DNA of 64,000 nt, taken from positions 1 through 64,000 of IMG/VR virus record IMGVR_UViG_3300030117_004272. One strand, given 5' to 3'. A model generated the notes under the pieces. That model had not been told where the DNA came from, did no database searches, and was given only the letters and a program-made list of their open reading frames with translations. The position numbers and the translations under genes were made by a program. Positions 1-64,000 of the stretch are shown piece by piece. The stretch comes from a virus. How positions within the stretch are numbered: position 1 is the stretch's first letter; every line of letters starts with the position of its first letter.

Positions 1-894
1 ATTTAAATTAACATCTTTGTCTTTAGAGTATTGCTCGGCTAATTGTTCACGTAGTAATTTGTTAAAAAAGTTCCTATCCTTTTTAACAAACATTCCACCG
101 TGTAGTTCTTCTTTAGCGGATCTACCCTGATCTTCTCTAATAAGTAGATTAGATAAAGCATCGAAGTTTTCTCTAGCTTGGTCATTACCCACCTCATCCG
201 AAAGTAGGTTTTGTACTTCATTCAATAATCGGCTTCTCCTCTGATCTTTAAATCTGTTAGCTCCGATATCGCTCCCCTGCTGTAGTCCTGACTGAACGAG
301 AATAGCATCTTCATAAGAAACAGCTCCATCGCGAACGGCATTTTCAAAAGCTGAAACAGGATTCATTACTGAAGTCCCTCCAATAATTTGTCTGCTTCCA
401 TCAAGGTTACTTAAAGAAGCAAAAGGAAGTTCTCCTACATCAACAAGAAATGACTTAGCATCATTTAAAGTTTTGTTAAGAACCTCTTCACTCTCACCGT
501 TTTCTTTGCCCTGCTTCCAAACACTCGCGACGTTTTCTCCAAAAGCTCTAGTAACAAGATTAGTCTGCTTGTCTAAAGATACAGGATTAGGTTTAAATAT
601 CGCAGAGTTCGGGGTCTCTTCATCAATAAATCCTTCTTCTAGTAAGTGTCTTTTTAAAGAGGCATTAATATTACCTTCAACAGCTTCACTTAAAGTACCC
701 TGATCGAACCAATGCATACGATGGTAGTTCGCATAGCTCCTCCACTTTTGTTCACGATCTGGTATTCCTGATCCAATTTGAGCGTCCCATGTATCAAAGT
801 CTAAAGGAGGCGCAACATTATCGGCCTCCTGTGGGTTTTGTAATAGCGTTGCAAGGGTTCCTATACCCTTAGAAGAAGGCGATATTTCTGACAT
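1..894 (-). CDS. N-terminal part of a giant internal virion (ejection/polyvalent) protein, copy A; runs off the left edge
   Basis: Not in the ORF track because it has no stop. Hand translation from ATG at 894: MSEISPSSKGIG...NVAPPLDFDTW...YANYHRMHWFDQGTL...LNDAKSFLVDVGELPFA...IIGG. This aligns with the N-terminus of 50709..60008 (NVAPLQSFSQW...YADYQRGHFFRTGEL...LNSAKMLLVDSGILPFA...IIGG). Confidence 0.85.
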   Translation of the reverse strand, partial: MSEISPSSKGIGTLATLLQNPQEADNVAPPLDFDTWDAQIGSGIPDREQKWRSYANYHRMHWFDQGTLSEAVEGNINASLKRHLLEEGFIDEETPNSAIFKPNPVSLDKQTNLVTRAFGENVASVWKQGKENGESEEVLNKTLNDAKSFLVDVGELPFASLSNLDGSRQIIGGTSVMNPVSAFENAVRDGAVSYEDAILVQSGLQQGSDIGANRFKDQRRSRLLNEVQNLLSDEVGNDQARENFDALSNLLIREDQGRSAKEELHGGMFVKKDRNFFNKLLREQLAEQYSKDKDVNLN

Positions 895-928
895 AGCAGT
901 AAATAAGGTTATGTTGTGTTATTAGATT

Positions 929-2086
929 TTAAAAAATAGATCTTTGTTCTGTTTTAGATTGTGCGGTCCCTAAAGGAGAAGCTCCTTGGCGAGCCAAGAA
1001 AGCACTTCTTTGACTGTTTACCATACCAACTAGTTCTTGAGCTAATGTGTCAAGATCTTCAGTTTCAAGTATTCTTCGTAACTCTACTGTTCCTTTGTCT
1101 TTTGAGGTTAGTTGTGATGTACTAGAAAGGCCAAGTGAGCTGAGTATAATATTTCTTATGTATTGCTTCTTAAAATTATCCGCTGCATTAACGTCACCCT
1201 TTGCGTCTTCTATATCGACTCCCATTGCAGCTAAGAAAGCTATATCTTTAACGGTTAGTTCTTCCTGACCTGTAATCCATTTAATAGCAGTATCAGCGTG
1301 TTTTTCTAAATCATCGAGCATCATCTCTTGGGCTTTCAAACCCTTAACCGACTGTCTTTGTTTAGCTAAACCTCTAGAAAGTGCAGTATAGCTGTCTAAT
1401 TCATTTTGTGATAAACCTGATATGTTTTGGATTCCCACTTCATCACCTACTTCAGCGAGCTTCAATGCTAATGATCGTGGAGCTGTTCTGTTTACACCTG
1501 TAGCAGAGGTGGTCTTATCAAATAAACCAATCAAGTTAGCAGTTGCAGGATTGTTAAGAGCTGTAGGATTATCAGTAAGTATATCTAACATCCCTTTAGT
1601 TCTTTGTTCCTGAGACACTCCAGTTTCAAGTAAAGGCTTTAACCGTTGAGCAACGATAGGAGCAAGGTTAGCGGCTTTACGTTCTTCACGCATCTTACGT
1701 TGAGCGTCTACAACACCTAAGAAAGCTGCTTGCCCTTTGTCAAACGCTTCAAACTGTGGTTCAAATCTTCTTCTAAACCCTTCTTGCTCTGAAGGAGTCA
1801 TACCTGAATTAGCAAGATCACTAAAGAACTGCCCACGCATAGGGGCTATATCTCTTTGATAATCAAAGTCGGGTTGAGCTGCAAGCTTTTGAGATTCAGC
1901 GATCAAGTTAGACGCTTCATTCTCCATGATGCGGTGCTCTGGTCTGTATATAGTAGGCTCATTAAGACGAGCCTGTTCAGCAGCCATAGCCATTTGACCA
2001 GCCTGACTTGTATATCCTTTTCTTCTTAAACGACGAGACGCACGTTTAAGTTTATTGGAAACACGATCACGAGTAAACCGAGCCAT
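929..2086 (-). CDS. Putative internal virion protein (copy A)
   Basis: 385 aa, helical. Homologous to 60047..61156 (shared KRAxRRLRRKGY...QMA...RLNEPTI) and in the same position upstream of the giant protein. Confidence 0.6.
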   Translation of the reverse strand: MARFTRDRVSNKLKRASRRLRRKGYTSQAGQMAMAAEQARLNEPTIYRPEHRIMENEASNLIAESQKLAAQPDFDYQRDIAPMRGQFFSDLANSGMTPSEQEGFRRRFEPQFEAFDKGQAAFLGVVDAQRKMREERKAANLAPIVAQRLKPLLETGVSQEQRTKGMLDILTDNPTALNNPATANLIGLFDKTTSATGVNRTAPRSLALKLAEVGDEVGIQNISGLSQNELDSYTALSRGLAKQRQSVKGLKAQEMMLDDLEKHADTAIKWITGQEELTVKDIAFLAAMGVDIEDAKGDVNAADNFKKQYIRNIILSSLGLSSTSQLTSKDKGTVELRRILETEDLDTLAQELVGMVNSQRSAFLARQGASPLGTAQSKTEQRSIF

Positions 2087-3063
2087 TACCTATTTCTTCT
2101 TTTTTTATCTAATTCACGTTGCTCCTCAATCATTGATTTTAAAGATGGAGGTTCTTTAGGAGCTTCATAAGTTCTTCGGCCCTTTGGAATATCTCCCGAT
2201 AAAGCGCGGGGCATAACTCCTGTATCTTTAAAAAATTGTTGCTCTCCTTTTTGTGCAGTAGCTACATCTCTCATTCTGGACTTAGCCCTATTCAAAACAG
2301 TAGCTTTGTTCTGTTGCTGTTCTCTAGCCATTCTATCACGGACGACTAAATTCCTAGCAGCTACTTGTTCCTCAGTTCTTTGTCTAAAAGGAGTTGGTTT
2401 CCTCATTTCTCTAGCAGCAGTAAGAATACTACTGGACCCTAATTGATAAGTATCTCCTTTCAAAATGTCACGGGCTCTATCTAAAGCAGACTTTCTAGAA
2501 TCGGATCTTGAAGTTGCAGGACTCGGACTCGCCTCCGTCGATTCTACCATTAAAGGTCTTGTAGAAACCAATTGACCTTTATCATCAAACGCAAGTTTAG
2601 GAGCAGTGCTAACCACATTACCCGATGAATCTAGAGCAGTACTAGTTCCAGCGGGAGTTGAGCTTCTTCCCATCGAGCCAGAACCTGTTCCTGCTGTTCC
2701 TTGTTGGCCTGTAGTTTCAGGTGGAGCAGAAGCAGTAGATTGATTTGGCATTCTCCCACTCAAAATAGAAGCTCTAGATAAAGCATCTTTTGGGGTATTT
2801 GTTATAGGTCTTGTTCCCTCTTTACGAAGAAACGAAAAATCATAATCTTCCCCAAAAATAGATTTTAATTGATTGTCTTCGGAGGGACTAAGAGAAGGTT
2901 TAGTTATTATAGTACCTAATTCTTCTACTAAACGAGCTTTTTCTGCTTCTATTTCTCTTGCTCTTGGGGGATAGCCGAGTCTCTTTTGAGCTTGTTCAAA
3001 GGCATATTTCCTAAAAGCAGGGTTCTCTCTTAAAGATTTATCTACGTCACTACTAACAGCCAT
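2086..3063 (-). CDS. Hypothetical low-complexity protein, probable internal virion protein
   Basis: 325-aa ORF with an S/T/G-rich middle, between terL and the ejection-type genes; translationally coupled to 929..2086. Confidence 0.5.
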   Translation of the reverse strand: MAVSSDVDKSLRENPAFRKYAFEQAQKRLGYPPRAREIEAEKARLVEELGTIITKPSLSPSEDNQLKSIFGEDYDFSFLRKEGTRPITNTPKDALSRASILSGRMPNQSTASAPPETTGQQGTAGTGSGSMGRSSTPAGTSTALDSSGNVVSTAPKLAFDDKGQLVSTRPLMVESTEASPSPATSRSDSRKSALDRARDILKGDTYQLGSSSILTAAREMRKPTPFRQRTEEQVAARNLVVRDRMAREQQQNKATVLNRAKSRMRDVATAQKGEQQFFKDTGVMPRALSGDIPKGRRTYEAPKEPPSLKSMIEEQRELDKKRRNR

Positions 3064-3134
3064 AAACTAAATTTAAACTCTTTTTTCATAAAGGCAACAC
3101 GCTAAACCCTACATATATTATTCTTCTATATACC

Positions 3135-3174
3135 TAATTAAGTTTATTCTATTAATTTAGAATAAACTTAATTA
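3135..3174. repeat. Perfect 17-bp AT-rich inverted repeat downstream of terL
   Basis: TAATTAAGTTTATTCTA-ttaatt-TAGAATAAACTTAATTA. Confidence 0.8.
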
Positions 3175-3202
3175 CAGTTCTGAGAAACTTTTCAGTTTAC
3201 TT

Positions 3203-4969
3203 TTACAAAGGATTGTTAGCAAGAATACCTGTAAGCCTCTTCATTGATTTGTGTGGTCTTGGCTTTCCTGATGGAGAAGCCGAAGGAGGATCGACCGCTA
3301 CTAAACCGTGTCTTTGACGAGCAACATCTAAACATAAGAAAGCTGCGTCCGCTAAGTCAGGGCTTTTGCCAAACCTAGATTTAAATTCTACTTTAGATTC
3401 CATCTTCATCCTAAGACTCGACCCTTTGATCATGTCATATTTTCTCCCTGTTATTTCTTGAGCTAGATCTGACGATATACCGAACAGTTGTTTAGTCCTT
3501 ATTAATTCCTTTCCAACAAACCAAAGTTCGGTTACCCTATTAGTATACAATTCATGCGCTAATTTTTTACTATTAGCACTGACTTTTTTATCCGTAGCCT
3601 TCCCTCCAAATGACACCCGAAGAATATCATCACTCCACTCCCCTGCCAGCAAGTCACATAAAGGAGCTCCAGCTCCTGTCGAGTCTACTGCCAGATCAAG
3701 AGGAAGAACCCCCCGTTTCTCGCACTCCCGACGAACCTGCTGAACAACCTGATAACTCCGCGGGGTACTCTTGTTGGTGGCATCGTCATTAATTTGGACT
3801 GCTTCTCCTAGTTCGCATACATATTGGCCTGACGTATCATAGCCAACCTTGCCGAATACTAACATGCATCGGTCACCTGAATTAGTGAACGCGGGGTCAA
3901 ATCCACATATATTTACAGGGCTACCTTTCCATTGTACCTGCCTCATGGACCCTGATCTCGCTAGTTCTGCTTCAGTATAAACACCTTCTGCTTCATCGCT
4001 ATCGAAGAAAACAGCACGTACCATCCGCATATAACCTCTACTATTAGGGCCTAATAAAGCCTTATCTTCATTTAGTTTTTCAGTTGTTGGTAGCCAAGGG
4101 TATAGTACTTCGTCAGCTAGAACATTAGGAGATCTCTCTGCATCGAACCTAATATAAGTACCACCCCACTTTGTTTCCCATGTGTCAGCAGAGTTGGTAT
4201 CTACTGAATCCCATCCACCTTTAGGCTCTGAAAAAACCCCAAAGGCATCGAACCGAGACGATGGGTTACTAAGAGCGACCAGAGAAAAAGAAGGGTTCTT
4301 AGATAAGTTTGATAGCGAAGCTTGCAATATACTTTCACTTAACTCAGAAAGCTCATCACCAATCAGTATAACTTTCTTTTGTTTAATACCGATGAGTTTA
4401 CCTATAGCATCTTTAGTTCTACTTCTTTCTGACGCTATCAAAGATAGTCCCGCTTTCTCTACAAGATTACCTGATGGTGTAACGTAACAAGCGTTACCTA
4501 TACTGTCTCTAATTCTTATCGGTGCTAGACCTTCAAGAGGTAACAGCAAACTGATCACTGATCCCCAAATCCTTTTCCTTGCTTCACGAAGCGTGGTTGA
4601 TGTTAAAAGAACCAGAGTATCTTGAGGTTGAGCTAACCAACTAAGGACTCCCCATGCAGCTAGTGTATGTGATTTACCTGAAGAAGCTGCTCCTCCTATA
4701 GCAACATACTTATTTTCAATAACAGCTCTGATCATTTCCTCTGCCCACGGATGTCTAATCATCAGTGGTTCAGCAACTAAATCAGGGTTATTAAAGAGCT
4801 CATCACACAACCTCCAGAAATAATATTCCCTAGCGTCATGATCTGTGTGGTGATGAAACCCATACAATAAACCTGTTAAAGTGTTTGTAGGAGGTAATAT
4901 AAAACCACCAACATCCATTTTTTGTTTGCTGTTTATCCGTGGTTCAAATTTAAAGTTCTTCTTAGTCAC
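3203..4969 (-). CDS. terL: Terminase large subunit (copy A)
   Basis: Walker A GGAASSGKSH, Walker B VILIGDE, coupling motif LSNP, RNase H-like nuclease GFDPAF...AVDSTG...SPDLADA. Confidence 0.92.
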   Translation of the reverse strand: MTKKNFKFEPRINSKQKMDVGGFILPPTNTLTGLLYGFHHHTDHDAREYYFWRLCDELFNNPDLVAEPLMIRHPWAEEMIRAVIENKYVAIGGAASSGKSHTLAAWGVLSWLAQPQDTLVLLTSTTLREARKRIWGSVISLLLPLEGLAPIRIRDSIGNACYVTPSGNLVEKAGLSLIASERSRTKDAIGKLIGIKQKKVILIGDELSELSESILQASLSNLSKNPSFSLVALSNPSSRFDAFGVFSEPKGGWDSVDTNSADTWETKWGGTYIRFDAERSPNVLADEVLYPWLPTTEKLNEDKALLGPNSRGYMRMVRAVFFDSDEAEGVYTEAELARSGSMRQVQWKGSPVNICGFDPAFTNSGDRCMLVFGKVGYDTSGQYVCELGEAVQINDDATNKSTPRSYQVVQQVRRECEKRGVLPLDLAVDSTGAGAPLCDLLAGEWSDDILRVSFGGKATDKKVSANSKKLAHELYTNRVTELWFVGKELIRTKQLFGISSDLAQEITGRKYDMIKGSSLRMKMESKVEFKSRFGKSPDLADAAFLCLDVARQRHGLVAVDPPSASPSGKPRPHKSMKRLTGILANNPL

Positions 4970-4996
4970 ACTTGAAATCTAGTAGTTATAAAGGTA

Positions 4997-5587
4997 ATGT
5001 TAATTACTTTGTCAAAAAAGTCTAAAAAAGATATTTTACTAGAACGAGCTCTTGAAATGATAAGTGCGGGATATAAGCACGTAAATATATGTAAAGAGTT
5101 GGATATACACCCGTCTACGCTTAGGCGGTGGTTACGTAAAGAGGGGATCAAAGCTAAAGAAGAACCTAAAGAACCAAAGAAACTCGATGTTGTTCAAGAC
5201 GTTTTAGATAAAGAGCTAGAAAAGAAAACTGATGATGCAATAAAGATTGCTAAACATGACGCAAGGAAAGCTGAAGACGAAGCTATGATGGAAATAGCTG
5301 AATCTCAAAGTAGCCCTGCTGAGAAGTACCAATCTTACATAGCTGCTGCGGGTATTAAGCTACTAAGAGATTCTGTAAAAAATCTAAGAGGACCTAAGAC
5401 AGTTCGCGAACTATCAGAACTAGATCAGTTGATAAGAAGGAACTTAGGTTTAAATGCAAAGAATGCAGGAGGAGCAGGTAAAGTACAAATAGACATCAGC
5501 ATTTTACATAACACCAAAGCCGATAGGGGTAATGGGTCAATAAAAATAAAAGACGAAGATATAATCGATGCCGAAGAAGCCGAATGA
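4997..5587 (+). CDS. HTH protein, probable terminase small subunit
   Basis: N-terminal HTH (ICKELDIHPSTLRRW) followed by a helical oligomerisation-like region; divergent from and adjacent to terL. Confidence 0.6.
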   Translation: MLITLSKKSKKDILLERALEMISAGYKHVNICKELDIHPSTLRRWLRKEGIKAKEEPKEPKKLDVVQDVLDKELEKKTDDAIKIAKHDARKAEDEAMMEIAESQSSPAEKYQSYIAAAGIKLLRDSVKNLRGPKTVRELSELDQLIRRNLGLNAKNAGGAGKVQIDISILHNTKADRGNGSIKIKDEDIIDAEEAE

Positions 5588-5831
5588 ATTTGAGACCGAA
5601 GAAGATGCGGAATCTGTTTTGTTATTGTATGCAGGACTAGAGGACGCTTTCATTGGTACTGTAGAGCAGTATGGCAGACCTCCTATAGCATGTTATAGTA
5701 AGACTATAACACTTGAGCTTTTGCAAAAGAACTATGAGTTAACGGAGAAACAAGCCATTGAAAAGTTTGAGTTTGAATATTTACAAAACAATTTTGAAGA
5801 AGCAACCCCATGTTGGCTGGACGACATATAA
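5568..5831 (+). CDS. Conserved phage hypothetical protein (paralog of 14021..14302)
   Basis: GLEDAFIG...PPIACYS versus DLDEAFVG...PPRAVYS. Confidence 0.65.
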   Translation: MPKKPNEFETEEDAESVLLLYAGLEDAFIGTVEQYGRPPIACYSKTITLELLQKNYELTEKQAIEKFEFEYLQNNFEEATPCWLDDI

Positions 5832-6076
5832 AACCAAGACCTCTTTTTCCTAATAAAAAAGTTGTTTCAGATCCTTGGATTGTTAAAAGAGAGAACATAC
5901 CTCCCTCCGACTTTACGTTTTGTTGTGATTTATTAGCAGGAGAATATTATTTAGTTATACCCGCAACAGCAAGAGAAGTTGGTTTCCTCCAGCTACTACA
6001 GAAAAACATAGATTGTTTTTTACCTATGGAAGGAGACGGTCTTCTAATTACTAAAAGGTGCTTAGATGGATATTGA
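5810..6076 (+). CDS. Hypothetical protein
   Basis: 88-aa ORF filling the operon gap; start codon uncertain. Confidence 0.5.
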   Translation: MLAGRHIKPRPLFPNKKVVSDPWIVKRENIPPSDFTFCCDLLAGEYYLVIPATAREVGFLQLLQKNIDCFLPMEGDGLLITKRCLDGY

Positions 6077-6590
6077 TGAAGAAGACGTAATCGTTGGAGT
6101 GGATAACGGGCTCAATGGAGGGCTGGTAGGTATATCTCGTTATACAGGAGGGGTGATTGCAAAAACTGTCATGCCTACTTTAGTTAGGGGTAAAAAGAAA
6201 GAAGTGGATATTTACAAAGTATATCAATGGGTGCTCAGTTTAGATTCTCGATTTATATTTGCAGTCGAAGAACCTTTACACCACGCTAAATCTTCTCAAG
6301 CTGTTAGGTCTATGGGTATTTCTTTTGGTAAACTATTAGGGTTAGCTGAAACTAAACAGTGGAATCTTAGACGAGTAAAAGTACACAACTGGCAACATTC
6401 AATGTTAGGTCATTTAAGAGCTCCTTATAATACAAAGGAAGCAGCTTTAACAGTAGCTAATAACTTAGCTCCTGATGAGTGTTGGTTAAAAAATAAACGA
6501 TGTTCTAAAGCACATGACGGTATGGTAGATGCTTTTTTAATAGCTCAATACATACGAAAAGGGTATAAAATATTAGACGGTCGTATTTAA
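6066..6590 (+). CDS. RuvC-like Holliday junction resolvase
   Basis: IVGVDNGLNGG (first acidic residue), AVEEP, HDGMVDAFLIA: the phage RuvC pattern. Confidence 0.8.
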   Translation: MDIDEEDVIVGVDNGLNGGLVGISRYTGGVIAKTVMPTLVRGKKKEVDIYKVYQWVLSLDSRFIFAVEEPLHHAKSSQAVRSMGISFGKLLGLAETKQWNLRRVKVHNWQHSMLGHLRAPYNTKEAALTVANNLAPDECWLKNKRCSKAHDGMVDAFLIAQYIRKGYKILDGRI

Positions 6591-6644
6591 GTTTAATTTT
6601 TTCTAGACATAATTACCTAAAAGGATTATTAAAAGATCCTCGCT

Positions 6645-7940
6645 ATGAAAACTTTGTTCCCCAAACAAGAAGAGGCTTGTTCTTTTTTTGTAGATAAACA
6701 GTCTCAACAAATTAATACGATTGATACCAGTGAAGTTGGTACAGGTAAGACTGTTGTAGCCGCTCACTTAGCTAAAAGACTTAGTGTACCTATTGCTGTT
6801 ATTTGCCCTAAGTCAGTTATACCTTCGTGGGAAAGAGAGCTAAAAGAAGTGGGGATAACTCCACTATTCGTTTATAACTATGAAGCTATTCGTAGAGGTA
6901 AACCTCCTTACTTACGTAAAAAAGGTAAGAAGATAATGACATGGAACATGCCTCCTAACACATTAGTTCTTATTGACGAAATACATAAATGCAAAGGAGC
7001 GTTCACACAAAATGCGCAACTTGTTATTAGCTTAGTTCAACAAGGTTTTTCAGTTCATGGGATGTCTGCTACATCCTGTGAAGACCCAACTGAAATGAGA
7101 GCTTTAGGTTATATGTTGGGTTTACATAACTTAAACAAAACAGAAGGAGTAAAATTTAGTTGGTATAGTTGGATGAAGAAGAACGGCTGTGTGCAAGACC
7201 AATGGAAACAATGGAGGTTATCTAAGAAAGCTTCTCTACAAAGTATTAAAGAAAAAATCTATGGAGTTGTTGGCAGCAAACTAACAGTACAAGATTTTCC
7301 TGACAGTTTTAAAAACAACAGAGTGTTTGTTGAATATACAGAGTTTGCGGAAAAAGAATCTATTCAAGCTATCTACGATGAGTTTGAGATAACGCCTGAT
7401 GTAGTAGAGAACTACATAGATGGGACAATCAATAGCGACGATAGTGAAATAATCTTAGTAAAAATACTACGAGCCCGTCAGTTAACTGAGCTGTGTAAAA
7501 TACCTGACCTCGTAAACATGGCTAAAGATTTAAAGGATCAAGGGAACTCTGTAGTTATATTCGTCAACTTCAAAGACACGGTAGACCTACTAGCTAAAAA
7601 ACTTTCGTGCAAAACAATACAAGGAGGTCAGTCTGTGCAAGAAAGACAATCTAATGTAGATAGATTTCAAGAAGACAAAGACCACGTTCTTGTAGTTAAC
7701 ATAGCTGCGGGAGGCACTGGACTTTCTTTGCACGATACTTTAGGCAAAAGACCACGAGTTAGTTTGATATGTCCATCATATTCTGCTAAAGAATATGCTC
7801 AGACATTAGGACGTATCCATAGAAACGGGGCGAAGTCAGATGCCGTACAAAAAGTTTTAATATCCGAAGGCTCTATTGAGGAGCATGTGATAAAAGCAGT
7901 AAACAGAAAATTAGATAATTTAAAAGAACTACATGGATAA
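6645..7940 (+). CDS. Superfamily 2 (SNF2/Res-like) DNA helicase
   Basis: GTGKT, DEIH, SAT, GGTGLSL and QTLGRIHR motifs. Confidence 0.9.
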   Translation: MKTLFPKQEEACSFFVDKQSQQINTIDTSEVGTGKTVVAAHLAKRLSVPIAVICPKSVIPSWERELKEVGITPLFVYNYEAIRRGKPPYLRKKGKKIMTWNMPPNTLVLIDEIHKCKGAFTQNAQLVISLVQQGFSVHGMSATSCEDPTEMRALGYMLGLHNLNKTEGVKFSWYSWMKKNGCVQDQWKQWRLSKKASLQSIKEKIYGVVGSKLTVQDFPDSFKNNRVFVEYTEFAEKESIQAIYDEFEITPDVVENYIDGTINSDDSEIILVKILRARQLTELCKIPDLVNMAKDLKDQGNSVVIFVNFKDTVDLLAKKLSCKTIQGGQSVQERQSNVDRFQEDKDHVLVVNIAAGGTGLSLHDTLGKRPRVSLICPSYSAKEYAQTLGRIHRNGAKSDAVQKVLISEGSIEEHVIKAVNRKLDNLKELHG

Positions 7941-9051
7941 TACACCAGACCACGGAAGTAGGGGACACGCGGAGTTCTCCCCCTCAAGTTTAAAATACGT
8001 AGCAGGATGTGCAGGATACGAAGGTAGGTCAGGTACAAATGCCGCAGCGGAAAAAGGAACTCGAATACACGAAGCTTTAGAAGTTAGAGATCCCTCTGCA
8101 TTGCATGATGAAGAAGAGGTTGAGATATATGACATGATTGTGGCTGATGAGAAAGCTTTCAACGAAAGTTTTTTTGGTAACACTCCTTATGATGAACTCA
8201 ACGAGATTCAAGTTCAAGTTGATCTACAAGGAACCGAGACATGGGGAACCTGTGATAGGTTTTTAGTTGCAGGAGACAAAGCTGTTATGGCCGATTATAA
8301 AACAGGGATATCTAAAATAGATTCTCCTAAAGATAATTGGCAAGCGAAGGCATACACGCTTGGAGCTTTTCAAGCTTTTCCTAAAGTGAACGAGATAGAC
8401 TTTGTCTTTTATATACCTGTACGCTCTGAAGTTTTACACGACAAATTTACAAGAGCTGATGTTCCTTTATTAACAAAAGAACTTAGTGAAGTAATTCAAA
8501 GAGGTGAGATGGTTAGGCCAAAATGGAAAGGTGGAGTACCTGACCATGATGAGTTAACTCCAACAGTTAACTGTAGGTTTTGTAAACACGAAGATCATTG
8601 TCCTGCTTTAGGAGGGCTCGCTTTAGAAGTTGCTTCGAAAGTTGCGGGAGAGCCATTACCAAACAAAGAAGATTTTGATTCTGATGATCCTGAAGTTTTA
8701 GAAAAGTTATGGAGCGTTGCTAAGGTTGTATCAAATTGGGCTACAAGAATAAAAGCTAAAGCAGTAGAGCAAGCTAAAGAAGGTAAAGAGTTCCCAACTT
8801 TAAAACTTAAAAACATGGGAGCTACTAAAAAGTGTACTGACAATATAAGTATGTTAGAGATTGCAGAAACTTATGGAGTTACTGCTGAAGATTTATTAAG
8901 TGTATCTTCTTTACCAATAAAAAAGATAGCAGATCTTGTAGGTAAAAAATCCGACAAAGGAACTAAAAAAGAAAATTCAGATAATTTCCTTGCAGATCTT
9001 GAAGAAGCGGATATTATCAAAACTTCCGAGACGCGATTCACGCTCTCATAA
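7933..9051 (+). CDS. Cas4-like PD-(D/E)xK exonuclease (DUF2800-like)
   Basis: HAEFSPSS...C, GTRIHEALE, GTCD...DYKTG, Q..AY, CRFC...CP. Confidence 0.85.
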   Translation: MDNTPDHGSRGHAEFSPSSLKYVAGCAGYEGRSGTNAAAEKGTRIHEALEVRDPSALHDEEEVEIYDMIVADEKAFNESFFGNTPYDELNEIQVQVDLQGTETWGTCDRFLVAGDKAVMADYKTGISKIDSPKDNWQAKAYTLGAFQAFPKVNEIDFVFYIPVRSEVLHDKFTRADVPLLTKELSEVIQRGEMVRPKWKGGVPDHDELTPTVNCRFCKHEDHCPALGGLALEVASKVAGEPLPNKEDFDSDDPEVLEKLWSVAKVVSNWATRIKAKAVEQAKEGKEFPTLKLKNMGATKKCTDNISMLEIAETYGVTAEDLLSVSSLPIKKIADLVGKKSDKGTKKENSDNFLADLEEADIIKTSETRFTLS

Positions 9052-9081
9052 GAAAATAAGAAAATAAGACAATAAGAAAAA

Positions 9082-9720
9082 ATGAGTAAAGCTAAATTAG
9101 CAACCGTTAAAGAAGAGTTAGCAGAGGTATCAGATCCACCAAAGTTAGCTATCACCGCGAGCGATATTGAAATTCCTCGCCTTAATATAATTCAATCATC
9201 TAGTGAAATTGCAGGGGATGCAGGTTCAGTAGTGCTTGATAGAACAACAACTATCCTTGAGCCTGATAAGGAATGCCAAGTCATACCTGTTAATGCTCTC
9301 AAAGGATGGAGAGAGAACGTACCTTTTGGTTCTCCTGAAATGCCTCGCATAGCGTGGAATGAGGAGGAAAAGAAAGAGATTGAATCTGACAGTGAGTTCG
9401 GCACAATCGAATTTGCAGAAATCATTTTGCTTTTTCCAATGCCTAAAGGTGCAGATGAGGAGTTGTACCCGTATCCTATCGGAGAAGACCAGTACGCATT
9501 AGGAAAACTAAATGTAGCTAAAGATGCTTTTAGATGTACCTATAAGAGACTGGCAACTTTTTCTGCTTTTAATGATGATCCGTTATGCTCAAGAGCTTGG
9601 AACTTCAAAGCAGAATTATTAACAAGAGGTAGACACTCTTGGTTCGTACCTTCATTAACTGTTTCTAAGGATAAGTCTCCTGAAGATGTAACCAGTTTTG
9701 TAACCCGCATCACTAGCTAA
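9082..9720 (+). CDS. Probable single-stranded DNA-binding/annealing protein
   Basis: Lies between the exonuclease and the polymerase; DIEIPRLNIIQ start and an aromatic beta-rich C-terminus. Confidence 0.5.
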   Translation: MSKAKLATVKEELAEVSDPPKLAITASDIEIPRLNIIQSSSEIAGDAGSVVLDRTTTILEPDKECQVIPVNALKGWRENVPFGSPEMPRIAWNEEEKKEIESDSEFGTIEFAEIILLFPMPKGADEELYPYPIGEDQYALGKLNVAKDAFRCTYKRLATFSAFNDDPLCSRAWNFKAELLTRGRHSWFVPSLTVSKDKSPEDVTSFVTRITS

Positions 9721-9721
9721 C

Positions 9722-9958
9722 ATGTCAGAAGATAAAGTAGAAAGAATTATTGAAGACGAGCAGAGTATTTTTCAAGGGGAGTTAACTCAACTTGAAGGTA
9801 TTTTAGCTGAAATTGACGAAAAGATTGATGCTTTAAAAGTACAGAAAAAGAAAATGCAGACATTATCTAATGTATTTAACTCTGCACTTGAAGGCATCCA
9901 ACACGATCTTAAACAAGTAGAGCTTGGTCTGGAAGAATCCTCACAACATTCCGATTAA
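9722..9958 (+). CDS. Small acidic coiled-coil protein
   Basis: 78 aa with a heptad pattern. Confidence 0.6.
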   Translation: MSEDKVERIIEDEQSIFQGELTQLEGILAEIDEKIDALKVQKKKMQTLSNVFNSALEGIQHDLKQVELGLEESSQHSD

Positions 9959-10092
9959 GCATTTAAAAATTTTACGTAGTCATACGTAAAAACAGGGGCT
10001 CCGTTTCAGTGAGTTCCTTCATAGTATGAGAGGGATCGCCTACTCCTGTTCGTGGGGGACAGGGGTAGGCACTCTCATGAAAAATACCTCTT

Positions 10093-11856
10093 ATGAAAAC
10101 ATACGCTTTAGACTTTGAAACTTACTACGACAAGGACTGTAGTATTAAAAAATTAGGTTTTAACTGTTACTTTTCCCACCCTGATTTTGACGCATATAAA
10201 CTTAGTGTTGTGGGAGACGACGGTACTTCCTTCGTTGGGTGCCCCAAAGAAGAATTTGATTGGTCAATTCTTGAAGGGCATAGAGTTCTAGCACACAACG
10301 CATCCTTTGATGAATCTTTATATTTGTTCGGGGTAACTAAAGGTTGGTGGCTTAGTGTTAAATATGCAGAGTGGCATTGCACCGCAGACCTAGCAGCTTA
10401 CTGTGGGTTACCTAGATCTCTTAAAGGAGCTACCTCTGTGCTATACGATTTAGAAATGGATAAGTCTACCCGTGATAATATGGCGGGTAAGAGATGGGAA
10501 GACATGGATGAGGACTTTAAAAAAGAAGTCGATGAGTATGCTCTTAAAGATTCTGAATATTGTTTAGACTTATGGAGAGATTTACAAGATAAGTGGCCTG
10601 AAGCTGAAAGAGGTATCAGTAGAATAAATAGACTGTGTATGCAGAGAGGAGTTCCGATTGATGCTGAAGAGCTTAAAAAACAAAAAGAGAATATAAACAT
10701 TAAGTTATTTGAGGCGGAGAATAACATCCCGTGGCTAGACACCGCTACTCCATTATCTAGAAAAGCATTTAACGAAGAGTGTAGGAAGATGGGGCTTGAG
10801 CCACCTGTTAGTTTATCCATGACCGACGACGACGCTAACGCATGGATTAAAAAATACGGTCATGAGTACAAGTGGATTGGAGCTGTTCGAGACTATAGAA
10901 GAATTAACTCTCTTAAAAGAAAGTTAGAATCTTTTGATAATGCCACGATGGAGGATGGCAGATACTACGGAGGGCTTATGTATTTTGGAGCTCATACAGG
11001 AAGGTTTAGTGGGTCAGGAGGCAACCTTAATTTACAAAACTTACCGCGAGGAGAACTCTTAGGTACAAATCTAAGAAAACTTATTTCGCCTAGCAAAGAT
11101 AAAAAGCTTATCGTAGCTGACCTATCTCAAATTGAAGTTAGAACTTTATGTTGGTTATCTGAAGATACAGAAACTTTAGAAGTAATCAGAAACTCTGATG
11201 ACATATACGAAGGCTTTGCATGCCAATTTAACTTATGGGATGAAAGCAAAGGGTCATTAAAAGACGAAGACCCTAAGCTCCGCCATCGAGTAAAAACTAT
11301 GGTACTTGGTTGTGGTTATGGTGTTAGTGCTAATAAATTTTCTATGATCTCTGGTATGCCCCTAGATGAGGCAATGCACTCTGTTAGGTTATATAGAACT
11401 TCTATGAAAAAAGTTGTGGGTTTGTGGAACACAATTCAACGTAAATTGCACATAGCTTACTCTAAGAAAGAAGACTTTATTCTGGAGCTGCCATCAGGGA
11501 GACAATTAAATTACGGAAAAATAAAGACAACTATTCAAAACAACAGACGCAACTATGTTGCAATGTTGACTAAAGGAGCTAAGAAAATTCCTATTAGGTT
11601 GTGGGGAGGTTTACTAGCAGAGAACATATCTCAAGCTTTAGCAAGAGACATATTTTCTGATATGTTGGTCAGGTTAGAGCAAGCAGGACTTAAAGTAATA
11701 TTCCATGTTCATGACGAATTTGTAATTGAAATTGAAAAGGAGGAGGCTCAAAAAGGATTGGACAAAGTGCTCAATATAATGAAAACTCCTCCACCGTGGA
11801 TTTCCGATATCCCTCTTGATGCGGAAGGAAAAATAGTAACTGAATATGAGAAGTAA
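10093..11856 (+). CDS. polA: DNA polymerase, family A, with 3'-5' exonuclease domain
   Basis: ExoI ALDFETY, AHNASFD, HTGRFSG...NLQNLPR, motif A ADLSQIEVR, motif B RHRVKTMVLGCGYG, motif C HVHDE. Confidence 0.95.
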   Translation: MKTYALDFETYYDKDCSIKKLGFNCYFSHPDFDAYKLSVVGDDGTSFVGCPKEEFDWSILEGHRVLAHNASFDESLYLFGVTKGWWLSVKYAEWHCTADLAAYCGLPRSLKGATSVLYDLEMDKSTRDNMAGKRWEDMDEDFKKEVDEYALKDSEYCLDLWRDLQDKWPEAERGISRINRLCMQRGVPIDAEELKKQKENINIKLFEAENNIPWLDTATPLSRKAFNEECRKMGLEPPVSLSMTDDDANAWIKKYGHEYKWIGAVRDYRRINSLKRKLESFDNATMEDGRYYGGLMYFGAHTGRFSGSGGNLNLQNLPRGELLGTNLRKLISPSKDKKLIVADLSQIEVRTLCWLSEDTETLEVIRNSDDIYEGFACQFNLWDESKGSLKDEDPKLRHRVKTMVLGCGYGVSANKFSMISGMPLDEAMHSVRLYRTSMKKVVGLWNTIQRKLHIAYSKKEDFILELPSGRQLNYGKIKTTIQNNRRNYVAMLTKGAKKIPIRLWGGLLAENISQALARDIFSDMLVRLEQAGLKVIFHVHDEFVIEIEKEEAQKGLDKVLNIMKTPPPWISDIPLDAEGKIVTEYEK

Positions 11857-14024
11857 TGGAATATAGATATATTAAAAACCTGTGCGACAACAAAGCGACT
11901 AAGTCAAAGGACTTATCAACTTTACAAAAAAAGAAACCAGCCTTTAAAGACAAAGCTAAATTTAGAGCTTGGTGTGCTGACAAGAATACAGATCATTGTT
12001 TCTACAGTACTGTTATAGGAGACACTCCCTCGCTTCGAGTTTCTTCAAGTAACCCACCCCATACAGTATGGGGAGTCGTAGCTGATTACGACGCTCCTAT
12101 AGATTTCTCAATCATCGATAAAATACTAGCGACTCAATGTAAATCTGCAATGCCTACGTGGAGATCGAAAACTCAGTCAGGTTATTTGAGATTGGTCTGG
12201 GAGTTTGAATCAGGAATTACAGTTGCCCCTGATTTGTTTGCAGAGTTCATGAAGAGGATGGCTAATTACTTAGCCTTAGATAGAATCTGTGCAGGGTTTG
12301 ATAAGTCTTCTCTCAAAGCTAGTCAGTACTTTGAGTTAGGAGTTGATTGGACAAAAGTAGGAGATCCTTTAGATGAATCTATTTATCAATCTGCATATAG
12401 GAAAGCAGCGATGGATAAGCCTCCACAAGTGTCTGAAGTTTCTATTCCTATTGATGTTATTGCTGAAGAGGTAAATAAAAGATTTCCTAACCGATGGGAG
12501 GGTGAATTTAATGTAGGTGGCAGAGGTCCTTTGTTCTGGATCGATGATGGTATAGAAAGAGAAGGTTGTCAGGTTTCAGACAACGGTATGGTTACCTACA
12601 GTGATAGAGCGGGAAAAGGTTTTGTTACTTGGACAGAGATATTTGGTAAAAAGTTTGTGTCTGATTATGAGACTACAAAAACTTCAGGTATTCTCGATAC
12701 GTATTGGTACAACGGTAAAACGTATTTCAAACTAATTTACGGGGCTGCACAACAAATTCAGGAGAAACAACTTATACTAGAGTTAAGGCAAGCAGGGTTC
12801 TCTCCTAAGATAAGAGCAGGTAAAGCTTGTTCAGAGGTAGAGAATGCACTTGTTTCTATCTGCAACGATAATCGTATCGACGAGATAGCTCCTGTTATCT
12901 TTTCAAAAGACAGAGTTGTTACCTACAATAGTAGAAGGATACTTAATAACGCTAATATAAATCCTGTTAAACCCGCAGACTCAGGGGACAAAAAGGATTG
13001 GCCTTTCATACACAAATGGTTATCTAGTTTATTTGTAAATAATTCAAAGACTCCTACAATAGATTACTTTTATGCGTGGCTACAAAGGTTTTATGTATCT
13101 GTAATAGATAAGAATGCAGCGCAAGGTCAGGCTTTACTTTTAGTGGGGCCTACTAACAAAGGAAAATCACTGTTAAGTAACTGTGTTATCTCTGCATTAG
13201 TGGGAGGTTTTGCGGATGCTTCTGAATACATATCAGGAGGCACAAGCTTTAACAAAGACTTAGGAGGTAAAGCTGCGTGGGTGATTGACGATACGGTTAG
13301 TGCGGCTTCTTTTCAGGATCAGCGCAAAGCAACAGAGTTAATTAAGAAAGCAGTAGCTAATCCTAGAATGGAATACCATGCGAAACATGTAGATGCGATT
13401 AGTGTTCCGTGGACAGGTCGAGTTATAATGTCTCTTAACATGGACCCTAACAGCCTTAGCGTGATACCTGCATTAGACTCAAGTAACCGTGACAAGATTA
13501 TGGCACTGCTTATTAGTGAGACTTCTAGAAGTAAGTTTCCTCCTAACCACATTCTGGAGCAAACAATAAAAGACGAACTGCCGTACTTTGCTAAATTTCT
13601 AATAGACTTTAAGCCTCCAAAAAGCGTGTTAGGTACTTCTAGATTCGGAGTTGATTCCTACATTGACCCTGTTATAGCAAGTGCTGCTTACGATAATTCA
13701 AGCAGGTCAAGTATTGCAGAGCTTGTTGAGTTTTTTGTTAAAAGAGCTAGGGAGTATGGACATAGTGTTTCATGGAGGGGGACCCTTACAGATTTTCAAG
13801 TTACGGTTCAAGACTTTAATGGAGGGAGGAATGTTGGTATGTCTGGTTCTATGGAGTTTTTACGTAGGGGGATTGGTATAATGGAAGATGCTGCCCGTAA
13901 CAATTCGCACTTACGCCCTATAAAATCCAAAGGTCAAGGAGGGGGTAAGATTTGGGAAATTGATCTGGACGAGAAATATGATATAGATAATATTCAAAAT
14001 GACAAAATAATAGCCGTTTTATGA
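11856..14024 (+). CDS. Primase-helicase (N-terminal PrimPol-like domain, C-terminal SF3/DUF5906-like NTPase)
   Basis: VADYD and TQSGYLRLVW in the N-terminus; Walker A GPTNKGKS, WVIDD and MSLN in the C-terminus; coupled to polA. Confidence 0.8.
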   Translation: MEYRYIKNLCDNKATKSKDLSTLQKKKPAFKDKAKFRAWCADKNTDHCFYSTVIGDTPSLRVSSSNPPHTVWGVVADYDAPIDFSIIDKILATQCKSAMPTWRSKTQSGYLRLVWEFESGITVAPDLFAEFMKRMANYLALDRICAGFDKSSLKASQYFELGVDWTKVGDPLDESIYQSAYRKAAMDKPPQVSEVSIPIDVIAEEVNKRFPNRWEGEFNVGGRGPLFWIDDGIEREGCQVSDNGMVTYSDRAGKGFVTWTEIFGKKFVSDYETTKTSGILDTYWYNGKTYFKLIYGAAQQIQEKQLILELRQAGFSPKIRAGKACSEVENALVSICNDNRIDEIAPVIFSKDRVVTYNSRRILNNANINPVKPADSGDKKDWPFIHKWLSSLFVNNSKTPTIDYFYAWLQRFYVSVIDKNAAQGQALLLVGPTNKGKSLLSNCVISALVGGFADASEYISGGTSFNKDLGGKAAWVIDDTVSAASFQDQRKATELIKKAVANPRMEYHAKHVDAISVPWTGRVIMSLNMDPNSLSVIPALDSSNRDKIMALLISETSRSKFPPNHILEQTIKDELPYFAKFLIDFKPPKSVLGTSRFGVDSYIDPVIASAAYDNSSRSSIAELVEFFVKRAREYGHSVSWRGTLTDFQVTVQDFNGGRNVGMSGSMEFLRRGIGIMEDAARNNSHLRPIKSKGQGGGKIWEIDLDEKYDIDNIQNDKIIAVL

Positions 14025-14302
14025 CCAGACAAGAAATAGAAAATTTTATTGAAAAGACTATATCAACAGCATCTGTAATATTAGCAGATGATTTAGATGA
14101 AGCTTTTGTAGGTATTGATGTAGAACATGGGCCACCTAGAGCTGTTTATTCTATAGAAAAATGTATAAACTTGTTAGCCCAAGATATGTCTACCGTTGAA
14201 GCCGATGAATACTTTTGGCACAACGTAGCAGGGGCATTAGGAGAGGGGCTACCTATTTACATATCGACTCCTGAAGAAGAAGAGGAAAGTCCTTACGACT
14301 AA
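14021..14302 (+). CDS. Conserved phage hypothetical protein (paralog of 5568..5831)
   Basis: ADDLDEAFVG...AVYSIEKCI...EYFWHNVAGA..GE..PI. Confidence 0.7.
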   Translation: MTRQEIENFIEKTISTASVILADDLDEAFVGIDVEHGPPRAVYSIEKCINLLAQDMSTVEADEYFWHNVAGALGEGLPIYISTPEEEEESPYD

Positions 14303-14303
14303 A

Positions 14304-14834
14304 TTATTTATAACTAAATGGATTATTAAGCTTATCCATTTCTGTGTGGTATCCCGCTGCCTTGTAAGTAAACCCGTGATCATCTTGTTCCCCTCTTTTT
14401 TTAAACTGAGCTACTTGGAAAAATTTAGTCGTAGGCAACCATCCTACAATCCAGACAAACATTAAGTCTTTCCTGACTCTGGTAAAAAAATAAACATCGT
14501 TATCAGGGATTTTCTTAGAGGACCCATTAACAGAAACAGAGTATTCGGGTTTCGGGATGGACCCACAAGTTTTAGACTTAACCTCTATTCGTTTATGTCG
14601 ATGTTCTAAATCATGAGTAAAAACATAATTGCCTACATAGACACTTTTTTTAATAAATTTATTAACGACTATCTCTCCTAAACAACCAGTCATACGGCCC
14701 ATGCCTTGAGTAAATGAATTAGGAAGAACTCCCATTTCAGTAGCCCTTGTATGCGCGAGAGATATATCATCACTAGAGGGGGTGTAGACTGCGAAGGGAC
14801 CGCTTTCTTTAAAACCTTGTTTTCTTACACTCAA
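14304..14834 (-). CDS. Putative PD-(D/E)xK-fold nuclease
   Basis: GCLGE...HDL...IEVKSK restriction-endonuclease-like motif. Confidence 0.55.
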   Translation of the reverse strand: MSVRKQGFKESGPFAVYTPSSDDISLAHTRATEMGVLPNSFTQGMGRMTGCLGEIVVNKFIKKSVYVGNYVFTHDLEHRHKRIEVKSKTCGSIPKPEYSVSVNGSSKKIPDNDVYFFTRVRKDLMFVWIVGWLPTTKFFQVAQFKKRGEQDDHGFTYKAAGYHTEMDKLNNPFSYK

Positions 14835-14838
14835 ATTT

Positions 14839-15135
14839 TCAAGTTGCTCGTTTCAAAAATAACTCCCAAGCAGGAAAAAATATTTCTTCCATACAGCGTA
14901 CAACAGCTTCTTGGTCGTAGTTCTCAAGCCACCCTACTCCACTTATGAGTAGACTAGCTTCCATCATTTCGTGACGAATAGTATTTAATAGGACTTTACC
15001 TTTTAAATTTTTATTTATTTCGATAGTTTTTTTATCGTGTAAATACAATCCGAAGTCAGGACTGTCCCCATTAAAAGGAACTAGCTCAAGTTTTACCCTC
15101 TGCCCTGCAATCGATATTGTTTTAGGCAGTTGCAC
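14839..15135 (-). CDS. Small zincin-like protein (HExxE variant)
   Basis: FGLY...IEINK...TIRHEMMEA...QEAVV. Confidence 0.55.
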   Translation of the reverse strand: MQLPKTISIAGQRVKLELVPFNGDSPDFGLYLHDKKTIEINKNLKGKVLLNTIRHEMMEASLLISGVGWLENYDQEAVVRCMEEIFFPAWELFLKRAT

Positions 15136-15136
15136 A

Positions 15137-15691
15137 TTACCACCTTTCTGAGAGTTCTTTGTAGAGTTCTATCCCCGCAGCCATTGCAGTAGCCATACCC
15201 TCCATATTTTTTAAAGCGAGCTCCCAATCCTCCTCATTACTACCAAAAAACGGTTCTGCGATAGTCGCAGGACAGTGCGTTAATCTTAAAAACCCTGCTC
15301 CTCTACTGCCTTTCTTGCGGGGTTTGATCCCTCTACTCCTTAACTGAGGGAAACAATCCTCAAAAGAATCCCGTAAAGATCTAGCGAACAACCTGCCTTT
15401 CTCTGAAGTATTCCAGTACAACCACTCATGCCCTGTCGCTGATGGAGTAGCAGCGTTAAAATGAAGTTCAATCGCTGCTTCAACAGCATCATGTTTTAAA
15501 GCTCTAGCGAGCCATTTCATAGAACTCCAATAACTATTACCTTTGTAGGTAGAATAAATTTTATGTGGAGTCTTCAACCTGTCGCTGATCATATCAGCTA
15601 ATTGGGAGTTGTAGTCCCATTCAGTGACTCCAGTTACGGAAGCGGCACCTGAATCATTTGGTCTGCTGTGTCCCACGCATATTGCTATCAT
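15137..15691 (-). CDS. Endolysin, N-acetylmuramoyl-L-alanine amidase (Amidase_3)
   Basis: CVGHS, TEWDYN, IELHFNA, GHE, FLR, IAEPFFGSN: the zinc amidase motifs. Confidence 0.92.
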   Translation of the reverse strand: MIAICVGHSRPNDSGAASVTGVTEWDYNSQLADMISDRLKTPHKIYSTYKGNSYWSSMKWLARALKHDAVEAAIELHFNAATPSATGHEWLYWNTSEKGRLFARSLRDSFEDCFPQLRSRGIKPRKKGSRGAGFLRLTHCPATIAEPFFGSNEEDWELALKNMEGMATAMAAGIELYKELSERW

Positions 15692-15923
15692 CTCCTATTA
15701 TTATAGCACGTCTGTAGGAATAATCACTGTGAAACTTCTGCCCACGACCCATGAGGTTGCCTTCTTTGAAAGGATAGTCATACCCTTTTATAAGGGTAAT
15801 TGTAGCAGGATCATAAAGATTGCTTTCGTTCAAACTGGAGTCTCCTGCTAAGTCTTTCAAGGCGCAGCTTGGCAGCAGGAGAACCATCAGCAGCAAGGCG
15901 GTCAGCTTCATCTTCAAGATCAT
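15654..15923 (-). CDS. Lipoprotein, putative o-spanin (Rz1-like)
   Basis: Signal peptide and lipobox MKLTALLLMVLLLPS-C; overlaps the upstream ORF and the endolysin. Confidence 0.55.
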   Translation of the reverse strand: MILKMKLTALLLMVLLLPSCALKDLAGDSSLNESNLYDPATITLIKGYDYPFKEGNLMGRGQKFHSDYSYRRAIIIGDDSNMRGTQQTK

Positions 15924-16002
15924 AAATATGTTTTCTATGCTTATACTTAGTATACGCAGCGTATGAACTCAAAGCTGCTTTTATTATTTTTATGAAGGTC
16001 AC
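15811..16002 (-). CDS. Small lysis-cassette protein, possible i-spanin (Rz-like)
   Basis: Helical; overlaps the lipoprotein gene out of frame as in Rz/Rz1 pairs. The transmembrane segment is weak. Confidence 0.35.
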   Translation of the reverse strand: MTFIKIIKAALSSYAAYTKYKHRKHIYDLEDEADRLAADGSPAAKLRLERLSRRLQFERKQSL

Positions 16003-16097
16003 TTTTTAGTCTTCTTATAAGCGTCCTTTAAAAGTTTCTTTTTAGCAGTTGGCTTTTTAGAAGCCTTCTTTTTTTTGCCGTAAGATTTCCCGTACAT
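15999..16097 (-). CDS. 32-aa very basic mini-protein
   Basis: Hand translation MYGKSYGKKKKASKKPTAKKKLLKDAYKKTKK; start and stop overlap both neighbours. Confidence 0.5.
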   Translation of the reverse strand: MYGKSYGKKKKASKKPTAKKKLLKDAYKKTKK

Positions 16098-16261
16098 TAT
16101 TTCTTTTTAGATAAAATTGACCATATAACACCCACGAGAGTGACTGCTGCTGATACACCAGTCGTAACCTCACTATCTGTTGCTATACCATTCTGAGTCA
16201 TGAATCCTCCACCGAAAGTAAGGATATGACGTATGATTCCTAAGATTGATTCTTTATTCAT
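16097..16261 (-). CDS. Putative holin (54 aa)
   Basis: Hand translation MNKESILGIIRHILTFGGGFMTQNGIATDSEVTTGVSAAVTLVGVIWSILSKKK; two hydrophobic segments, basic tail, upstream of the endolysin. Confidence 0.7.
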   Translation of the reverse strand: MNKESILGIIRHILTFGGGFMTQNGIATDSEVTTGVSAAVTLVGVIWSILSKKK

Positions 16262-16431
16262 TTTTTCTTTTTTATTAAATTATATAACGTAATTATAGCT
16301 ACTGTGATACCTAAAAGGCCACCAATGACTTGAATAACCCATTGGATAAATTCAGCATAAGGTATAGTAACAGCTATAAGTGAACCTGTTACACCTGTAA
16401 CTCCTTTAGTTATTATCTCACTGTTACTCAT
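16258..16431 (-). CDS. Small membrane protein, holin/antiholin-like (57 aa)
   Basis: Hand translation MSNSEIITKGVTGVTGSLIAVTIPYAEFIQWVIQVIGGLLGITVAIITLYNLIKKKK. Confidence 0.6.
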   Translation of the reverse strand: MSNSEIITKGVTGVTGSLIAVTIPYAEFIQWVIQVIGGLLGITVAIITLYNLIKKKK

Positions 16432-16452
16432 AATTTTAAAAATATAACACTT

Positions 16453-17670
16453 TTATGACGTTTTTCTAGTTGTATTCCATGCTGCTAGATATGTGTCAAG
16501 AGCATCTAAAGCAGGATAAGTTATAACAGGTGAACTTACAAATCCACTATAAGAAGGAGATCCAATGACAGGAACTTTTAATTCTTCGTGATAACACCCT
16601 AATATTTTTAAAGTATTATCATCATCAACTAAAAAAACAGGATCACCTGAATCTTTAAGTCTAGCACGACCATCAAAGTAATCCTCAAAAGTAACTTGAT
16701 TGGCATTTGTTTGACTACTTGTTATAGCATCAAAATCTAAATTACTAGAACTAGATAAACCAGCAGTGCTTACAACCCGCCAATGTACTCTTTGTCTAGG
16801 TGGAGTTTGATTAGCATTAGAAGATCCTTGCGTCTCACCGTGTGGAGCATTTGAAGAAATCCTTGACCTAGTATCTAAAACATAAGTAAACCCTTTTGGA
16901 GGGTTAAAAGGAACATTGAATGTGGTACTCCCCTCTATTTTTGCTATCTCATATTGTGTTAGACTATCATCTACCGAATCAATAGAATCACCATTTTCGG
17001 CTTCCAAAATCCCAATACCTATATCTGTATAATATGAAGATAAGGAAGAAAAAACTGTTCTTAAATCTATTTTTGAAGAGTAACCCCCAGTAGGTGATGT
17101 TGAGAAAGATCCTCCAGATTGTGCAATCCTATATGTAAATCTTTGCCCTTCAGCATTTGTAAAGGTCATGCGTTGGTCAACACCCCCACTATGGTGAGTA
17201 GCAAAAGCAATAGTTTTTGGGCCAATTAAAGTACCTCTTCTCGTAGATTGCTCATCTCCTCCTATCACGTTCCCATGAAAAGCAACTCCTGATAAATCAA
17301 ATCTAGCTGCCCAACAATCAGGGTTTCTAGTTAGTGTAGATGTTTGATCTGAAGCAACTATAGTAGTAAAATATTGATCATCCATAGGAACAGCAGTAGA
17401 TGTTGCAGCAGGAGCATTATCCGAGTAAGTCCACTTTGCTGAAGTTCCCGACCCTGAAAAACTTTTTGTTCGAGGGGGATACTTCGCTTTATATGCTCTC
17501 AAAGCATCTATAACGGCTGTTCCATGATACCCCCATGCACGTAAAAGATCATGGAAAGTGGTAGCTTTAACAGTTCTTTCAGAAACATCATATATTGGGA
17601 TAAGATCGTTAAAGTTGAACTGTATATCAGTCAACTCAGGTGTTGCATTAACTCCGTCTAATGAAGGCAT
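16453..17670 (-). CDS. Virion-associated protein with trypsin-like serine protease domain
   Basis: GTLIGPKTIAFATHH (His), TDIGIGIL (Asp), KDSGDPVF (Ser; compare GDSGGP). Confidence 0.6.
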   Translation of the reverse strand: MPSLDGVNATPELTDIQFNFNDLIPIYDVSERTVKATTFHDLLRAWGYHGTAVIDALRAYKAKYPPRTKSFSGSGTSAKWTYSDNAPAATSTAVPMDDQYFTTIVASDQTSTLTRNPDCWAARFDLSGVAFHGNVIGGDEQSTRRGTLIGPKTIAFATHHSGGVDQRMTFTNAEGQRFTYRIAQSGGSFSTSPTGGYSSKIDLRTVFSSLSSYYTDIGIGILEAENGDSIDSVDDSLTQYEIAKIEGSTTFNVPFNPPKGFTYVLDTRSRISSNAPHGETQGSSNANQTPPRQRVHWRVVSTAGLSSSSNLDFDAITSSQTNANQVTFEDYFDGRARLKDSGDPVFLVDDDNTLKILGCYHEELKVPVIGSPSYSGFVSSPVITYPALDALDTYLAAWNTTRKTS

Positions 17671-17671
17671 T

Positions 17672-17860
17672 TTATGAAAAAACTAATCCTAACGCCTCTC
17701 CTAGTTCTTTAACAGTAATTGATTTCACATGACCTGTAGACTGATCATAAAAAGATAGCATATCTTCTCTAGCTATCTTATTAAAAGCATCACTATCTGA
17801 TGAAAGAAGGCTATCGCCCTCTAATTTTTCTAATGTTGGTGTGTCTCCTAAAGTTGGCAT
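17672..17860 (-). CDS. Small virion protein (docking-module-like)
   Basis: Resembles the N-terminus of 16453..17670. Confidence 0.55.
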   Translation of the reverse strand: MPTLGDTPTLEKLEGDSLLSSDSDAFNKIAREDMLSFYDQSTGHVKSITVKELGEALGLVFS

Positions 17861-17878
17861 GTTGTTTATAGTTTATTT

Positions 17879-18262
17879 TTATAAGAAAATCCTGTTAGGC
17901 GCATTTGTTGGTCTTGGGATAGACACTTCTTCGCCTTCCTCGTTCAGTTCAGTCATGGCACTATGCCATACAATAAAATCTTCTGCGGGAGTCATATCCC
18001 TGTCGGCCATGTCACGGAATAGTACCCACCATGCATCATCACTTACCATGATTGGATGTTCGTATTCAGTGCCGTCTTCATCTCTAAATGTTTCCGTTTC
18101 ACCAGTTTCTGTCCAGTGTTCACCGATAACGGTAAATACATAATCTTCTCCTTGTTCAATGACACGGAGTTCATCCTCTTCAACGACAGAAGTAAAGCCG
18201 TTGTCCTCTGCGAAAGTAATGGCTTGTTCTTTTGAATCGAATTTTAAAAGTATGTCTTTCAT
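17879..18262 (-). CDS. Acidic tail-fibre-associated protein
   Basis: Downstream of the fibre gene; ends PTNAPNRIFL. Confidence 0.55.
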   Translation of the reverse strand: MKDILLKFDSKEQAITFAEDNGFTSVVEEDELRVIEQGEDYVFTVIGEHWTETGETETFRDEDGTEYEHPIMVSDDAWWVLFRDMADRDMTPAEDFIVWHSAMTELNEEGEEVSIPRPTNAPNRIFL

Positions 18263-18603
18263 CAGTCGGCAAGTGGTGGGTCTTCAGAATCATCTTCTTC
18301 ATTCAAAAAAGGATCTGGAGGATACACCCAATCTTCTGGGAGTGAATCGACTAGAGTGTCCTCTTCAGTGAGTAATGCTTCATCAGGAATGCTTACGTGT
18401 TCCTCTTCTGTTTCCTCGTCAGTCCAAGTGTTCTTAGCAATCTCGATATAAGCTCTAGGATCTTCTTCGGCTGCTTCCTCTCCAACGCCCCACCAAAATC
18501 TGGTGCCTGATCCAGTAGACCAGAATGAAGTGTTCTTTTGTTGTGCTGCCTTTTCGCTTCGAGCTTGTGCTTCTTCTTTTGAATTAAATATTAGATATGC
18601 CAT
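18262..18603 (-). CDS. Acidic tail-fibre-associated protein
   Basis: Coupled ORF; N-terminus YLIFNSKEEA resembles ILLKFDSKEQA of the neighbouring gene. Confidence 0.55.
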   Translation of the reverse strand: MAYLIFNSKEEAQARSEKAAQQKNTSFWSTGSGTRFWWGVGEEAAEEDPRAYIEIAKNTWTDEETEEEHVSIPDEALLTEEDTLVDSLPEDWVYPPDPFLNEEDDSEDPPLAD

Positions 18604-18608
18604 GATTT

Positions 18609-21600
18609 TTAGCTATAGATATTATAATGTGAATTAATGTTAGATTCGATGCCTGACTGATTGCCGTGTTGATCAGAGTCGTACCAGATCATCTCGGAAA
18701 ACTTTACGTCTTCTAGGTTCCAAGAGTTATTTGAACCGAACGTAAATCCTATATTTACAGACGGCCAACCAATGGTTAATGCACTTCTGTGATAAACAAG
18801 TTTTCGCCCTTTTATTGCTTCGTATACAGCATCTTGATTGTTTTGGGTAGGTTCAGATCCGTTAACCTCTAAAACTGGATTTCCATAAGCAGAACTAAGG
18901 TTAGTGGCTGATGTTTGCTCGTCAAATGCAGGAAAACCAAAATAAGATCCTGCACCACTCGAAGGGTAAATAAACTTAGTATCATTAGCATCATGAACGA
19001 AGAAAGCGTCTAAGTCGGTTATACCAGTTAATCCATGTATAGTAAGCGACCTTTGAGGAGCACCTGTAATAAAGTCCCAAGCAGGATGCCCACCTGACTT
19101 TATTAAGTCTCCTCCGCTAACTATCTGAGGCTGATTAGCAGCAGTATCTTGAACTGCATGGCAGTTGTTTCCTGTCTGATCGTAGAGCTTTGTGACGTAG
19201 CCAGTAACTCCTAGCTTTTTAATTTTGATGTTGTCTATAAGAAATACGCCATCACCCTCTGTACCCTTAAATGAAAAGAACAAATCGTTACGGTGACCAA
19301 CACTTGAAGTTAGCTCCGTAATTGTGTTTTCAAATGAATGCGATTGGGAACCTGATAAAACAACATTATCTGAATCATTGTGTGTATTTAAAAATCCTTT
19401 TGCTGCATTGCCTCCATCAGCAAAACCAAGTCCTTTTAAAGTGACAGTTCCACTAATTAGTTTTGTATCGAAGGTAACTCTATATTTTGTACCAATCTCA
19501 GCGTCTTCAGACATAGATCCAGTGCTTGTTGTATACAGTCTAGGATAAGAACTATTGTTTCCTCCTGTAATAGCAACTTTGAGTGATTGAGTTCCACTAA
19601 TTGGATTTGTTGTCTCAGCCGACAAGACCGCATCGCCTATAGTTGATGTTCCTGATTTTCCTATTTCAGATATACCATCCTCAAAGTCTATATCCATCAA
19701 ACCTACATCAAAGTGATTCATCATATTCTGCTCGATGGGGAACCGCTTTGGCGATGAATCCATGTTCGGGAAGAAGACCATCTCGGATAACTTGCCTTGG
19801 TAATTCAAACTAGATCCTGCTGAATTGTTCCAGCCCATCTGAAATGTAGTAAATGAGCTTGTTGTTCCTCCAGTTATTGAAAACAAACTAAAGTTTTGTA
19901 ATCCGTCGTGAACATCGTTTCGCGTCGCATTGGCAGCTAATTCTACCCCATTAATAAACTCTGATGGTGTCCCAAAGCCATTATTAATCGTTTGTGATGA
20001 GTTATCATCGTCAAATATTAATCCATACTTAGCACTGTCATTTCCACTTAACAATACTTGTGAATCATCCGCAGCAAGATCTGGCTCAATGACTATGTAC
20101 GAGTCCAGTCTGTTCTGTCCTGCTAGGTTAGAGTTAATCAAATTATCATTACCATCAAAGTAAACAGAAGCCTTGCCACCGCTATCGGTAACGAGTTCGC
20201 CCCCCATCACTATACGAGGCTGATTATCTGCTGTGTTTTGAGTGAAGTCCTCACCTCCTGCTTGGTCATACCAGTTAACCACATTAACATCGCCAGTAAG
20301 GGCTGTGCCTGTTGTGGCTTGAAATGTTTTTAAGGAATTAGTGTTCAATTGCGATCCCCATTGAATAATACCTTTTGTCGTGTCTCCTGCGTATGCAGAA
20401 TGACTGCCATTGGTTTGAGCAACATTTATTCGTACTGCACCTAAATACGATCCACTTGTATCTACATTTGCCGAAGTTGTAAACTTCATGCTTATTCGAT
20501 ACCAGTCATTACCTTCATCGCTTATTGAGGACTCTAGACCTGTTGAAGTTTGATCAGAAATAACAGTTCCATTGGTTAAATCAAAAGCAGCAAAAAATAC
20601 ATCGATCATTGTATTCGATGAGTTTCGTTGCCATGTAAAAAGTTTTACATTTCCGCCATTTACCGACTTGATATATGTTGAAAACACATAGGTCTGACTT
20701 GGTTGCATCTGCATATAGTCAACCAATGCATGTTCCTGAGTTGTGGCTGTCTCTAACAGCTTGAAGGCATCTTGACTTCCTGTTGGTGAAGTTTCGGTGC
20801 TACTTGCTTCACTCAAAGTTGATCCTGCATTCCAAGAGGTTCCTGATTGTCCTGATGTGTAAGTGCTGCGGATTATCAAATTCTCAAGTCCGCTGAACTC
20901 TCCAAGAGTAGTCGCATCGGTGCTGTGATGCGTTGAGACTATTACGGGCGTTTGAGAATAGGTGCTTGGTGATTCTTTAGGTAGTTCTGTAACAGTTACA
21001 TCGTCAACATAGAAAGTTTTAGTATCACCTGATGTGAAGAATGATAAATAAGTAGCAACTCCTCCTGACGCAGTCGCAATCGCATCATAGGTAATGTTAG
21101 TCCACTGACCTTCCGTAACTGCTCTGCTAGTAAATACGCTCTGATCTGTGTTACCTAGCCCTGATTGAATGTTGGCACTTCCTCCTCCATCAACAGCGTA
21201 GATCCAAGCTGATATTCGGTATTTATTCCCTGCTGTCAAGTCCAGTCCATTACTACCGCCTTGAGCAGATTGTGTTCCCTTGCCACTAGCTGTCGAAGTA
21301 ACTTTACGACTGTAAGTTCCACTTCGGACTTGTTCAGTAGATTGCGTTTGAGTGACAGGACTTCCAAAATCATTCCAAGATGTGTCTAGTTCAAAGTCTC
21401 CATTATATAAAATATTTGATCCAGAAGATGCGTAGACTGTTTGCTCCAACTGTGCTCCGAAGACATCTATCTCATCTCCATTGGTATCAACTCTAATGCT
21501 AAAGTGCGTGTTTCCTAAATAATTATCGGTGCGACTCACCCTTGTCCACTCATTGGTAACAGTCACTACTTGAGTACCAAGATAATTGACCAGTCTTATA

Positions 21601-24404
21601 TCTCCTGTTCCTGTCCTCCGTCTTATGTAAACTGAATATGTATGTTGACCTGCTGAAAGGTTTGCGTTCAATAAACATTTTTGATTAGTACCACTGCTCG
21701 TCAACGTCCAAGCGTTATTACCGCCAAATGGATCTGCAACCCCCGAAGCTCTGGATAAGTCGCTGTCTAAAGTCCACTCACCAAAGTCCTCACTGAACCC
21801 AAGAAGGTTTTGACTAGATCCTTTTATACTAGAGGAAAGTGAAATTTCATCATTGCCATCCGCATAAAGTTCTGCCTCTGTGTTATCTTGCCTCCGAATT
21901 CTCATCAAAGGTTTACCTTTGTAATCAGCATTAATGAGACGAGTAGAGAAGCCAGTTCCTATTGGGTTGACCTCTTTGACTGAGATGTTGCTCACATTGT
22001 ACACGACTCCATTTTGGGCAAAGAAAGACATATTACCATTGGCAATAGCCTGTGTGAATGTTACAGAGTAGCCTCCATTTGCTGTAATAGACTGAATCGT
22101 TGTCCCATCGTGGTTAAAGACGTTGGCCGATCCTCCATTGGCAACGTATGAATCTACTGTAAAGGTAAGCGTATATTTTTTACTTTTAACTAATACATCT
22201 TGAAGTATCGAAGAGGCATCTGATGATGAATCTAATTCAGCTCTATTACTTGTTGTGTTAATCGTTGCGTTTGTTGTTGTCCAATCACTGTCAGTAGTAA
22301 AACCTCCATTAGTTACCATCTCATCAGCTTCGACACTCACATCGAGTGGTAAGGTTGTTTGCTTCTCGGATTTAAAATCATTCTCTAACTCACCATTACT
22401 CACTTGGGCTGCTGTATAATCTGCCTCGAAGCTATCGTATTCTCTTCTGATGCGAGTTACTGGACTTTTATCAAAGTCTGTTAATGCCCTTAGTGAGTGA
22501 GCAGCTTTGGCTCCCTTAAATTTCTGGAGAATCTTGTCGCTATCGGTGAGCTTCTGGACTTGTGTGTTGCTCTTTTTCTTATTGAAGTATCGAAGTCTGC
22601 GTATCCAACCACCAAAAACCGATACTGTTCCTGACCCATAGTTATCAGAACCGATGTTTAATGCGTTTAATCCAGTTGGCAAAGTATCTGTATCTTCAGC
22701 ACCACTACTTGCATCAAGAGTAACATAATGACTGTTTGCTTTATAGGATTGTCCTAAACGTGCAACTTCACCTGTATTTAGTTTAATGTTTTTAGCTATG
22801 AGGCTCCCTTGATCCGAACCTCCTGATATAATTTGACCACGAGGTTCTTGTCCTGATGCTGCGTTCAGCCAAGCTGTTATCCTATTTGTGTTTGATCCGT
22901 TATGAAAAGAATAAAATCTATTGAAGTTTGTGTCCTCCCAACCCTTTGGCAACTGAACATCAGCAACAATAGTACCCTCAGTATCTTTAAAGAATCCATC
23001 GAACGCTGTACCAGAGACACTCGCTACATCCGCAGCACGAACAGTCGTAGAAGCCCCATAGGATGGAATAAAACTAGATGGGAAGGCTCCAATTTCCAAC
23101 TGACCAAATGCCAAGTACACGCCAGAAAGGCCGTCTCCTGTGTAAATCATACTTGCATTATCACCTGTAGCCAAACCGACTTGCAGCCTTTCTGCGTCAT
23201 TTCTACCTGCTGGAGTAAGTCTTGTTACAGAACACCTATACCAACCATTTCCGTAATCTTCTATCTTAGCTGTGACTCCTGTATTTACTGTTCCTAATAT
23301 ACCTTTATCTAAATCAAAGTAAGCTCCTAAGTTATCCGTTCCGTCATAGTGTTGGATTTTGATAAAGCTCATCTCTGCTTTTTTAGCAAAGATTGATCTA
23401 GTGTGTACTGATCCGTTGGTAAAATGAGTGCTTATTGCGTTGAAAGCCGATTGGTATATGTTTCCGTTACCTGATGGGCTTTGAACTAGCTTTCTTGTTT
23501 CGTATGCCCCTGATGGGTCTTGAATGTCTCCTGCTGTTGCTATTGTGACTCCAGTTCCCTTGTTTGGTAGTCCTGAGTTGAGGTCTATTGAGTGAGTTAC
23601 ATATTGAGTCCTCGCCTCTTCAATCAAAAGCCCCTTGCTGTTGCCGTCTTTGTCGTAGTCGAAGCGAGGTGCGTGTTCTGCACCACCTGACGATTTTAGG
23701 TAAGCAGAGGGAGAAGAGTTTTTGTCGAAAGTCTGTTCCGACATTGCCCCAAACATATAAAGACCATCATTTACAGTACCAGTAAAGCTATTGGCTCTTG
23801 ATGCTGTAGGGCTAACGCATAAAGAAAATGTCGGCTGAATGTTTCCCGATGCACTTGTCGTGTCAGCTAAACTGCATCGATACCATCCGTCTGTTCCTAT
23901 CTTTTCTATTTTAGCAACACATCCTCCACCTGTAGCAGTTACCGCTCCGTTTGTTAAATCAAAGTTTGCGTGATTGTTTCCTCCTGCCATCGTTACATTT
24001 CCAAGAATAAGTTGGAGAACACTTATTTCTTTCGCTTTTGCATATACAGAAAAAATATAAGTACCACCATTAACAACTGCATGGCTGTCGAGAATGAGTT
24101 TGGTGTTAGACGCTGAACTTGTCTGCTTAACAAAATAAGATCCAGTTCCACCAAACGGGTCGGTTATGGCTGAAGCTGATGCGTCTACATTATACTTAAC
24201 CCAATCCGAAAGGTTAAACGCCTCTGAATAGGGAAGTAGGTTGTTTGGAGCAAACTTAATGTACCCATCTGAACCAGTTTGGGTAGCATTACTATCCCTG
24301 CTGAAGTCTATGTCAGAATGCAGGAACCCTTTAAGAAAGTTATAATCCCTTCTTAAATCACCTAGACCACTAGATGAAGTTAGCTTTGTGCCTAAACCTA
24401 ACAT
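18609..24404 (-). CDS. Large fibre/spike adhesin with multiple carbohydrate-binding-like beta-sandwich domains
   Basis: 1931 aa, S/T/G/N-rich. Repeated DPFGG, GWYRCS and NGxF..D..W modules, GLLIEEARTQ, and ConA/AbfB-catalytic-like halves (SLR...RIRR; WYDQ...QP.IV). Confidence 0.75.
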   Translation of the reverse strand: MLGLGTKLTSSSGLGDLRRDYNFLKGFLHSDIDFSRDSNATQTGSDGYIKFAPNNLLPYSEAFNLSDWVKYNVDASASAITDPFGGTGSYFVKQTSSASNTKLILDSHAVVNGGTYIFSVYAKAKEISVLQLILGNVTMAGGNNHANFDLTNGAVTATGGGCVAKIEKIGTDGWYRCSLADTTSASGNIQPTFSLCVSPTASRANSFTGTVNDGLYMFGAMSEQTFDKNSSPSAYLKSSGGAEHAPRFDYDKDGNSKGLLIEEARTQYVTHSIDLNSGLPNKGTGVTIATAGDIQDPSGAYETRKLVQSPSGNGNIYQSAFNAISTHFTNGSVHTRSIFAKKAEMSFIKIQHYDGTDNLGAYFDLDKGILGTVNTGVTAKIEDYGNGWYRCSVTRLTPAGRNDAERLQVGLATGDNASMIYTGDGLSGVYLAFGQLEIGAFPSSFIPSYGASTTVRAADVASVSGTAFDGFFKDTEGTIVADVQLPKGWEDTNFNRFYSFHNGSNTNRITAWLNAASGQEPRGQIISGGSDQGSLIAKNIKLNTGEVARLGQSYKANSHYVTLDASSGAEDTDTLPTGLNALNIGSDNYGSGTVSVFGGWIRRLRYFNKKKSNTQVQKLTDSDKILQKFKGAKAAHSLRALTDFDKSPVTRIRREYDSFEADYTAAQVSNGELENDFKSEKQTTLPLDVSVEADEMVTNGGFTTDSDWTTTNATINTTSNRAELDSSSDASSILQDVLVKSKKYTLTFTVDSYVANGGSANVFNHDGTTIQSITANGGYSVTFTQAIANGNMSFFAQNGVVYNVSNISVKEVNPIGTGFSTRLINADYKGKPLMRIRRQDNTEAELYADGNDEISLSSSIKGSSQNLLGFSEDFGEWTLDSDLSRASGVADPFGGNNAWTLTSSGTNQKCLLNANLSAGQHTYSVYIRRRTGTGDIRLVNYLGTQVVTVTNEWTRVSRTDNYLGNTHFSIRVDTNGDEIDVFGAQLEQTVYASSGSNILYNGDFELDTSWNDFGSPVTQTQSTEQVRSGTYSRKVTSTASGKGTQSAQGGSNGLDLTAGNKYRISAWIYAVDGGGSANIQSGLGNTDQSVFTSRAVTEGQWTNITYDAIATASGGVATYLSFFTSGDTKTFYVDDVTVTELPKESPSTYSQTPVIVSTHHSTDATTLGEFSGLENLIIRSTYTSGQSGTSWNAGSTLSEASSTETSPTGSQDAFKLLETATTQEHALVDYMQMQPSQTYVFSTYIKSVNGGNVKLFTWQRNSSNTMIDVFFAAFDLTNGTVISDQTSTGLESSISDEGNDWYRISMKFTTSANVDTSGSYLGAVRINVAQTNGSHSAYAGDTTKGIIQWGSQLNTNSLKTFQATTGTALTGDVNVVNWYDQAGGEDFTQNTADNQPRIVMGGELVTDSGGKASVYFDGNDNLINSNLAGQNRLDSYIVIEPDLAADDSQVLLSGNDSAKYGLIFDDDNSSQTINNGFGTPSEFINGVELAANATRNDVHDGLQNFSLFSITGGTTSSFTTFQMGWNNSAGSSLNYQGKLSEMVFFPNMDSSPKRFPIEQNMMNHFDVGLMDIDFEDGISEIGKSGTSTIGDAVLSAETTNPISGTQSLKVAITGGNNSSYPRLYTTSTGSMSEDAEIGTKYRVTFDTKLISGTVTLKGLGFADGGNAAKGFLNTHNDSDNVVLSGSQSHSFENTITELTSSVGHRNDLFFSFKGTEGDGVFLIDNIKIKKLGVTGYVTKLYDQTGNNCHAVQDTAANQPQIVSGGDLIKSGGHPAWDFITGAPQRSLTIHGLTGITDLDAFFVHDANDTKFIYPSSGAGSYFGFPAFDEQTSATNLSSAYGNPVLEVNGSEPTQNNQDAVYEAIKGRKLVYHRSALTIGWPSVNIGFTFGSNNSWNLEDVKFSEMIWYDSDQHGNQSGIESNINSHYNIYS

Positions 24405-24407
24405 CTA

Positions 24408-24662
24408 CTATGCAGCTTTGTATGCTAATACTTTCCCTGAAGTCAATGTAAATGCTGTAATCTGCCCATAAATAGTGAACCCAGCAGAAAAGGTAACACC
24501 AGTTATAGTATCACCATCTAACTCAGGCCAAGTAAGAGCAGAAAATACAGTATCCTCAACCATTGTAATAGCGCAAAATTCTCCAGTAATGGCTGTTGTG
24601 CCAGATTCAAAAGTTGCACCCTCTTGTCCAAAGGATTGTTTTTCTATGTTGTTTGTTGCCAT
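24408..24662 (-). CDS. Small beta-rich virion protein
   Basis: 84 aa ending TLTSGKVLAY, directly upstream of the fibre gene. Confidence 0.6.
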   Translation of the reverse strand: MATNNIEKQSFGQEGATFESGTTAITGEFCAITMVEDTVFSALTWPELDGDTITGVTFSAGFTIYGQITAFTLTSGKVLAYKAA

Positions 24663-24688
24663 AATTATTTAGTTTATTATAAAATTGT

Positions 24689-25375
24689 TTAATACATCCC
24701 CCTCATTCCTGAACCTGTTCCTTCGGGTGCTATGTGTACTTTAGGTCTTGAACCCCCTCTGTAAGAATCAAGATCAGAATCTATCTGTCTTTTACACACA
24801 CCCCAATGGTACTCAGCACGTTGAATATCAGCGTTATCTTCAGCTAATTTACCTAACAGCCCATGCTTTATTATAGAAGAGTCATTCGGAATAAATACTA
24901 AATGAGAATCTATTGCTACATCAACGAACTTTCTTTTCATCAAAAGCGTAGCTTTTGTATCTGAATCTACTGGAGATATTCTATATCTTCTCCTACCCCC
25001 TGCTCCAGAATACCCATCGTCGAACACTCCAGACATCAAAGATGTTACATCAGAAGATGCTGTCTGCGAGGGCTCTCCAAATAATCTGTAGTCATGCCAA
25101 ACAGCATATAAAACAGCAGGGCTATCATCTAAAATAGCAGTTAATACAGCATCATACCCAACGCCTGTAGAAGCATCATCAGCAGGTAATGTGAAATAAC
25201 CACTACTAACATCTTGTTCTTCTAAAGTAGTCATCATATCACGCCAAAAACCCATATGATAAATACGAGGCATAATCTCATTTAAAGCCTTATACCAATC
25301 AGCATCTGTTGCAGCTCCTGCATCCAGATATTGACCATATTTTGACTTTAAATTTCCTACTTGTGCGGTTGGCAT
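24689..25375 (-). CDS. Putative head-tail adaptor / tail tubular protein
   Basis: Size, position and helix-beta-helix pattern; inference only. Confidence 0.45.
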   Translation of the reverse strand: MPTAQVGNLKSKYGQYLDAGAATDADWYKALNEIMPRIYHMGFWRDMMTTLEEQDVSSGYFTLPADDASTGVGYDAVLTAILDDSPAVLYAVWHDYRLFGEPSQTASSDVTSLMSGVFDDGYSGAGGRRRYRISPVDSDTKATLLMKRKFVDVAIDSHLVFIPNDSSIIKHGLLGKLAEDNADIQRAEYHWGVCKRQIDSDLDSYRGGSRPKVHIAPEGTGSGMRGMY

Positions 25376-25406
25376 ATTGATAAATATAAGGTGAATTTCA
25401 AGTAAT

Positions 25407-26738
25407 TCAAGGCGATGATACTTCAGGTAAAACCGTCATACTCCAGTTAATATTGCTGAATTGTTTTTGATCTACAGTAGCTCCATTAACAGAGCCTATC
25501 TTTTGGTGAAAAGTTCCTGTTAACTCAGTTCTTTCTAAAGCTTTAGTTGATCCATTTTGAGTTAGGGCTCCAAATGGAATATCTGCGGGTGCTCCTGCAC
25601 CAACCGCAACACGCTCTATGCTTCCTACTATAGTTTGAACCGCAGCAGCTTCACTTATAGTTATTACCCATTTTACGTAAAAATCTCCACTAGAATGAGC
25701 AGTCTCGTGATACTTGAATATTGTATCTGTCTCATCATCAAACTGTAAGGTTTTATTGAATGTACCTGCGAAGTTTGTAGGTACAGGAGATACAGGGGCT
25801 TGGGCTTGGCCTGTAATAGCTACAAACTTATGATCTACTGATGAGTTACTGTTTGTTCCTGATGTATTTATTATACCTGCTGAACTATATAAACCACCTG
25901 TCTGCCCTGTTAAGGTGTGTGAATGATCATCTTTGTTATATTTGTGTGTATGGGAAGATTCATTAGCTAAAGTTCCTGAGACATTAGACGAAGGGGGAGA
26001 TGTAGCTATTCCTCCTGTATTACCTGTTATATCTTCAGGTGCTGGTGGACTACCACCAAAACCATCTACGTTCCCTGTGCTTCCTCCTAAGTCATGGGTA
26101 TGATCTCCACCATCATAAGATCCTCCACTTGTCGGATCGCCTGTTGTGTTGGGTAACGAGTGAGTGTGTTGTCTGAACTTTAGTTGTTGAGCACTTCCTG
26201 CTCCAGAACCTCCACTAGTATGATAGTGATCTGCAACTGTAGCGGATAACCCAGTAACACCATGAGTGTGATCCGTACCACTTCCTGTATCTCCTTCTGT
26301 TATATCCGTACCTGTTTTTGCGGCTGCTGTTCCTCCTTGATTGTGTGAGTGGTCAGGCATTGCATAACTTCCTGCGCTATGTGTATGACTAGCTCCAGTA
26401 GTTATAGTTATAATAGCTAACTGAAATGTATCTATCTTAGCATACACGTCACCCTCATAAACCCTAACCTTTGTAGAGTTATCATCAGGATTAGTAAACC
26501 TTTCTAGTTTAAAAGGATGTACGAAAGGAGCAACTAAACCGCCACCTGAATTTGTCCTGCCTGAAGTAGAAACATTTCCTGTAGCCCCTACACCATAATC
26601 AGCATTAGGCTGCGGGGGGTCATAATCACCTCTTGGATTCTTAGATGTAAATTCTATAGACGGATCTTGAGGCGAAGTGTATTCCTGAGAACCACTTGCT
26701 CCTGTATCTGGATAATCACTGAACTCATCAACTGCCAT
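25407..26738 (-). CDS. Fibre-like virion protein with repeated HxH motifs
   Basis: Gly/Thr-rich shaft with about 8 HxH motifs (HTH, HSH, HYH), as in metal-bound trimeric fibre needles. Confidence 0.6.
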   Translation of the reverse strand: MAVDEFSDYPDTGASGSQEYTSPQDPSIEFTSKNPRGDYDPPQPNADYGVGATGNVSTSGRTNSGGGLVAPFVHPFKLERFTNPDDNSTKVRVYEGDVYAKIDTFQLAIITITTGASHTHSAGSYAMPDHSHNQGGTAAAKTGTDITEGDTGSGTDHTHGVTGLSATVADHYHTSGGSGAGSAQQLKFRQHTHSLPNTTGDPTSGGSYDGGDHTHDLGGSTGNVDGFGGSPPAPEDITGNTGGIATSPPSSNVSGTLANESSHTHKYNKDDHSHTLTGQTGGLYSSAGIINTSGTNSNSSVDHKFVAITGQAQAPVSPVPTNFAGTFNKTLQFDDETDTIFKYHETAHSSGDFYVKWVITISEAAAVQTIVGSIERVAVGAGAPADIPFGALTQNGSTKALERTELTGTFHQKIGSVNGATVDQKQFSNINWSMTVLPEVSSP

Positions 26739-28129
26739 TAAGTACCTACTTTTGGAATAAATGCTTTTATCTTCTCTCTAAGAAAGCCACCTCTAAAAGG
26801 TCTTTGGGAATCTTGTATAACTAATTCATCAGGCCAGTCTGTATAGTTCGTAGCATTGTAAGTCCAAGTTGTTCCTTTATATGTGTAAATAGGATGACTT
26901 GTTCCTGTACCAGCTACAATACGAAATCTTTCATGGAGAGTAGGAGGAACGCTAACACTAGCAATAGGAGACTGAAATAAAATTGGCTCAGGGTTCATTG
27001 GCTTAATTAAAGCTAGTTCAGTATCTGAACCATCAGCCGATGTTCCTATACCCCAAGGAGTATCTTTCCAATAAATTTTTACTTCGACCCTAGTTGGTCC
27101 AGAATAAGCACCACGCTTGTATATAGGATATTCAACAGGATCAGCACCTCCATCACGCCTAGTCCAGCGATCAACGACAATGCGATCCAATACAGCGGGC
27201 CAAGAAAAGTTCTGGTAGGTAATGTAGGTATCAACAATGTTGTTTGCATCAGTTTTAATTAATTCACGTTCGGATACAGCGTACCAGTTATCTGATATCT
27301 GTCTGCCTTCACAAAGGACTCCAAACTTATCTAACCCACTTCCAATTTGTATTATCTTAGTGCCAAAGAAAGGAATAGATCCAGTAACAGTAGCTGTTTT
27401 ACCTAAAGCAAATGTCTGAGCCGTGTTCTTAACAGGGTTCATCGCTAATGCATTGTCGGTCTCTCCAAAAATTGTTGTCTTAGTTGGGTTTTCTCCTTTA
27501 TAAAAAATTGTTTCTTTAGAACGTAAAGGCTCATCAAAAGTTTCATCAATATCAACTCTACGAATAGGAACTTTTTTAACGTAAGTTCTTTGCTCTACAA
27601 CATATAAAGAGTCTAACGTTTCATCGCCTGACCGAACCTGCTTCTTTTCAAATAGAACGTAACTAGTATCAGTTCCCTCTAAATGGTATGGGTAAGATGC
27701 TGTCCCTGTATTAAAAGGGTCAGCCGAAGTTGAAGGCATAAAAGTATTTATTGGAGGACTAGTCACTGGATCTGTGTCTTGATATGTACTCCTTAATAAA
27801 ACATACGTTCTTACGACACTATCATAACGAGAAGAACCTACCCCAGCAGCTTGGAACTCCCAATTGTAATCATCTTGGTTTTCCCTATCTTTTATATAAT
27901 AGTAAAGCTGAAATTGACCTTGATCAGTATCTTCATTTTTAATTAGACCTAATTTAAAATTTGGAAAATTAGTTGTGTCAGGATGAGCTGTTCCATAAGC
28001 AGTATCATCCGCAGAAGCAGCAGATCGTAAATTTTTACTAGCGTCTTTCCTCTCAACCACTACAAGATCTGCAACCTTCGGGGTTGAGAACTCAATTATA
28101 CGCTGCCTTCTTGTAGAAGAAATAGCCAT
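26738..28129 (-). CDS. Virion structural protein (tail)
   Basis: 463-aa beta-rich ORF in the morphogenesis operon. Confidence 0.55.
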   Translation of the reverse strand: MAISSTRRQRIIEFSTPKVADLVVVERKDASKNLRSAASADDTAYGTAHPDTTNFPNFKLGLIKNEDTDQGQFQLYYYIKDRENQDDYNWEFQAAGVGSSRYDSVVRTYVLLRSTYQDTDPVTSPPINTFMPSTSADPFNTGTASYPYHLEGTDTSYVLFEKKQVRSGDETLDSLYVVEQRTYVKKVPIRRVDIDETFDEPLRSKETIFYKGENPTKTTIFGETDNALAMNPVKNTAQTFALGKTATVTGSIPFFGTKIIQIGSGLDKFGVLCEGRQISDNWYAVSERELIKTDANNIVDTYITYQNFSWPAVLDRIVVDRWTRRDGGADPVEYPIYKRGAYSGPTRVEVKIYWKDTPWGIGTSADGSDTELALIKPMNPEPILFQSPIASVSVPPTLHERFRIVAGTGTSHPIYTYKGTTWTYNATNYTDWPDELVIQDSQRPFRGGFLREKIKAFIPKVGT

Positions 28130-28132
28130 TTA

Positions 28133-28678
28133 TTATGTCTTGCCTAAAAAAATTACTTTTATTTTGTCCCCTACTACAGAAAAATCAAAGGTAACCGTAC
28201 CTACAGCAGGTTCCCATCGAGGCACGAACAAAGCAGAACGTGGTACTCTTACACCAGAAGTAGTTCCTTCAGAAGATTTTAAAGTTATAGATCCAAACTG
28301 AGCGTGAGTTCCTCCTATTACTACATCTCCTGTGTTAGCAGCTTCAGTTTCATAATATATAGCTACAACTCTATCATCACCACTGGCATCGGAAACATGA
28401 ACCGCATCACCGTTAGCATCTCTAATAGTAGCCCCTAAAGTCTGGCTAACATAAGGAGCTGTACCTGAACCCGTACTTGTTAATTGATTAGTTGCTAAGT
28501 TCCAACTTATTTGATTATCCGCATGTCCTGACTCAATAACAAAATCATACATGTAGTCAGCATCGTCGGACGTAAGAGTTACATCGTTAGTGCCTCCAAT
28601 AGGAATGTTACCTTTTATTCCCGTTGAAGTTAAGTTAGCAGATAACTGCTGAACTAAGTTTAAAGAAGTAAGAGCCAT
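28133..28678 (-). CDS. Virion structural protein
   Basis: 181-aa beta-rich ORF in the operon. Confidence 0.55.
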   Translation of the reverse strand: MALTSLNLVQQLSANLTSTGIKGNIPIGGTNDVTLTSDDADYMYDFVIESGHADNQISWNLATNQLTSTGSGTAPYVSQTLGATIRDANGDAVHVSDASGDDRVVAIYYETEAANTGDVVIGGTHAQFGSITLKSSEGTTSGVRVPRSALFVPRWEPAVGTVTFDFSVVGDKIKVIFLGKT

Positions 28679-29058
28679 TATGCAATCACGGCTGGGTTAT
28701 TAGGATCGTCTCTGTAGACACGAATAGCAAACTCAGTCATCGACATCTCTCCTGACTTTAGCTTCTCAACAGCATCAGGGTCATTTGAAAGAATCTCTTC
28801 TATCTGGGCTAACCTTTGTTGGTCCATAGGAGAAGCAGGATCATAAGATCCACCATAAACGATTTCGTATAATTGCATCATCATACCTTCGTCTGGACCC
28901 GTCATAGGTGTGGCCTCCTCGGTCTGCATTTCTAAAGCTTCGTCCACATTAGAAGCGGTTTCAGGAGCATCTTCTTGAGGAAGAGCCTCCATCAATTTAT
29001 CAATCATGTTGGAAGGATTTTGCTCTGCCATTGCTTCGGGTTGTTCTTGTTCAGCCAT
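28678..29058 (-). CDS. Acidic Met/Glu-rich hypothetical protein
   Basis: 126-aa ORF coupled to the downstream gene. Confidence 0.6.
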   Translation of the reverse strand: MAEQEQPEAMAEQNPSNMIDKLMEALPQEDAPETASNVDEALEMQTEEATPMTGPDEGMMMQLYEIVYGGSYDPASPMDQQRLAQIEEILSNDPDAVEKLKSGEMSMTEFAIRVYRDDPNNPAVIA

Positions 29059-29088
29059 AATTTATTTAGTGTAAAAGATTATAAATAA

Positions 29089-29130
29089 ATAACCCCGATC
29101 CCCTCCTTTTGCAAGAGGATCGGGGATTAT
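29089..29130 (-). terminator. Probable intrinsic terminator
   Basis: Stem CCCCGATCC/GGATCGGGG followed on the minus strand by a T-rich tract. Confidence 0.65.
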
Positions 29131-29154
29131 TGTGATTTGGTATGGTATTACTCT

Positions 29155-29745
29155 CTATTGAGCAGGAACACAATCAGCATAATTAGCGGCATTAACAATG
29201 TTAGCTAAAACAACAAATTGACCTGCTGTGAGTTCGTTGTTGTTAACTCCCGCAGGGTTGAATGTGACTCTTAAAGTATGACCAGCGGTTGGGAGATTAA
29301 ATCCTCCGATTACATCAGCTTCTCCATCAATCAGAGCACCAGTGTTATCAACAAAACCTACTGTTCTTACGTCAGTATTTGTTACAAAACCATCTGGATC
29401 AGCACTTTCAGAGCCTACAGCTACTACACATCCAGATAAAGAGCCACCAGCACCGTCGTCTCCAGTAAAGGCTTTAGTAGTTACTAACCGAACTAGGTTA
29501 ATTTTATCCCCTACTACAAATGTATATAGATCAAAGGTGATAGCATTTTCGGTAGAGTCAGCAGCTAATGTAGCATTATCAAAGTTAAACAACCATGCAT
29601 GAGAAAAACCTTCTCTAATGAGAGCTGCTGGTACTTGTTGGATTAAACTACTCCCACCAGAATCTTTGTTGGATATAAGGAGGGCATCGTTTCCCGCAAC
29701 AGCAGAATTAGTTTGTAGAGTTGTTGTATCATCTAAAGTTGGCAT
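29155..29745 (-). CDS. Putative capsid decoration / minor capsid protein
   Basis: Immediately downstream of the major capsid gene; beta-rich. Confidence 0.55.
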   Translation of the reverse strand: MPTLDDTTTLQTNSAVAGNDALLISNKDSGGSSLIQQVPAALIREGFSHAWLFNFDNATLAADSTENAITFDLYTFVVGDKINLVRLVTTKAFTGDDGAGGSLSGCVVAVGSESADPDGFVTNTDVRTVGFVDNTGALIDGEADVIGGFNLPTAGHTLRVTFNPAGVNNNELTAGQFVVLANIVNAANYADCVPAQ

Positions 29746-29773
29746 AATTTTTAATATTTAGAATTAATATTAT

Positions 29774-29801
29774 GTGGGGTTCCTTTTTACGGGAACCCCA
29801 C
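29774..29801 (-). terminator. Hairpin after the major capsid gene
   Basis: GTGGGGTTCC-8 nt-GGAACCCCAC; weak U tract. Confidence 0.6.
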
Positions 29802-29808
29802 TTTAGAA

Positions 29809-31131
29809 TTAAGCAGCAGGTGTACTTGAGTCCCTCTTGAAGAGAATCATGAATCCGAAGTCTGTCTTGATCGGCTTAGAAGCAGATGCAAGGATACCTC
29901 TGAAGAATCCAGTCTCACTGTCAGGGTTAATGACAGCATCAGGAATGTTCAACCACTTGAATTCACCTTTGTAGTCATTAGCGTTGAAGTTAACACCACT
30001 ACCAACTGAGCTTAACGGCTGTGGAATCTGTGACTCCATTACGTCAGGATGCAAAATAAATGCAGCCTCGTAAGAAGCAGAATCGTAACTAGCGTTATAA
30101 GTAGTTACACCACTCGCTACTGTATAAGGAAGTACTCGTGTAAACTGATCAGTACTTGCCAAAGAGAACCTTGGAGCAAGATCGTCAACTAAGTGGTAGA
30201 AACCTCTGAAAGATTTCTCAATTCCTAATGGAGCAATAAGATCACTTACTGCTGCATTGTTGTAACGAACGTCATCACGGAAACCTGCTTCAGTCTGAAG
30301 CTGATAGGATGCCTCAGATGAAAGGACAAGTCCAAATACTGGACGACCATTCTCACGACCGTAAGCGTTAGTACCTGCACCTCTACGGATCAAGTTGTAG
30401 TAACACTTATCAAGAATTGCATTTGAAATATTAGCATCAGGAACGCCAGCAACTCCTGCAGTACTAAGGTCAAGAGCTCCTGAAGTGATACCGTCTCCTT
30501 CAAAGGTTCCGTCCTGTCCGTCAATAGCGGTTCCAGAAGCCTTACATCCAACATATGCGTCAGATAGTTTAGCATACTCATCACGATAACGATTCTCCCA
30601 AGTGTAGCGGGTAGCTTCAGTAAGAAGATCCATGATCGCACGAAGTTGTTCTCCACGGTGAGCAGCAAAACGCATGTCGTTTAGAGATATGCGTGGTGAC
30701 TCAATAGCAGCTCTTGAGAGCTGGTACTGCTTGAGCTTTTTACCGAAGTGTACAAATGATGTACCTGCAGCAACACTAGGCCCAACTTCAGTAGCCATTG
30801 TGTCTCCACCAACCGCAGGTTGGTCAAGCGTAGATGTTCCAAAGGCAGTGCCACCACTTTCAGATGCAGCGACGTTAGTCCAGTCAGCTCCGACTTGGCC
30901 TGTAGCACTACTACCACCTGCAGTAGATACTGGAATGGCTCTGTCGTAAACTAGAGTTGTTAAGAATCCACCAGACTGATCTGGGAATGTTGTTTGTCTA
31001 ATAAGATCCATCCAAGGACTTGTATGGATAGTCTGTCTGTGTATGTCTGCACCAATGCGGTTAGCCTCTTCAGCGAGAACAGTCTCGATGACAGCAGTAC
31101 CGTCGGTAGCAGGGTTAAATGTATGTCCCAT
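29809..31131 (-). CDS. Major capsid protein
   Basis: 440 aa, downstream of portal and scaffold, with a long leader and a following hairpin; composition typical of a coat protein. Confidence 0.75.
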   Translation of the reverse strand: MGHTFNPATDGTAVIETVLAEEANRIGADIHRQTIHTSPWMDLIRQTTFPDQSGGFLTTLVYDRAIPVSTAGGSSATGQVGADWTNVAASESGGTAFGTSTLDQPAVGGDTMATEVGPSVAAGTSFVHFGKKLKQYQLSRAAIESPRISLNDMRFAAHRGEQLRAIMDLLTEATRYTWENRYRDEYAKLSDAYVGCKASGTAIDGQDGTFEGDGITSGALDLSTAGVAGVPDANISNAILDKCYYNLIRRGAGTNAYGRENGRPVFGLVLSSEASYQLQTEAGFRDDVRYNNAAVSDLIAPLGIEKSFRGFYHLVDDLAPRFSLASTDQFTRVLPYTVASGVTTYNASYDSASYEAAFILHPDVMESQIPQPLSSVGSGVNFNANDYKGEFKWLNIPDAVINPDSETGFFRGILASASKPIKTDFGFMILFKRDSSTPAA

Positions 31132-31230
31132 TGTATTAAATTAGTTAATAAAATTATAAGTTAAGGCAGACCACTCCCCTTTAGAAGGCGAAGCAATCTA
31201 GTTTCAATATCGTATAACCTTGCTTAATTA

Positions 31231-31329
31231 GAACTAATTGGGAAAGGCTAGAGCAACCCACAAGATTTATGTCTAAGAGACTCAGCTCTGATCACATGCA
31301 GACTGAACTAATTAATGGCTAGAGCAACC
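31231..31329 (-). promoter_or_regulatory. Duplicated bipartite motif in the capsid gene leader
   Basis: GAACTAATT-N3/6-GGCTAGAGCAACC at 31231-31258 and 31305-31329. Confidence 0.55.
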
Positions 31330-31385
31330 TATCTGAATGCGATAGGTAAAAATAAATTTATTCTTATAGAAAGTCAATAAGAGAA

Positions 31386-31838
31386 TTATCTTCTTGGAGG
31401 AGGTATTCTTTCATAAAGTTTACCTTTTTTTAGTTCTTTTCTTTCTTCCTCCGAAAGAACAGGAGGAATATTAAATTCTTTATCCATTGTGAAATCTGTT
31501 TTGTTTGCTAAAGAGTCGTTGGTTTTGTTTATTGGAGTAGTCTTTTCTTTTGTGACTTCTTCTACGACAGGTTTCTTTTTTACTGGAGCTTTCTTTTTTA
31601 CTGGAACTTTCTTTTTTGCTACAGGTTCTTTTTTTGCTACAGGTTCCTTTTTTGTTGGAACTTTCTTTTTCACTTCATCTTTTGGGAAAAGATCATTAGA
31701 TAATTGTTCTTTCTCTTCTTTTTTCTTTTTGAGACGAGACATAGCGCCCCCTCTAGTTCTTTTAGAAGGACTTCCTGAACCACCGAAACGTGGTCTTCTG
31801 CTTTTTGGTCTTGCTTTAAATTTAAATCTTAATGCCAT
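31386..31838 (-). CDS. Lys/Arg-rich low-complexity protein with KKxPVx repeats
   Basis: Tandem KKVPT/KKEPVA/KKVPV/KKAPV, histone H1-like. Confidence 0.6.
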   Translation of the reverse strand: MALRFKFKARPKSRRPRFGGSGSPSKRTRGGAMSRLKKKKEEKEQLSNDLFPKDEVKKKVPTKKEPVAKKEPVAKKKVPVKKKAPVKKKPVVEEVTKEKTTPINKTNDSLANKTDFTMDKEFNIPPVLSEEERKELKKGKLYERIPPPRR

Positions 31839-31889
31839 AATATGTAATGTTTACATAAAAATACATTAAGTAATTTTAAAAGCAACCCG

Positions 31890-32084
31890 CTAATCTTCTT
31901 GTATATCTAATCCTATACAAAACTTAGGAGGTAGTACTGCAGCTTTAACATCTACAGCAACTCTAACAGCAGGATCAGTGAAAGGGACGGGAAGTCCGAC
32001 TTTTGCATCTGTAGTTTCACATGATATATTACACACAGCTATTAAAGCTAAACCTAATAAACAAAGTAAATTCTTGTAATTCAT
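31890..32084 (-). CDS. Small lipoprotein
   Basis: Signal peptide with lipobox-like NIS-C. Confidence 0.55.
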   Translation of the reverse strand: MNYKNLLCLLGLALIAVCNISCETTDAKVGLPVPFTDPAVRVAVDVKAAVLPPKFCIGLDIQED

Positions 32085-32135
32085 AGCTTATAATATGCAC
32101 GTATTACAAAGTATAACCAGAAAAAAATTTAACTA

Positions 32136-32429
32136 ATGGCTAAAGCTAGATTCAAAAGGCTCCCTTCAGGGAAAATTAAGTATCATGGAGAACTATTTGC
32201 AGGTTTTAATAAACCTAAAGCTGCGCCTAAAGGCAGTAAAAAGAAGTTTGTTGTTTTAGGTAAACAAGGGGATAAAGTTAAAAAAGTCGGTTTTGGGCAT
32301 AGAGACTATCAAGATTTTAGGCAACATAAGAATCCTAAAAGACGTAAGAACTTCAGAGCTAGGCATAACTGCAAGACTGCGAAAGATAAAACAACAGCTC
32401 GTTATTGGGCTTGTAAGAAACTTTGGTAA
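32136..32429 (+). CDS. Small basic protein (widespread viral family)
   Basis: KKFVVL...VGFG...RRKNFRARHNC...ARYWAC..LW. Confidence 0.7.
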   Translation: MAKARFKRLPSGKIKYHGELFAGFNKPKAAPKGSKKKFVVLGKQGDKVKKVGFGHRDYQDFRQHKNPKRRKNFRARHNCKTAKDKTTARYWACKKLW

Positions 32430-32620
32430 TGAAAAAAAGAAAGGCTAAAAAGAAATCAAGAGTCAACGAAGCAGGTAATTATACAAAACCTTCTTTACGT
32501 AAAAGACTATTTGAACAGATAAAAGCAGGTACTAAGGGCGGTCGTGCAGGTCAATGGTCAGCAAGAAAGGCTCAGTTGCTTGCTGTAAAATATAAAAAAG
32601 CTGGAGGTGGTTATAAATAA
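32423..32620 (+). CDS. Small basic protein (DUF5872-like)
   Basis: NYTKPSLR...GG.AGQWSARKAQLLA..YKKAGGGY; probable start 32429. Confidence 0.7.
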   Translation: MVMKKRKAKKKSRVNEAGNYTKPSLRKRLFEQIKAGTKGGRAGQWSARKAQLLAVKYKKAGGGYK

Positions 32621-32889
32621 TGCCTTTAAAAAAACCACAGAAAAGCCTTAAAAGGTGGACAAAACAGAAATGGCGTACTAAATCTGGTAAGAAGTCTTCT
32701 GAAACAGGAGAGCGGTATCTTCCTGAAAAAGCAATTAAATCACTATCGGCTGCTCAATATGCGGCAGGAACTAAAAGGAAAAGAAAAGCAACTGCTGCAG
32801 GTAAGCAGAGAGCTAAATATACTAAAGCTGAACGAGCTGCTTTTCTAAAAGCTGCTTACAAAAAGAAAAAAAGGAAAAAGAAAAAATGA
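32620..32889 (+). CDS. Small basic protein
   Basis: QKSLKRWTKQKWRTKSGK.S.ETGERYLPEKAI. Confidence 0.7.
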   Translation: MPLKKPQKSLKRWTKQKWRTKSGKKSSETGERYLPEKAIKSLSAAQYAAGTKRKRKATAAGKQRAKYTKAERAAFLKAAYKKKKRKKKK

Positions 32890-33065
32890 AAAAGGACTTT
32901 AAACCACACATGATGTATGACCCTAAGACTGGTAAAGGAGTCAAGGCTAGTACGTACAAGAAGCACCTTGAGCTGAAAAAGAAAGGGTATACTCATACGA
33001 AACCTAAAAAGAAACGTAAGTCTTTTGCTGAAGCTGTAGAGTCTAGAATGAAAAGCGGTTACTAA
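32886..33065 (+). CDS. Small basic protein (59 aa)
   Basis: Hand translation MKKDFKPHMMYDPKTGKGVKASTYKKHLELKKKGYTHTKPKKKRKSFAEAVESRMKSGY; ATGA overlap with the previous gene. Confidence 0.65.
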   Translation: MKKDFKPHMMYDPKTGKGVKASTYKKHLELKKKGYTHTKPKKKRKSFAEAVESRMKSGY

Positions 33066-34246
33066 GAACCACTTAGTGCTGCTTCTATAGACTCTGCAAA
33101 ACTTAGTCCTGAACTTCTTGGGCTAGTAGAATCTGCTTTCGGAGATCCTGACATCGTAGGTTCAGCCTCTTCATATGTTGCTAACTGATCAGTTAAGCTC
33201 TCCGCTTCTTTACGGGTTCTTATGTACTGCTCAACAATAACAGGAAGTAACTTAGCAGCTACAGCATTGTAAGCGAAATCCACTGGATGTAGTGTTTCAG
33301 GATTGATTTCGGAAACACTTTCCCTTACCTCGTTCATATCAAAACCATCTACCCCACTAAGGAAAGGTAGTTTCTCAGATACTCTTTCAGCCACGTTCTT
33401 AGTAACTACACTTCTAATACGTGCTTCTTCTGCGAGTTCCTGATTGTACTGTTGCTCCTCAAGAGCTTTAGCTTCCTCAAGAGCTTCTTCTGCATTCTGC
33501 ATTAAGTGGTTACGACGATCTAGTATCGGGTCAATCTTATCTATAATGTTGTATATACGGGCTTTATCTCTGTCTGTAGCATTAGGCAATAACTCCATAA
33601 GTGCCTGATCCTGTGCATCAGCTTCATCTAAAGATAGTGCGTCAATCAATGCGTCAGGGTCTATCTCGTATTTGTCAGCTATTTCACTAGCCTGTGTAAC
33701 AACTTCCTGTAAAGGCTGTGTTACTGCTTCATTGTACGCATCAGTAGACTCAAGATCGTTGATCACTTTCTCTTGTTCGTAAATAGAAATACGATCCTGT
33801 AGTTGGTCAATATCTCTGTTTTCTACTAAACCAGACATCTCTTTGATCTTTTGCTCCTGATCAGCGACGAGTTGTCTTAATTTTTCAGACTCAGATTGAT
33901 TCGTTTTTAACTCATCCTTTAACTGTTTGAACCTATTAGCTGCTTTAGGTGTCCAGTCATCACCAACATCATCACTTAAATCTTCTATAGGTTCTACAGA
34001 TTCAGGCTCTTGAGAGACTTCTTCAACAGCTTCAGGGGCTTCCTCAACAACAGCTTCTGGTGTTGGTTCAGGCGCTGGTTCTGGTGTTGGGTTACTAAGG
34101 TTATTTAAAGCCGCTTCAAGGGCATCAGTGAAGCTCGGAGCCTCTTCTGGCTGTGTCACTGCAGGAATATTCTCTACAGCGTTTTCTGGGGCAATTTCGG
34201 GTGTCTCTTGAGCGGGTGTTTCTGCTACGGCTGTATGTGCGTCCAT
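33062..34246 (-). CDS. Capsid scaffolding protein
   Basis: Acidic Pro/Glu-rich N-terminus, coiled coil, short C-terminal helix; lies between portal and capsid genes. Confidence 0.7.
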   Translation of the reverse strand: MDAHTAVAETPAQETPEIAPENAVENIPAVTQPEEAPSFTDALEAALNNLSNPTPEPAPEPTPEAVVEEAPEAVEEVSQEPESVEPIEDLSDDVGDDWTPKAANRFKQLKDELKTNQSESEKLRQLVADQEQKIKEMSGLVENRDIDQLQDRISIYEQEKVINDLESTDAYNEAVTQPLQEVVTQASEIADKYEIDPDALIDALSLDEADAQDQALMELLPNATDRDKARIYNIIDKIDPILDRRNHLMQNAEEALEEAKALEEQQYNQELAEEARIRSVVTKNVAERVSEKLPFLSGVDGFDMNEVRESVSEINPETLHPVDFAYNAVAAKLLPVIVEQYIRTRKEAESLTDQLATYEEAEPTMSGSPKADSTSPRSSGLSFAESIEAALSGS

Positions 34247-34518
34247 TCTTCAGGTCTGTTTGGTTTATCTGGTTGTATAACGGTTAGTTTTCGTAAATCT
34301 CTAAAAGCATCACAATAGCCAGCATAGTAGGCAAGCCTTGTTGCGTTGACAGAACCATCGGGGGTGATGCTGCCGAAAGTTGGAGAGGCTGCTTCTTTAA
34401 GCGTCGCTGCTGCCTCTTCGTGTATCGGATCTTCCACGATTTTTCGCAAGGCAGTGACTCTTTTGACATCTTTTCGAAACCTATCAACGGGGATAGGAAT
34501 ATATTGTTTCTTTGACAT
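34225..34518 (-). CDS. Hypothetical head-module protein
   Basis: 97-aa ORF between portal and scaffold. Confidence 0.6.
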   Translation of the reverse strand: MSKKQYIPIPVDRFRKDVKRVTALRKIVEDPIHEEAAATLKEAASPTFGSITPDGSVNATRLAYYAGYCDAFRDLRKLTVIQPDKPNRPEEWTHIQP

Positions 34519-34523
34519 TTATG

Positions 34524-36755
34524 CTAGTTTTCACGGAGCTTTGCTACTGTTTTTGCATCTTCTATGGCTTGCTCCTGCTGGAACTTAGCTTGTTTTAGCT
34601 CCATGTCTAGTTCTGCTTTTTGTCTCGCCATTTCTAGTTTCATCTGGTGTTCCTGCATCTTCATCTGCAATGTTGGGTCTTCCCTTGTTTGTCCTTCAGC
34701 TTGTAGCTGCTGTTCCATTGCTTCACGCTGCATCTTCTGCACCTGCTTAGAAGTATTATTTATCATCTCCTCTGCGAAGTTCAAGACTTGTTTTGCTGAA
34801 CTTATCAAAGGGCCAGCATTAGGGTCAGCCGCTATAAACTGAACTGTTTCAGCTATATGCTGATAAAAGACTTGTAGTGCGGGTAAAGATTGTACAGGGT
34901 CAGCAACACCTTGATTCAACTCTTCGATTAATTTACTGAGTTCTGGGATATGAATTGACAAGTGTACACTGTGCAATTCTTCATCCATAACCATAACAGG
35001 CTTACCTTCTTTTAGCTCATTGTTCTCAAACATGGCTATCTTGTTATGGTAAGTTCCTCTAGGCTCTTCTTGCTGCGGTGCATAACGGTCAGCTAAATCA
35101 TGACCCACTCTAGTTGATACAATGTCACGAGTCAGGTTACGCCTACCTACATCATCAAATGAACCACTGATCGCTTGCAATTCTTTAAGAGCAACCAATC
35201 TGTTAGCATATGAACCATTTCCGATTGAACGGACAGCTTTGGTTCTCATGGTATCGAGTGAACGGATAAATGACTCTGGTACACCTCTCATTGCACATCG
35301 ATCATAGAAGTCTTTCAACATGCCATCAGGCTTCTTCGTTGTTATGATACGTCTGACAACTTCTCGTAGTAAACGATTCCATGATGCATAGAACAGATTC
35401 AATGATGCACCTGACAATCTGGTTTGTACATCCATGTCAGCAACAACCTGCATCTGGTTTCTGTATGGTGAACTCTGCTGTGGCCCGTATGTACTTACGG
35501 TGTCAGTGTTCAATGCGAGTTGATTTGAGATATCAGTCAGTGCGGGCTGCACTGCAGTACTTAGATTAGGTACAGCTTTCTCGATTATATTTACATTCGG
35601 GGAGAGTACGGCATATGCTCCGTAGTAAGTGAACCCTAATTCATCTAGCGCCCTCTGGTTCTCTGGTTGGATCATAACTGCCGACCCTAACATTGCGCCA
35701 TCTATCATTTGGCATCGCAGCCTATTACTTGTTTGTATATGGTTGAATATACGATGGCCCAACCCCCGAATGGAATGGTATGTACCATTCGATCCTACAC
35801 CATACGTAAACATTACGTATGCATGCTCTGGCCTCTCGTAACGAGAAATCTTTTTATATAAAAAGTTTTTAGGATCTTTCTCACTACATATGTAATGCGA
35901 AATAGATCCATCCATCTCCCTCACCCAAAAATGTAATACAGATATAGTAGGATTTTGATGCCCCGCATAAATGTCATTATTTTTCATTTCTGACTGTAGT
36001 GATTCCCAATCACTGTAAGTCGTGTTCTTGCTACGACCACTGGTCTTAGCACATTTCATGATGACACGCTTCATCTCTTTAACATCCCAACCAACTTGTG
36101 TAGCCGCCTTCTCGTTTTTAATGAAAGCGTAAAGTTCGTGTAGATGGTATTCTCGACGACCCACCGCAACATCGATCATGTTCTCTGACGATGGTGTTTG
36201 ACGAGGGATCAGGATGTCGGCAAAACCGCCCACTCTAAATTTCCAATCGTCAGGTGTGTCGAAGTAAGCGACAGCTACTCCGTGTTTAATGAACGTGGTA
36301 CATAAGCGGAGGTAGTGTGAATGAAACTCAGGCCAGCATCGAAGTAAATGAGTAATCTCCTCAGATACAATATCTTCGAGCTGCATAACTTCAGAGGCAT
36401 TACCTTTAGATGACTTAACCTCTACGAGTTTTTCTAATGAAGAATATAAGTCTACGTATGCGGATAGAGAAATATCGAGTAGCCGTTGGGCTTCTCCGAA
36501 GTTGAGATTTGTCTTTAGTCCCTGACCACTAGACGCAAGATGCGCTTGGTTGTACGGGTTGGCTCCGTCAAACATTGCGTCGATGCGAGCACGGTTAATT
36601 GATGATGCTTCGTCAGCCCCACGTAAACCGTTGAAGATGTTAAGTGCGCTCTTAACATCCTTTAGTCTACTTTTAACTGCTTTACCTTTTTCGTCTAAGC
36701 TCCCTAGTCCATCAAGGGCTTTGATAGCTGCATTGTCTTTGTACATGTATATCAA
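34524..36755 (-). CDS. Portal protein
   Basis: 743 aa, first gene of the head module, Q/M/E-rich coiled-coil C-terminus as in podovirus portals. Confidence 0.75.
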   Translation of the reverse strand: MIYMYKDNAAIKALDGLGSLDEKGKAVKSRLKDVKSALNIFNGLRGADEASSINRARIDAMFDGANPYNQAHLASSGQGLKTNLNFGEAQRLLDISLSAYVDLYSSLEKLVEVKSSKGNASEVMQLEDIVSEEITHLLRCWPEFHSHYLRLCTTFIKHGVAVAYFDTPDDWKFRVGGFADILIPRQTPSSENMIDVAVGRREYHLHELYAFIKNEKAATQVGWDVKEMKRVIMKCAKTSGRSKNTTYSDWESLQSEMKNNDIYAGHQNPTISVLHFWVREMDGSISHYICSEKDPKNFLYKKISRYERPEHAYVMFTYGVGSNGTYHSIRGLGHRIFNHIQTSNRLRCQMIDGAMLGSAVMIQPENQRALDELGFTYYGAYAVLSPNVNIIEKAVPNLSTAVQPALTDISNQLALNTDTVSTYGPQQSSPYRNQMQVVADMDVQTRLSGASLNLFYASWNRLLREVVRRIITTKKPDGMLKDFYDRCAMRGVPESFIRSLDTMRTKAVRSIGNGSYANRLVALKELQAISGSFDDVGRRNLTRDIVSTRVGHDLADRYAPQQEEPRGTYHNKIAMFENNELKEGKPVMVMDEELHSVHLSIHIPELSKLIEELNQGVADPVQSLPALQVFYQHIAETVQFIAADPNAGPLISSAKQVLNFAEEMINNTSKQVQKMQREAMEQQLQAEGQTREDPTLQMKMQEHQMKLEMARQKAELDMELKQAKFQQEQAIEDAKTVAKLREN

Positions 36756-36789
36756 ATAAAATAATTCTTTTTACTTGAAAAACAAATAC

Positions 36790-37275
36790 TTAATATCCCC
36801 ATGTGTCACGAACTAGATGTTCTACTTGGCGGGTTCTTCGTCGGCCATCTGCATGGTACACCGTTACATACCTTTTACCGTTATGTAACTTCTCACTAAG
36901 TAGATACCGCTGACCTGCTCGTGAGCCTCTCTTAGGGGGGTCAATACAGTAAACAGCCCCGTAGCTCGTAACAGCGTAACGAGGGAACTCTTCTATTGGT
37001 CGAGCTTGCAGTTTGGTCAGAACATCTTCTCGACTGAACTCTAGCTCCTTGTCTCCGAATATCTGGCGGGTGAGTTTTTCAGAATCTACAGTGTAGTTCT
37101 TACCGTCGTTCCCTCTAAGTTGGGTATACCACTTACCTGAACGGAAATTCATAGCGAGTTTCTTAGGCCCACGATATACGAATCCGCATTCATCAACTTC
37201 GTATTTTAAGGCTTGTGGTATTCTTTTACGTTTTAGTTTTATGTCTGTTATTTTGTACTTGGTTTGTGCTTCCAT
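36790..37275 (-). CDS. NUMOD4-like DNA-binding protein lacking an HNH domain
   Basis: Two repeats resembling NUMOD4 (IP...YEVDECGFVY; IEEFPRYAVTSYGAVY...YVTV...RTRQVEHLV). Confidence 0.55.
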   Translation of the reverse strand: MEAQTKYKITDIKLKRKRIPQALKYEVDECGFVYRGPKKLAMNFRSGKWYTQLRGNDGKNYTVDSEKLTRQIFGDKELEFSREDVLTKLQARPIEEFPRYAVTSYGAVYCIDPPKRGSRAGQRYLLSEKLHNGKRYVTVYHADGRRRTRQVEHLVRDTWGY

Positions 37276-37351
37276 AATGATGAGAAAAAAATTGACTTTA
37301 TAATGATTAATTAAACATAGCTAGTATAAAACTTTTTTATATTCTGAATGC

Positions 37352-37473
37352 AGTTTCATGCATTTTTTTGAACCTCTCTAAATACCTATTTTTACAGTAT
37401 AAAATAAAAATTGCATGAAACTGTATCTTTTTTTCATAATCTTTCATAACAATAATTCTAATTGCATGAAACT
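37352..37473. repeat. Three copies of TGCATGAAACT (one inverted) in AT-rich DNA
   Basis: 37352-37362 (reverse), 37412-37422, 37463-37473. Confidence 0.75.
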
Positions 37474-37623
37474 ACATACAGCTTTTTAAAAAAGTTTTCA
37501 ACTTACTTCTACACGTAAATTTAGTATTCATTATTATTTACTTTGACGATATGTTACCCCGCTCACGTAGCCGCACACTGAACTCCGAATCATGGATAAT
37601 GAACGGTAAATCGTGAGCGACTT

Positions 37624-37851
37624 TCATTTCCGCTCTTTAGCCTTACGACGGGCCATGATCCGCTCCTTATTCTTCTTGTAGTATTCTTTGTTGTAAGACC
37701 GCTCCTTGTCCATTCTATCGGGCTCGTTGGTCATTCTATCGACTCGATTTTTCTTGATTCGCTCCTTATTTAGCTCGTAGTAATCTCGCTGATACTTGAG
37801 CCTTTTTTCCTTGTTTTTCCTGTAATATTCCTGCTTTTTTATATTCGGCAT
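37624..37851 (-). CDS. Basic helical-repeat protein
   Basis: Repeated YYxxNKE[K/R] units like those preceding HNH/EndoVII nucleases, but with no nuclease domain. Confidence 0.55.
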   Translation of the reverse strand: MPNIKKQEYYRKNKEKRLKYQRDYYELNKERIKKNRVDRMTNEPDRMDKERSYNKEYYKKNKERIMARRKAKERK

Positions 37852-38469
37852 ACCCCTTTATATCGAGCGATAGATATTTAGTCAAATTTTTTCTTATACA
37901 CACATATATACGGGGCGGCTCGCAAAAAAAAACATCGGGGGTGGGGGGTGGCGTGGCGGTCAATTAGCTATGATCTATTGATAGTTAATCATTGTTTACT
38001 TTCCAGATTTGCTGATAATGGCACATTGTGAATTGCTAAACTCTGTTTAAAGTTTGGTGTTGCCATTGATCTGCTCAACTGAATAATGAACAATTCACGA
38101 TTATCAATTAACAACTAAGTTGTTATAATTACCATAATTATCTATACTCACTACAATATCCTCATAATGGCCCATAAATGGCTCATATGGCGTTACAAGC
38201 TGATATGGGGGTAATATACCTTATTTCATTTACGACGATATAACACTTTTCAAAAATTCTTGGAAAGTTGTTAGGATATTTTGTTGTTCTGCTAGTCTAA
38301 TTTTTAGATCCTTATGATGATTTATAGAAGATCATCATTATTTTCAATGTTCTCATAACTCATTAACCATTAACAACTTACAACTAACAACTAAATTGTT
38401 ATGATTAATTATGAAAAATAATGAAACATTTGCTTGTGTTATTTCATTTTTTAACTTATTGGTTAAGTG

Positions 38470-39060
38470 ATGTAGGGGAAAAATTACCCTAGCTCAGTGA
38501 CAGTGAGAATTTTGATTTTTGACAGTATAGCCCGCTTAGGGGTGACCAACTAAGATCGACTGATAGCGAATAAAGTATTTTAGCAGTAAAAGCCTTGTTA
38601 ACAGTTTTAAGAAAATTACAGAGCGGAATCTGTGGGGAGCAGTTTAAAATCCGTAAAGGATAAACGTCCAATCCGTTTACTCTGAGGCATAGCTTAAAAA
38701 ATGGTAGTTAACACAAATATGAATTTAGGAGTAATATCGAGCCGCCAAAAAATTGCGCGCTGCAACCAGTTTAAATTACTAGCACCTGTTGAATGCCTTA
38801 AGTAGGATTGAACATTTTAGAGGGTGCAAAAAAAGCGAATACGATTTAGCAAATCTTTTCGTCCCTATGTATTCACGCAGACCAGACCGATTTTTCGGAT
38901 GTACCTTAATCACGTTTCAAAGTTATTTAGCTCATATGATTATTTTATATTGGTTTTAAATTATGGCTAACCAAGCAATTTAAAATTACAACTGGTCTCA
39001 ACGGATTGAAGCATACTAAGGTATCACGGTTCATATTTATGAGGTATGAGCTTGGCAATT
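38470..39060 (+). ncRNA. Candidate large structured non-coding RNA
   Basis: No credible ORF; many local and long-range complementary segments (see findings). Confidence 0.4.
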
Positions 39061-39197
39061 ATCCATTGCACTATTGGCAAGAATACCGCCAATAGTGCAA
39101 TGGTCTGAGTTTTAACAACTAAGTTGTTAAGATTCTGACCATTGAAAACAATGGAAAAAACCTAACAATAAAACATTAAAAAATAGAAAGAAATAAA

Positions 39198-39737
39198 ATG
39201 GCTAAAAAAGCAAATAAGAAGAATGCAATCGAATTAACTGCAGATCAAAAGACAGTTCTAGAAAATGTTACAACTGAGTTGTTAACAGTGAGGGATGCCT
39301 TCATTGAGGCAGTTTATAAAGCGACTCTGACACTTAAAGAGGTACTAGTCGAAAAGATTGAGGTAATGGAGAAAGCAAAAATTCCTAGTCCTGTAATCTA
39401 TAAAACTATCCAAGACATTACTAAACCATTGGTTAAAAATGGTAATACTTCACAACAGAATATATCTAAGATCCTCACAAGTAGAGGTCATAAGATGAAA
39501 ACAACTAGAAAGGACGCAGGTATTACTAAGACTCTTAACAAGGTATCTGTCGGATATATCAAAATAGCTGAAGCTACAACTAAAGCAGTTCTTGTTAACA
39601 AGAAAAAAGCAGATAAAGAAAAGAAGCCTGTGACTGCAGAGCAGATTGCGAAGTTGTTCAAAGCTGCATCTACCGATGAACAAGCCAAAGCTGTCGATCT
39701 TATAAATGAGATTGTCACAGAATTAGATAAGAGTTAA
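39198..39737 (+). CDS. First early gene, basic hypothetical protein
   Basis: 179 aa; its stop lies inside a palindrome and it has an internal palindrome copy. Confidence 0.75.
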   Translation: MAKKANKKNAIELTADQKTVLENVTTELLTVRDAFIEAVYKATLTLKEVLVEKIEVMEKAKIPSPVIYKTIQDITKPLVKNGNTSQQNISKILTSRGHKMKTTRKDAGITKTLNKVSVGYIKIAEATTKAVLVNKKKADKEKKPVTAEQIAKLFKAASTDEQAKAVDLINEIVTELDKS

Positions 39738-39907
39738 CAACTGAGTTGTTAACTTATCACTTATCAAGTGAGTATTGAACATTGCACCATTGTCAACTAA
39801 TCCTTGGCAATGGTGCATCCTTCAATTCTTAATTGAACATCTTAACAACTGAGTTGTTAACAATAATAATAATAATAATAAGAAGTAAATAACAAATAAT
39901 AAAACAT

Positions 39908-40093
39908 ATGAAAACAGATATGCTTAAAAGATATGTAGAAAATGAAGAGGTTTTCTATAATAGAAAAATTGATATCGAATACACTAAAGAAACTGAACTG
40001 GAATTTGAAATAGTAGCTCTTGAAGAAAAACTAAAAAAAGCACGAGCAAAAATCAGAATGCAGAACAAAATCATTGAAGCTCTTACAAAATAA
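39908..40093 (+). CDS. Early hypothetical protein (coiled coil)
   Basis: Bracketed by palindromes; A-rich leader. Confidence 0.65.
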   Translation: MKTDMLKRYVENEEVFYNRKIDIEYTKETELEFEIVALEEKLKKARAKIRMQNKIIEALTK

Positions 40094-40162
40094 AAGCTGA
40101 GTTGTTAACAACTGAGTTGTTAAATTAATAACAAATAAAAACAATAAACATAAAATAGCAAT

Positions 40163-40342
40163 ATGAGAGATAAGAAAAAAGCATGGGATACTCTAAGAGA
40201 ATTAGGGATAAGTGAGGAGACCTTACAAATTGTTACGAGTATAAACGGATATACTTTTGAGACAATGGAGAGCATTCTATATGCAGCTTTGGGGTATGAG
40301 TCTTTTGATCAGATTATCAGATGGACTGGGGTAAAGGCATAG
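40163..40342 (+). CDS. Early hypothetical protein (59 aa)
   Basis: Hand translation MRDKKKAWDTLRELGISEETLQIVTSINGYTFETMESILYAALGYESFDQIIRWTGVKA; bracketed by palindromes. Confidence 0.7.
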   Translation: MRDKKKAWDTLRELGISEETLQIVTSINGYTFETMESILYAALGYESFDQIIRWTGVKA

Positions 40343-40422
40343 ATCTAAAATTTCAATCCTTAACAACTGAGTTGTTAACAACTGAGTTGTTAAATTAATA
40401 ACAAATAAACCAAGAAAATAAA

Positions 40423-40758
40423 ATGACTATATTCGCTATATCAATAGCTATAATAATCTGCATAGGCTTACCAGTAGCTGAGGCAATTATTGCAAACAAA
40501 CAACTGAGTAGGAGGGAAGCCGACTACCAGCTTTTAAGAAAGCACTACACCGAAAAGTTTTTCCGTCTTGAAGAGTTGGAAGAACTACACGATTCCATGA
40601 CCAGAGCTAGGGATCTATGGGAAGATAAATATAGAAAGCTAAAAGTGGACTATAAAATATTGAAGGCGGAAAAGGTAAGGGCTGAATTGGAAGCAATCAA
40701 AGAAGTGTGTACTCCTATATATGAGGACATAGCAGAATGGGAATCTAAAAAACTTTAA
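40423..40758 (+). CDS. Early membrane-anchored coiled-coil protein
   Basis: N-terminal hydrophobic helix; stop inside a palindrome. Confidence 0.7.
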   Translation: MTIFAISIAIIICIGLPVAEAIIANKQLSRREADYQLLRKHYTEKFFRLEELEELHDSMTRARDLWEDKYRKLKVDYKILKAEKVRAELEAIKEVCTPIYEDIAEWESKKL

Positions 40759-40824
40759 CAACTGAGTTGTTAACAACTGAGTTGTTAACTTATTAATATA
40801 CAAACAAGAAAGGAATAAAATAAA

Positions 40825-41319
40825 ATGAGTGAACTAGAACACTTAGAATTGTGGACACGTCCACAGAATTATATCGGAGAAACATGGGAGGATCATTACG
40901 TATTCTTGTCACAGATTAGAGACAGTGATGCATTGCAACGATCCAACTTCACCAAAGGATTGGAGGCGATAGGCGGTGAAGATCCTGAGATGGTGATCGT
41001 TACGAGTGCGAGTCATTGGGCTTGTGGGTGGATAGAGACTATCTACATACATAAAGATGCTCATGATGCTTTGAGAAAAGCGAATGAGATTATGGGTGAA
41101 CTAAAAGATTACCCTATCATAGATGAAGAACACTTCTGTGAGCTTGAAGAGTCTGAGGCTCAAGAGGCGTGGAAGAACTACTACTCTCCAAAAGAAAGGG
41201 TCGAGTTCTATCGGAAGCATTGGCACTACTCCTGTGGACTCATGTCATTCAAAGAGTTACTCCACAGTGTGAGGACTGGGGATATATTCTACGGCTACGC
41301 AGGGGACATACTTAATTAA
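40825..41319 (+). CDS. Early hypothetical protein
   Basis: AAAGGA leader; SNF...HWACGWIE...DYPIIDE; stop inside a palindrome. Confidence 0.75.
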   Translation: MSELEHLELWTRPQNYIGETWEDHYVFLSQIRDSDALQRSNFTKGLEAIGGEDPEMVIVTSASHWACGWIETIYIHKDAHDALRKANEIMGELKDYPIIDEEHFCELEESEAQEAWKNYYSPKERVEFYRKHWHYSCGLMSFKELLHSVRTGDIFYGYAGDILN

Positions 41320-41366
41320 CAACTGAGTTGTTAACTTATTAACATACAAACAAGAAAGGAATACCA

Positions 41367-41552
41367 ATGGATACAAACGTAACCACCAGACCATCTAACT
41401 CAGGAGAGAAGGCCCAGAAAACTATAGACAAAGCATCAGCCGATGAATGGGAGTCATGGAAGTCGGAAAAGAATGACCCGAACAATGAACACCGAACAAC
41501 TAGCGTTGGAATTAATAACATGGGCCTCGCCTTTGCACTAATTAACAACTGA
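41367..41552 (+). CDS. Early hypothetical protein
   Basis: AAAGGA Shine-Dalgarno; TGA stop at the centre of a palindrome. Confidence 0.5.
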   Translation: MDTNVTTRPSNSGEKAQKTIDKASADEWESWKSEKNDPNNEHRTTSVGINNMGLAFALINN

Positions 41553-41594
41553 GTTGTTAACTTATTAACATACAAACAAGAAAGGAATACCATC

Positions 41595-41795
41595 ATGAGA
41601 ATATCAAAAGATGAATACAATATGCTAGGCAATGGATCACGAGTCTATTGGAGGAATGGATACGGAGAGAAAGACAAAGGAATAGTTTACGATACTTGTT
41701 TCGAGAACAATGAGGTCGAGCTAGTCATATCGTACGAGGGCAAGCGAACACGAGCATGGATAGATATCAATGACCTAATAAAAGTGGTCAGCTAA
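41595..41795 (+). CDS. Early small SH3-like beta protein
   Basis: AAAGGA Shine-Dalgarno; GSRVYW...GIV pattern. Confidence 0.65.
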   Translation: MRISKDEYNMLGNGSRVYWRNGYGEKDKGIVYDTCFENNEVELVISYEGKRTRAWIDINDLIKVVS

Positions 41796-41910
41796 TTTCA
41801 ACACTGGTTGAATTGTTAGGTGAACCATGTGCCATGTGCCATTAACAACTGAGTTGTTAAATGGTGCATGGTGCATGCAACCTTAATTAACTTATAAACA
41901 AAATAGATAA

Positions 41911-42279
41911 ATGAAATACTACTACGTTATAACAACACAATATATGGAAAACTACGGAGCACACTCTGGTAGTGGAAAGTTTTCTGATGGGCAAGCTCAT
42001 TGGAAGTTCAAGGGTGGTGAGCAATACCTCATCTCCACAGAGTCACAGCGGTATGCGGATGCGGTCGCATTCTTGACAGCTTATTTACATGAGAGGAATA
42101 ACAGCGTTCACTCAAAAGAGATCGTGGTCTCATGGGATCATGAGCCATTGGTAAACCCATCCAACGCAAAGGATGAGGGGTACATAGCAATAGACATCGA
42201 GGAGTATTTTAATAACCCCGTGTTTAATGAACTTATAAACAAACCAAGTAATGAAGCCAACATATATAAAAGAAACTAA
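41911..42279 (+). CDS. Early hypothetical protein
   Basis: ITTQYMENYGAH...HWKFKGG conserved-looking phage motif. Confidence 0.75.
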   Translation: MKYYYVITTQYMENYGAHSGSGKFSDGQAHWKFKGGEQYLISTESQRYADAVAFLTAYLHERNNSVHSKEIVVSWDHEPLVNPSNAKDEGYIAIDIEEYFNNPVFNELINKPSNEANIYKRN

Positions 42280-42712
42280 GATAGCCTTGCAACTTGCAAA
42301 GCAATACCATGACGGACAACTACGTGCCGTCGGCACAGATATGGGTAAGCCGTACTTCGACACCCATATCCTACGAGTAACCAATGCGGTGAGCTATAGA
42401 TCCAGAGCTGCAGCAGCACTGCATGATATTCTGGAGGATACAGTCATGTCATCACATGAACTCGCCTATGTAGTAGGACTCAGACAAGACACCATTGATG
42501 CGGTCGATCTACTGACGCAAGGGGAGGATGAAAGTTATCACAACTACATCATGAGGATTCACAGTGCAGAAGGTGAGGCAGGTAACATCGCAAGAGAAGT
42601 GAAGATCGCTGACCTGATGGATAACTTCTCAACCTTTCCAGAGGGGCAGCTTGTACCTAAATACTTAGCAGCCTTACACATATTAACCGAACCATACAGA
42701 ACAAAACTTTAA
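42251..42712 (+). CDS. Stand-alone HD-domain RelA/SpoT-type hydrolase (small alarmone hydrolase-like)
   Basis: A...H.GQ.R...G.PY..H...V, AAALHDILEDT, LLT, VKIADLMDN. Confidence 0.8.
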   Translation: MKPTYIKETKIALQLAKQYHDGQLRAVGTDMGKPYFDTHILRVTNAVSYRSRAAAALHDILEDTVMSSHELAYVVGLRQDTIDAVDLLTQGEDESYHNYIMRIHSAEGEAGNIAREVKIADLMDNFSTFPEGQLVPKYLAALHILTEPYRTKL

Positions 42713-42756
42713 CAACTGAGTTGTTAACTTATTAACATACAAACTAAATAATACCT

Positions 42757-43002
42757 ATGATAAAAAATAAATTACACCATTGGATCACTCTACGAGAGGG
42801 TGATGGATACGGAGTCTTCGATGTAGATTGGAGACTCGATACTATAGATGAGAAGGGCGAGACAGTTGAGGCTGTTTACGTGGACGGATGGAGCTGTGAT
42901 TCCTACAAAGAAGCTGAACAAATATTCTACAGCTTTATCAAGAATCATCCAGACTCATCACATGAGAACGAAATAACAGGAGTAAAGAAGATCAGAGTTT
43001 AA
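42757..43002 (+). CDS. Early hypothetical protein
   Basis: Bracketed by palindromes. Confidence 0.65.
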   Translation: MIKNKLHHWITLREGDGYGVFDVDWRLDTIDEKGETVEAVYVDGWSCDSYKEAEQIFYSFIKNHPDSSHENEITGVKKIRV

Positions 43003-43052
43003 CAACTGAGTTGTTAAGCTGAATATAAAATAACAAACTAATAAAATAAAAA

Positions 43053-43559
43053 ATGAAAGTAGAAGTAACAACAGATATCTTCAATGAAGATACATTTAAA
43101 TTAATAGCAGAATACAAATTCGAAAAGTGCGGAGGCTCTTGGAGTAATACAGTACCAGAGGAGGAACTTGAAAAAATTCCTCACTCATTCGTAGAAAAGG
43201 TAGGAGGATTCTTACCACCATCAAATGGGTTTCATGTATTTGATTCCTACGAATCGCCAAGAGCACCTTACTGGTCATCATTCCTTTGGAGAGTGGTGAG
43301 GGTAGGGGACAGTGAATATACTGTACATCAGTTCGAACCAATCAAGAAGTTTTACAGGGTCTCTGTAGTGGTTGAAGACTCCGTATTGGTTGAAGCTGAA
43401 TCAGAGGAGGAAGCTAAAGAAATCGTGGAAGGTTATAGCCCTTCTGATCTTGCAGATGAACTCGGTCTTGATGACATCGAAGTAACTGATGCAGAAATTG
43501 ATGCGGATGGTGACGATCTGGATGCTATAAAATCATTTAACAAATCATTTAACAACTGA
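43053..43559 (+). CDS. Early acidic hypothetical protein
   Basis: C-terminal VEAESEEEAKEIV motif common in small phage proteins; TGA stop inside a palindrome. Confidence 0.7.
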   Translation: MKVEVTTDIFNEDTFKLIAEYKFEKCGGSWSNTVPEEELEKIPHSFVEKVGGFLPPSNGFHVFDSYESPRAPYWSSFLWRVVRVGDSEYTVHQFEPIKKFYRVSVVVEDSVLVEAESEEEAKEIVEGYSPSDLADELGLDDIEVTDAEIDADGDDLDAIKSFNKSFNN

Positions 43560-43599
43560 GTTGTTAACTAAAACATAAACATATAAAAGAAAATAATAC

Positions 43600-43627
43600 T
43601 TGCATTATTCTAATAATCTATTATAAT
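43600..43627 (+). promoter_or_regulatory. Sigma70-like promoter
   Basis: TTGCAT-16 nt-TATAAT upstream of 43657. Confidence 0.55.
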
Positions 43628-43656
43628 GTACAATAACAAACTAAATAAACTAAATA

Positions 43657-44604
43657 ATGAATACAATAAACCAATACAACGATAAAGAAATCAAAGCAGG
43701 TCTTGCTAAAAGTGAGATCCTTACAGTCTTGAATAATACTGTCCAAGTCACTTGGGCAGGTAGTAAACCGACAGGCTTTAGTGCTACCCTTAAAGGTAAG
43801 ACTAAAGAAGTGGTTAAGGACACCAATGCTAAGAAGGGCAGAGTAAGAGCTTCAGCTACAGTTCTTGAGACTCGTAACAACTCTCTTGGCAAGATGCTTA
43901 GTGTCGTGCAACAGGCTCAGATGAACTATAAGATAGGTACGCATCCAAGCGATGTGCGTGGGGTACGTATTGTATCAACTGACAAGGTTGCTGAGATACA
44001 AGCAATGATTGATGATATGTCAAGACAACTCGATAATCTACGAGTGGAGGCTTTGAGAGAGTGGGATACCATACGTGCTGAATCAATCGAAGGCTTGGGC
44101 GATAACATCCACGAGGTCAACGTACCTCACAATGGCGAGGAGTTCTTAGGAGAATTCAAGATCGCTGTATCATGGTCGGCTGCACCGATGGCAATCAAGA
44201 AGGGTACTATCTTCGATGGTATGACAGAGGAAGTAGCTAACAAAGTGATTGCTCAATCTGAGAAGACACGCATCGATGTGATGGCAAGGAACCATTCTAA
44301 AGTATTGGAACCTGCTATGAAGAAACTTAAAGAAGCTATTAAGAAAGTGACTAAGGGTGAGCGTCTCCATCAGAAGACATTCGATGAATTGAAAGAAGCC
44401 TCTGCAGAGTTGAAGGAATTGAACTGGTTCGAGTTCGATGTCATCAATGATATTGTCAGGGATCTTCAAGAGGTCGGCAGCATCCAACGTGATCACTTAG
44501 GTAAGACAGGATCAGCGACAAGAAAGCTCGCTGCTACTGCAATCGAGGATGTGTACAACCAAGCAGAACGCACAGCTAGTAGGCTTGCTATCTGTGGACT
44601 CTAA
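43657..44604 (+). CDS. DUF3150-like helical protein associated with an AAA-vWA pair
   Basis: Size, helical character and typical position upstream of AAA and vWA genes. Confidence 0.5.
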   Translation: MNTINQYNDKEIKAGLAKSEILTVLNNTVQVTWAGSKPTGFSATLKGKTKEVVKDTNAKKGRVRASATVLETRNNSLGKMLSVVQQAQMNYKIGTHPSDVRGVRIVSTDKVAEIQAMIDDMSRQLDNLRVEALREWDTIRAESIEGLGDNIHEVNVPHNGEEFLGEFKIAVSWSAAPMAIKKGTIFDGMTEEVANKVIAQSEKTRIDVMARNHSKVLEPAMKKLKEAIKKVTKGERLHQKTFDELKEASAELKELNWFEFDVINDIVRDLQEVGSIQRDHLGKTGSATRKLAATAIEDVYNQAERTASRLAICGL

Positions 44605-44659
44605 TCTTAACAACTCAGTTGTTAACTAAACCATTAACTAAAAAACTAAATAAAATACA

Positions 44660-45835
44660 ATGAATACCGAAACACCAGAAATCAAATTCAGCGACGTACA
44701 AACACAAGCTGAGATCGTATACTCATCAGGAGACTCAGTAATGATTCTCTTGGGATCAGGAGGTACAGGCAAGACAGCTCTTGCCAATGCCTCAGTAACT
44801 AAGGCTATCGCTAAACTCTACGGAGTTACCGATGAAACTGTAAAGGTGTACAAGTGTAACTACACTGGTGCATCACCTCTTGAGATCACAGGTTATGGGG
44901 TCTTGAAGAAGGGTGCGAATGGTGAGGATCTCATGTCATTCTCAGAGCCAGAGGGTATACCGACGGCAGCACTTCTTGAGAGACTTGGCATGGAAGATAC
45001 TCCTTGCTTGCTAGTCTTCGATGAGATGCCAGAGTGGGCAGCCGATACAAGATCGTTGGTACGTAGTACTATCGATCCAGATGGTGAGTCTAAGATCGGC
45101 TCGCATAGGCTTGGCGAGAATGTCAAGATACTCGTGACAGGTAACCGACGTGAGGATGGATCACGCTCTGCAGTACTGGATGCCCCGATAGTGAATCGTG
45201 GTAATCAGTTTATATTAAAAGCAGATATCAACTCATGGTTGAGTTGGGCATCTGAGTTTGCGTGGAGTAAGTTCTCACCAGTCGTTGAGTACCTACAGTT
45301 CAACGCTAAGTTGGAGAATGGTAACCGCTTCGCTCCATCTATCCCACAGCCTTGGGATGGATCACCGCATCCAACTCCGAGATCATGGGCGAGTGCTGCT
45401 AAACAGATCAGCTATATTGAGAACAACCTTGAGCTTAGTAAGTCTGAGTTCAACAAGCATCTCAAGCTGACACTGCAATCTAAGGTCGGTGACACTACAG
45501 CTCGTGATTGTATCGCATACATCAACAGCTCAACAGGTCTGCTCGATGACCTTGATGCTGTACGTAAAGGCGACATGGACTTATCAGACAAACCTACTGA
45601 TCAGTTCAAGATGATCCACGCTGCACTACGGATCATGGACTATGAGCTAACTGACCTTGAGAGTCGAGGCAGGGACAGAGGAACGGCTGTGTCTGCAGGT
45701 GATGTAGATTGGTTCGTTGATAGATTCCTACTACCCGCTACTAAGGAGATTGCGAGAGCAGGATATCATGCAGCGATCAACGTAGGCATCCCATTGAAAG
45801 AGCATCCTAAGAATGCAGAACTGAAAGGACTTTAA
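44660..45835 (+). CDS. MoxR-like AAA+ ATPase
   Basis: Walker A GSGGTGKT, Walker B LLVFDE, sensor TGNR, NR finger, PTPRSW. Confidence 0.85.
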   Translation: MNTETPEIKFSDVQTQAEIVYSSGDSVMILLGSGGTGKTALANASVTKAIAKLYGVTDETVKVYKCNYTGASPLEITGYGVLKKGANGEDLMSFSEPEGIPTAALLERLGMEDTPCLLVFDEMPEWAADTRSLVRSTIDPDGESKIGSHRLGENVKILVTGNRREDGSRSAVLDAPIVNRGNQFILKADINSWLSWASEFAWSKFSPVVEYLQFNAKLENGNRFAPSIPQPWDGSPHPTPRSWASAAKQISYIENNLELSKSEFNKHLKLTLQSKVGDTTARDCIAYINSSTGLLDDLDAVRKGDMDLSDKPTDQFKMIHAALRIMDYELTDLESRGRDRGTAVSAGDVDWFVDRFLLPATKEIARAGYHAAINVGIPLKEHPKNAELKGL

Positions 45836-45879
45836 CAACTGAGTTGTTAACTAAACCATTAACTAAAAAATAGAATACT

Positions 45880-47421
45880 ATGATACCAAATATAGAAGAC
45901 ATACAAGAAGGCGATCCGATTGTGTTTGATCACTACGGAGATAGCACACTAGCCAAAGCATTTCGTAGGCTAGAGACAACTGAAGAGTTATACCCTTACT
46001 ACAGTGCCTTGACACTACTCAAATGGGTATGGACATATCAGACTCCATATGGACAGACGGATGGTAGATACCTACGGCTCAATCCGTATGGTGTATTAGA
46101 TAAGATAGAACAGACCAGTGATCCAGTTGGATTCCTTGCATTCCTACTAGCTCACGAATCAGGTCATGTGATGTTGGGTATATCCAGACTCTTCAAGTTG
46201 ATGGGTACTATACCAGAAGATGATGCCCCCGCTCATGTGCTGAATGAGTTCATGAAGCGTAAGCGTCTAGTCAACATCGCTGCTGACCATGCAGATAATC
46301 TACTCATACTCAAACAGAATGCGAAGCTGTTACCGATGATCGAAGGGTCATGCTGTGACATCCGATTCGATAACATGAGTACGGAGAATATTGTCATCGA
46401 GCTTGCTAAAGACGAGAACAATGGACAATCTAAAATGGACGATGAGCAGGGAGCAGAGGACGATGATCAACAGGATGGTGAGCAGGATGGTGATGATCCA
46501 CAGTCATCCGATGGTGGTGACGAGCCATGCGATGAGGATGCTGACACTAATCAAGATACAAGTGAATCAGATAGTGATGGCGATAGCACTGACGATGGCG
46601 ATGGTGACGGAGATCAAGAGGGTGATGCTACAGGAGGCACACCTAAACCAACCGACAAAGAAATCTTAGGTGATGATTGGGTCGGGCAGGGTGCTGATGA
46701 TTTACCTGACGAGCCACACCTTGAGGAGGGTGAGACACTTGAGGAGGTGCTTGAGGAGATTGACCAGATCTCAGATCAGGTGATCAAGCAAGCTGAGTTT
46801 GCATCAACATCAAGTGACATGGGCTTGAGTGACACCATGAGAAGTGTCAAGGATCAGAAGTCGCAGCGGTCATACATGGATTGGAAAAAGTATGTCATGG
46901 AATGGAACACCGCTCGTGTTGCAGATGGATGGACACGACCATTCAACGCACCGATCTTCAACGCAACCAATGGGCTATGCACTGCAGGTCGTGGTCGTGA
47001 TGGTTGCGGTACAATCGTCTACGTCATCGACAGTAGTTGGTCGATGGATGAACAACTGACATCTGATCTATTGATCCTTGCACAAGAGTTCCTCGATAAT
47101 ATGAGACCTGAGAAGATGGTCATCCTATCTGTATCCTCTCAGGTGCGAGACGTGTATGAGTTATACTCAGGTGATCAAGCTCCAACTAAAATCAAAGTCG
47201 GTGGTGGTACAAGATTCCATCCCGCATTCGAGTGGGTCAAAGAGAACGAACCATTCTGTGATGGGTTAGTGTACTTAACTGATGGTTATAGTAATGATCT
47301 AAGGAACTTACAAGAGCAGCCTTATCCAGTGCTGTGGGTATCATACGGATTAGAATCTAAACACTACACAATCGGTGAGGCAATCGATGCTGCGCCAAGC
47401 AACGCAGGTATCGCTGCATAA
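45880..47421 (+). CDS. Metallopeptidase-vWA protein (DUF2201-like)
   Basis: TDG, LAHESGH (HExxH), NIAAD, acidic linker, MIDAS DSSWS, GGGT, LTDG. Confidence 0.85.
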   Translation: MIPNIEDIQEGDPIVFDHYGDSTLAKAFRRLETTEELYPYYSALTLLKWVWTYQTPYGQTDGRYLRLNPYGVLDKIEQTSDPVGFLAFLLAHESGHVMLGISRLFKLMGTIPEDDAPAHVLNEFMKRKRLVNIAADHADNLLILKQNAKLLPMIEGSCCDIRFDNMSTENIVIELAKDENNGQSKMDDEQGAEDDDQQDGEQDGDDPQSSDGGDEPCDEDADTNQDTSESDSDGDSTDDGDGDGDQEGDATGGTPKPTDKEILGDDWVGQGADDLPDEPHLEEGETLEEVLEEIDQISDQVIKQAEFASTSSDMGLSDTMRSVKDQKSQRSYMDWKKYVMEWNTARVADGWTRPFNAPIFNATNGLCTAGRGRDGCGTIVYVIDSSWSMDEQLTSDLLILAQEFLDNMRPEKMVILSVSSQVRDVYELYSGDQAPTKIKVGGGTRFHPAFEWVKENEPFCDGLVYLTDGYSNDLRNLQEQPYPVLWVSYGLESKHYTIGEAIDAAPSNAGIAA

Positions 47422-47447
47422 CAAATATAAAAACTAGATAAGAAGAT

Positions 47448-47963
47448 ATGAAAAAACTAATACAACAATACATACAACAAAGTGAAGTTGATAATTTAGT
47501 TAGACAACACCTTGATGCCTACGATAATGGTGACGAGTATTATGTTAAACTATTCTGCGCTTCAGAAAGACATCTCGTTGAATACAAAGTGAGAGAGTGG
47601 GTTAAGGACATAGTGGACAGTCAGAAAATATATACTAACGATAAGTATCAAGTCGCTGTTACTGATGATCCCTCATCGGATGTCATCCACCTCTCAATCA
47701 AGAGGCATGATCGTGGAGTCATGAAAGACTGGCGAGACTTTCAAGAGATCAAGAATCAGTTAGTCGGAGAGGAGAACGAGGGCGTTGAACTATACCCTGC
47801 AGAGAGTCGGTTAGTAGATTCTGCAAACCAGTATCACATATGGGTTGTCAGAGATCCGTCTTTCAAATTCAACTTTGGGTATAAGGAAAGATATGTCACC
47901 GACAAACCTTTCGGTAATGCTAAACAAAGAACAATTAAAACCAAAAACATAAAAACAAAATAA
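47448..47963 (+). CDS. Conserved phage hypothetical protein
   Basis: HLSIKRHD...WRDFQEIKNQLVGEE.E.VELYPAESRLVD.AN.YH.W. Confidence 0.75.
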   Translation: MKKLIQQYIQQSEVDNLVRQHLDAYDNGDEYYVKLFCASERHLVEYKVREWVKDIVDSQKIYTNDKYQVAVTDDPSSDVIHLSIKRHDRGVMKDWRDFQEIKNQLVGEENEGVELYPAESRLVDSANQYHIWVVRDPSFKFNFGYKERYVTDKPFGNAKQRTIKTKNIKTK

Positions 47964-47967
47964 TAAA

Positions 47968-48156
47968 ATGGATATATCAGAAACGCTGTGCGATTTAAAC
48001 GACATTAAACAATTCTTAGAACTACGTAAGTTAATAGATGAACCAAAAGATAATGACGGCTCTGGCTTTACCATCGGAGATGTTATTGATGATTTAATCT
48101 ATAAGTTTGAAGAGATGTCAGAATGGAACAGTTACATAAAGGAGGAAACAAAATGA
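47968..48156 (+). CDS. Hypothetical protein
   Basis: ORF in the plus-strand operon. Confidence 0.6.
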   Translation: MDISETLCDLNDIKQFLELRKLIDEPKDNDGSGFTIGDVIDDLIYKFEEMSEWNSYIKEETK

Positions 48157-48213
48157 TGATTATAGCAGGAATAATTATATGGCTATTCTTAATAGTACTA
48201 GTACTTAAATTCT

Positions 48214-48861
48214 TTGCAGCCGCTACAGAAAGGAGAGACAAAGATGAGCGAAGATAACTCAATCCCTTTTCTTAAAGGTCTTGAAGCAAAAGCGTGTGAA
48301 TATCTTAGCAGAGCAAACGCTATACGTAACTCACATAAACTGCATCATATCGACTGGCGTAGGTTTGAAAGAGCGGGACAGTCACTTAGCCAATACTACT
48401 TTGCTTACGAAAATTTAGAATCAGATGAAGAGCGAGAGACTGTACGTTTATACACGAGACAAATCATAGCCGCTATGGATCACATGGGGGAACACCAAGA
48501 GGTAATCAATGAACGTGTAAATGAAATAAACAAAAAGAAAGAACAAGCTATAAGGGAAAAGCAAGAGAAGAAAGAACAAGAAGCGTTAGATAAGAAACTA
48601 AAAGAGGAGCGGGAGGAACAAGATCGCAAGCAGTGGGAGAGGTGTTATAAAGATAAGCCTAAGTACGAGGATAAATATTCCCTACTCATGCCACTCAATA
48701 TGGTCTCCCAATATCGTGAGCAGAATCATAAGTTCTGCACCAACACGGAACCGCCCGATGAATCATTGGATGTTGAAAGAATATATGAGTATGGAATGTC
48801 TTGTTCCTACACTCCATCAACAAGACCAAACTACTTCAGAAATCTAAAACCAATAACTTAA
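48214..48861 (+). CDS. Hypothetical coiled-coil protein (probable start 48244)
   Basis: AAGGAG upstream of the ATG at 48244. Confidence 0.6.
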   Translation: MQPLQKGETKMSEDNSIPFLKGLEAKACEYLSRANAIRNSHKLHHIDWRRFERAGQSLSQYYFAYENLESDEERETVRLYTRQIIAAMDHMGEHQEVINERVNEINKKKEQAIREKQEKKEQEALDKKLKEEREEQDRKQWERCYKDKPKYEDKYSLLMPLNMVSQYREQNHKFCTNTEPPDESLDVERIYEYGMSCSYTPSTRPNYFRNLKPIT

Positions 48862-48872
48862 AAATAAAATAA

Positions 48873-49214
48873 ATGACCACATACACACACGACTACAGCA
48901 TTATGTTTAGTGTCACGACTACACATAAAGATCCTTGGGATGTGTCCGAAGACGGATTAACATCAGCACTAGTACAGCGGATACACAACATCGCTGATTC
49001 GGAAACGATGAGCGAAGCTATTGAACATGTTGAGACCATAACGCATGTAGATAACCCAAGCCAGAACACTAACTTCCATATCATAGCAGCACTCGGAAAT
49101 ATAGAATGGGATCTGAAGTTCCTTGCAACAGGATCAATGTACAGAGAAGAAAAGAAAGATATACTCGAAAGGTTATCCGAAGTTAAAGAACAAATAAGCA
49201 AAATATATAGATGA
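48873..49214 (+). CDS. Hypothetical protein
   Basis: ORF in the operon. Confidence 0.6.
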   Translation: MTTYTHDYSIMFSVTTTHKDPWDVSEDGLTSALVQRIHNIADSETMSEAIEHVETITHVDNPSQNTNFHIIAALGNIEWDLKFLATGSMYREEKKDILERLSEVKEQISKIYR

Positions 49215-49435
49215 AAATTGATTGGGAGGAAAAGTATAGAGAGCTTGAACTACACTTAATCAAGATGCGTATGCGATGCTCTGGCTATAGAGCAGCAGTA
49301 GAGCATGCACTGAAATGGTTACAAGAAGAAGAGGCTGACAACATACATCCCGCAACAAACATAACCCACTTAACTGAACAGGCGACGTGGGATAAAATAA
49401 AAACTAAAAAACATAATAAAGAAAATGGCAACTAA
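49211..49435 (+). CDS. Hypothetical protein
   Basis: ATGA-coupled ORF. Confidence 0.55.
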   Translation: MKIDWEEKYRELELHLIKMRMRCSGYRAAVEHALKWLQEEEADNIHPATNITHLTEQATWDKIKTKKHNKENGN

Positions 49436-49799
49436 ACTAGAGAAACAAATAACAAGAGAAGCAGAGATCGATGGAACCATGTACCATGTATCATTGACAC
49501 CTGACCCTGAACCATCAATCACTTTCCGTGAGAAGGGAACAAGGGGCAAGGGTACATCGCTCCCTCTTAAATCATTACTAAAACAATCAACTAAGTTAGA
49601 TGAACCTATCAAGCCTAAGAACATTGGCGAGGTTTATATGACTGCTGCTGAAGTGAAATCTAAAGTCGCTGTATCGAACAGGGACTATAAAGAGAAGGTC
49701 GCTGTACTTGCTGCTATTGATGACATGATCAAGCTCGCTGAATGGGAAGCCAACAAGAACGAACCTGATACTGCAATAATAGAAAACCAAAATGAGTAA
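49425..49799 (+). CDS. Hypothetical protein
   Basis: ORF in the operon. Confidence 0.65.
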   Translation: MATKLEKQITREAEIDGTMYHVSLTPDPEPSITFREKGTRGKGTSLPLKSLLKQSTKLDEPIKPKNIGEVYMTAAEVKSKVAVSNRDYKEKVAVLAAIDDMIKLAEWEANKNEPDTAIIENQNE

Positions 49800-49811
49800 T
49801 CATTTATTTGT

Positions 49812-49840
49812 TTGACCCATACATTTATATCAATTATAAT
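49812..49840 (+). promoter_or_regulatory. Sigma70-like promoter
   Basis: TTGACC-17 nt-TATAAT. Confidence 0.65.
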
Positions 49841-49852
49841 TAGATATCCAAA

Positions 49853-50035
49853 ATGAATATAATAAGACAGATCCGACCCAAAGGCGCTCCTATTATTATA
49901 GACGCACAGACGGATGATGACGGAAACATCCTAAAAGAAACAGTAAGAATTTTCCCCATCCTCCCAACAGATCCTCCTCTCATAGGGGAGGGTCTGCCTT
50001 TTAAAATCTCAGACCAATACAAACCAACAGAATGA
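49853..50035 (+). CDS. Hypothetical protein
   Basis: Follows the promoter; coupled to 50032. Confidence 0.5.
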   Translation: MNIIRQIRPKGAPIIIDAQTDDDGNILKETVRIFPILPTDPPLIGEGLPFKISDQYKPTE

Positions 50036-50337
50036 AACTAGTAAAAAAAGTAGAACCACAAACAGTACTTAACGCCATTACAGATCTATCGGGATTTACT
50101 TCTGATGACCTATCGTCCGATGTATCGGGAGGTACAATCGCTGACTGGAGACACTTAGGAATGTACATAGCGAAACAGTACGGCATCCCGTTGAAGACAA
50201 TCGGTGCAATGTTTGGCAGACATTTTAGTACTGTCAGAGGGGCAGAACGCAAAGTTAAATCTTTACTTGAGCATGATGAAGTAAGTAGTGCTATCGATAA
50301 AATAAAAGCTAAAGTTGAAAACACACAGGAAGAGTAA
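50032..50337 (+). CDS. DnaA C-terminal (domain IV)-like HTH protein
   Basis: RHLGMYIAKQ...LKTIGAMFGRHFSTV...RKV matches the DnaA_C pattern RQIAMYL...L..IG..FG.RDHTTV. Confidence 0.75.
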   Translation: MKLVKKVEPQTVLNAITDLSGFTSDDLSSDVSGGTIADWRHLGMYIAKQYGIPLKTIGAMFGRHFSTVRGAERKVKSLLEHDEVSSAIDKIKAKVENTQEE

Positions 50338-50554
50338 GATGTTTATTAAAAAATATTGTAAGCCTGACCGACCTCCTTTTGAGAGGATACTAATGACACA
50401 ATCTGATGAGCCGATTCCAAACTACCATGTGTATGGTGAGCGTGATAAGCAAAGCCCAACGACATTGTATTGGGGAACGAATCGTGCAGATGCTGAATCG
50501 ACATATGATTCTTTAATGCATCGCTACATGTTTCAGATGAAGGCTACTTTTTAA
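50315..50554 (+). CDS. Hypothetical protein (probable start 50339)
   Basis: Last plus-strand ORF before the convergent giant gene. Confidence 0.5.
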   Translation: MKTHRKSKMFIKKYCKPDRPPFERILMTQSDEPIPNYHVYGERDKQSPTTLYWGTNRADAESTYDSLMHRYMFQMKATF

Positions 50555-50645
50555 TGAAGAAAATTTTATCGCCCCGTCGATACGCTGACATGATAGATGA
50601 AAGGTTTGTAGGTATTCCCCTTTCATCTTGATTGTCTTTTACCAA

Positions 50646-50708
50646 AACAACGCCCCGCTCTTACAGCTCTTTTCTTCTTTCTGTCTGTAGGGGTGGGGTT
50701 AGTTGTTT
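50646..50708. terminator. Hairpin between convergent transcription units
   Basis: GCCCCGCTCTTACAG ... CTGTAGGGGTGGGGT, flanked by AACAAC/GTTGTT. Confidence 0.55.
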
Positions 50709-53700
50709 CTACTCTACAGGAATGTAACGTCCGTAAGTTTCGAGTTGGTTATTAAAGGTACGCAATCTTTCAATATGAGTATCCCCTTTGACTGCCATGT
50801 TACGGATGAACGGAGTCTGCAAAGCGGGACGCTCCATCAAACCATTTAGGAGTAAAGCGACTCGACGTTTACCATACCCACGCTCTATTGCTTGAGAGTA
50901 TATCTGCTCATCAGTAAGACCTAACTTCTTGAATCCTCTAAATGCTCTAATTAAATGTTCATTAATACGTCTACGTCTTTCAATCTCCGTATCAGCCATA
51001 CCTCTTACAGCATCTTCTGATATCGAGTCATCTGTATACATACGGTTTTTAAGTGCTGCTGCTCTACGATATTCACCTGCTCTTTCTGACAGGAACCGAT
51101 CAAGCTGTTGTTCAGGTACTATGTCATATGGTCTAAGGGGTAAGAACTCTTTAGCTAATGCCCCTAAAGGAGTCATGATAAAATCAGATACGTCTGGATC
51201 TCCCTCCATCAATTTAACAAACCCGTCTTTATATACTTTCTCAAGGGTTCTTGGGGCATAAGCCTCTGAAAAAATAAACTGAAACTTTTTAGAGAAGGCT
51301 TCCCATGCAGTGTCATTAACCTCTGTAATAGGTCTACCATTCTCTGGATCTCTATTATTTAATGCACTGGTTACAGCGCCTGCCAGTATTTGTTGGTCGA
51401 GATACTGGTCGGCAACCATCGCTTTAAAGAAAGCGGCTCCCGCTTCTGCTGGACTACCCCTCATTAACTCATCAAAGGAACGTAGGAATGGATCGACCAT
51501 CATGGCGTATGGGTTAAGATAAGTTAAATCTAATGATTTTAATTGACCTCCTTTAGTATAGTAGAAGAATGAGTTGCTTCTTAAATACTCAGGCATCGAA
51601 TCTCTAAGAGCTTCTTCCTCTTCGTCCCCTATACCAGTGAGGGCATTCACAACAACTTGCGATATTGCGGAGAACCCTACTAACACGGTAGTGAATCCAA
51701 TCATTCTATTCTTACCTCGTTTTCTAATAACTGGATTAGTATCCGCCATTTCTTTCCTCGCTAAGAGAACTGTGTTTAGCATAATCCTTGGAACCTCTAG
51801 TTTGAATCGGATGAACGGAGCGAACATTACCCCGAACCATGTACCCTGTAACTTCTGAACAAACGGTGGGGCTTGATCATAGCTTTGTGCAGTTTTCTTT
51901 ACTTTATCTGCAGCCATCTGCATAAGTTCTTCATCGCTCAAATCTCCGTAATTAATCTGGTTCTCTGCTGTTGAAGCAACGTGTTTAGATCTAGCTTGTT
52001 GTAAAACCTCTAGCTCATTCATGAAGTAAGCAATCTTATAAAAACTATCTACAGTTTGTGATAGCTCTCTCAACCTACGAGCAAACCTACCTGCTCTTGT
52101 TTTACCTACTTTCTCTGATATGACACTAATATCTAATGCCTTCTTATCTCCACTTGTTTCACTTTCAAGACCAGCAAGATTATCCAACAATTCTTTCTGA
52201 AGCTGCGCTTCGCTTCGAGGGTTTGTTAAAAAGTCCTGTAAGAGTCTAGCTTCTATTTCATTGCCAATAACCCCTAACCCGATCATGGTTCTATGGAACG
52301 CACTCACTTCTTCTGGAGCCATTGATAAGTATTTCTTCCGCACAAACTCTTTCTCTAATGATTTACCCATCTTACCAAACCTCCAGAATCCTTGAGACGG
52401 CCCAAAGAAAACAATGTTTGAAGCTATGTTTCGAACATAGAATCCAATAGATCCTAATGTCTTAGCTCCTAAAGATAGACCCGTTAACTTAGCTCCTACT
52501 TCTGTAACAAACTGGTTTGCTTTGTCGGCTTCGGTCTGAGTTACTTTCGCTTTAGGATCAAGTATAGCAGAAACAGCTTGTTCCATTTCTGTAAGAACAT
52601 AATAAGTTTTCCCGTCTGCAAATGGCGCTGTATTAATAATACTAGTGTCTGCTCCAGCAGCTACTTTTAAAATACTATAACCTTCAGGTGCGGGTTTGTA
52701 TGTAGCTGCCTCTCCCTCAATCTGCACTTCGTCTAGTTCGGCCTCTATAATGAATGGCTGTCCTCCTGTTTTTTTGGTGTCCATACCAAACTTCTTGAGG
52801 TTGCTAATGAAGTTTATTTGAGAAGCAATTAAACCAAGATGTGAGAAAGTTTGCAGTAGTTCATTATATCCAGTCTCATCGTCAACTTGACCTAACAATT
52901 CCCGTAACTCTTGCGGAGGATTTTTACGCCTCTTCAAAGCTCCGATGTTTAAACTTACAATACTTTTTGCGTGGTCTTTAAGGTTATTAAATAAATTAGA
53001 TGCCGATCTATCACTTTTAATATGTAAATCGAGATAATCATTTACGAGCTTCGCTTTAAATTCAGCAACCGTAGGGAAGTTTTTAACTTCGTTACGCCAA
53101 TCTTTATTGAATGTCTTATATTGTTTATATAGAAAGTCACCTGCATTTTTCCGTACAGTGTCATATCTAGAGTCTGTTCTTATGTTATCCCTGTATTCTT
53201 TATCTGAAAAAAGTTTATACTCTCTGTGTAGATACAGTTGTAAGTTGTCATCAATAGCAATACCCATTTCACTATCCTCCCCTACGATGCCACGTATAAC
53301 TGTTGATAACTCATCAGTTAAGGCTCTTAACCCTAATGCTTTTTTACCATCTATTTCCCCACCAAGCAGATGCCTAACTAGTCTTGTTTTATTAGAGTCT
53401 TTTTCAGGAACCTTTTGTATTTTAGCTAACTCGCTTATAGCTTTTTTCTTCCTATCTCTAAATTCTTTTCTTCTCCCCTGCACATACTTAGCTCTTATCT
53501 CAGCAATCTTCGATTCGGATTTAACTCCTTTTATTAAATCAAGATATGCTTGTTCTGTTTCGGGAGATATGTTTTCACGGCTACCTACTAATGCTTGTAT
53601 CAAAGCAACAGGTGCTTTGCCGTCAAAATCTTCTTTGATTATTTTATCTAGCTGATTCTTAAAGTTAACAACATCAGCTTCGACAGCATCTTGTATTTGT

Positions 53701-56700
53701 CTTCTTTGTTCTACAAGTCTTCTTATTCTTGGGTCTAAGTCTCCCCTAAACTTATTTACTAAACTTCCAAATAAGCCATCTTTCTTTTTCCTATATTTAC
53801 CAGTCTCAAAGAAAGGTAAATCAAACAAAGGTGCATAACCCCCATAACCTAAACCACCTTCAGCCGTATCGAATGTACCGCTTTCAAGACCACCCTCTTG
53901 TGTGAATCGGACATCCCCTTCTCTACCGTAGTCAGGACGACTACCCCATACAGGTTTTTGTATATACACTCTGTTCCCTATATGGATAGCTTCACTACCA
54001 CCTACTACAGGTACAGGATCTAATGGGTTTGTTATATCTACAAACTCTGAACTTCTTAGAGGGTTTATTGCAACTTCAACCCAACGATTATCTCCTGTTT
54101 GTTTGGGGCCAACTTTACCACTAGCCCAGTTTTTACGGAAAGTATTTAACTGAGCAGGGGTGAACTCCATCAACTCACCTTCCGTAGAAGCCATAAGTCC
54201 TTTGTTACGTCCTACAGCTATTCTCGCTGCTGACTTTTCGTAACGTGTTATCTCTTTAAGTTTTATCCTCGCATAGTTTGTATAGGCTTTTGGCCCTTTC
54301 ATTTTTGGCCCTGCTATAGATACAGCATAAATAGGAGACCCTTTTTTTATAGACTCATTAAAAGTAGGTATGTCTAACCTAATGGATACAGGTTCACTCC
54401 CAATTAATTTATATGCTTGTGAATAAGGTACTGTCCCATGTGTAGAAGAACCATCTTTCGTTTTCTTATCGGCACTAATAAATTTAAGTATATTACTAAC
54501 GGTTGGGGTTTTTGGTACTTCAGTATTTTTATAAGGAAATACTCTGTTACGGATTTCATTATATGTTGCTTGATTTATCTTCTTTGATTTATCCTTTGAA
54601 AATAAACGGTTGGCAGCTACAGCGAGTATGCCTGACCTATCTTTATTTTTGTGGAATGCCGCCTTCTCAAATATCTCTTGCTCTGCAGGATCGTCAAGAT
54701 CACTAGCAGTTTTTACTTTCACAAGAGAAGCAACTTGCCTCTCGTTTACCTGTGATGTGATCGGAGGAACATCTTCTATATTATCATAAACACCTTCTAA
54801 AGAACCTGCTTGTGTTTCACGTACAGGTTGTATTCTTCCAGCAGCCGCACTGACTTGTTCCATCTTCTTCTGCCTATCTACTTTAAGATCGGCATCATAT
54901 TTAAATGGCCCAAGTTTCTCCTCCATGATTTCAGCAGGAGCTTCTTTTGAGTTACGTCTTTTCTTAAAGTTTTCATTTGGAGATACTACACTTTCACCAC
55001 GAATCTCTGAGGCTTTATCCAACATGATTTCATGTGAGCCTTTGTCACGACCAAGATCACTGACAAAACTTACAAAATTTAAGTCTGGATTCTGCTTCTT
55101 ATTTGTTTCAACAAAAGATGCAATAACATTACCTAACGCATTTATACTCTCTTTGTATGCTGCTACATCAAAAGGAAGTGCAAAAGTTTGCCCTATACCT
55201 CCATCTTCTACAGGTAACTTAACAGCTACTTTCCTTTCCATACGGCCTATCTGATCAACAGGGTTAACAGAGAACAAACCCGTGTTATCGTACGGAGGGA
55301 AGTCGTGCCAAAAATCTTGAGGCACAACTCCTAAAGGTTCTGAAATTGTTACGTAGTATACCCTACCATATTTTTTACTTACCCCACCATCATCAGTAAC
55401 CTTCCTCATTTTGTTATATGATTTATATGTTACATTTCCACGCATCGTAGGGCTCTGTATATCACACCAAGGTTTGGTCGCAGCACATGGTACGAATGCA
55501 ATAGTGTCATACCCATCAGGAATCTCAAAGTTCGACATATCTGAATGCCAGTTAGAAACTTTTTCGTTCTTAATTAATGCTGCTGTCATAGCAGGAGTAG
55601 GAGCGAACATGTCAAAAGTAAGTTCAGGAAGCTGAACGCCTTGAGATTTTCTAACTGCTTCTCTTGTTGAGTTGTATATACCTTTCCTTTTGTTAAAGAA
55701 ATATCTAATAAATCTAATAAGCTGGACAGGAGGTAGTACGAGTTTATTTGATGGTTTACCTGTTTTAAGTGATTTAAAAGGTTTACCTAATTGTTCAAAC
55801 TCTGCGTCGTTTATCTTTAATGTATCCTTTATGAAAGACTCAACTTGAGCTGCATCATCAAGATCTAAGTTATCGACAGCTTTATCTATATCGAAAGCTC
55901 CCGCTTGAGTTTCACGTACACCCGTTGGAGGTGAATACCCGAACTCGTAAATTGAATTACCTTCGGTGATCAACTCCCCTGCCTTAACTTCTTTGGTTAA
56001 TACTTTATATCCTTTGTCACCAAACATTCTAGCCCCATGCATTTCAGCATAGTCACGATCCGTAGACACCCAATCTCCTGCATTAATCCCTCCTTTTACA
56101 TTTGATGGTACACCTCTGTATACAGTTACTTTAGCATCAGGGTTTCCACGTACAGATACAATTTGATCATATACCTTCTGGTCATTAGTCGTATCGTATG
56201 AACCACCAGTACCATAAATTCTTAATCCATCAGATGAGTAAAAGTCAGATGGATAAATACTTTCATCCATAGCACTCATTGGTGACCCGTAACCTCTGTC
56301 GGGGGCTCTATGAGATCCTCTATAATCTAACTCACCCTCTTGTGTTTGCCGCACACCCATATCGATCTTCCTATTTGGATCACGATCAACGAACGGTTTA
56401 TCATCGAGATATGTTATAACTTTATTTATAGAGTTTTCTGGATCATCAATATCAAACTTGATCGCAGTGCTAACCTCAAAACCACCTTTCAGTCTTGTCA
56501 TCTCACCTGTCAGTCTGTGCATAGCTGCGGATATAACAGGGTTATCAGCATCTAACTCCCTTATAGCATTAAAACGATTTATATAAGAACGTAAGTAGCG
56601 TAATAATACTCGAACAAAACTTGGGTTGGTTTTGTAAAACTCTATCTCTTCTTCTGTAGTGTACCCTTTAAGTATTCTTTGTGCCTTCATACGTAAGTAC

Positions 56701-59700
56701 TCATCAACTATTACGTGTTGCATGCTACGCTGATCTACACTCAAAGCGTCAGGGCCAAGTTGACTACGAGCCGCTTGTCTTTTCTCATCTGTCTTATAGT
56801 ATGTGTCTATAATCTCGTTTACTTGAGTATCAGATAATACAGAAAATATAATGTCTATCTCAGCTTTACTTAAATTTCTCCACGCTGCGTGGTGTATAAC
56901 CTCATGAGATGCTTCGAATCGAGCGACGTGTTGTGCATTAGCTTTATTTAACCCCATCGTAAGTCTAGCAAGACCCCAAGGGTTTATAACAAGACGCATT
57001 CCTTCTTCAGTCTGCTCTGCTCTGTATGCTCCTAATCCTTTATTCTTTTCATTATAATCTACACGAGACTCCATACCCCAGAAATCGGCAACTTGTTGTG
57101 CGTCAGTTCTTGCGTCTAGATATCTTTGATAATGCTCATCGGCACTAAGCCCTTCCCCTAACTCAATGGATTTTTCTTTTGTCCCCCACACAGTGTCGAA
57201 AGTTTTTACAAGCTGCTCCTCTTGCTCTATTGCCCTCTGCCTTCCTTCTTCTAATTGTCTTTCGAGATCCTCATCTAAAACACCTTCTTGCGTTTCCCGC
57301 ACTTCTTCAGCTTTACTTTCTTTTAAAATAACATCTGCCTCTCCTTGAGTTATTAATTGTTTTTCTAATTTACTACGTACCTGTTCTTCTAGTTTTTGTA
57401 TATCGATGTTACTTTCTTGCCTATCTGATTTAATGACTTCTGATATCGCTTTTTTCTGAGCGGCTTCTGTCACCTCTTGTGGAGTAGGTATTACAATAGG
57501 CTCTCTTGATCTAGCAGCAGTACTTAACTGCCTTGATAACTGTTCTTTGTTTTCTTCGAAAAACGCTTGTGTTAAAGGAGAGCCTGTTTCTCCTAAGTTT
57601 TTTATAATGTTATCTATTGTTTCTTGTTGAAACCTTTCGTAACGGGCTCCTGTGCCTTTATCAAACATATTCTGAACACCTACAACACCCCCACCCATAG
57701 CACCCCCTAAAGAGGCAGCATGTAGTCCAACCATCATCCGATCTATCATTGGCGTGTTTTCATTAAGGGCAGCATCCGTAATGAATGTTTGTATAAATTC
57801 ATCAAGACCTTCTTCAGCAGCTTCACTAGCTGCAGGAATACCGAACTGCCTCAAAAAAGCAGAGTTTTTAGTAGCCGTCTTCATTTGTTTTTCAATAGTA
57901 CTACCTATTACTTCCCTTACTTTAGATGACCCATAACCTCTTATGTCTAAGTTTAGTATCTTTGACATCCCCGATGTCATACCTTTGTAAGTCATGCCTC
58001 TAAGAAATGCTTGTTCAAAACCTCCTAAACCTATACCCATAAACGCAGTCGTAAGTAGTCCTGTCACAGTACCCCCCATCATCGCATAACCCAAAGCAGC
58101 GTCGTGCTTTTCTTCGTGTGTTAAGGAGTCTGGTTGTGCTGCATATATAGTAGCGTAAGTATTACCCGCACTTCTATTTGCAGCCGTTAAAAATAAAGGC
58201 GGGAATGGTGCTGCTTTACGGAAAGTTTTATTAGCTATCGCTTTGTTATAAGCCTTGATTGCTTCTTGTACTCCTTCACTAACTACTTTATCGCCCGAAT
58301 CCTTTCCCTTCTTTCTAGCTGCAGCCTTCAATGCAATATCTTTTGCTGTATCACCGAACTGTCTACCCGTAGCAGCCTTAGTTAAATTTTTAACAAGTGC
58401 TTTAGCTGTTTGTTTAGCTCCAGCTTTAGCTCCAGCATATAAAACACCACCAGTACCTAAAGTTGTTGCAGACAACAAAGCTGTTGCAGAGACATCCACA
58501 ACCATTGGTGCAACCACGTTTGAGAGATCCATACCCCAACCAAACTCGTCACCAAAAATTGCAGCGACTTCTCGTCTACGTTGTCTATCCATTTGGTTAT
58601 CGACCAAATACTTTGTAGCCCCTTCGCTTTTAAAAATTACAGCACCTAACGAAGCAAATAATCCTATTACCGCATCAGGCACAGTTGCTGCTATATCTCC
58701 TAATCTGTTTTTTATAGAACTGTAATTACGCTTATCAGCTAAGAAAGTATCCAATATGTCTACATCGGGAGTTCCGCTAGCCCTTCCCGCTTGTTTTGCA
58801 GCCATCCAATTATCACTTGTCGCTGCTGTATCGGCCAGAAACTTATCGTACTGCTCATAAGTTAACTGCCTGTACAATTTACGCTGATTTCTGAGCGATG
58901 TAATTTGATCCTCTGACAATCTATCATCGTTCTTGATCGCCTTCTCGAACCTCTCTCTTTGTTGCATAAGGTTCGGGTGTGCCAGCACATGGCCACTCCC
59001 TAATATGCGGATGTTCTTAGAATCATCTTCGTCGTAGAATTTAAATTCTCCTTTTTCATTTACCTCGTTCGCTGCCAATAGTTCAACAGCATCTCTGATC
59101 TCTTTATCAGAGTATCTTTCAAGAGCAGCTCCTTCACCAAATCCATTCTTACGTGCATACTCTGACGACAATCCTTTACGGAAATCTGCAACAACATCTA
59201 AAATATCTTGCTCCTGATCTAAATCAGAATCCTCATCCTTCGCTTTGATAAGCTCACGCATCGTATCGAGTGCGTCCTGTGGTATGCTATCAACTTCATC
59301 TTCTGATCCTAAGATTGCATTAAGTTCAGTTAAGAGCTGCGCTTGCCTTATGTTTTCAAATACACTAGCATCGGACACTCCCTTTTTTAAACCAGACATA
59401 ACACGATATGCATCTGAATAGTTCAATGCTCCTAGTCGAACTGCATCGTCCAATGACTTACCTCTATCAGTTATGTCAGCACCACCAATAATTTTATCTA
59501 TACCTTTAGCGTCTTTTACTCTAGCAAAAGGCAGAATCCCTGAATCAACTAGTAGCATTTTTGCACTGTTAAGTTGCTTATCAAGCTCCTCTTGATTCCC
59601 GCTTTCACTTTGTATGTTACTAAGATAAGTAGACCCTGCTTGCTCACCATATGCCATACGTATTAAGTTAGCTTGAGTCTGTGCATCAGCTTGAGGTTTG

Positions 59701-60008
59701 AGCGTATCTAAAAAATCCTCTGATTCAACTTGTTCGGGGGTTACTAATTGATTGTTAAGTAAACTGCCTACTAACCCTTGTGTGATTGATGATTCTACTT
59801 CGTCATCAAGCTCACCTGTACGGAAGAAATGTCCTCTTTGATAATCAGCATAGCCTTGAGCACTGAGCAATGGATCATTGATATTTGACCCTGAAGAGGC
59901 TGACCACTGACTGAATGATTGTAGTGGTGCGACGTTGAAGTTTAAGTCAAGGTCATTAGGCACGGGGGTTTTCTCCCCCAACGATAATGTTGGATATAGG
60001 TCTGACAC
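50709..60008 (-). CDS. Giant polyvalent internal virion protein (copy B): zincin + ART-like + ArcS/DUF5591-like + unknown modules
   Basis: 3099 aa. Hydrophobic Gly/Ala-rich segments in the N-terminal third; HEVIHH; VYRGVP...WVSTD...EFGY; PCAATKPW...SEPLGVVP; five VRxTQxG separators. Confidence 0.8.
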   Translation of the reverse strand: MSDLYPTLSLGEKTPVPNDLDLNFNVAPLQSFSQWSASSGSNINDPLLSAQGYADYQRGHFFRTGELDDEVESSITQGLVGSLLNNQLVTPEQVESEDFLDTLKPQADAQTQANLIRMAYGEQAGSTYLSNIQSESGNQEELDKQLNSAKMLLVDSGILPFARVKDAKGIDKIIGGADITDRGKSLDDAVRLGALNYSDAYRVMSGLKKGVSDASVFENIRQAQLLTELNAILGSEDEVDSIPQDALDTMRELIKAKDEDSDLDQEQDILDVVADFRKGLSSEYARKNGFGEGAALERYSDKEIRDAVELLAANEVNEKGEFKFYDEDDSKNIRILGSGHVLAHPNLMQQRERFEKAIKNDDRLSEDQITSLRNQRKLYRQLTYEQYDKFLADTAATSDNWMAAKQAGRASGTPDVDILDTFLADKRNYSSIKNRLGDIAATVPDAVIGLFASLGAVIFKSEGATKYLVDNQMDRQRRREVAAIFGDEFGWGMDLSNVVAPMVVDVSATALLSATTLGTGGVLYAGAKAGAKQTAKALVKNLTKAATGRQFGDTAKDIALKAAARKKGKDSGDKVVSEGVQEAIKAYNKAIANKTFRKAAPFPPLFLTAANRSAGNTYATIYAAQPDSLTHEEKHDAALGYAMMGGTVTGLLTTAFMGIGLGGFEQAFLRGMTYKGMTSGMSKILNLDIRGYGSSKVREVIGSTIEKQMKTATKNSAFLRQFGIPAASEAAEEGLDEFIQTFITDAALNENTPMIDRMMVGLHAASLGGAMGGGVVGVQNMFDKGTGARYERFQQETIDNIIKNLGETGSPLTQAFFEENKEQLSRQLSTAARSREPIVIPTPQEVTEAAQKKAISEVIKSDRQESNIDIQKLEEQVRSKLEKQLITQGEADVILKESKAEEVRETQEGVLDEDLERQLEEGRQRAIEQEEQLVKTFDTVWGTKEKSIELGEGLSADEHYQRYLDARTDAQQVADFWGMESRVDYNEKNKGLGAYRAEQTEEGMRLVINPWGLARLTMGLNKANAQHVARFEASHEVIHHAAWRNLSKAEIDIIFSVLSDTQVNEIIDTYYKTDEKRQAARSQLGPDALSVDQRSMQHVIVDEYLRMKAQRILKGYTTEEEIEFYKTNPSFVRVLLRYLRSYINRFNAIRELDADNPVISAAMHRLTGEMTRLKGGFEVSTAIKFDIDDPENSINKVITYLDDKPFVDRDPNRKIDMGVRQTQEGELDYRGSHRAPDRGYGSPMSAMDESIYPSDFYSSDGLRIYGTGGSYDTTNDQKVYDQIVSVRGNPDAKVTVYRGVPSNVKGGINAGDWVSTDRDYAEMHGARMFGDKGYKVLTKEVKAGELITEGNSIYEFGYSPPTGVRETQAGAFDIDKAVDNLDLDDAAQVESFIKDTLKINDAEFEQLGKPFKSLKTGKPSNKLVLPPVQLIRFIRYFFNKRKGIYNSTREAVRKSQGVQLPELTFDMFAPTPAMTAALIKNEKVSNWHSDMSNFEIPDGYDTIAFVPCAATKPWCDIQSPTMRGNVTYKSYNKMRKVTDDGGVSKKYGRVYYVTISEPLGVVPQDFWHDFPPYDNTGLFSVNPVDQIGRMERKVAVKLPVEDGGIGQTFALPFDVAAYKESINALGNVIASFVETNKKQNPDLNFVSFVSDLGRDKGSHEIMLDKASEIRGESVVSPNENFKKRRNSKEAPAEIMEEKLGPFKYDADLKVDRQKKMEQVSAAAGRIQPVRETQAGSLEGVYDNIEDVPPITSQVNERQVASLVKVKTASDLDDPAEQEIFEKAAFHKNKDRSGILAVAANRLFSKDKSKKINQATYNEIRNRVFPYKNTEVPKTPTVSNILKFISADKKTKDGSSTHGTVPYSQAYKLIGSEPVSIRLDIPTFNESIKKGSPIYAVSIAGPKMKGPKAYTNYARIKLKEITRYEKSAARIAVGRNKGLMASTEGELMEFTPAQLNTFRKNWASGKVGPKQTGDNRWVEVAINPLRSSEFVDITNPLDPVPVVGGSEAIHIGNRVYIQKPVWGSRPDYGREGDVRFTQEGGLESGTFDTAEGGLGYGGYAPLFDLPFFETGKYRKKKDGLFGSLVNKFRGDLDPRIRRLVEQRRQIQDAVEADVVNFKNQLDKIIKEDFDGKAPVALIQALVGSRENISPETEQAYLDLIKGVKSESKIAEIRAKYVQGRRKEFRDRKKKAISELAKIQKVPEKDSNKTRLVRHLLGGEIDGKKALGLRALTDELSTVIRGIVGEDSEMGIAIDDNLQLYLHREYKLFSDKEYRDNIRTDSRYDTVRKNAGDFLYKQYKTFNKDWRNEVKNFPTVAEFKAKLVNDYLDLHIKSDRSASNLFNNLKDHAKSIVSLNIGALKRRKNPPQELRELLGQVDDETGYNELLQTFSHLGLIASQINFISNLKKFGMDTKKTGGQPFIIEAELDEVQIEGEAATYKPAPEGYSILKVAAGADTSIINTAPFADGKTYYVLTEMEQAVSAILDPKAKVTQTEADKANQFVTEVGAKLTGLSLGAKTLGSIGFYVRNIASNIVFFGPSQGFWRFGKMGKSLEKEFVRKKYLSMAPEEVSAFHRTMIGLGVIGNEIEARLLQDFLTNPRSEAQLQKELLDNLAGLESETSGDKKALDISVISEKVGKTRAGRFARRLRELSQTVDSFYKIAYFMNELEVLQQARSKHVASTAENQINYGDLSDEELMQMAADKVKKTAQSYDQAPPFVQKLQGTWFGVMFAPFIRFKLEVPRIMLNTVLLARKEMADTNPVIRKRGKNRMIGFTTVLVGFSAISQVVVNALTGIGDEEEEALRDSMPEYLRSNSFFYYTKGGQLKSLDLTYLNPYAMMVDPFLRSFDELMRGSPAEAGAAFFKAMVADQYLDQQILAGAVTSALNNRDPENGRPITEVNDTAWEAFSKKFQFIFSEAYAPRTLEKVYKDGFVKLMEGDPDVSDFIMTPLGALAKEFLPLRPYDIVPEQQLDRFLSERAGEYRRAAALKNRMYTDDSISEDAVRGMADTEIERRRRINEHLIRAFRGFKKLGLTDEQIYSQAIERGYGKRRVALLLNGLMERPALQTPFIRNMAVKGDTHIERLRTFNNQLETYGRYIPVE

Positions 60009-60046
60009 AGCAGAATTTGGGTTTGTATAGTTATTATATAATTAAA

Positions 60047-61156
60047 TTATTCGCTCCAATTCGAAGCTGCAGTTTCTGCAGCAGGGTTAGGAGCTTCTAA
60101 TTCTTGTCCAAGTCTCATGGAAAGCATTCTCTTTTGCCTTGCTAGAATTCCAAAGGCTTCGTTGAAAAGAGTTGTTGCGTCTTTTGCATCCAACGCTTCT
60201 CGTTCTTCTTCCGATAACGCTCCTTTCAACAACTCAATTAAATTAATTATAATTTCTTTATCTGTTTTCCCATCCAGTCCTATACCTTTATTAGCAAGAA
60301 GCTCTCTAACTAATGGGTCTGATGACCCATCTCCTTCTAATCTAAATAACATACCCTCAATATCTTCGAGTTCTTTTAACTGCTCTGTTCTTGTAATTTT
60401 ATTTTGCTCTAGTTTTTGTATAGATTTAGTAATATCTCTATATACAGGATTTAACATTCCTTGGAAAGGAGTAGTGTCTCCTCCTGATTTCGCTAAATCC
60501 ATTACCTGACTCCGAAGTTTATCTTGATCCGCTTTACTTGTTTTTAAAGAATCTCCTGCTCTTGTAAATAATGTGCTTATGCCAGTATCACTCATTACTG
60601 AAGAAACTGTAGGAGTCATCATTGTTGATACTAACGCTTTTTGTTTTTGTGAGTCTGTTGCTTTTGAGTCTAAAATCTGTTGGATTCTAGAAGCTACTTG
60701 TGGCCGTATCTGAGCTTTCAGTTGCTCATCCCTATTCTTTCTCTGAGCCATTTGTAAATCAACAAATGCCTTTCTGTCTTTAGAAATACCTCCTAATTGA
60801 GTCTCAAACTGTTTAGCGAACATGGCCTGTTCTGAAGCAGGTAACTTAGACGCTGCTATGTCAGAGAAATAAGCACCACGCAAGTCAGCCATATCTGCTG
60901 TTGGGTTGAATGATGGCCCTGCCTGACTCACCGAAGCAATACGCTGTTGTGCCTTTCTTTGTAATGCCCTACTATCAGGAGTCATTATAGTTGGCTCATT
61001 AAGACGTACCTTCTCCCCTTCCAAAGCCATTTGTTGCGCTGCTGCTGCGTAGCCTTTTCTACGTAGTCTACGTGCAGCTCTTTTATACTTAGAAGATGGG
61101 CGGTCTAAAGAATATCTTTGACCCAACTCATAGGATGGCATTGTAGTAAACTGCAT
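60047..61156 (-). CDS. Putative internal virion protein (copy B)
   Basis: Homolog of 929..2086. Confidence 0.6.
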   Translation of the reverse strand: MQFTTMPSYELGQRYSLDRPSSKYKRAARRLRRKGYAAAAQQMALEGEKVRLNEPTIMTPDSRALQRKAQQRIASVSQAGPSFNPTADMADLRGAYFSDIAASKLPASEQAMFAKQFETQLGGISKDRKAFVDLQMAQRKNRDEQLKAQIRPQVASRIQQILDSKATDSQKQKALVSTMMTPTVSSVMSDTGISTLFTRAGDSLKTSKADQDKLRSQVMDLAKSGGDTTPFQGMLNPVYRDITKSIQKLEQNKITRTEQLKELEDIEGMLFRLEGDGSSDPLVRELLANKGIGLDGKTDKEIIINLIELLKGALSEEEREALDAKDATTLFNEAFGILARQKRMLSMRLGQELEAPNPAAETAASNWSE

Positions 61157-61165
61157 ATGTGTAAA

Positions 61166-61684
61166 TTATTTATTTCTTCTTCGTTCTCTTTCTAACTTCT
61201 TTTGCTGCCTTTTAAGTGCGTTCTGAAGCATATTTTTTCTAGAAGCCTCACTTGCAGGTCTCGCTCTCATATCTCCAATAGCCCTATCTGCTGCTGCAGA
61301 TGTTATGTCTTTACCAACAGGGCGGCCAAACTCAGTTTTAGCTCTGTTAAAAAACTCTGCTTTTTCTGCGTCAGATTTTACAGCTTGAGCTGATATTGGG
61401 ATTGAAGATTCATAACCGCCCATTGACCTACTCGCTGCTGCAGATGTTATGTCTTTACCAACAGGACGGCCAAAGTCAGTCTTTGCTCTATTAAAAAACT
61501 CTGCTTTTTCTGCATCAGATTTCACAGCTTGAGCAGACACAGGAGTTGATGAACGGAACTCGATGTCATCATCCATAAAAGGGTTTTTAGGTTCTGAAAG
61601 AACACCGAACTTCTTCTTTATAGAACCCCCTCCAAAGAGTTTATTCTGGTTGTCTCGCCTAAAATAACTGTTTCTCTCTGACAT
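61166..61684 (-). CDS. Hypothetical protein with an internal 35-aa duplication
   Basis: SAQAVKSDAEKAEFFNRAKT[D/E]FGRPVGKDITSAAA occurs twice. Confidence 0.65.
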   Translation of the reverse strand: MSERNSYFRRDNQNKLFGGGSIKKKFGVLSEPKNPFMDDDIEFRSSTPVSAQAVKSDAEKAEFFNRAKTDFGRPVGKDITSAAASRSMGGYESSIPISAQAVKSDAEKAEFFNRAKTEFGRPVGKDITSAAADRAIGDMRARPASEASRKNMLQNALKRQQKKLERERRRNK

Positions 61685-61689
61685 AGTTA

Positions 61690-62811
61690 TTAATATTTGC
61701 CAAACGCTTTCTCTTCTTTTTCTTTTACCATTCTTAAAACTTCCGCTCTTTCCGTAGGAGATAAGTCTTTTAAGAATGGCGACTCACCAAAATCAGGTTC
61801 TTGAACTTTAAACTGCTTGTCCAGCATTTCTCTCTTCTGTCCTTCACGCTGTGCAGCCATTTGCTGTTGTCCTGCAGTTGTCCTTTTTTCTACCTCTAAA
61901 GGATCTTCTCCTGTATCTTCCATGAACTGCTTTCGTTCTTGTTGAAATCCACCAAACCTGTCTCTAAATCTTCGTAATGCTTCTCTTTTAGGTTCTTGTA
62001 TGTTAAACTGCCCTTGGCGAATTCGTGCTTGCACTTCACTAGGAGTACGTAAACGGAAGCTACCATCCTTCTCTGTCTTCCCTAAAGCTGTCGGAGCAAG
62101 TATCTGCTGGTCTTTAAGAAACTGTTCGTACCCTCCTCTGTACCCATATGGGCCGTCGGTTCCTGCAAGAGCTGCTTGTTTATCTCTTTCTTTTTTTAGA
62201 AGATCTGCTTTACCCGTAGGCGGTTTATCTTGTCTTTTGTCTGAGTCTGTCCCATCTCCTTTAGACTCCCCAAAACCCATTTCTTCATTCCCCCAATCGG
62301 TTACTTCAGGCAACTCTTCTTCTTTAACTTTTTCTCCTTGAGGATCAAACCCTTGGAAATAAGGGGCGTTAATATCGAGCTCTTGTGCTTTCAACTTACT
62401 TTCCTCGTCCGTGTCTCCTAAAATTGCATCCGTCGCAAAACCAAATTTTTTAAGGTATGAGGCTTCAAATTTAGGGTCTAAGTGCCTCCCAATGTTTTTA
62501 ATGAGAGTTTCTCTAAGCCCTATGTTTGGGTTCCCTCCAAGAGGCGTATACTTACGGTCAACGTCCGATACAAATAAATTTTTAACTTGTGGGTCTGTAG
62601 ATAATTTTTTTACAAAAGCAGCGAAGTCATCTACTAAATCTAAATTAGGGTCGTAGATGTTCATAAAGTTAAAAGCCCCTAAAAAACCTGTTTCAGGTTT
62701 ATCGAGAGCTCTATCCATTAACTCTGCATAGTAAGATGTGAGTTGCTCCCATCTTTCCCTACTCATTCCTATTGAATCTAACTGCTCGTCTGATATATCA
62801 CTTTTCGCCAT
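61690..62811 (-). CDS. Hypothetical protein, probable internal virion protein
   Basis: Positional equivalent of 2086..3063. Confidence 0.55.
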   Translation of the reverse strand: MAKSDISDEQLDSIGMSRERWEQLTSYYAELMDRALDKPETGFLGAFNFMNIYDPNLDLVDDFAAFVKKLSTDPQVKNLFVSDVDRKYTPLGGNPNIGLRETLIKNIGRHLDPKFEASYLKKFGFATDAILGDTDEESKLKAQELDINAPYFQGFDPQGEKVKEEELPEVTDWGNEEMGFGESKGDGTDSDKRQDKPPTGKADLLKKERDKQAALAGTDGPYGYRGGYEQFLKDQQILAPTALGKTEKDGSFRLRTPSEVQARIRQGQFNIQEPKREALRRFRDRFGGFQQERKQFMEDTGEDPLEVEKRTTAGQQQMAAQREGQKREMLDKQFKVQEPDFGESPFLKDLSPTERAEVLRMVKEKEEKAFGKY

Positions 62812-62871
62812 GCTTATTTGTAGTATGTATTACCTATAAATTTAGTTTTTTTATATGAAAAGTCAACAAGC

Positions 62872-64000
62872 CTATGTTCCTTGTAAAGTTTGTGAAGAAA
62901 GCATATTAGATAAACCTTTAATAGATCTTCTTTGATAAGGTCTACTGCTTGTTTTCCCTGTTTCTAAAGGCTCAACTGCAACTAATCCGTGTCGCTGTCG
63001 AGCTAAATCTAAGCAGAGAAAGGCAGCATCAGCCAAGTCAGGGGACTTTCCAAGCCTTGATTTGTACTCAACCTTACTTTCTATCTTCATTCGGAGAGTT
63101 GCTCCTTTGATCATATCGTAGTTTCTACCCGTTATTTCCTGTGCCAAATCCCCATTTACCCCAAATATTTGCTTAGTCCTACAAAGTTCTTTGCCAACAA
63201 ACCACAGTTCTGTTACTCTATTAACATATAATTCACTACCGATTAATTTAGAACTAGCAGATACTTTACGATCAGATGCCTTCCCACCAAAAGAAACCCG
63301 CAAAATCTCGTCGCTCCATTCTCCAGCTAATACGTCACAAAATGGAGCACCTGCCCCCGTTGCGTCTACTGCAATATCCATCGGTTTTATCTTTCTTTTT
63401 TGACACTCCTGCTTCACCTGACGAACAATCTGGTAAGTCCTTGGAACCGCTTTGTTGGTGGCATCGTCATTCAAATGGATCGCTTCGCCCAACTCGCAAA
63501 CGTACTGGCCATTCGTGTCGTACCCAACGAGGCCCGTGTACAGGATGCATCGGTCGCCCCCGTTGGTAAATGCAGGGTCTAATCCTGCGATAGGTATAGG
63601 TTTACCTTTCCACTGCACTTTGTTCATAGCTCCACTGCGGGATAGTTCAGCTTCGTTGTATATGGTATCTTCTTCATCCCCATCGAAAAATACAGCACGG
63701 CACATCCTGTAGTAACCTCGTGACTCCTGCCCCAATAGTGCTTTATCTTCATTTAGTTTCTCAGTCGTTGGTAGCCAAGGGTATATGACTTCATCGGCTA
63801 TTACGTTAGGACTGCGTTCAGCATCAAACCTTATATACTCACCGCCCCATTTAGTCCTCCATTGGTAGTCCGTATTTGTATCAACACTATCCCACCCATG
63901 TTGTGGCGTAGCCCAAACACCGAAAGCATCAAATCTAGAGTTAGGGTTACTTAGTCCTACTAACTCAAAGCGTTCGTTCTTCGATAAGTTACTTAGTCCA
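62872..64000 (-). CDS. terL: Terminase large subunit (copy B), 5' end beyond the right edge
   Basis: The frame stays open to the edge (SNLSKN...LSNP.SRFDAFGV...PWLPTTEKLNEDKALL); GLDPAF and SPDLADAAFL; closely homologous but not identical to 3203..4969. Confidence 0.92.
   Translation of the reverse strand, partial: GLSNLSKNERFELVGLSNPNSRFDAFGVWATPQHGWDSVDTNTDYQWRTKWGGEYIRFDAERSPNVIADEVIYPWLPTTEKLNEDKALLGQESRGYYRMCRAVFFDGDEEDTIYNEAELSRSGAMNKVQWKGKPIPIAGLDPAFTNGGDRCILYTGLVGYDTNGQYVCELGEAIHLNDDATNKAVPRTYQIVRQVKQECQKRKIKPMDIAVDATGAGAPFCDVLAGEWSDEILRVSFGGKASDRKVSASSKLIGSELYVNRVTELWFVGKELCRTKQIFGVNGDLAQEITGRNYDMIKGATLRMKIESKVEYKSRLGKSPDLADAAFLCLDLARQRHGLVAVEPLETGKTSSRPYQRRSIKGLSNMLSSQTLQGT

Follow-up and report, generated by a model that had tools for sequence, protein, structure and literature searches.

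Introduction

PeSLs, the promoter-early stem-loops of T4-type phages (Arbiol et al. 2010, PMC2839356; Comeau et al. 2014, PMC4122927), are short repeated regulatory motifs between the small, mostly orphan early genes of hyperplastic regions. Each begins at the stop codon of one gene and extends as far as the ribosome site and start of the gene that follows, indels and replacements between close relatives end at the motifs, and the proposed route is motif–motif recombination, small circles included. The element that we describe here is similar in all these respects. However, a PeSL has a strong sigma70-like promoter, a G/C-rich terminating stem-loop and sequence-variable copies, whereas the present element is a perfect dyad of 19 bp, A/T-rich and invariant, whose hairpin is weak and which lacks a consistent promoter. 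It also has two allelic forms, uniform per genome, that switch in place, and its phage is unrelated to T4.

The stoperators of Cluster A mycobacteriophages (Mavrich & Hatfull 2019, PMC6550527; PMC9283540) are likewise 20–30 near-identical short sites at gene boundaries, some in promoters and most not, with a lineage-specific consensus that evolves along with the binding protein. In contrast to the present site, a dyad limited to 7.7 kb of early genes whose binder is a candidate only, they are 13-bp, asymmetric and transcription-oriented, lie genome-wide in temperate phages and are bound by a monomeric immunity repressor; the phage studied here is probably lytic because no integrase was found.

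Two further systems share some traits with the locus. Integron arrays consist of promoterless single ORFs, each followed by a palindromic site that sometimes contains the stop codon; their content and order vary, and they show a site-insert-site pattern. Their attC sites are imperfect palindromes of 57–141 bp whose recognised form is a folded single strand bearing extrahelical bases. New cassettes enter integrons at attI, beside a promoter, whereas variation here extends all along the array, and an IntI-type recombinase was not found. The early RNase III sites of T7 are hairpins between early cistrons, and one stem of about 25 bp or more is kept at the RNA level here too (41826–41877, plus a 68-nt insert in relatives). 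Most copies, however, consist of a single 8-bp stem, a length well below what RNase III requires, and the T7 sites differ from one another and are not perfect dyads.

We analysed a window of 64,000 nt (positions 1–64,000 of IMG/VR virus record IMGVR_UViG_3300030117_004272) and its relatives. The palindromes act as signals at gene boundaries and, in addition, turn the region into a cassette array that can be shuffled; the element is best read as resembling T4 PeSLs and stoperators rather than integrons.

Results

A palindrome marks the early gene boundaries

The palindrome TTAACAACTnAGTTGTTAA occurs in 16 perfect and 4 degenerate copies, confined to 38108–45850 of the 76-kb record, where none are expected by chance; a whole-record search confirmed the copies and the range given in the preliminary description. 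Exact matches to TTAACAACTNAGTTGTTAA number 16, all within 39112–45850, and 100 dinucleotide-preserving shuffles gave 0. Allowing up to 3 mismatches yields 20 matches (0.09 expected), with no further copies across the entire 76,396-bp record. The degenerate copies lie at 38108 (1 mismatch), 38384 (3), 39267 (2; within the first early gene) and 40090 (3; overlapping 40105), and the copy at 38384 is better described as a member of the half-site cluster at 38370–38402. The centre base on the + strand is G in 14 of the 16 exact copies, A at 39112 and C at 44607. The outermost base pair is the least constrained, most one-mismatch copies in relatives differing at position 1 or 19 alone.

Almost every early gene is followed by a single copy or a tandem pair (Table 1), and in three pairs the units share a TTAA overlap (40090/40105, 40360/40375 and 40755/40770). 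The next start codon lies 29–50 nt from the palindrome, behind one of a small set of reusable A-rich leaders. Nine genes had been said to take their stop codon from the palindrome, and the ORF ends agree: the TAA at palindrome positions 2–4 stops the genes ending at 39737, 40093 (degenerate copy), 40758, 41319, 42712, 43002 and 45835, and the central TGA stops those at 41552 and 43559. A search for a host with repeated copies came up empty: among 185,579 prokaryote genomes the 19-mer has 3 occurrences, one per genome, and is repeated in none. On these sequences, the palindrome is not a host site.

Table 1. Features of the palindrome array (positions in the window)
Feature	Position	Strand	Remark
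Palindrome, 1 mismatch, centre A	38108..38126	.	Heads control region; overlaps sigma70-like hexamers
Isolated half-site CCTAACAACT, read on - strand	38266..38275	-	Conserved in six type-1 genomes; CCTAACAAGT repeats in type-2 genome
Half-site cluster	38370..38402	+	Last part is degenerate copy at 38384
16-bp perfect hairpin	39063..39103	+	Immediately upstream of palindrome 39112
Perfect palindrome, centre A	39112..39130	.	First early gene starts 67 nt on
g4, first early gene, 179 aa, basic, all-helical	39198..39737	+	Candidate type-specific factor
17/19 palindrome copy within g4	39267..39285	.	Translated VTTELL
Perfect palindrome	39734..39752	.	g4 stop is the palindrome's TAA
Hairpin with G:U pairs on sense strand	39781..39818	+	Flanked by two palindromes
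Perfect palindrome	39842..39860	.	Left edge of two-gene deletion in relatives and other samples
Tandem pair, first unit degenerate	40090..40123	.	Degenerate unit is stop of 61-aa gene
Tandem pair, TTAA in common, 15-bp period	40360..40393	.	
Tandem pair	40755..40788	.	First unit is stop of 111-aa gene; pair RNA fold -16.3 kcal/mol
Perfect palindrome	41316..41334	.	Stop of 164-aa gene; then shared leader CTTATTAACATACAAAC...
Perfect palindrome	41542..41560	.	Central TGA is stop of 61-aa gene
Long sense-strand hairpin, tip is palindrome 41842-41860	41826..41877	+	68-nt insert exactly here in three relatives
Perfect palindrome	42709..42727	.	Stop of HD-phosphohydrolase-like gene
Perfect palindrome	42999..43017	.	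Stop of 81-aa gene; left edge of 168-aa gene deletion/replacement
Perfect palindrome	43549..43567	.	Central TGA is stop of 168-aa gene
Promoter-like TTGCAT-N16-TATAAT ahead of 315-aa gene	43600..43627	+	Read from sequence; kept in relatives; absent from promoter scan list
Perfect palindrome, centre C	44607..44625	.	
Last palindrome	45832..45850	.	Stop of ATPase gene; type-2 form here in close relative
Variable cassette genes, 10 small ORFs	39908..43559	+	Palindromes bounding each
Three conserved early genes (315 aa; ATPase, 391 aa; 513 aa)	43657..47421	+	Palindromes between them too

Relatives keep the site and shuffle the genes

The same element is present in fifteen related marine contigs, and the 14 non-redundant related genomes and fragments that we counted hold 127 perfect copies in flanking sequence of 50–90% identity. 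At the conserved junctions that were scored (6–13 genomes per junction), all copies found have perfect 7-nt arms, a count that selects on the arms, the contig I copy after the 315-aa gene being degenerate; the 30 nt on each side are 49–93% identical. The site stays perfect, and fixed relative to stop and start codons, even where the 315-aa gene is only 72% identical.

The gene content of the interval that separates the first early gene from the 315-aa gene varies from genome to genome (maps of 9–16 genomes with the same flanking genes), the relatives all being metagenome assemblies in which the long-range linkage of cassettes could be partly chimeric; independent assemblies gave the same maps for A and J and for D and N. 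Two gene pairs are seen in both orders (g55|g54 versus g54|g55, and g11,g12 versus g12|g11), and a 68-nt non-coding insert has a palindrome on each side where other genomes carry a single one. Contigs from other marine and estuary samples skip from 39839 to 40358, from 41862 to 42233 and from 42998 to 43569. The variation is dispersed along the whole length of the array, and the overall order is roughly colinear.

We scored 207 unique endpoints as homology breakpoints, which are not independent of one another. Within 5 nt of a palindrome lie 91 of the 207, versus 9% expected, and the palindrome together with the leader behind it contains 159 (77%), versus 24% expected (p about 1e-57, on these non-independent endpoints); 55 fall at the end of a shared leader rather than in the site. 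The comparison of gene order and breakpoints among relatives, named beforehand as the test on which the cassette-like architecture could fail, favours it: genes are gained, lost, replaced and reordered, with breakpoints at the palindrome or leader.

Two site types switch in place

A second, 18-bp form, TTAACAAGCTCTTGTTAA (type 2), takes the place of type 1 at orthologous junctions. At least two allelic types thus exist, and nearly all copies within one genome are of one type. The two have a 7-bp lower stem in common and differ in the closing pair and loop; their half-site spacing differs by 1 bp, and the differences are near the dyad centre only. The type has been switched in place between genomes, since genomes with 97–99% identical flanks differ in the palindrome centre only. 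At three junctions of B (type 1) and M (type 2), with at least 40 nt identical on both sides, the differences are restricted to the palindrome centre plus no more than about 10 nt of adjoining sequence; the same holds for G and A at the junction behind the ATPase gene. The edges of the conversion patches are ragged over about 10 nt, which is what homologous exchange would give.

The centre is also oriented. On the coding strand, perfect copies read CTGAG 85 times versus CTCAG 20 times, and GCTC 20 times versus GAGC 0 times; the flipped loop occurs in about 19% of type-1 copies and is the sole form seen after one gene. A symmetric dimer on duplex DNA does not require such a bias.

A candidate factor heads the array

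The array begins with g4 in all nine type-1 genomes having a known left end, and the only type-2 genome with a known left end begins with g66, a 26%-identical g4 homologue (hhalign probability 93%, E 2.6e-7). The other shared genes of this genome are 81–97% identical to the window's in nucleotides. The link from g4 and g66 to site type comes from this single type-2 genome, itself a hybrid. Half-sites in the control region show the discriminating base of their own genome, CCTAACAACT in six type-1 genomes and CCTAACAAGT, three times, in the type-2 genome. We found no DNA-binding fold or family for g4, which has no Pfam or PHROG hit and whose AlphaFold model (all-helical, pLDDT 73.6) has no meaningful Foldseek or VIA-align match; HTH_3 was not found across the whole record.

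Discussion

A proposed boundary element that doubles as a crossover point

Our preferred explanation, to which we give somewhat less than an even chance, is that the palindrome is a type-specific boundary element for a phage factor and doubles as a crossover point for homologous exchange. It would belong, as a conserved element, to the early operon of an uncultured marine phage with a lytic life style, and the host polymerase would probably transcribe this operon. A phage-encoded early factor, for which the g4 product (diverged homologue g66) is the candidate, would read the site sequence-specifically, most likely binding double-stranded DNA as a dimer and blocking or limiting early transcription at each boundary in a stoperator-like manner. 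The repressor road-block with a cognate protein, one of several readings first offered, finds support in the two allelic site types and in the divergence of the first-gene homologue. Against this reading, the type differences fall where a hairpin loop would lie, not where dimers usually read bases.

Because the same site and shared leaders recur at all junctions, the junctions would also be the place of homologous recombination, between genomes and between junctions and probably through small circles too, by which single genes would be exchanged, deleted, inserted and reordered. A cassette array could then arise without a dedicated integrase. Gene replacement is seen downstream of the 513-aa gene too, in palindrome-free DNA, which counts against this explanation.

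A possible hairpin in the early transcript

Unlikely, but a serious contender, is a site that acts in the early transcript, as a short hairpin (7–8 bp stem, 3–4 nt loop) just past the stop codon. A phage-specific RNA-binding protein or endoribonuclease would recognise it, or host RNase III where the stem is long, and the polycistronic early RNA would be cut into messages of one gene each whose 3′ ends are protected, or the site would tune how the following gene is translated; shuffling would be a by-product, as in our preferred explanation. The punctuation-like placement, after each ORF and before each leader, fits such a hairpin, as does the strong coding-strand orientation bias of the centre, and the closing pair and loop, by which the types differ, are the parts of a hairpin from which its binding proteins take their specificity. 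Around 41842 the + strand folds far better than the - strand (-35.8 versus -24.9 kcal/mol; -76.4 versus -45.6 kcal/mol with the 68-nt insert), and 14 one-sided changes in six genomes always retain pairing via G:U on the + strand. At this junction the palindrome is the tip of a stem kept at the RNA level, which counts against reading at the DNA level. One copy in a relative also carries a compensatory double change, TTAACCACTAAGTGGTTAA.

However, the lone site folds at a weak -5 kcal/mol and without a T-run, and the conserved feature seems to be its sequence rather than hairpin stability. The flanks offer no sense-strand advantage, 129 palindrome windows averaging +1.1 kcal/mol toward the - strand versus +2.7 toward the + strand for coding controls. 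Copies with one internal mismatch favour neither strand (G:T on the + strand in 3, on the - strand in 2), and G:U or compensatory variety is nearly absent among the copies of one genome. A flipped loop in so many type-1 copies, exclusive after one gene, also speaks against a transcript hairpin, and neither type-matching half-sites nor a copy located at the presumed early promoter or above it would make sense for one. The RNase III-like hairpin of the preliminary description holds at three junctions only, those whose palindrome is part of a long stem on the sense strand or adjoins one.

Less likely readings: recombinase site, transcription signal or nuclease target

It is improbable that the palindromes are true site-specific recombination sites, at which an unrecognised phage or host recombinase captures circular single-gene cassettes as integrons do. 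The ORF-then-site layout is that of a cassette, and the 19-bp site is the only homology flanking the 68-nt element, which is arranged as site-insert-site. The site contains stops in two frames and terminates many ORFs, and as read from the sequence the leader supplies a third-frame stop at some junctions, which would suit a universal junction; tandem sites have TTAA in common. Yet Pfam models for tyrosine recombinases, serine recombinases and the Y1 HUH transposase matched nothing in the whole record while positive controls were detected, and no integrase or resolvase was found. Variation all along a roughly colinear array instead of one-end addition, breakpoints at shared-leader ends outside the site, ragged conversion edges, and a site that also separates the three conserved genes and is kept at orthologous junctions all argue against such an enzyme. 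The integron analogy that was first drawn is not supported, for these reasons and because the site is a 19-bp perfect dyad and not attC.

Very improbable is a usual transcription signal, be it a PeSL-type stem-loop with promoter, an intrinsic terminator, an attenuator, or a hairpin promoter of the N4 kind that serves an injected polymerase. N4 early promoters are hairpins similar to the 8-bp stem with 3-nt loop seen here, tandem pairs fold at -16 kcal/mol, and in one leader class the left arm TTAACA is followed 18 nt on by TAACAT or TAATAT, a sigma70-like 9/12 match at five sites. However, a suitably spaced -10 is missing from other leader classes, and promoter-like matches in the region are no commoner than in shuffles (52 versus 41 ± 8). 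Only 1 of 16 sites passes the terminator scan and 0 of 16 have a T-run; a perfect dyad is also without direction. We found no T7-like or N4-like RNA polymerase, and the 3099-aa virion protein has no credible DxDxD motif, its single match lying in an acidic low-complexity stretch.

Least probable of all is a site whose main role is to be cut by a type-specific phage endonuclease when co-infecting relatives compete, with cleavage and repair from the other genome converting sites and dragging neighbouring genes (homing or marker exclusion): entire site sets are switched between 97–99% identical genomes, hybrid genomes exist and an HNH endonuclease gene (36790–37275) adjoins the control region, but the window and the type-2 hybrid share about 91% identity in the HNH region, which therefore does not track type, and a mere target would be lost, whereas the site stays perfect at fixed positions.

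A repeated palindrome at early gene junctions

The early genes of this phage are arrayed between copies of a 19-bp perfect palindrome, TTAACAACTNAGTTGTTAA, present in 16 exact copies where shuffled sequences give none, and in 20 copies, against 0.09 expected, when up to three mismatches are allowed. Small genes form a rightward block of 12.4 kb behind a 1.9-kb non-coding control region; the palindromes span the opening 7.7 kb of this block, and no copy with up to three mismatches occurs elsewhere in the 76,396-bp record. Of the 16 exact copies, read on the plus strand, 14 are centred on G, one on A and one on C. According to the ORF table, nine genes stop inside a palindrome copy, seven of them at a TAA in site positions 2-4 and two at the central TGA. 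These counts, far beyond chance, bear out the preliminary description, which had reported some 20 copies confined to this region (four of them degenerate), nine site-supplied stop codons and a variable centre. At most junctions 29-50 nt separate the site from the next start codon, and these leaders fall into a few reused classes, for example those beginning with CTTATTAACATACAAAC and ATTAATAACAAATAAA. Three palindrome pairs share an overlapping TTAA.

An exact 19-mer search of IMG/VR returned eight contigs, and a profile of the conserved 315-aa protein encoded downstream of the variable genes added seven further marine metagenome loci. Across the 14 non-redundant related genomes or fragments counted there are 127 perfect copies; most imperfect copies deviate at the outermost base alone. 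A genome has 16-18 palindromes, and the two site types sit at orthologous junctions. At five conserved junctions, each represented by 6-13 genomes, the 7-nt arms are perfect in all copies found (a count that selects on the arms) and the 30-nt flanks on either side are just 49-93% identical; perfect arms hold even in lineages whose 315-aa gene is just 72-73% identical. One related contig, I, has a degenerate copy after the 315-aa gene. A search of 185,579 prokaryote genomes yielded the 19-mer in three, from unrelated taxa and with a single copy apiece; by our estimate this is about chance level. This scarcity, combined with perfect arms amid diverged flanks, indicates that the site is this phage lineage's own and that either strong constraint or strong homogenisation acts on it. 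A literature search with the site sequences found no paper.

Coordinates of features in the palindrome region and the rest of the record
Position	Feature	Remark
3203-16282	terminase and replication module	first copy
38101-38129	palindrome as classical -35/-10 operator	arrangement true in the window
38108-45850	palindrome array	all 20 copies
38130-39100	~1 kb without credible ORF	between first palindrome and first early gene
38601-38708	conserved segment	94% identical in type-2 hybrid
39063-39103	hairpin	beside a palindrome
39198-39737 (+)	g4	first early gene, 179 aa
39589-39604	perfect 16-bp palindrome TTCTTGTTAACAAGAA	inside g4
39734 with 39842	neighbouring palindromes paired in predicted fold	-54 kcal/mol
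39781-39818	hairpin	beside a palindrome
39839>40358, 41862>42233, 42998>43569	palindrome-to-palindrome skips	contigs of other samples
41826-41877	stem of ~20 bp or longer	absent at other copies
43600-43627	TTGCAT-N16-TATAAT	just behind palindrome 43549, 30 nt before 315-aa gene
47448-47963	variable gene behind 513-aa gene	171 aa
62872-76396	terminase and replication module	second, diverged copy, partly beyond the window
67978-67987	run of 10 N	
L015:7362-7429	68-nt insert	related locus

Single genes are exchanged at palindrome junctions

Early host-takeover regions hold phages' fastest-changing genes of unknown function, and their exchange is understood in few cases. Here, gene and palindrome maps show that genomes more than 90% identical over their shared genes differ in the gene sets between g4 and the 315-aa gene. 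Each variable gene is bounded by palindromes, and one gene can have varying neighbours across genomes. Two gene pairs occur in either order among the mapped contigs (referred to by letter): g55 precedes g54 in A and follows it in B, while g11 precedes g12 in G, D, B and K and follows it in Q and R. The arrays of eight genomes yield 207 unique homology endpoints, which are not independent; for 91 of them a palindrome is no more than 5 nt away (9% expected), and 159, or 77%, fall within palindrome plus leader (24% expected). There is a second endpoint peak 20-50 nt behind the site, where the shared leader runs out at the next start codon. In other samples, contigs jump straight from one palindrome to another at three places. 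Independent assemblies with identical maps (A and J; D and N) argue against assembly artefacts in the local adjacencies; long-range phasing in metagenome contigs is uncertain.

The evidence supports the proposed cassette-like system both in its architecture and as a process of evolution, since relatives gain, lose and reorder genes with breakpoints concentrated in palindrome and leader, and the palindromes very probably play a role in this shuffling. The shuffling would most likely depend on the repeated site and leader as places of homologous exchange, not on an integron-like enzyme. One invariant 19-bp mark sets the units of exchange at single-gene resolution. In A, D and F, a G/C-rich non-coding insert of 68 nt has flanking palindromes, and at its position G, E, B, K, I and M hold one palindrome, with immediate flanks otherwise unchanged; the site-68 nt-site arrangement would fit a possible circle intermediate. 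By locus number, the insert is recorded in L015, L017, L022 and L023, and it has no Rfam match.

The gene behind the conserved 513-aa gene varies as well. Unrelated genes occupy this place in D, K and N and in I, and B, C and M have a 119-121-aa paralogue of the 81-aa cassette gene there; the equivalent place was read in L016, L017, L019, L020 and L027. No palindromes flank this gene, so gene replacement is not limited to palindrome junctions.

Two site types are switched in place

At junctions orthologous to type-1 sites, contig I carries an 18-bp form, TTAACAAGCTCTTGTTAA (type 2), in which the inner C:G pair is G:C and the centre has 2 nt, not 3. M and O are type 2 throughout. I, by contrast, is of hybrid make-up, as two sites towards its right are type 1, and in A just one site, the one following the conserved ATPase gene, is type 2. 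Scans of IMG/VR with the 18-mer or a 16-mer found no further type-2 genomes, and a profile of the 513-aa protein returned the same eight contigs and no others.

Over the 315-aa gene, the ATPase gene and ~10 kb downstream, the type-1 genome B and the type-2 genome M share 97-99% identity. At three junctions of this pair, at least 40 nt are identical on both sides, and the differences comprise the palindrome centre and at most ~10 nt beside it. Identical flanks around a changed centre indicate that sites were converted in place, several per genome, within ~2% divergence. One possible cause is selection for a single type per genome, implying a genome-encoded type-specific reader; another is very frequent conversion among copies. 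Because the patch edges are ragged, short-patch homologous conversion fits better than precise site-specific exchange. The two allelic forms and their switching in place point to a co-evolving pair of site and factor.

A candidate reader heads the array

The array is headed by g4 in nine of nine type-1 genomes with a known left end, and the g4 family is made up of 12 marine clusters, all close relatives with identities of 71% or more. The sole type-2 genome with a left end has g66 (130 aa; L014:8874-9266, minus strand) in this place, a diverged homologue with 26% identity to g4 and a 29-residue deletion (hhalign probability 93%, E 2.6e-7); the rest of that genome's window-shared genes are 81-97% identical in nucleotide sequence. 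In these 9 + 1 genomes, g4/g66 tracks the site type. The two coding sequences each contain partial copies of their own site type, and isolated half-sites in the control region carry their own genome's discriminating base: CCTAACAACT occurs at the same relative place in six type-1 genomes, and CCTAACAAGT occurs three times in the type-2 genome. With one type-2 genome in the comparison, this is suggestive of g4/g66 as a candidate site-type-specific reader.

We found no Pfam or PHROG family for g4, and no known DNA- or RNA-binding fold was detected. Searches with its AlphaFold model brought no meaningful match, the best being E 0.67 in Foldseek and Z 6.9, for generic helices, in VIA-align, and the ESM Atlas returned just viral clusters without names. 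A g4 stretch, SQQNISKIL, which we took to resemble the recognition helix of the 434 repressor, was dropped when no tool backed the likeness. The g4 gene also contains a perfect palindrome of its own, encoding residues VLVNKK, which are conserved in the family; it amounts to two type-2 arms back to back within a type-1 genome and may be due to chance.

Recognition of the site as DNA or RNA

We infer the molecular job of the palindrome, which would be read as a DNA road-block by the g4 product. DNA-level recognition is slightly ahead of RNA-level recognition. We counted in its favour the control-region half-sites, a palindrome copy at the head of the control region, and the invariant arms with near-zero wobble or compensatory variety inside a genome. 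On this reading, a switch of type could also be explained as a way to escape the factor of a co-infecting relative, for which heteroimmune stoperator systems offer a parallel (PMC6550527). As RNA or DNA, a lone palindrome folds at about -5 kcal/mol and has no T-run, and this weak fold makes hairpin stability an unlikely selected trait; tandem pairs fold at -16 kcal/mol.

Recognition at the RNA level, slightly behind, is favoured by a placement that resembles punctuation, by type differences that sit solely in the would-be loop and closing pair, and by a biased orientation of the centre (CTGAG 85 vs CTCAG 20; GCTC 20 vs GAGC 0). It also draws on the long sense-strand stem around 41842, where six genomes show 14 one-sided changes, every one of which preserves sense-strand pairing by means of G:U. 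With or without the 68-nt insert, folding favours this strand over the antisense strand by 11-31 kcal/mol; the insert and its flanking stems form one very long sense-strand hairpin (-76 vs -46 kcal/mol for the other strand, z -10.9). The sense-strand signal is restricted to three junction classes, and the flanks of 129 palindrome windows show no sense-strand advantage. Any two type-1 copies are mutually complementary, and in RNA a copy centred on G would pair with one centred on C into a perfect duplex of 19 bp; predicted folds pair neighbouring palindromes, and such inter-junction pairing could loop out single cistrons.

Transcription signals were also considered. A classical -35/-10 operator describes the first palindrome in the window, but in relatives the site lies 25-45 nt from a conserved promoter-like block, and the operator reading was dropped. 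Promoter-like matches are at background (52 vs 41 +/- 8); TTAACA-N18-TAACAT (9/12) arises from one leader class only, the other classes having no -10 at the right spacing. Before the 315-aa gene, the TTGCAT-N16-TATAAT element is probably a host-type promoter opening a second early transcription unit; its sequence is kept in relatives of both site types, which suggests that the region is transcribed by the host polymerase.

Taken whole, the DNA road-block with g4 as its reader is our best explanation, and a tentative one, possible yet a little short of probable. If the palindrome acted as a transferable boundary at which transcription is halted or processed, and provided stops in two frames, it would be a useful synthetic-biology part and would help explain the modularity of phage accessory genes. 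A broader scheme strikes us as unlikely: the palindrome and the g4/g66 family would be matched in specificity, much as N-nut or repressor-stoperator pairs are, and the same marine populations would contain at least two types; once types had recombined, every site of a genome would be driven to the resident type, and the sites would serve as integration points for circularised single genes. Such a system, if real, would be an integrase-free, phage-borne counterpart of the integron, coupled to an immunity-like type system in a lytic phage.

Relation to known systems

The closest evolutionary analogue is the T4-type PeSL, a class of repeated regulatory motif between an upstream stop codon and a downstream start that mediates modular shuffling and forms mini-circles (PMC2839356; PMC4122927). 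As with PeSLs, indels and replacements between close relatives end at palindrome and leader, and likewise in other samples. PeSLs have a strong sigma70-like early promoter, which the palindromes lack, and their stem-loops, which can terminate or attenuate transcription, are G/C-rich and variable, whereas the palindrome is an invariant dyad with a weak hairpin. Stoperators are the closest functional analogue, sharing many near-identical sites at gene boundaries and a lineage-specific consensus. They are asymmetric, oriented with transcription and genome-wide in temperate phages; the palindrome is a dyad asymmetric at its centre only, and is confined to one region. A stoperator system further includes a sequence-specific repressor of the phage's own, for which g4/g66 would be the candidate here.

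The resemblance to integrons raised in the preliminary description fails on both recombinase and site. An attC site is an imperfect palindrome of 57-141 bp with R and L boxes, and ours is an 18-19-bp perfect dyad; no IntI-type tyrosine recombinase (PF00589) matched in six frames of the record, the positive control matching in 14 of 14 genomes. Serine recombinases, a T7-like polymerase and HTH_3 were likewise not found in six frames. N4-like hairpin promoters are discounted, as the record's 3099-aa protein has no polymerase family, PDB sequence match or credible catalytic DxDxD that would mark a virion RNA polymerase, and PF21769 gave a sub-threshold match alone, in an 81-aa gene. REP/RAYT elements are discounted because the mobilising Y1 HUH transposase (PF01797) is absent from the record. 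As for RNase III processing sites, which call for a double-stranded RNA stem of about 20 bp or more between cistrons, such a stem is present at 41826-41877 and absent at the other copies; hairpins also adjoin palindromes at 39063-39103 and 39781-39818. A scan of 36.5-51 kb against Rfam at E <= 1 gave one chance-level sR30 match (E 0.16) and no other family.

From these comparisons, we therefore file the finding under mobile regulatory cassettes. What is new is a single invariant perfect dyad with site-supplied stops, two genome-uniform allelic types and conversion in place. Beyond the T4 PeSL descriptions, the mark has two allelic forms, and between genomes whose surrounding genes are 97-99% identical every examined mark was switched in place.

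Genome context

Besides a large terminase, the record encodes a 1931-aa protein with a carbohydrate-binding domain and a replication and recombination module (SNF2-like helicase, PD-(D/E)XK nuclease, RuvC-like resolvase, family A DNA polymerase and primase-helicase). No match to the palindrome region came up in blastn against 50,697 phage records, and the relatives found for the DNA polymerase and terminase proteins are just 24-28% identical; accordingly, the phage has neither a known host nor a known cultured relative. It belongs to an abundant, uncultured marine lineage, and its relatives, like the sequencing runs containing it, are marine or estuarine.

The second copy of the terminase and replication module, 13.5 kb long, has 66-70% nucleotide identity to the first, with one 590-bp piece at 86%. 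The 76-kb record may be a scaffold of two related phages or contain a large diverged duplication; relatives reach 58-63 kb at most. The ORF-poor stretch ahead of g4 has no Rfam match, is conserved in parts among relatives, and might serve as an origin or packaging signal or encode a non-coding RNA. Its conserved segment has differing surroundings in the type-2 hybrid, where the equivalent lies downstream of the first gene, not upstream. Where other genomes have one ATPase ORF of 391 aa, L022 (contig 3300030372_003104) has two, of 296 and 86 aa, through a frameshift, a sequencing error or breakage of the gene.

Follow-up and report, generated by a model that had tools for sequence, protein, structure and literature searches.

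A lineage-specific junction peptide marks the module borders of a giant phage polyvalent protein and is a candidate processing site

The 3099-aa protein encoded in the window (the whole 64,000-nucleotide stretch of viral DNA analysed here, part of a 76.4-kb IMG/VR record) carries five copies of a short peptide, VRxTQxG, each of which stands at a border between modules. We favour, with moderate confidence, the reading that a protease recognises and cleaves this junction peptide, that its reader is probably the zincin-like module M1 of the same chain, and that cassettes are also gained and lost at this peptide. Cleavage, the part of M1 as protease and the timing of any cut we infer. Iyer et al. 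(2017, J Bacteriol, PMC5512222) proposed that polyvalent proteins are autoprocessed by their MPTase domains, in a paper where neither a cleavage site nor a linker or junction motif is named, and our literature search found no paper describing such junction motifs; the 3099-aa protein and its relatives now offer exact candidates for the cut sites which that proposal lacked.

Results

Layout of the giant protein

Judged from its sequence, the 3099-aa protein appears to belong to the polyvalent class, since it is built of unrelated, independently occurring modules and is encoded by a phage beside packaging and structural genes. A database search found an identical protein (P0002) and 39 homologs; our family sample comprised 78 IMG/VR loci, fetched out of 160 found, plus database proteins, and no cultured member of the family was found. 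Relatives share a common plan of N-domain, M1, variable modules and C-domain, which in the 3099-aa protein takes the form given in Table 1.

Table 1. Coordinates (window positions) of the giant ORF, its modules and its junction motifs
Feature	Position	Strand	Remarks
Giant ORF	50709..60008	(-)	begins with GTG; 3099 aa, the span including the stop; N-domain, M1, three variable modules and C-domain
N-domain, aa 1-902	57303..60008	(-)	conserved; hydrophobic segments rich in Gly; found in almost every family member
Junction motif 1, VRETQEG, aa 903-909	57282..57302	(-)	N-domain/M1 border; pLDDT<50
M1 module, aa 910-1218	56355..57281	(-)	zincin-like; in every family member examined
HEVIH, aa 1035-1039	56892..56906	(-)	HExxH signature of M1; 70-relative comparison
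E1103 of M1	56700..56702	(-)	candidate for third metal ligand, on later helix; retained by 68/70 relatives, invariant in alignment A1
Junction motif 2, VRQTQEG, aa 1219-1225	56334..56354	(-)	M1/M2 border; pLDDT<50 in both models
M2 module, aa 1226-1363	55920..56333	(-)	no assigned function; PHROG 2579 match
Junction motif 3, VRETQAG, aa 1364-1370	55899..55919	(-)	M2/M3 border; within pLDDT<50 segment 145-176 of model 2
M3 module, aa 1371-1728	54825..55898	(-)	DUF5591-like enzyme domain; weak PF17884 match plus stand-alone homologs
Junction motif 4, VRETQAG, aa 1729-1735	54804..54824	(-)	M3/M4 border; slot of extra ART-PolyVal cassette in L002, L003
M4 module, aa 1736-2032	53913..54803	(-)	no assigned function; also in distant family members P0015, P0031, L056-58
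Junction motif 5, VRFTQEG, aa 2033-2039	53892..53912	(-)	directly before C-domain
C-domain, aa 2040-3099	50712..53891	(-)	conserved; all family members

The junction peptide

A regular-expression search of the ORF (VR.TQ.G) recovered exactly five copies, at the places where a first-pass annotation made from the sequence alone had put them. The other frames of the window contain no copy, nor do the other ORFs of the 76.4-kb record; that annotation had likewise seen the motif in no other protein. Across 29 related loci the lineage motif is essentially restricted to the giant ORF, with a single stray match (L015). The longer form of the motif reads [VI]-R-x-T-Q-[EA]-G-x-[LF]-[DE], also given as [VI]-R-x-[TS]-Q-[AE]-G-x-[LI]-[DE]. 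That the repeats are a chance pattern or the functionless remnant of an internal duplication is effectively refuted: composition predicts 0.002 copies per protein against the five observed (only 45 of 20,000 shuffled sequences held even one), the flanking modules M1, M2, M3 and M4 are mutually unrelated and are combined differently in relatives, and conservation of the motif as a peptide spans relatives at 57-97% identity.

The five copies differ in their synonymous codons (GTG/GTA/GTC, CGG/CGT/CGA and ACG/ACA/ACT), so that selection appears to act on the peptide. Conservation had been placed at the level of the peptide and not of the DNA; it is not purely so, since the copies flanking an exchanged cassette in relatives share DNA identity (see below).

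Several lines of evidence agree with the proposal that the motifs mark domain boundaries. All five lie in segments of pLDDT<50 in two AlphaFold models, and the confidently modelled M3 domain has motifs 3 and 4 on its two sides; motif 5 is less informative as to linker position because M4 is of low confidence throughout. Module ends determined by BLAST in relatives coincide with motif starts to about 1 aa, and 124 of 194 internal HSP ends lie no more than 15 aa from a motif, against 4.3% for random positions (about 15-fold enrichment). Among 13 relatives of the close lineage the number of motifs equals the number of borders, from two to six, the minimal form being N-motif-M1-motif-C. The comparison of homologs that had been suggested as a check therefore came out as anticipated, with module content varying among relatives and a lineage-specific repeated peptide standing at the borders.

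Cassette exchange at the junction

A relative of 96% identity differs from the 3099-aa protein by one ART-PolyVal cassette, with identical 17-nt repeats inside the motif on each side. In L002, L003 and L006 the cassette is bounded on both sides by the 17-nt CAAGCAGGTTCTTTAGA, encoding QAGSL(D/E), and the same slot in the 3099-aa protein holds a single copy of CAAGCAGGTTCTTTAGA and no ART-PolyVal cassette. These repeats are the footprint of cassette gain or loss by short-homology recombination, and the earlier idea of the motif as a 'plug-in socket' thereby receives direct support.

Recombination alone explains part of the pattern, given this 17-nt identity at the cassette joints, and it is conceivable, although we lean against it, that the motif is never cut and is mainly a handle for in-frame cassette exchange, perhaps also a signal for packaging, unfolding or tail-threading. 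The flanks of the ART-PolyVal cassette speak for such a handle, as do the N4 virion RNA polymerase and the plasmid proteins ArdC/TraC1, which have MPTase domains and yet are delivered uncleaved (PMC5512222). Against it stand the synonymous codon differences, pointing as they do to selection on the peptide, and the fact that R, T/S, Q and G are strictly conserved although they stand in a disordered linker, which would be unusual for a passive spacer.

Lineage dialects of the junction

Distant lineages of the family each repeat a peptide of their own, which aligns to the column ahead of the C-domain and to the one behind M1; these peptides include L[YR]SELGA, VGTSFGD, ATQFGA, LYSAPVA, SGITFGA, LQSRxGA, LDLESRFGAD and [TS]S[IV]GA. 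The site before the C-domain is conserved family-wide; motif 5 occupies this ancestral junction site, about 25-30 aa upstream of a conserved L-L-E-[LM]-P anchor. In many lineages a homologous copy of motif 1 precedes the M1 core by about 70-100 aa, and no clear repeated motif was seen in lineages having M1 directly before the C-domain.

Wherever the homologous module tail QIKSAxPVTxDxxGNxIPLSxRF-x5 occurs, the motif behind it is the one proper to the lineage concerned. Because one and the same tail precedes a different motif in each case, the motif tracks the host protein and not the module, and the peptide would seem to be adapted to a lineage-specific reader, beyond what DNA homology accounts for; this too argues against an uncut recombination handle. 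A profile of the tail matches 4619 protein-cluster representatives at E<=1e-3, most of them unrelated giants, and among the best 150 of these 143 lie outside the family of the 3099-aa protein, with two to four copies each. In such unrelated giants the generic form of the junction is D-I-R-Y/F-S followed by protein-specific residues, and in 57 of 146 DIR[YF]S proteins the protein's own motif is also present without the tail. VRxTQxG is not unique to its own lineage and is a dialect of a D-I-R-Y/F-S junction widespread in giant polyvalent proteins. Of 120 DIR[YF]S proteins with a length of 2000 aa or more, 100 contain HExxH, compared with 23 of 600 shuffles, and 20 lack it; a Pfam search of six giant DIRYS-bearing proteins returned no peptidase family.

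The zincin-like module M1

M1 had been taken for a zincin, a claim that holds in part. Its AlphaFold model (pLDDT 74) has the zincin-like core order of an N-helix, three strands and an active-site helix, with HEVIH on helix 143-166 of the model. Each of the residues E1036, H1039, Y1070, E1103 and R1106 is retained by 67-68 of 70 relatives (E1036 and H1039 by 68), and HExxH...E is conserved within the lineage of the 3099-aa protein. M1 of this protein accordingly shows the canonical HExxH with downstream Glu, but the family as a whole departs from it, the signature being EExxH in 54 of 70 relatives (77%) and HExxH in 14. A Glu in place of the first zinc-binding His is atypical for zincins.

Minigluzincins are the top VIA structure matches of M1 (Z 5.1-5.9), led by jannalysin (4jix, Z 5.9, rmsd 4.9, 99 aligned), and further matches are to 3e11 (Z 5.2), selecase (Z 5.2), Spartan (Z 4.7) and ArdC (6sna, Z 4.6); all are weak, since a VIA Z below 8 can reflect a common arrangement. 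The best Foldseek E values were at least 0.17, none of the Pfam MPTase models matches M1, and M1 has no detectable profile similarity to N4 gp50 (hhalign probability 0.2%). The structure prediction that had been recommended gave a divided answer: the motifs do fall in disordered linkers, but AlphaFold left both M1-flanking motifs disordered and placed neither in the M1 cleft.

Cargo modules

M2 had been called ART-like, a description that found no support: its sole match is to PHROG 2579 (positions 335-464, E 3e-30), the C-terminal part of mycobacteriophage ParB-like proteins, searches of Pfam at E<=1 and of PDB sequences gave nothing, and its half of model 2 is of low confidence. ART-PolyVal (PF18760) lies in a different module, which relatives carry, and relatives also carry DUF7178 (PF23802). 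M3 is a compact domain in its model (pLDDT 80-97), and its own match to PF17884 is below the Pfam cut-off (14.8 bits against 26, E 0.026); its stand-alone homologs P0045, P0046, P0048 and P0052, at 35-40% identity, carry PF17884 in precomputed annotation.

Genome context and the source of a protease

The giant gene lies downstream of terL (PHROG 2) on the same strand, and there is also a replication module and a gene for a tail protein; in copy B, terL is followed by three unknown ORFs (373, 172 and 369 aa) and then by the giant gene. From this position and from the polyvalent-protein literature we infer that the giant protein would be packaged in the virion and injected.

An unrecognised head-maturation protease of the phage, or a host protease, might instead cut the motif in trans, leaving M1 some other role such as attack on the cell wall or on host proteins; we think this improbable. 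There is precedent in phage T4, where internal proteins and Alt are cut by gp21 at L/I-x-E, and the atypical EExxH of M1 in most relatives would suit such an arrangement, as would the failure of structure prediction to dock the motif into M1. The first-pass annotation had recognised no prohead protease between the portal and capsid genes, and profile searches of the whole record agree: no match to S78, S77 or S49 peptidases (PF04586, PF03420 or PF01343) was obtained at E<=1 in six frames of the 76.4-kb record. This negative weighs little because the phage is very divergent and neither portal nor capsid gene was detected in the record, most structural genes being unrecognisable, so that a protease could be hidden among them. 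Prohead proteases, however, normally also cut scaffold, capsid or portal proteins, and the motif is absent from all other ORFs of the record and essentially from those of related loci, while a host protease would leave the lineage-specific dialects within one phage family unexplained.

Discussion

A model of processing and exchange

The conserved end domains and M1 frame exchangeable cargo modules. On the reading that we favour, cleavage by the protein's own module, the junction peptide in its disordered linker would be recognised and cut, probably by M1. Six pieces would result: the N-domain (902 aa), M1 (316 aa), three cargo pieces (145, 365 and 304 aa) and the C-domain (1067 aa), of which the four internal sizes had been correctly given at the outset. 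The short DNA identity of the junction peptide meanwhile provides a joint for cassette gain and loss. Zincin motifs do co-occur with junction motifs, M1 being present in all family members and HExxH in most DIRYS giants. Against this reading count the undocked motifs of the AlphaFold model, the weak structural matches and mostly EExxH signature of M1, the DIRYS giants that lack HExxH, and the lineages with M1 next to the C-domain in which no clear repeated motif was seen.

A bolder generalisation, which we offer only tentatively, is that a universal, co-evolving 'junction code' of D-I-R-Y/F-S plus three to four specific residues runs through thousands of phage and plasmid polyvalent proteins, that the zincin-like domain of each would cut its own dialect, and that some 17 nt of identity would dock cassettes in-frame. 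Such a code, if true, would give injected anti-host enzymes a polyprotein system both general and programmable, freeing effectors from the delivered chain.

The candidate site evolves in lineage dialects and is tied to a junction element found in at least 4600 protein clusters, and the precise gain or loss of a cassette at the junction suggests how phages reshuffle an injected anti-defence payload. The junction peptide also shows by what rule giant phage proteins can be divided into functional units, and it opens the autoprocessing proposal to direct tests by peptides, point mutants and proteomics. Should the sites prove uncut, a conserved junction peptide would still need explanation.

Comparison with known systems

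In the MARTX toxins of Vibrio an in-cis cysteine protease domain cuts between effector domains. The resemblance extends to a giant delivered chain with conserved ends, swappable modules and short sites in the linkers between them, whereas the 3099-aa protein shows no cysteine protease domain or InsP6 switch, has a metallopeptidase-like candidate and a phage carrier, and shares no homology with MARTX. The internal proteins and Alt of T4 and the head proteins of phiKZ-like phages, the latter cut after S/A/G-x-E, are likewise capsid-packaged, injected anti-host proteins that cutting at a short consensus sets free or activates; there, a trans-acting head protease cuts many head proteins, whereas here none was detected in the record and the motif is confined to one protein. 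Picornavirus 3C cleaves after Gln before a small residue, and its polyproteins, multi-enzyme chains like the present one, resemble it in linkers that carry a conserved Gln followed by small residues and in dialects that covary with lineage; they differ in the class of protease, and the present case is a DNA phage with a candidate site to which no scissile bond is assigned.

The N4 virion RNA polymerase gp50 is organised as N-domain, cargo, MPTase and C-domain and is reported to be packaged uncleaved (PMC5512222). Its zincin-like domain stands just before a C-terminal region of about 1000 aa, as in some members of our family, although the 3099-aa protein is without an RNAP module and the M1 profile has no detectable similarity to gp50. 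The polyvalent proteins themselves (PMC5512222) are likewise giant multi-domain proteins encoded beside packaging genes, with exchangeable enzymatic modules and a constant zincin-like domain; the present family is set apart from them by an M1 that is mostly EExxH and by a defined peptide, with lineage dialects, at every border.

Results

The motif VRxTQxG occurs exactly five times in the giant protein, at residues 903, 1219, 1364, 1729 and 2033 when searched as the regular expression VR.TQ.G, and these are the positions that the first-pass annotation had assigned to it. From composition, 0.002 copies would be expected per protein, and at least one copy turned up in just 45 of 20,000 shuffles. 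The motif is absent from the other frames of the window and from the other ORFs of the full 76.4-kb record, which upholds the earlier claim that no other protein carries it. Its extended form is [VI]-R-x-T-Q-[EA]-G-x-[LF]-[DE], and 36 distinct instances from the close lineage (the window protein and its nearest relatives) give the consensus [VIQD]-R-[EYFQ]-[TS]-Q-[AE]-G-[SAG]-[LI]-[DEN]. Conservation had been attributed to the peptide and not to the DNA; the five copies do differ by synonymous codons, although the joints of an exchanged cassette (see below) share an identical 17 nt. VRxTQxG is a real motif that is functional at the peptide level. In each genome copy the immediate upstream neighbour of the giant gene also contains a loose [ST]QAG match; such SQAG-type matches were rejected as signal because their number fits chance (2–4 estimated from composition), and a propeptide site there is conceivable.

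Coordinates of features in the window
Feature	Position	Strand	Remark
Giant ORF, 3099 aa	50709..60008	minus	ORF call
N-terminus of second giant gene	1-894	minus	within the duplicated region
VSQAGP (aa 80)	60047-61156		gene upstream of giant gene
YTSQAGQ (aa 28)	929-2086		gene upstream of giant gene, other copy
17-nt string CAAGCAGGTTCTTTAGA	54795-54811		sole occurrence in window; motif 4, slot of the L002 cassette
104-nt direct repeat	61290-61393 and 61434-61537		92% identity
172-aa ORF	61166-61684		two genes upstream of giant gene; contains both repeat copies
Short direct repeats	40.0-46.0 kb	plus	early region
Hydrophobic stretches	~58000-58600		N-domain, aa ~470-680

The 76.4-kb record, an IMG/VR contig, is a join of two related genomes of ~59.7 kb, because the sequence of its first 16 kb recurs from 59.7 kb on: window positions 1-16282 match record positions 59.7-76.4 kb at 66–86% DNA identity (about 70%), and the duplicated part overlaps the window at 62968-64000. 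terL, the genes for internal proteins and for replication, and the N-terminus of the second giant gene are all present twice. Rather than showing terminal redundancy, the record probably arose by chimeric or concatemeric assembly from two strains. terL lies upstream of the giant gene on the same strand, separated from it by three unknown ORFs in copy B (373, 172 and 369 aa) and by two in copy A (325 and 385 aa), and the genome also encodes a tail protein and a replication module (helicase, exonuclease, DNA polymerase, primase). The table includes a direct repeat within the 172-aa ORF and the many short direct repeats (36–74 nt, 82–100% identical) between small genes of the early region. Searches of 50,697 phage records (megablast and tblastn) found no cultured relative of the giant gene, the sole match to its C-domain being a weak one in Pseudoalteromonas phage vB_Pun_Y3.

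A protein search returned 39 homologs of 2284–5334 aa; an IMG/VR scan added 160 loci, and the 78 that were fetched come from genomes mostly of 55–65 kb. Using HMMs built from the alignment, the N-domain, the zincin-like module M1 and the C-domain were recognized in every complete family member, with variable material (here modules M2, M3 and M4) between them. In the 13 closest relatives the ends of BLAST-defined modules match motif starts to within ~1 residue, and there are as many motifs as borders, from two in minimal N-M1-C proteins to six in the largest. Internal HSP ends fall within 15 aa of a motif in 124 of 194 cases, against 4.3% of random positions. AlphaFold placed all five motifs in segments with pLDDT<50, in two models covering aa 880-1240 (70 sequences, pLDDT 74) and aa 1200-2060 (16 sequences, pLDDT 58); M3 (aa 1376-1722) is predicted to be compact (pLDDT 80–97) and exactly framed by motifs 3 and 4, while the placement of motif 5 is less informative, M4 being of low confidence throughout its model. 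These three lines agree with the first-pass annotation that the motifs sit at domain boundaries; module content varies among homologs as it had anticipated, with a lineage-specific repeated motif at the borders, and the motifs were found neither buried in folded domains nor missing from homologs.

One relative (locus L002, protein P0003) is 94–99% identical to the window protein, module by module, and has in addition a 269-aa ART-PolyVal cassette between M3 and M4. Both junctions of this cassette (~15.2 kb and ~16.0 kb of the locus) carry one and the same 17-nt string, CAAGCAGGTTCTTTAGA, coding for QAGSL(D/E), and cassettes in loci L003 and L006 have the string on both flanks too. The flanking strings are what short-homology recombination leaves behind when a cassette is gained or lost. 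The junction is thus a recombination joint as well, and the earlier notion of the motif as a 'plug-in socket' gains support from a cassette joined in this way.

M1 is the sole constant internal domain and has motifs on both its flanks. Its AlphaFold model comprises an N-terminal helix, three strands, a helix with HEVIH (aa 1035-1039) and later helices with the invariant E1103. All-against-all structure comparison gave modest matches to minigluzincins (4jix, Z 5.9; 4qhf, Z 5.2; 4jiu, Z 5.1), the predicted zincin 3e11 (Z 5.2), Spartan (6mdx, Z 4.7) and the ArdC metalloprotease domain (6sna, Z 4.6), and anthrax lethal factor and MATCAP are among the weak top hits of Foldseek. Each of E1036, H1039, Y1070, E1103 and R1106 is conserved in 67–68 of 70 relatives; residue 1035 is Glu in 54 of the 70 and His in only 14. 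Judged from these alignments, the M1 site is under purifying selection, yet not a canonical zincin in most of the family; the HExxH proposed earlier is present in the window protein as HEVIH, together with E1103. Structure prediction bore out only half of what had been expected: the motifs do lie in disordered linkers, but those flanking M1 are not docked in its cleft (model of aa 880-1240). A non-proteolytic role for the motif at the junctions is a rival that we consider rather unlikely. Profiles of prohead proteases S78, S77 and S49 had no match in the record, consistent with the earlier failure to recognize one, a weak negative since the portal and capsid genes were equally undetectable; that the motif is cut by some other, trans-acting protease seems to us improbable.

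Two loci (L047 and L078) combine a degenerate M1 signature with the lack of a junction motif at the M1/C border, a pattern that fits M1 as the reader of the motif but, with n=2, carries no weight here. Homology of M1 to N4 vRNAP gp50 was rejected (hhalign probability 0.2%), as was the N-domain HEEKH (aa 631) as a protease signature, which is not conserved beyond the close lineage.

Pfam detected only a sub-threshold DUF5591 match in M3 of the giant protein, and the single PHROGs match was that of M2 to family 2579 ('ParB C-terminal domain'). Stand-alone M3 homologs carry PF17884, which suggests that M3 is DUF5591-like; the assignment of M2 as ART-like found no ART support in Pfam or PDB sequence searches, and the true ART-PolyVal cassette occurs in relatives only and is lacking in the window protein. 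M2, M3 and M4 matched nothing below E 0.1 among PDB sequences, and Foldseek with the 861-aa multi-domain model returned noise only. M4 recurs in distant family members; a stand-alone 304-aa protein encoded in MW202462 matches the M1 tail plus M2 and is uninformative. The N-domain contains several Gly/Ala-rich hydrophobic stretches, such as AMMGGTVTGLLTTAFMGIGLGGF, that look like the membrane-inserting segments of phage ejection proteins.

De novo repeat searches of each homolog showed that distant lineages have their own repeated peptides, or dialects: RESQ[AS]G, L[YR]SELGA, VGTSFGD, ATQFGA, LYSAPVA, LFSAPxS, LASGIT / SGITFGA, LQSRxGA, LDLESRFGAD, [TS]S[IV]GA and L[NR]SSLE. These share one alignment column before the C-domain, ~25–30 aa ahead of the conserved anchor L-L-E-[LM]-P, and usually occur also directly after M1 and ~70–100 aa before it. 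Across 29 loci the dialect expressions match essentially the giant ORF alone, with one stray match (L015); lineages in which M1 directly precedes the C-domain gave no clear repeated peptide. Many modules end in a homologous tail, …QIKSAxPVTxDxxGNxIPLSxRF-x5, followed by each lineage's own motif (DIRYTQAG, SFLYSELGA, SILQTSFGD, SILYSAPVA, SILRSGIT, AFIHSGITFGA and others). This amounts to a natural experiment: one tail precedes a different motif in each lineage, and the motif therefore follows the host protein and not the module, as expected under a reader specific to the lineage.

Among 1.84 billion cluster representatives, a 52-position profile spanning tail and motif matched 4619 proteins at E<=1e-3, of which 2514 reached E<=1e-10. 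The best 150 of the 4619 are mostly 2000–6500 aa long with 2–4 copies each, and 143 of these 150 lack the N, M1 and C domains of the giant family. Their generic junction is D-I-R-Y/F-S, then residues specific to, and repeated within, each protein (for example DIRFSVR, DTRFQPAD, DIRFMP, DIRYQRR, SILYxx and EEITNP); for 57 of 146 proteins, copies of the individual motif stand at tail-less sites as well. The tail starts at the end of Pfam ART-PolyVal and extends past it, and follows other domains too. HExxH stands in a typical zincin context in 100 of 120 tail-bearing proteins that are 2000 aa or longer, compared with 23 of 600 shuffled sequences; MPTase domains occur in ~36% of polyvalent proteins overall (Iyer et al. 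2017, PMC5512222). In six unrelated DIRYS-bearing giants Pfam reported ART-PolyVal or DUF7178 only and no peptidase model, a search that cannot score protease presence or absence there. VRxTQxG of the window is one dialect of a general junction element, which is widespread and is found together with zincin motifs.

Many unrelated polyvalent proteins (P0054-P0203) share a second conserved tail at their junctions, …NPTENPDIRYS…, often followed by D-A-E-Y-M-x-A-V-E-x-G-D, the start of the next module. In the cultured Pseudomonas phage F116 (NC_006552), gp60 (54250-59199, 1650 aa) carries HExxH twice and a single ART-PolyVal tail, whose end, PDILFS, lies at aa ~681; the protein is a possible laboratory model for junction cleavage.

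Discussion

The best explanation of these patterns, to which we give about even chances, is that the junction motif would be proteolytically processed, probably by M1, and would double as a recombination joint. Cleavage by whatever protease, which pools that explanation with a trans-acting enzyme, is somewhat more probable. The giant protein is presumably packaged in the virion and injected; the complete proposal of the first-pass annotation, that M1 cuts and effectors are released after ejection, is more tentative, falling somewhat short of even. No description of a junction motif was found in Iyer et al. 2017 (PMC5512222) or in the other literature searched, where an explicit junction code thus appears undescribed, while a polyvalent protein with an MPTase hub is of a known kind.

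Follow-up and report, generated by a model that had tools for sequence, protein, structure and literature searches.

An optional DUF5591/ArcS-like cassette in a giant protein of an uncultured marine phage

A giant protein of an uncultured marine phage contains, as one of its six units, a domain (Unit 4) which is genuinely, if distantly, related to the core that carries the catalysis in archaeosine synthase (ArcS), and which forms an optional cassette bounded by copies of a conserved linker, V-R-x-T-Q-[EA]-G. The DUF5591 fold and the cassette status of this unit are held with high confidence. The explanation that best accounts for the data as a whole, a catalytically competent DUF5591 cassette acting on a host-made substrate, is put forward at about even confidence. 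The analysis concerns a window of 64,000 nucleotides (positions 1 to 64,000 of the IMG/VR record IMGVR_UViG_3300030117_004272) and, for the partner genes, the full record of 76 kb.

To our knowledge, all of the characterised enzymes with an ArcS core finish a 7-deazaguanine base that has been placed in tRNA or DNA by a partner transglycosylase. The clade defined here has kept the catalytic Cys/Lys signature, no partner or precursor pathway was detected, and marine phages of ~58 kb have recruited it as a swappable cargo of a giant multi-enzyme protein. Should Unit 4 prove to be delivered and to be active, it must depend on a host-made substrate, which would widen the phage-host conflict over deazaguanine DNA marks from the self-protection of phages to the attack on, or the use of, host marks.

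Units and linkers of the giant protein

Both motifs that had led an earlier sequence-only reading to propose an ArcS-like domain are found at the positions given there, inside a single ORF of the minus strand (Table 1). The protein is laid out as an N-terminal region, a candidate zincin peptidase, zero to four cargo cassettes and a C-terminal region. Its C-terminal 1,062 residues recur in at least 155 giant proteins with lengths of 1.8-5.3 kaa, and its homologues carry PF23802, PF25735 and PF18760, the last of which, present in close homologues, we take to be ART-PolyVal. In the candidate peptidase (Unit 2), the Glu of the HExxH motif and two later Glu residues are nearly invariant and the AF2 topology consists of a helix, three strands and the HExxH helix; fold searches with this unit gave no significant zincin match. 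Unit 3 corresponds to the phrog_2579 domain (E 3e-30), with tblastn matches in 179 phage records.

TerL and then three small genes precede the giant gene on its strand. Searches of PHROG, Pfam and NCBIfam gave no name to these three genes, and in this highly divergent phage they identified neither a portal nor a capsid or protease gene. For the 369-aa protein encoded upstream of the giant gene, which appears helical and charged, 20 homologues were found, all of them unnamed. Two other proteins were set aside: P0056, in which 13 stretches match, is repetitive and unrelated, and the ParB-like DGHRR motif noticed by eye at the end of P0004 (853 aa) received no confirmation from Pfam.

Table 1. 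Coordinates of the giant ORF, its units, linkers and motifs in the window.
Feature	Position	Strand	Residues and remarks
Giant ORF	50709..60008	-	3,099 aa, GTG start; polyvalent-type multi-unit protein
N-terminal conserved region	57288..60008	-	aa 1-907; hydrophobic segments aa 441-459, 498-516
Linker VRETQEG	57282..57302	-	aa 903-909
Unit 2, candidate zincin metallopeptidase	56340..57287	-	aa 908-1223; HEVIH aa 1035-1039 (56892-56906)
Linker VRQTQEG	56334..56354	-	aa 1219-1225
Unit 3	55905..56339	-	aa 1224-1368; domain also C-terminal in mycobacteriophage ParB-like proteins
Linker VRETQAG	55899..55919	-	aa 1364-1370; upstream edge of Unit 4 cassette
Unit 4, DUF5591/ArcS-C1-like cassette	54810..55904	-	aa 1369-1733; 365 residues
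Pfam DUF5591 match	55296..55556	-	aa 1485-1571; profile positions 2-69 of 150
Motif PCAATKPW	55467..55490	-	aa 1507-1514; Cys1508 (55485-55487) and Lys1512 invariant
Motif VTISEPLGVVPQDFWHDFPPYD	55287..55352	-	aa 1553-1574; P1558, Y1573, D1574 invariant
Linker VRETQAG	54804..54824	-	aa 1729-1735; downstream edge of Unit 4 cassette
Unit 5, cargo cassette type E	53898..54809	-	aa 1734-2037
Linker VRFTQEG	53892..53912	-	aa 2033-2039
C-terminal conserved region	50712..53897	-	aa 2038-3099; hydrophobic segment aa 2769-2793

The five copies of the linker are confined to the giant ORF, and their synonymous codons differ from one copy to another. Unit 4 is present in four of the 14 closest giant proteins, the P0100 protein being devoid of exactly this unit and P0102 likewise free of the cassette, and a giant protein 96-97% identical contains one additional unit inserted precisely at the linker. 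In a second lineage (L005), the copy of the unit is flanked by another linker, PRLQSR[FY]GA. The embedded copies of the unit form a single clade (SH-aLRT 100).

The giant protein resembles the polyvalent proteins (Iyer et al. 2017, PMC5512222), e.g., P1 DdrB/DarB and the N4 vRNAP-type giants, in that unrelated enzyme domains are strung together, that one unit contains a HExxH motif (candidate peptidase) while relatives carry ART-type units, and that the gene has packaging and late genes as neighbours. A similar logic of delivery at invasion and proteolytic release is also proposed, the release of the units by a peptidase being part of the polyvalent-protein model (PMC5512222). Unlike the polyvalent proteins, the units are split here by an explicit conserved linker of 7-10 residues and behave as presence/absence cassettes. 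The context had been called unexpected for this fold, and it is: the survey of polyvalent proteins (PMC5512222) mentions neither an ArcS nor a queuine domain, and a DUF5591 unit is not among the domains discussed there. The Cys-free make-up of the giant protein resembles that of putative structural genes. Architecture, including the hydrophobic segments, gene position within the TerL operon and composition suggest that the protein may be packaged and ejected and Unit 4 released, delivery with the virion being given an even chance.

Kinship and signature residues of Unit 4

The sole Pfam match of Unit 4 is DUF5591 (PF17884), of which only the first half of the profile is covered, with a score of 18.9 bits (E 0.0014) that falls under the 26-bit gathering cut-off used as membership threshold. 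Across the family, 43 of the 45 members match DUF5591 at E<0.1 (best E 3.4e-17), and the curated cut-off is passed by 22 of the 31 viral relatives. When PDB sequences were searched with a profile, the first rank went to AF0587 (PDB code 2q07), a DUF5591 protein of solved structure, and both signature motifs, PC-x3-KP[YW] and IS-x-PL-x-VP...YD, line up in the profile alignment, Unit 4 being predicted to share the fold of this protein; a single-sequence phmmer search of the PDB with Unit 4 returned picornavirus VP1 noise only. The top match in BFVD is the DUF5591 protein (ArcS2) of Vibrio phage nt-1 (E 7.9e-4, probability 1.0), to which Unit 4 also aligns in hhalign (89% probability, E 2.1e-6). 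In the ESM Atlas, a homologue of Unit 4 belongs to an all-viral DUF5591 cluster that adjoins the archaeal ArcS clusters. The ArcS-core assignment made from the letters alone is thus borne out by Pfam, PDB-profile, hhalign and BFVD searches. The kinship to DUF6884 and YaaA suggested along with it finds no such support: DUF6884 gave no hmmscan match, none in the record, and rank 30 in BFVD (E 0.55), and no DpdC/YaaA match occurs in the record.

Unit 4 belongs to a small, almost wholly viral branch of the DUF5591/ArcS-C1 superfamily, built on a Rossmann-like C1 core. The clade counts 66 representatives in 1.84 billion protein clusters and is missing from 50,697 GenBank phage records; tblastn searches of GenBank phages with Unit 4, a solo homologue and the N-terminal region retrieved no relative. 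Solo genes occur in jumbo-phage fragments, with a conservation of neighbours that does not reach past close relatives. An orthology with ArcS itself was rejected. Unlike archaeal ArcS alpha (NF040592) and AF0587, Unit 4 is devoid of the TGT-like N-domain and of the C2 and PUA domains, no Pfam match to TGT, TGT_C2 or PUA being found anywhere in the 3,099-aa protein; the NCBIfam ArcS model gives 14.3 bits against a cut-off of 440. In addition, archaeal ArcS acts on archaeal tRNA, whereas the context of Unit 4 is a bacterial virus, devoid of a RaSEA partner (no radical SAM match).

The first motif, VPCAATKPW (aa 1506-1514), of the type that the superfamily carries at the end of a beta-strand, aligns to PCTARKPY of AF0587. 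Throughout the 45 sequences its Cys and Lys (C142 and K146 in unit numbering, i.e., C1508 and K1512) are invariant, as had been predicted for homologues, and the two Pro and the Trp are conserved in at least 90%. The second motif, [IT]-S-x-P-L-x-V-P...Y-D, is present as TISEPLGVVPQDFWHDFPPYD and aligns to IISSPL-VVPREFELLYPAVNYD of AF0587 and to VISNGGVIPQQFWHSYPYLNYD of nt-1 ArcS2. The full ArcS motif reads PC-x3-KPY-x2-S-x2-H (PMC10516641, PMC5699537). In Unit 4, KPW is followed by C-D-I-Q-S-P, so that the Ser at +3 and the His at +6 are both missing, and these columns are unconserved in the family. Owing to the absence of S-x2-H, the chemistry or the substrate may differ from those of ArcS.

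The giant protein contains two cysteines only, Cys1508 and Cys1515, seven residues apart. The nine sister giants devoid of the cassette possess no Cys at all, and the four that carry it have Cys only there; at the Cys content of the other ORFs (0.75%), the probability of finding none in 2,734 residues is ~1e-9. The invariance of the Cys/Lys pair, together with the fact that these are the sole cysteines tolerated, argues for a chemical role, and Unit 4 is probably an active enzyme.

Partner genes and alternative explanations

The sequence-only reading had recognised no folE, queD, queE or queC gene, and this holds for the entire 76-kb record, in which the profiles PF01227 (folE), PF01242 (queD), PF04055 (radical SAM, queE) and PF06508 (queC) have no match at E<=1. 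Among 31 related viral records, mostly fragments but including six that are at least 90% complete, QueD occurs in three and QueC exceeds the cut-off in none. With respect to DpdA, PF01702 (TGT) has no match in the record or its 31 relatives, which is a weak test because the same profile misses the validated DpdA2 of nt-1. A screen with phrog_10773, which among the types DpdA1 to DpdA4 covers the nt-1 type (DpdA2) only, found the nt-1 positive control and nothing in the record or the 31 related records. Since the phage has no detectable 7-deazaguanine genes of its own, the substrate of Unit 4 is probably supplied by the host.

A minority chance, not a negligible one, is left to the idea that the same fold and Cys nucleophile serve a different chemistry or substrate that has nothing to do with 7-deazaguanines, for instance another modified base, a nucleotide or a small molecule. 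Besides lacking S-x2-H and matching the DUF5591 profile over half its length, the clade possesses residues of its own, namely the invariant Y162 and L259 and the nearly invariant H293; it never co-occurs with a detectable TGT, although this is a weak test, and in rare cases relatives are fused to a PAP2 (E 3e-10) or a NUDIX-like (E 0.003) domain. All of this has to be weighed against the retention, residue for residue, of both signature motifs of ArcS, AF0587 and ArcS2, and against the fact that all characterised members of the superfamily act on preQ0.

It is rather unlikely that Unit 4 is an ordinary ArcS2 which completes a 7-deazaguanine modification of the phage genome itself, whether inside the cell that produces the phage or within the head, the base being inserted by an undetected phage DpdA or by a host DpdA and preQ0 supply, and the embedding in a giant protein being merely a means of co-packaging or co-expression. 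The nearest tested relative does exactly so: the DUF5591 protein of nt-1 makes dG+ from dPreQ0 together with DpdA2 (PMC10516641). Like the stand-alone viral examples, Vibrio phage nt-1 VPFG_00169 and Sulfolobus virus STSV2_16 (PMC10516641), Unit 4 is a virus-encoded C1 catalytic core alone, in which the Cys-x3-[KR]-P-[YW] and IS..G.[VI]P..FW..P..YD motifs align, and the nt-1 protein is its best viral fold match. Moreover, phage DpdAs are often visible to HHpred only, Pfam TGT missed the nt-1 DpdA2, phages may complete partial deazaguanine systems with host enzymes (PMC7824862), and in one of the QueD-bearing records (L015) this gene lies 4.5 kb from the DUF5591 gene, beside topoisomerase and UvdE genes. 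Yet ArcS2 resides in a folE-queD-queC-dpdA cluster and converts the dPreQ0 of its partner DpdA2, whereas QueC, QueD, FolE and radical SAM are missing from this record and the nt-1-type DpdA from it and from all of the 31 related ones, the most complete included. Unit 4 also differs from the stand-alone proteins by its embedding in 3,099 residues, at a tblastn identity too low for a link, and by the missing S-x2-H extension; finally, it is dispensable among near-identical phages, which would be odd for a genome-wide self-protection.

A non-catalytic module binding a base or a nucleic acid, as a decoy, a sensor or a packaging aid, is very improbable. Base binding had been offered as an option from the outset, the activity of Unit 4 is predicted only, and its pI of 7.8 is above that of the acidic neighbouring units, but its Cys and Lys are strictly invariant in a family with a mean column identity of 13%, and its cysteines are the only ones tolerated in an otherwise Cys-free protein family. 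A chance resemblance of the motifs, to which the score of Unit 4 under the gathering cut-off might point, is already refuted by the agreement of sequence-profile, profile-profile, language-model and two fold-level searches.

Possible action of the cassette in the infected cell

For the preferred reading, a competent cassette with a host-made substrate, the following course may be proposed. The giant protein would be packaged in the phage head, and the V-R-x-T-Q-[EA]-G linkers would serve as protease sites, cut either by the candidate peptidase that the protein itself contains or by a protease of the head, to liberate a 40-kDa enzyme that would act once a new cell is infected. Judging from ArcS and ArcS2, an electrophilic group of a base would be the point of attack for Cys1508. 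The likeliest target would be the nitrile of 7-cyano-7-deazaguanine (preQ0), whether within DNA or RNA or as part of a nucleotide, with an amine or water as the acceptor. The substrate would come from the host, no pathway having been detected in the phage itself; examples are the dPreQ0 marks of Dpd-type systems or queuosine precursors. That it is a 7-deazaguanine at all is a tentative proposal drawn from these analogies. A comparable activity is known from DpdC (DUF328/YaaA family): in the Dpd restriction-modification system of bacteria, this enzyme converts dPreQ0 into dADG by hydrolysis (PMC10164549). As proposed for Unit 4, it acts on a preQ0 nitrile already in DNA, independently of the transglycosylase.

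In its most far-reaching form, which we regard as quite unlikely, the cassette would represent the first virion-delivered effector directed against host 7-deazaguanine biology, an injected, partner-less enzyme that rewrites preQ0 marks or precursors of the host. Its targets would include, for example, the dPreQ0 marks by which Dpd-type restriction-modification systems label self, or the pool of queuosine precursors, so that deazaguanine-based defence might be blunted or host translation derailed, and phages would exchange the cassette within the linker-delimited cargo array to suit their host. The Cys of the catalytic motif offers a sharp bench target within 3,099 residues, and the cassette provides a clean natural system for the cutting of giant proteins because its linker is explicit and presence/absence variants are known.

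The DUF5591/ArcS-core unit

The giant protein is divided into six units by five copies of the linker V-R-x-T-Q-[EA]-G, which is confined to this open reading frame when the whole 76-kb record is scanned. Both peptides quoted by the sequence-only reading occur in this frame exactly where they had been placed, and the range given by that reading corresponds to the fourth unit.

Features of the giant protein and of related giant proteins
Feature	Residues	Nucleotides	Strand	Basis
Giant ORF, 3,099 aa		50709-60008	minus	ORF in window
IAFVPCAATKPW peptide	1503-1514	55467-55502	minus	Motif scan of giant ORF
VTISEPLGVVPQDFWHDFPPYD peptide	1553-1574	55287-55352	minus	Motif scan of giant ORF
DUF5591 unit (fourth unit)	1369-1733	54810-55904	minus	Bounded by linkers
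Linker V-R-x-T-Q-[EA]-G, 5 copies	904, 1220, 1365, 1730, 2034			
Extra unit of L002 protein (3,364 aa)	1737-1998	L002:5903-15997		
PRLQSR[FY]GA linkers of L005 protein (4,264 aa)	2129, 2845, 3188	L005:1433-14227		

The fourth unit is a DUF5591/ArcS-core domain. DUF5591 is the sole Pfam family matched by the giant protein, with a score of 18.9 bits (E 0.0014) that falls short of the curated cut-off of 26 bits and a match that spans profile positions 2-69 of 150 only. When 1.84 billion cluster representatives were searched exhaustively with HMMER, only 66 relatives were retrieved, mostly of about 300 aa. In the family alignment (45 sequences, mean column identity 13%), C142, K146, Y162, P192, Y207, D208 and L259 are invariant and correspond to C1508, K1512, Y1528, P1558, Y1573, D1574 and L1625 of the giant protein; DUF5591 is matched by 43 of the 45 sequences (best E 3.4e-17), and its cut-off is passed by 22 of 31 viral relatives. 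The top PDB match of the family profile is AF0587 (2q07), a DUF5591+PUA protein with which both signature motifs align, and among predicted viral structures Vibrio phage nt-1 supplies the top match, its DUF5591 protein (hhalign against the profile: 89% probability, E 2e-6). The latter is ArcS2, whose co-expression with DpdA2 yields dG+ in DNA (PMC10516641). In the ESM Atlas, a homologue of the unit falls in a DUF5591 cluster whose 125 members are all viral and which is neighbored by archaeal ArcS clusters. The ArcS/DUF5591 domain claimed from the sequence is thus upheld by concordant Pfam, family-profile, hhalign and viral structure matches and by the invariant Cys and Lys, and its context is as unexpected as was claimed, the unit being embedded as cargo in a 3,099-aa protein; the suggested links to DUF6884 and YaaA/DpdC found no support.

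Relation to ArcS and to deazaguanine genes

The unit is not an ArcS orthologue, since the S-x2-H extension is missing, no TGT-like, C2 or PUA domain of the giant protein was matched in Pfam searches, and the score with the NCBIfam ArcS equivalog is 14 bits (cut-off 440). The published ArcS motif reads PC-x3-KPY-x2-S-x2-H (PMC10516641, PMC5699537), whereas the unit has KPW followed by C-D-I-Q-S-P, and the columns after KPW vary across the viral clade in the 45-sequence alignment.

Only two cysteines occur in all 3,099 residues, C1508 in the PC motif and C1515. Of the 14 closest giant homologues, the nine that lack the cassette are entirely free of cysteine, and in the four that carry it cysteine is confined to this motif. 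At the Cys content of the phage's other ORFs (0.75%), the 2,734 residues outside the cassette should contain about 20 cysteines, and the probability of finding none is about 1e-9. Kept against such strong avoidance, C1508 is best read as a catalytic nucleophile, the same role as assumed for the PC cysteine of ArcS. The putative late/structural genes (window minus strand, 14304-37275 and 60047-62811) are Cys-free or nearly so (0-0.5%) and the replication genes contain 1.2-1.9%, a split which may help to separate virion from non-virion proteins in a phage resisting annotation.

Over the 76,396 bp of the record, an IMG/VR virus contig, QueC, QueD, FolE, radical SAM, DpdC/YaaA and DUF6884 gave no match at E<=1, and the window contains no tRNA genes. 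The reported lack of folE, queD and queC, together with that of radical SAM genes, therefore holds record-wide; for dpdA the claim stands less firmly, the Pfam TGT search, negative in the record and in 31 related viral records, being a weak negative because it likewise fails to detect the validated nt-1 DpdA2. In nt-1, ArcS2 lies within a queD-arcS-folE-x-queC cluster, whose gene x (family phrog_10773) is presumed to be DpdA2; this family, which would represent the DpdA2 type alone, was found in nt-1 and in 0/32 records (six at least 90% complete). QueD occurs in 3/31 relatives, and QueC exceeds its cut-off in none of the 31. A jumbo-phage fragment (L015:1406-12844) carries a solo DUF5591 gene in a same-strand block with topoisomerase II subunits, a UvdE endonuclease and a QueD/PTPS homologue located 4.5 kb upstream.

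It is chemically plausible, by analogy, that a lone ArcS core would work on pre-existing host-made preQ0, because ArcS accepts the bare preQ0 5'-nucleotide (PMC11298593) and DpdC does not need its transglycosylase to act on preQ0-DNA (PMC10164549). The unit represents a new form of a known kind of enzyme, devoid of partners and carried as cargo, whose substrate and delivery we can only infer.

Cargo units and the polyvalent-protein model

At least 155 giants, of 1.8-5.3 kaa and encoded on contigs of some 50-65 kb, have the C-terminal 1,062 aa in common; the DUF5591 unit occurs in only 4 of the 120 best-scoring ones. Split at R-x-[TS]-Q-[AESD]-G, the 14 closest giants share a common plan consisting of an N-region (~910 aa), a HExxH unit (~316 aa), 0-4 cargo units of at least six types, and a C-region (~1,070 aa). 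Depending on the protein, exactly the DUF5591 unit is missing between two linkers (P0100), the units follow another order (P0108), or one extra unit of ~265 aa has been inserted precisely at the linker that follows the DUF5591 unit (L002, which shares 96-97% identity with the window protein). The L002 protein matches PF18760, which we take to be ART-PolyVal, and this match probably falls within the extra unit. In a more distant lineage (L004, L005; 4,264 aa) the DUF5591 unit is flanked by another short linker, PRLQSR[FY]GA, and a third giant (L044; 2,243 aa) also contains it. The five copies embedded in giants of the window's lineage group together in the domain tree (one clade, SH-aLRT 100), amid solo viral genes and apart from the L044 copy. 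Synonymous codons differ among the five linkers of the giant ORF, so the linker is conserved at the peptide level, as expected of a recognition site and not of a recombination sequence. The L005 protein also harbors DUF7178 (PF23802) at aa 2194-2385. Unit 3 of the window protein (aa 1224-1368, 55905-56339) has a match to phrog_2579, "ParB C-terminal domain" (E 3e-30); tblastn aligned it with the last ~130 aa of ParB-like proteins from 179 phage records, mostly cluster-E-like mycobacteriophages.

This architecture fits the polyvalent proteins (Iyer et al., PMC5512222), giant phage proteins which join unrelated enzymes with a zincin peptidase and, under that paper's proposal, are packaged, enter the host at invasion and are cleaved into functional pieces (PMC5512222). 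The giant protein would similarly be packaged in the virion, injected at infection and cleaved into working parts. Its gene is preceded, on the same strand, by TerL and three small genes, hydrophobic segments occur in both its N- and C-regions, and outside the cassette it is Cys-free, a trait shared with the putative structural genes but not with the replication genes. The HExxH unit is a candidate peptidase from its HEVIH motif, conserved Glu residues and fitting predicted topology. Packaging, cleavage and injection are what we infer, because these points are indirect and fold searches with the HExxH unit gave no significant zincin match.

Directly upstream of the giant gene, a 369-aa protein (60047-61156), highly charged and apparently helical, has a 32%-identical copy at 929-2086 in a diverged repeat; it was assigned to no family, its 20 homologues are all unnamed, and a role as scaffold or internal protein is possible. 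The only GenBank phage similar to the giant C-region is Pseudoalteromonas phage vB_Pun_Y3 (OR779980.1 24147-37521; 30% over aa 617-864 of that region), in which a protein of >3,400 aa annotated as "DdrB-like ParB" is followed by a 1,027-aa "ADP-ribosyltransferase"; the pair resembles a polyvalent array of this type divided between two proteins.

Distribution and the viral record

Relatives of the unit are encoded at 32 viral loci, most of them solo genes (~300 aa) on fragments rated by CheckV as a few percent of very large genomes, together with four near-complete jumbo genomes of 317-453 kb; none were found in GenBank phages. Among 185,579 species genomes, relatives occur at 7 loci only, all on MAG contigs. 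These cellular matches (L035-L041) come from bins assigned to CPR bacteria, Bdellovibrionales, Undinarchaeales and others, in which they probably represent sequence from phages or prophages.

The 76,396-bp record amounts to about 1.28 genome lengths, its relatives being estimated at ~57-60 kb. Comparison of window 1-8000 with record 60000-67837 (window 60000-64000 and beyond) showed record 3287-8000 (TerL, early genes, helicase) to be repeated at 62968-67837 with only 66-69% nucleotide identity, and the ORF at 1-894 (minus) encodes the N-terminal part of another giant protein (38% identity), truncated by the start of the record. Despite its CheckV rating of 100% complete, the record appears to wrap around as a chimera of two related phages.
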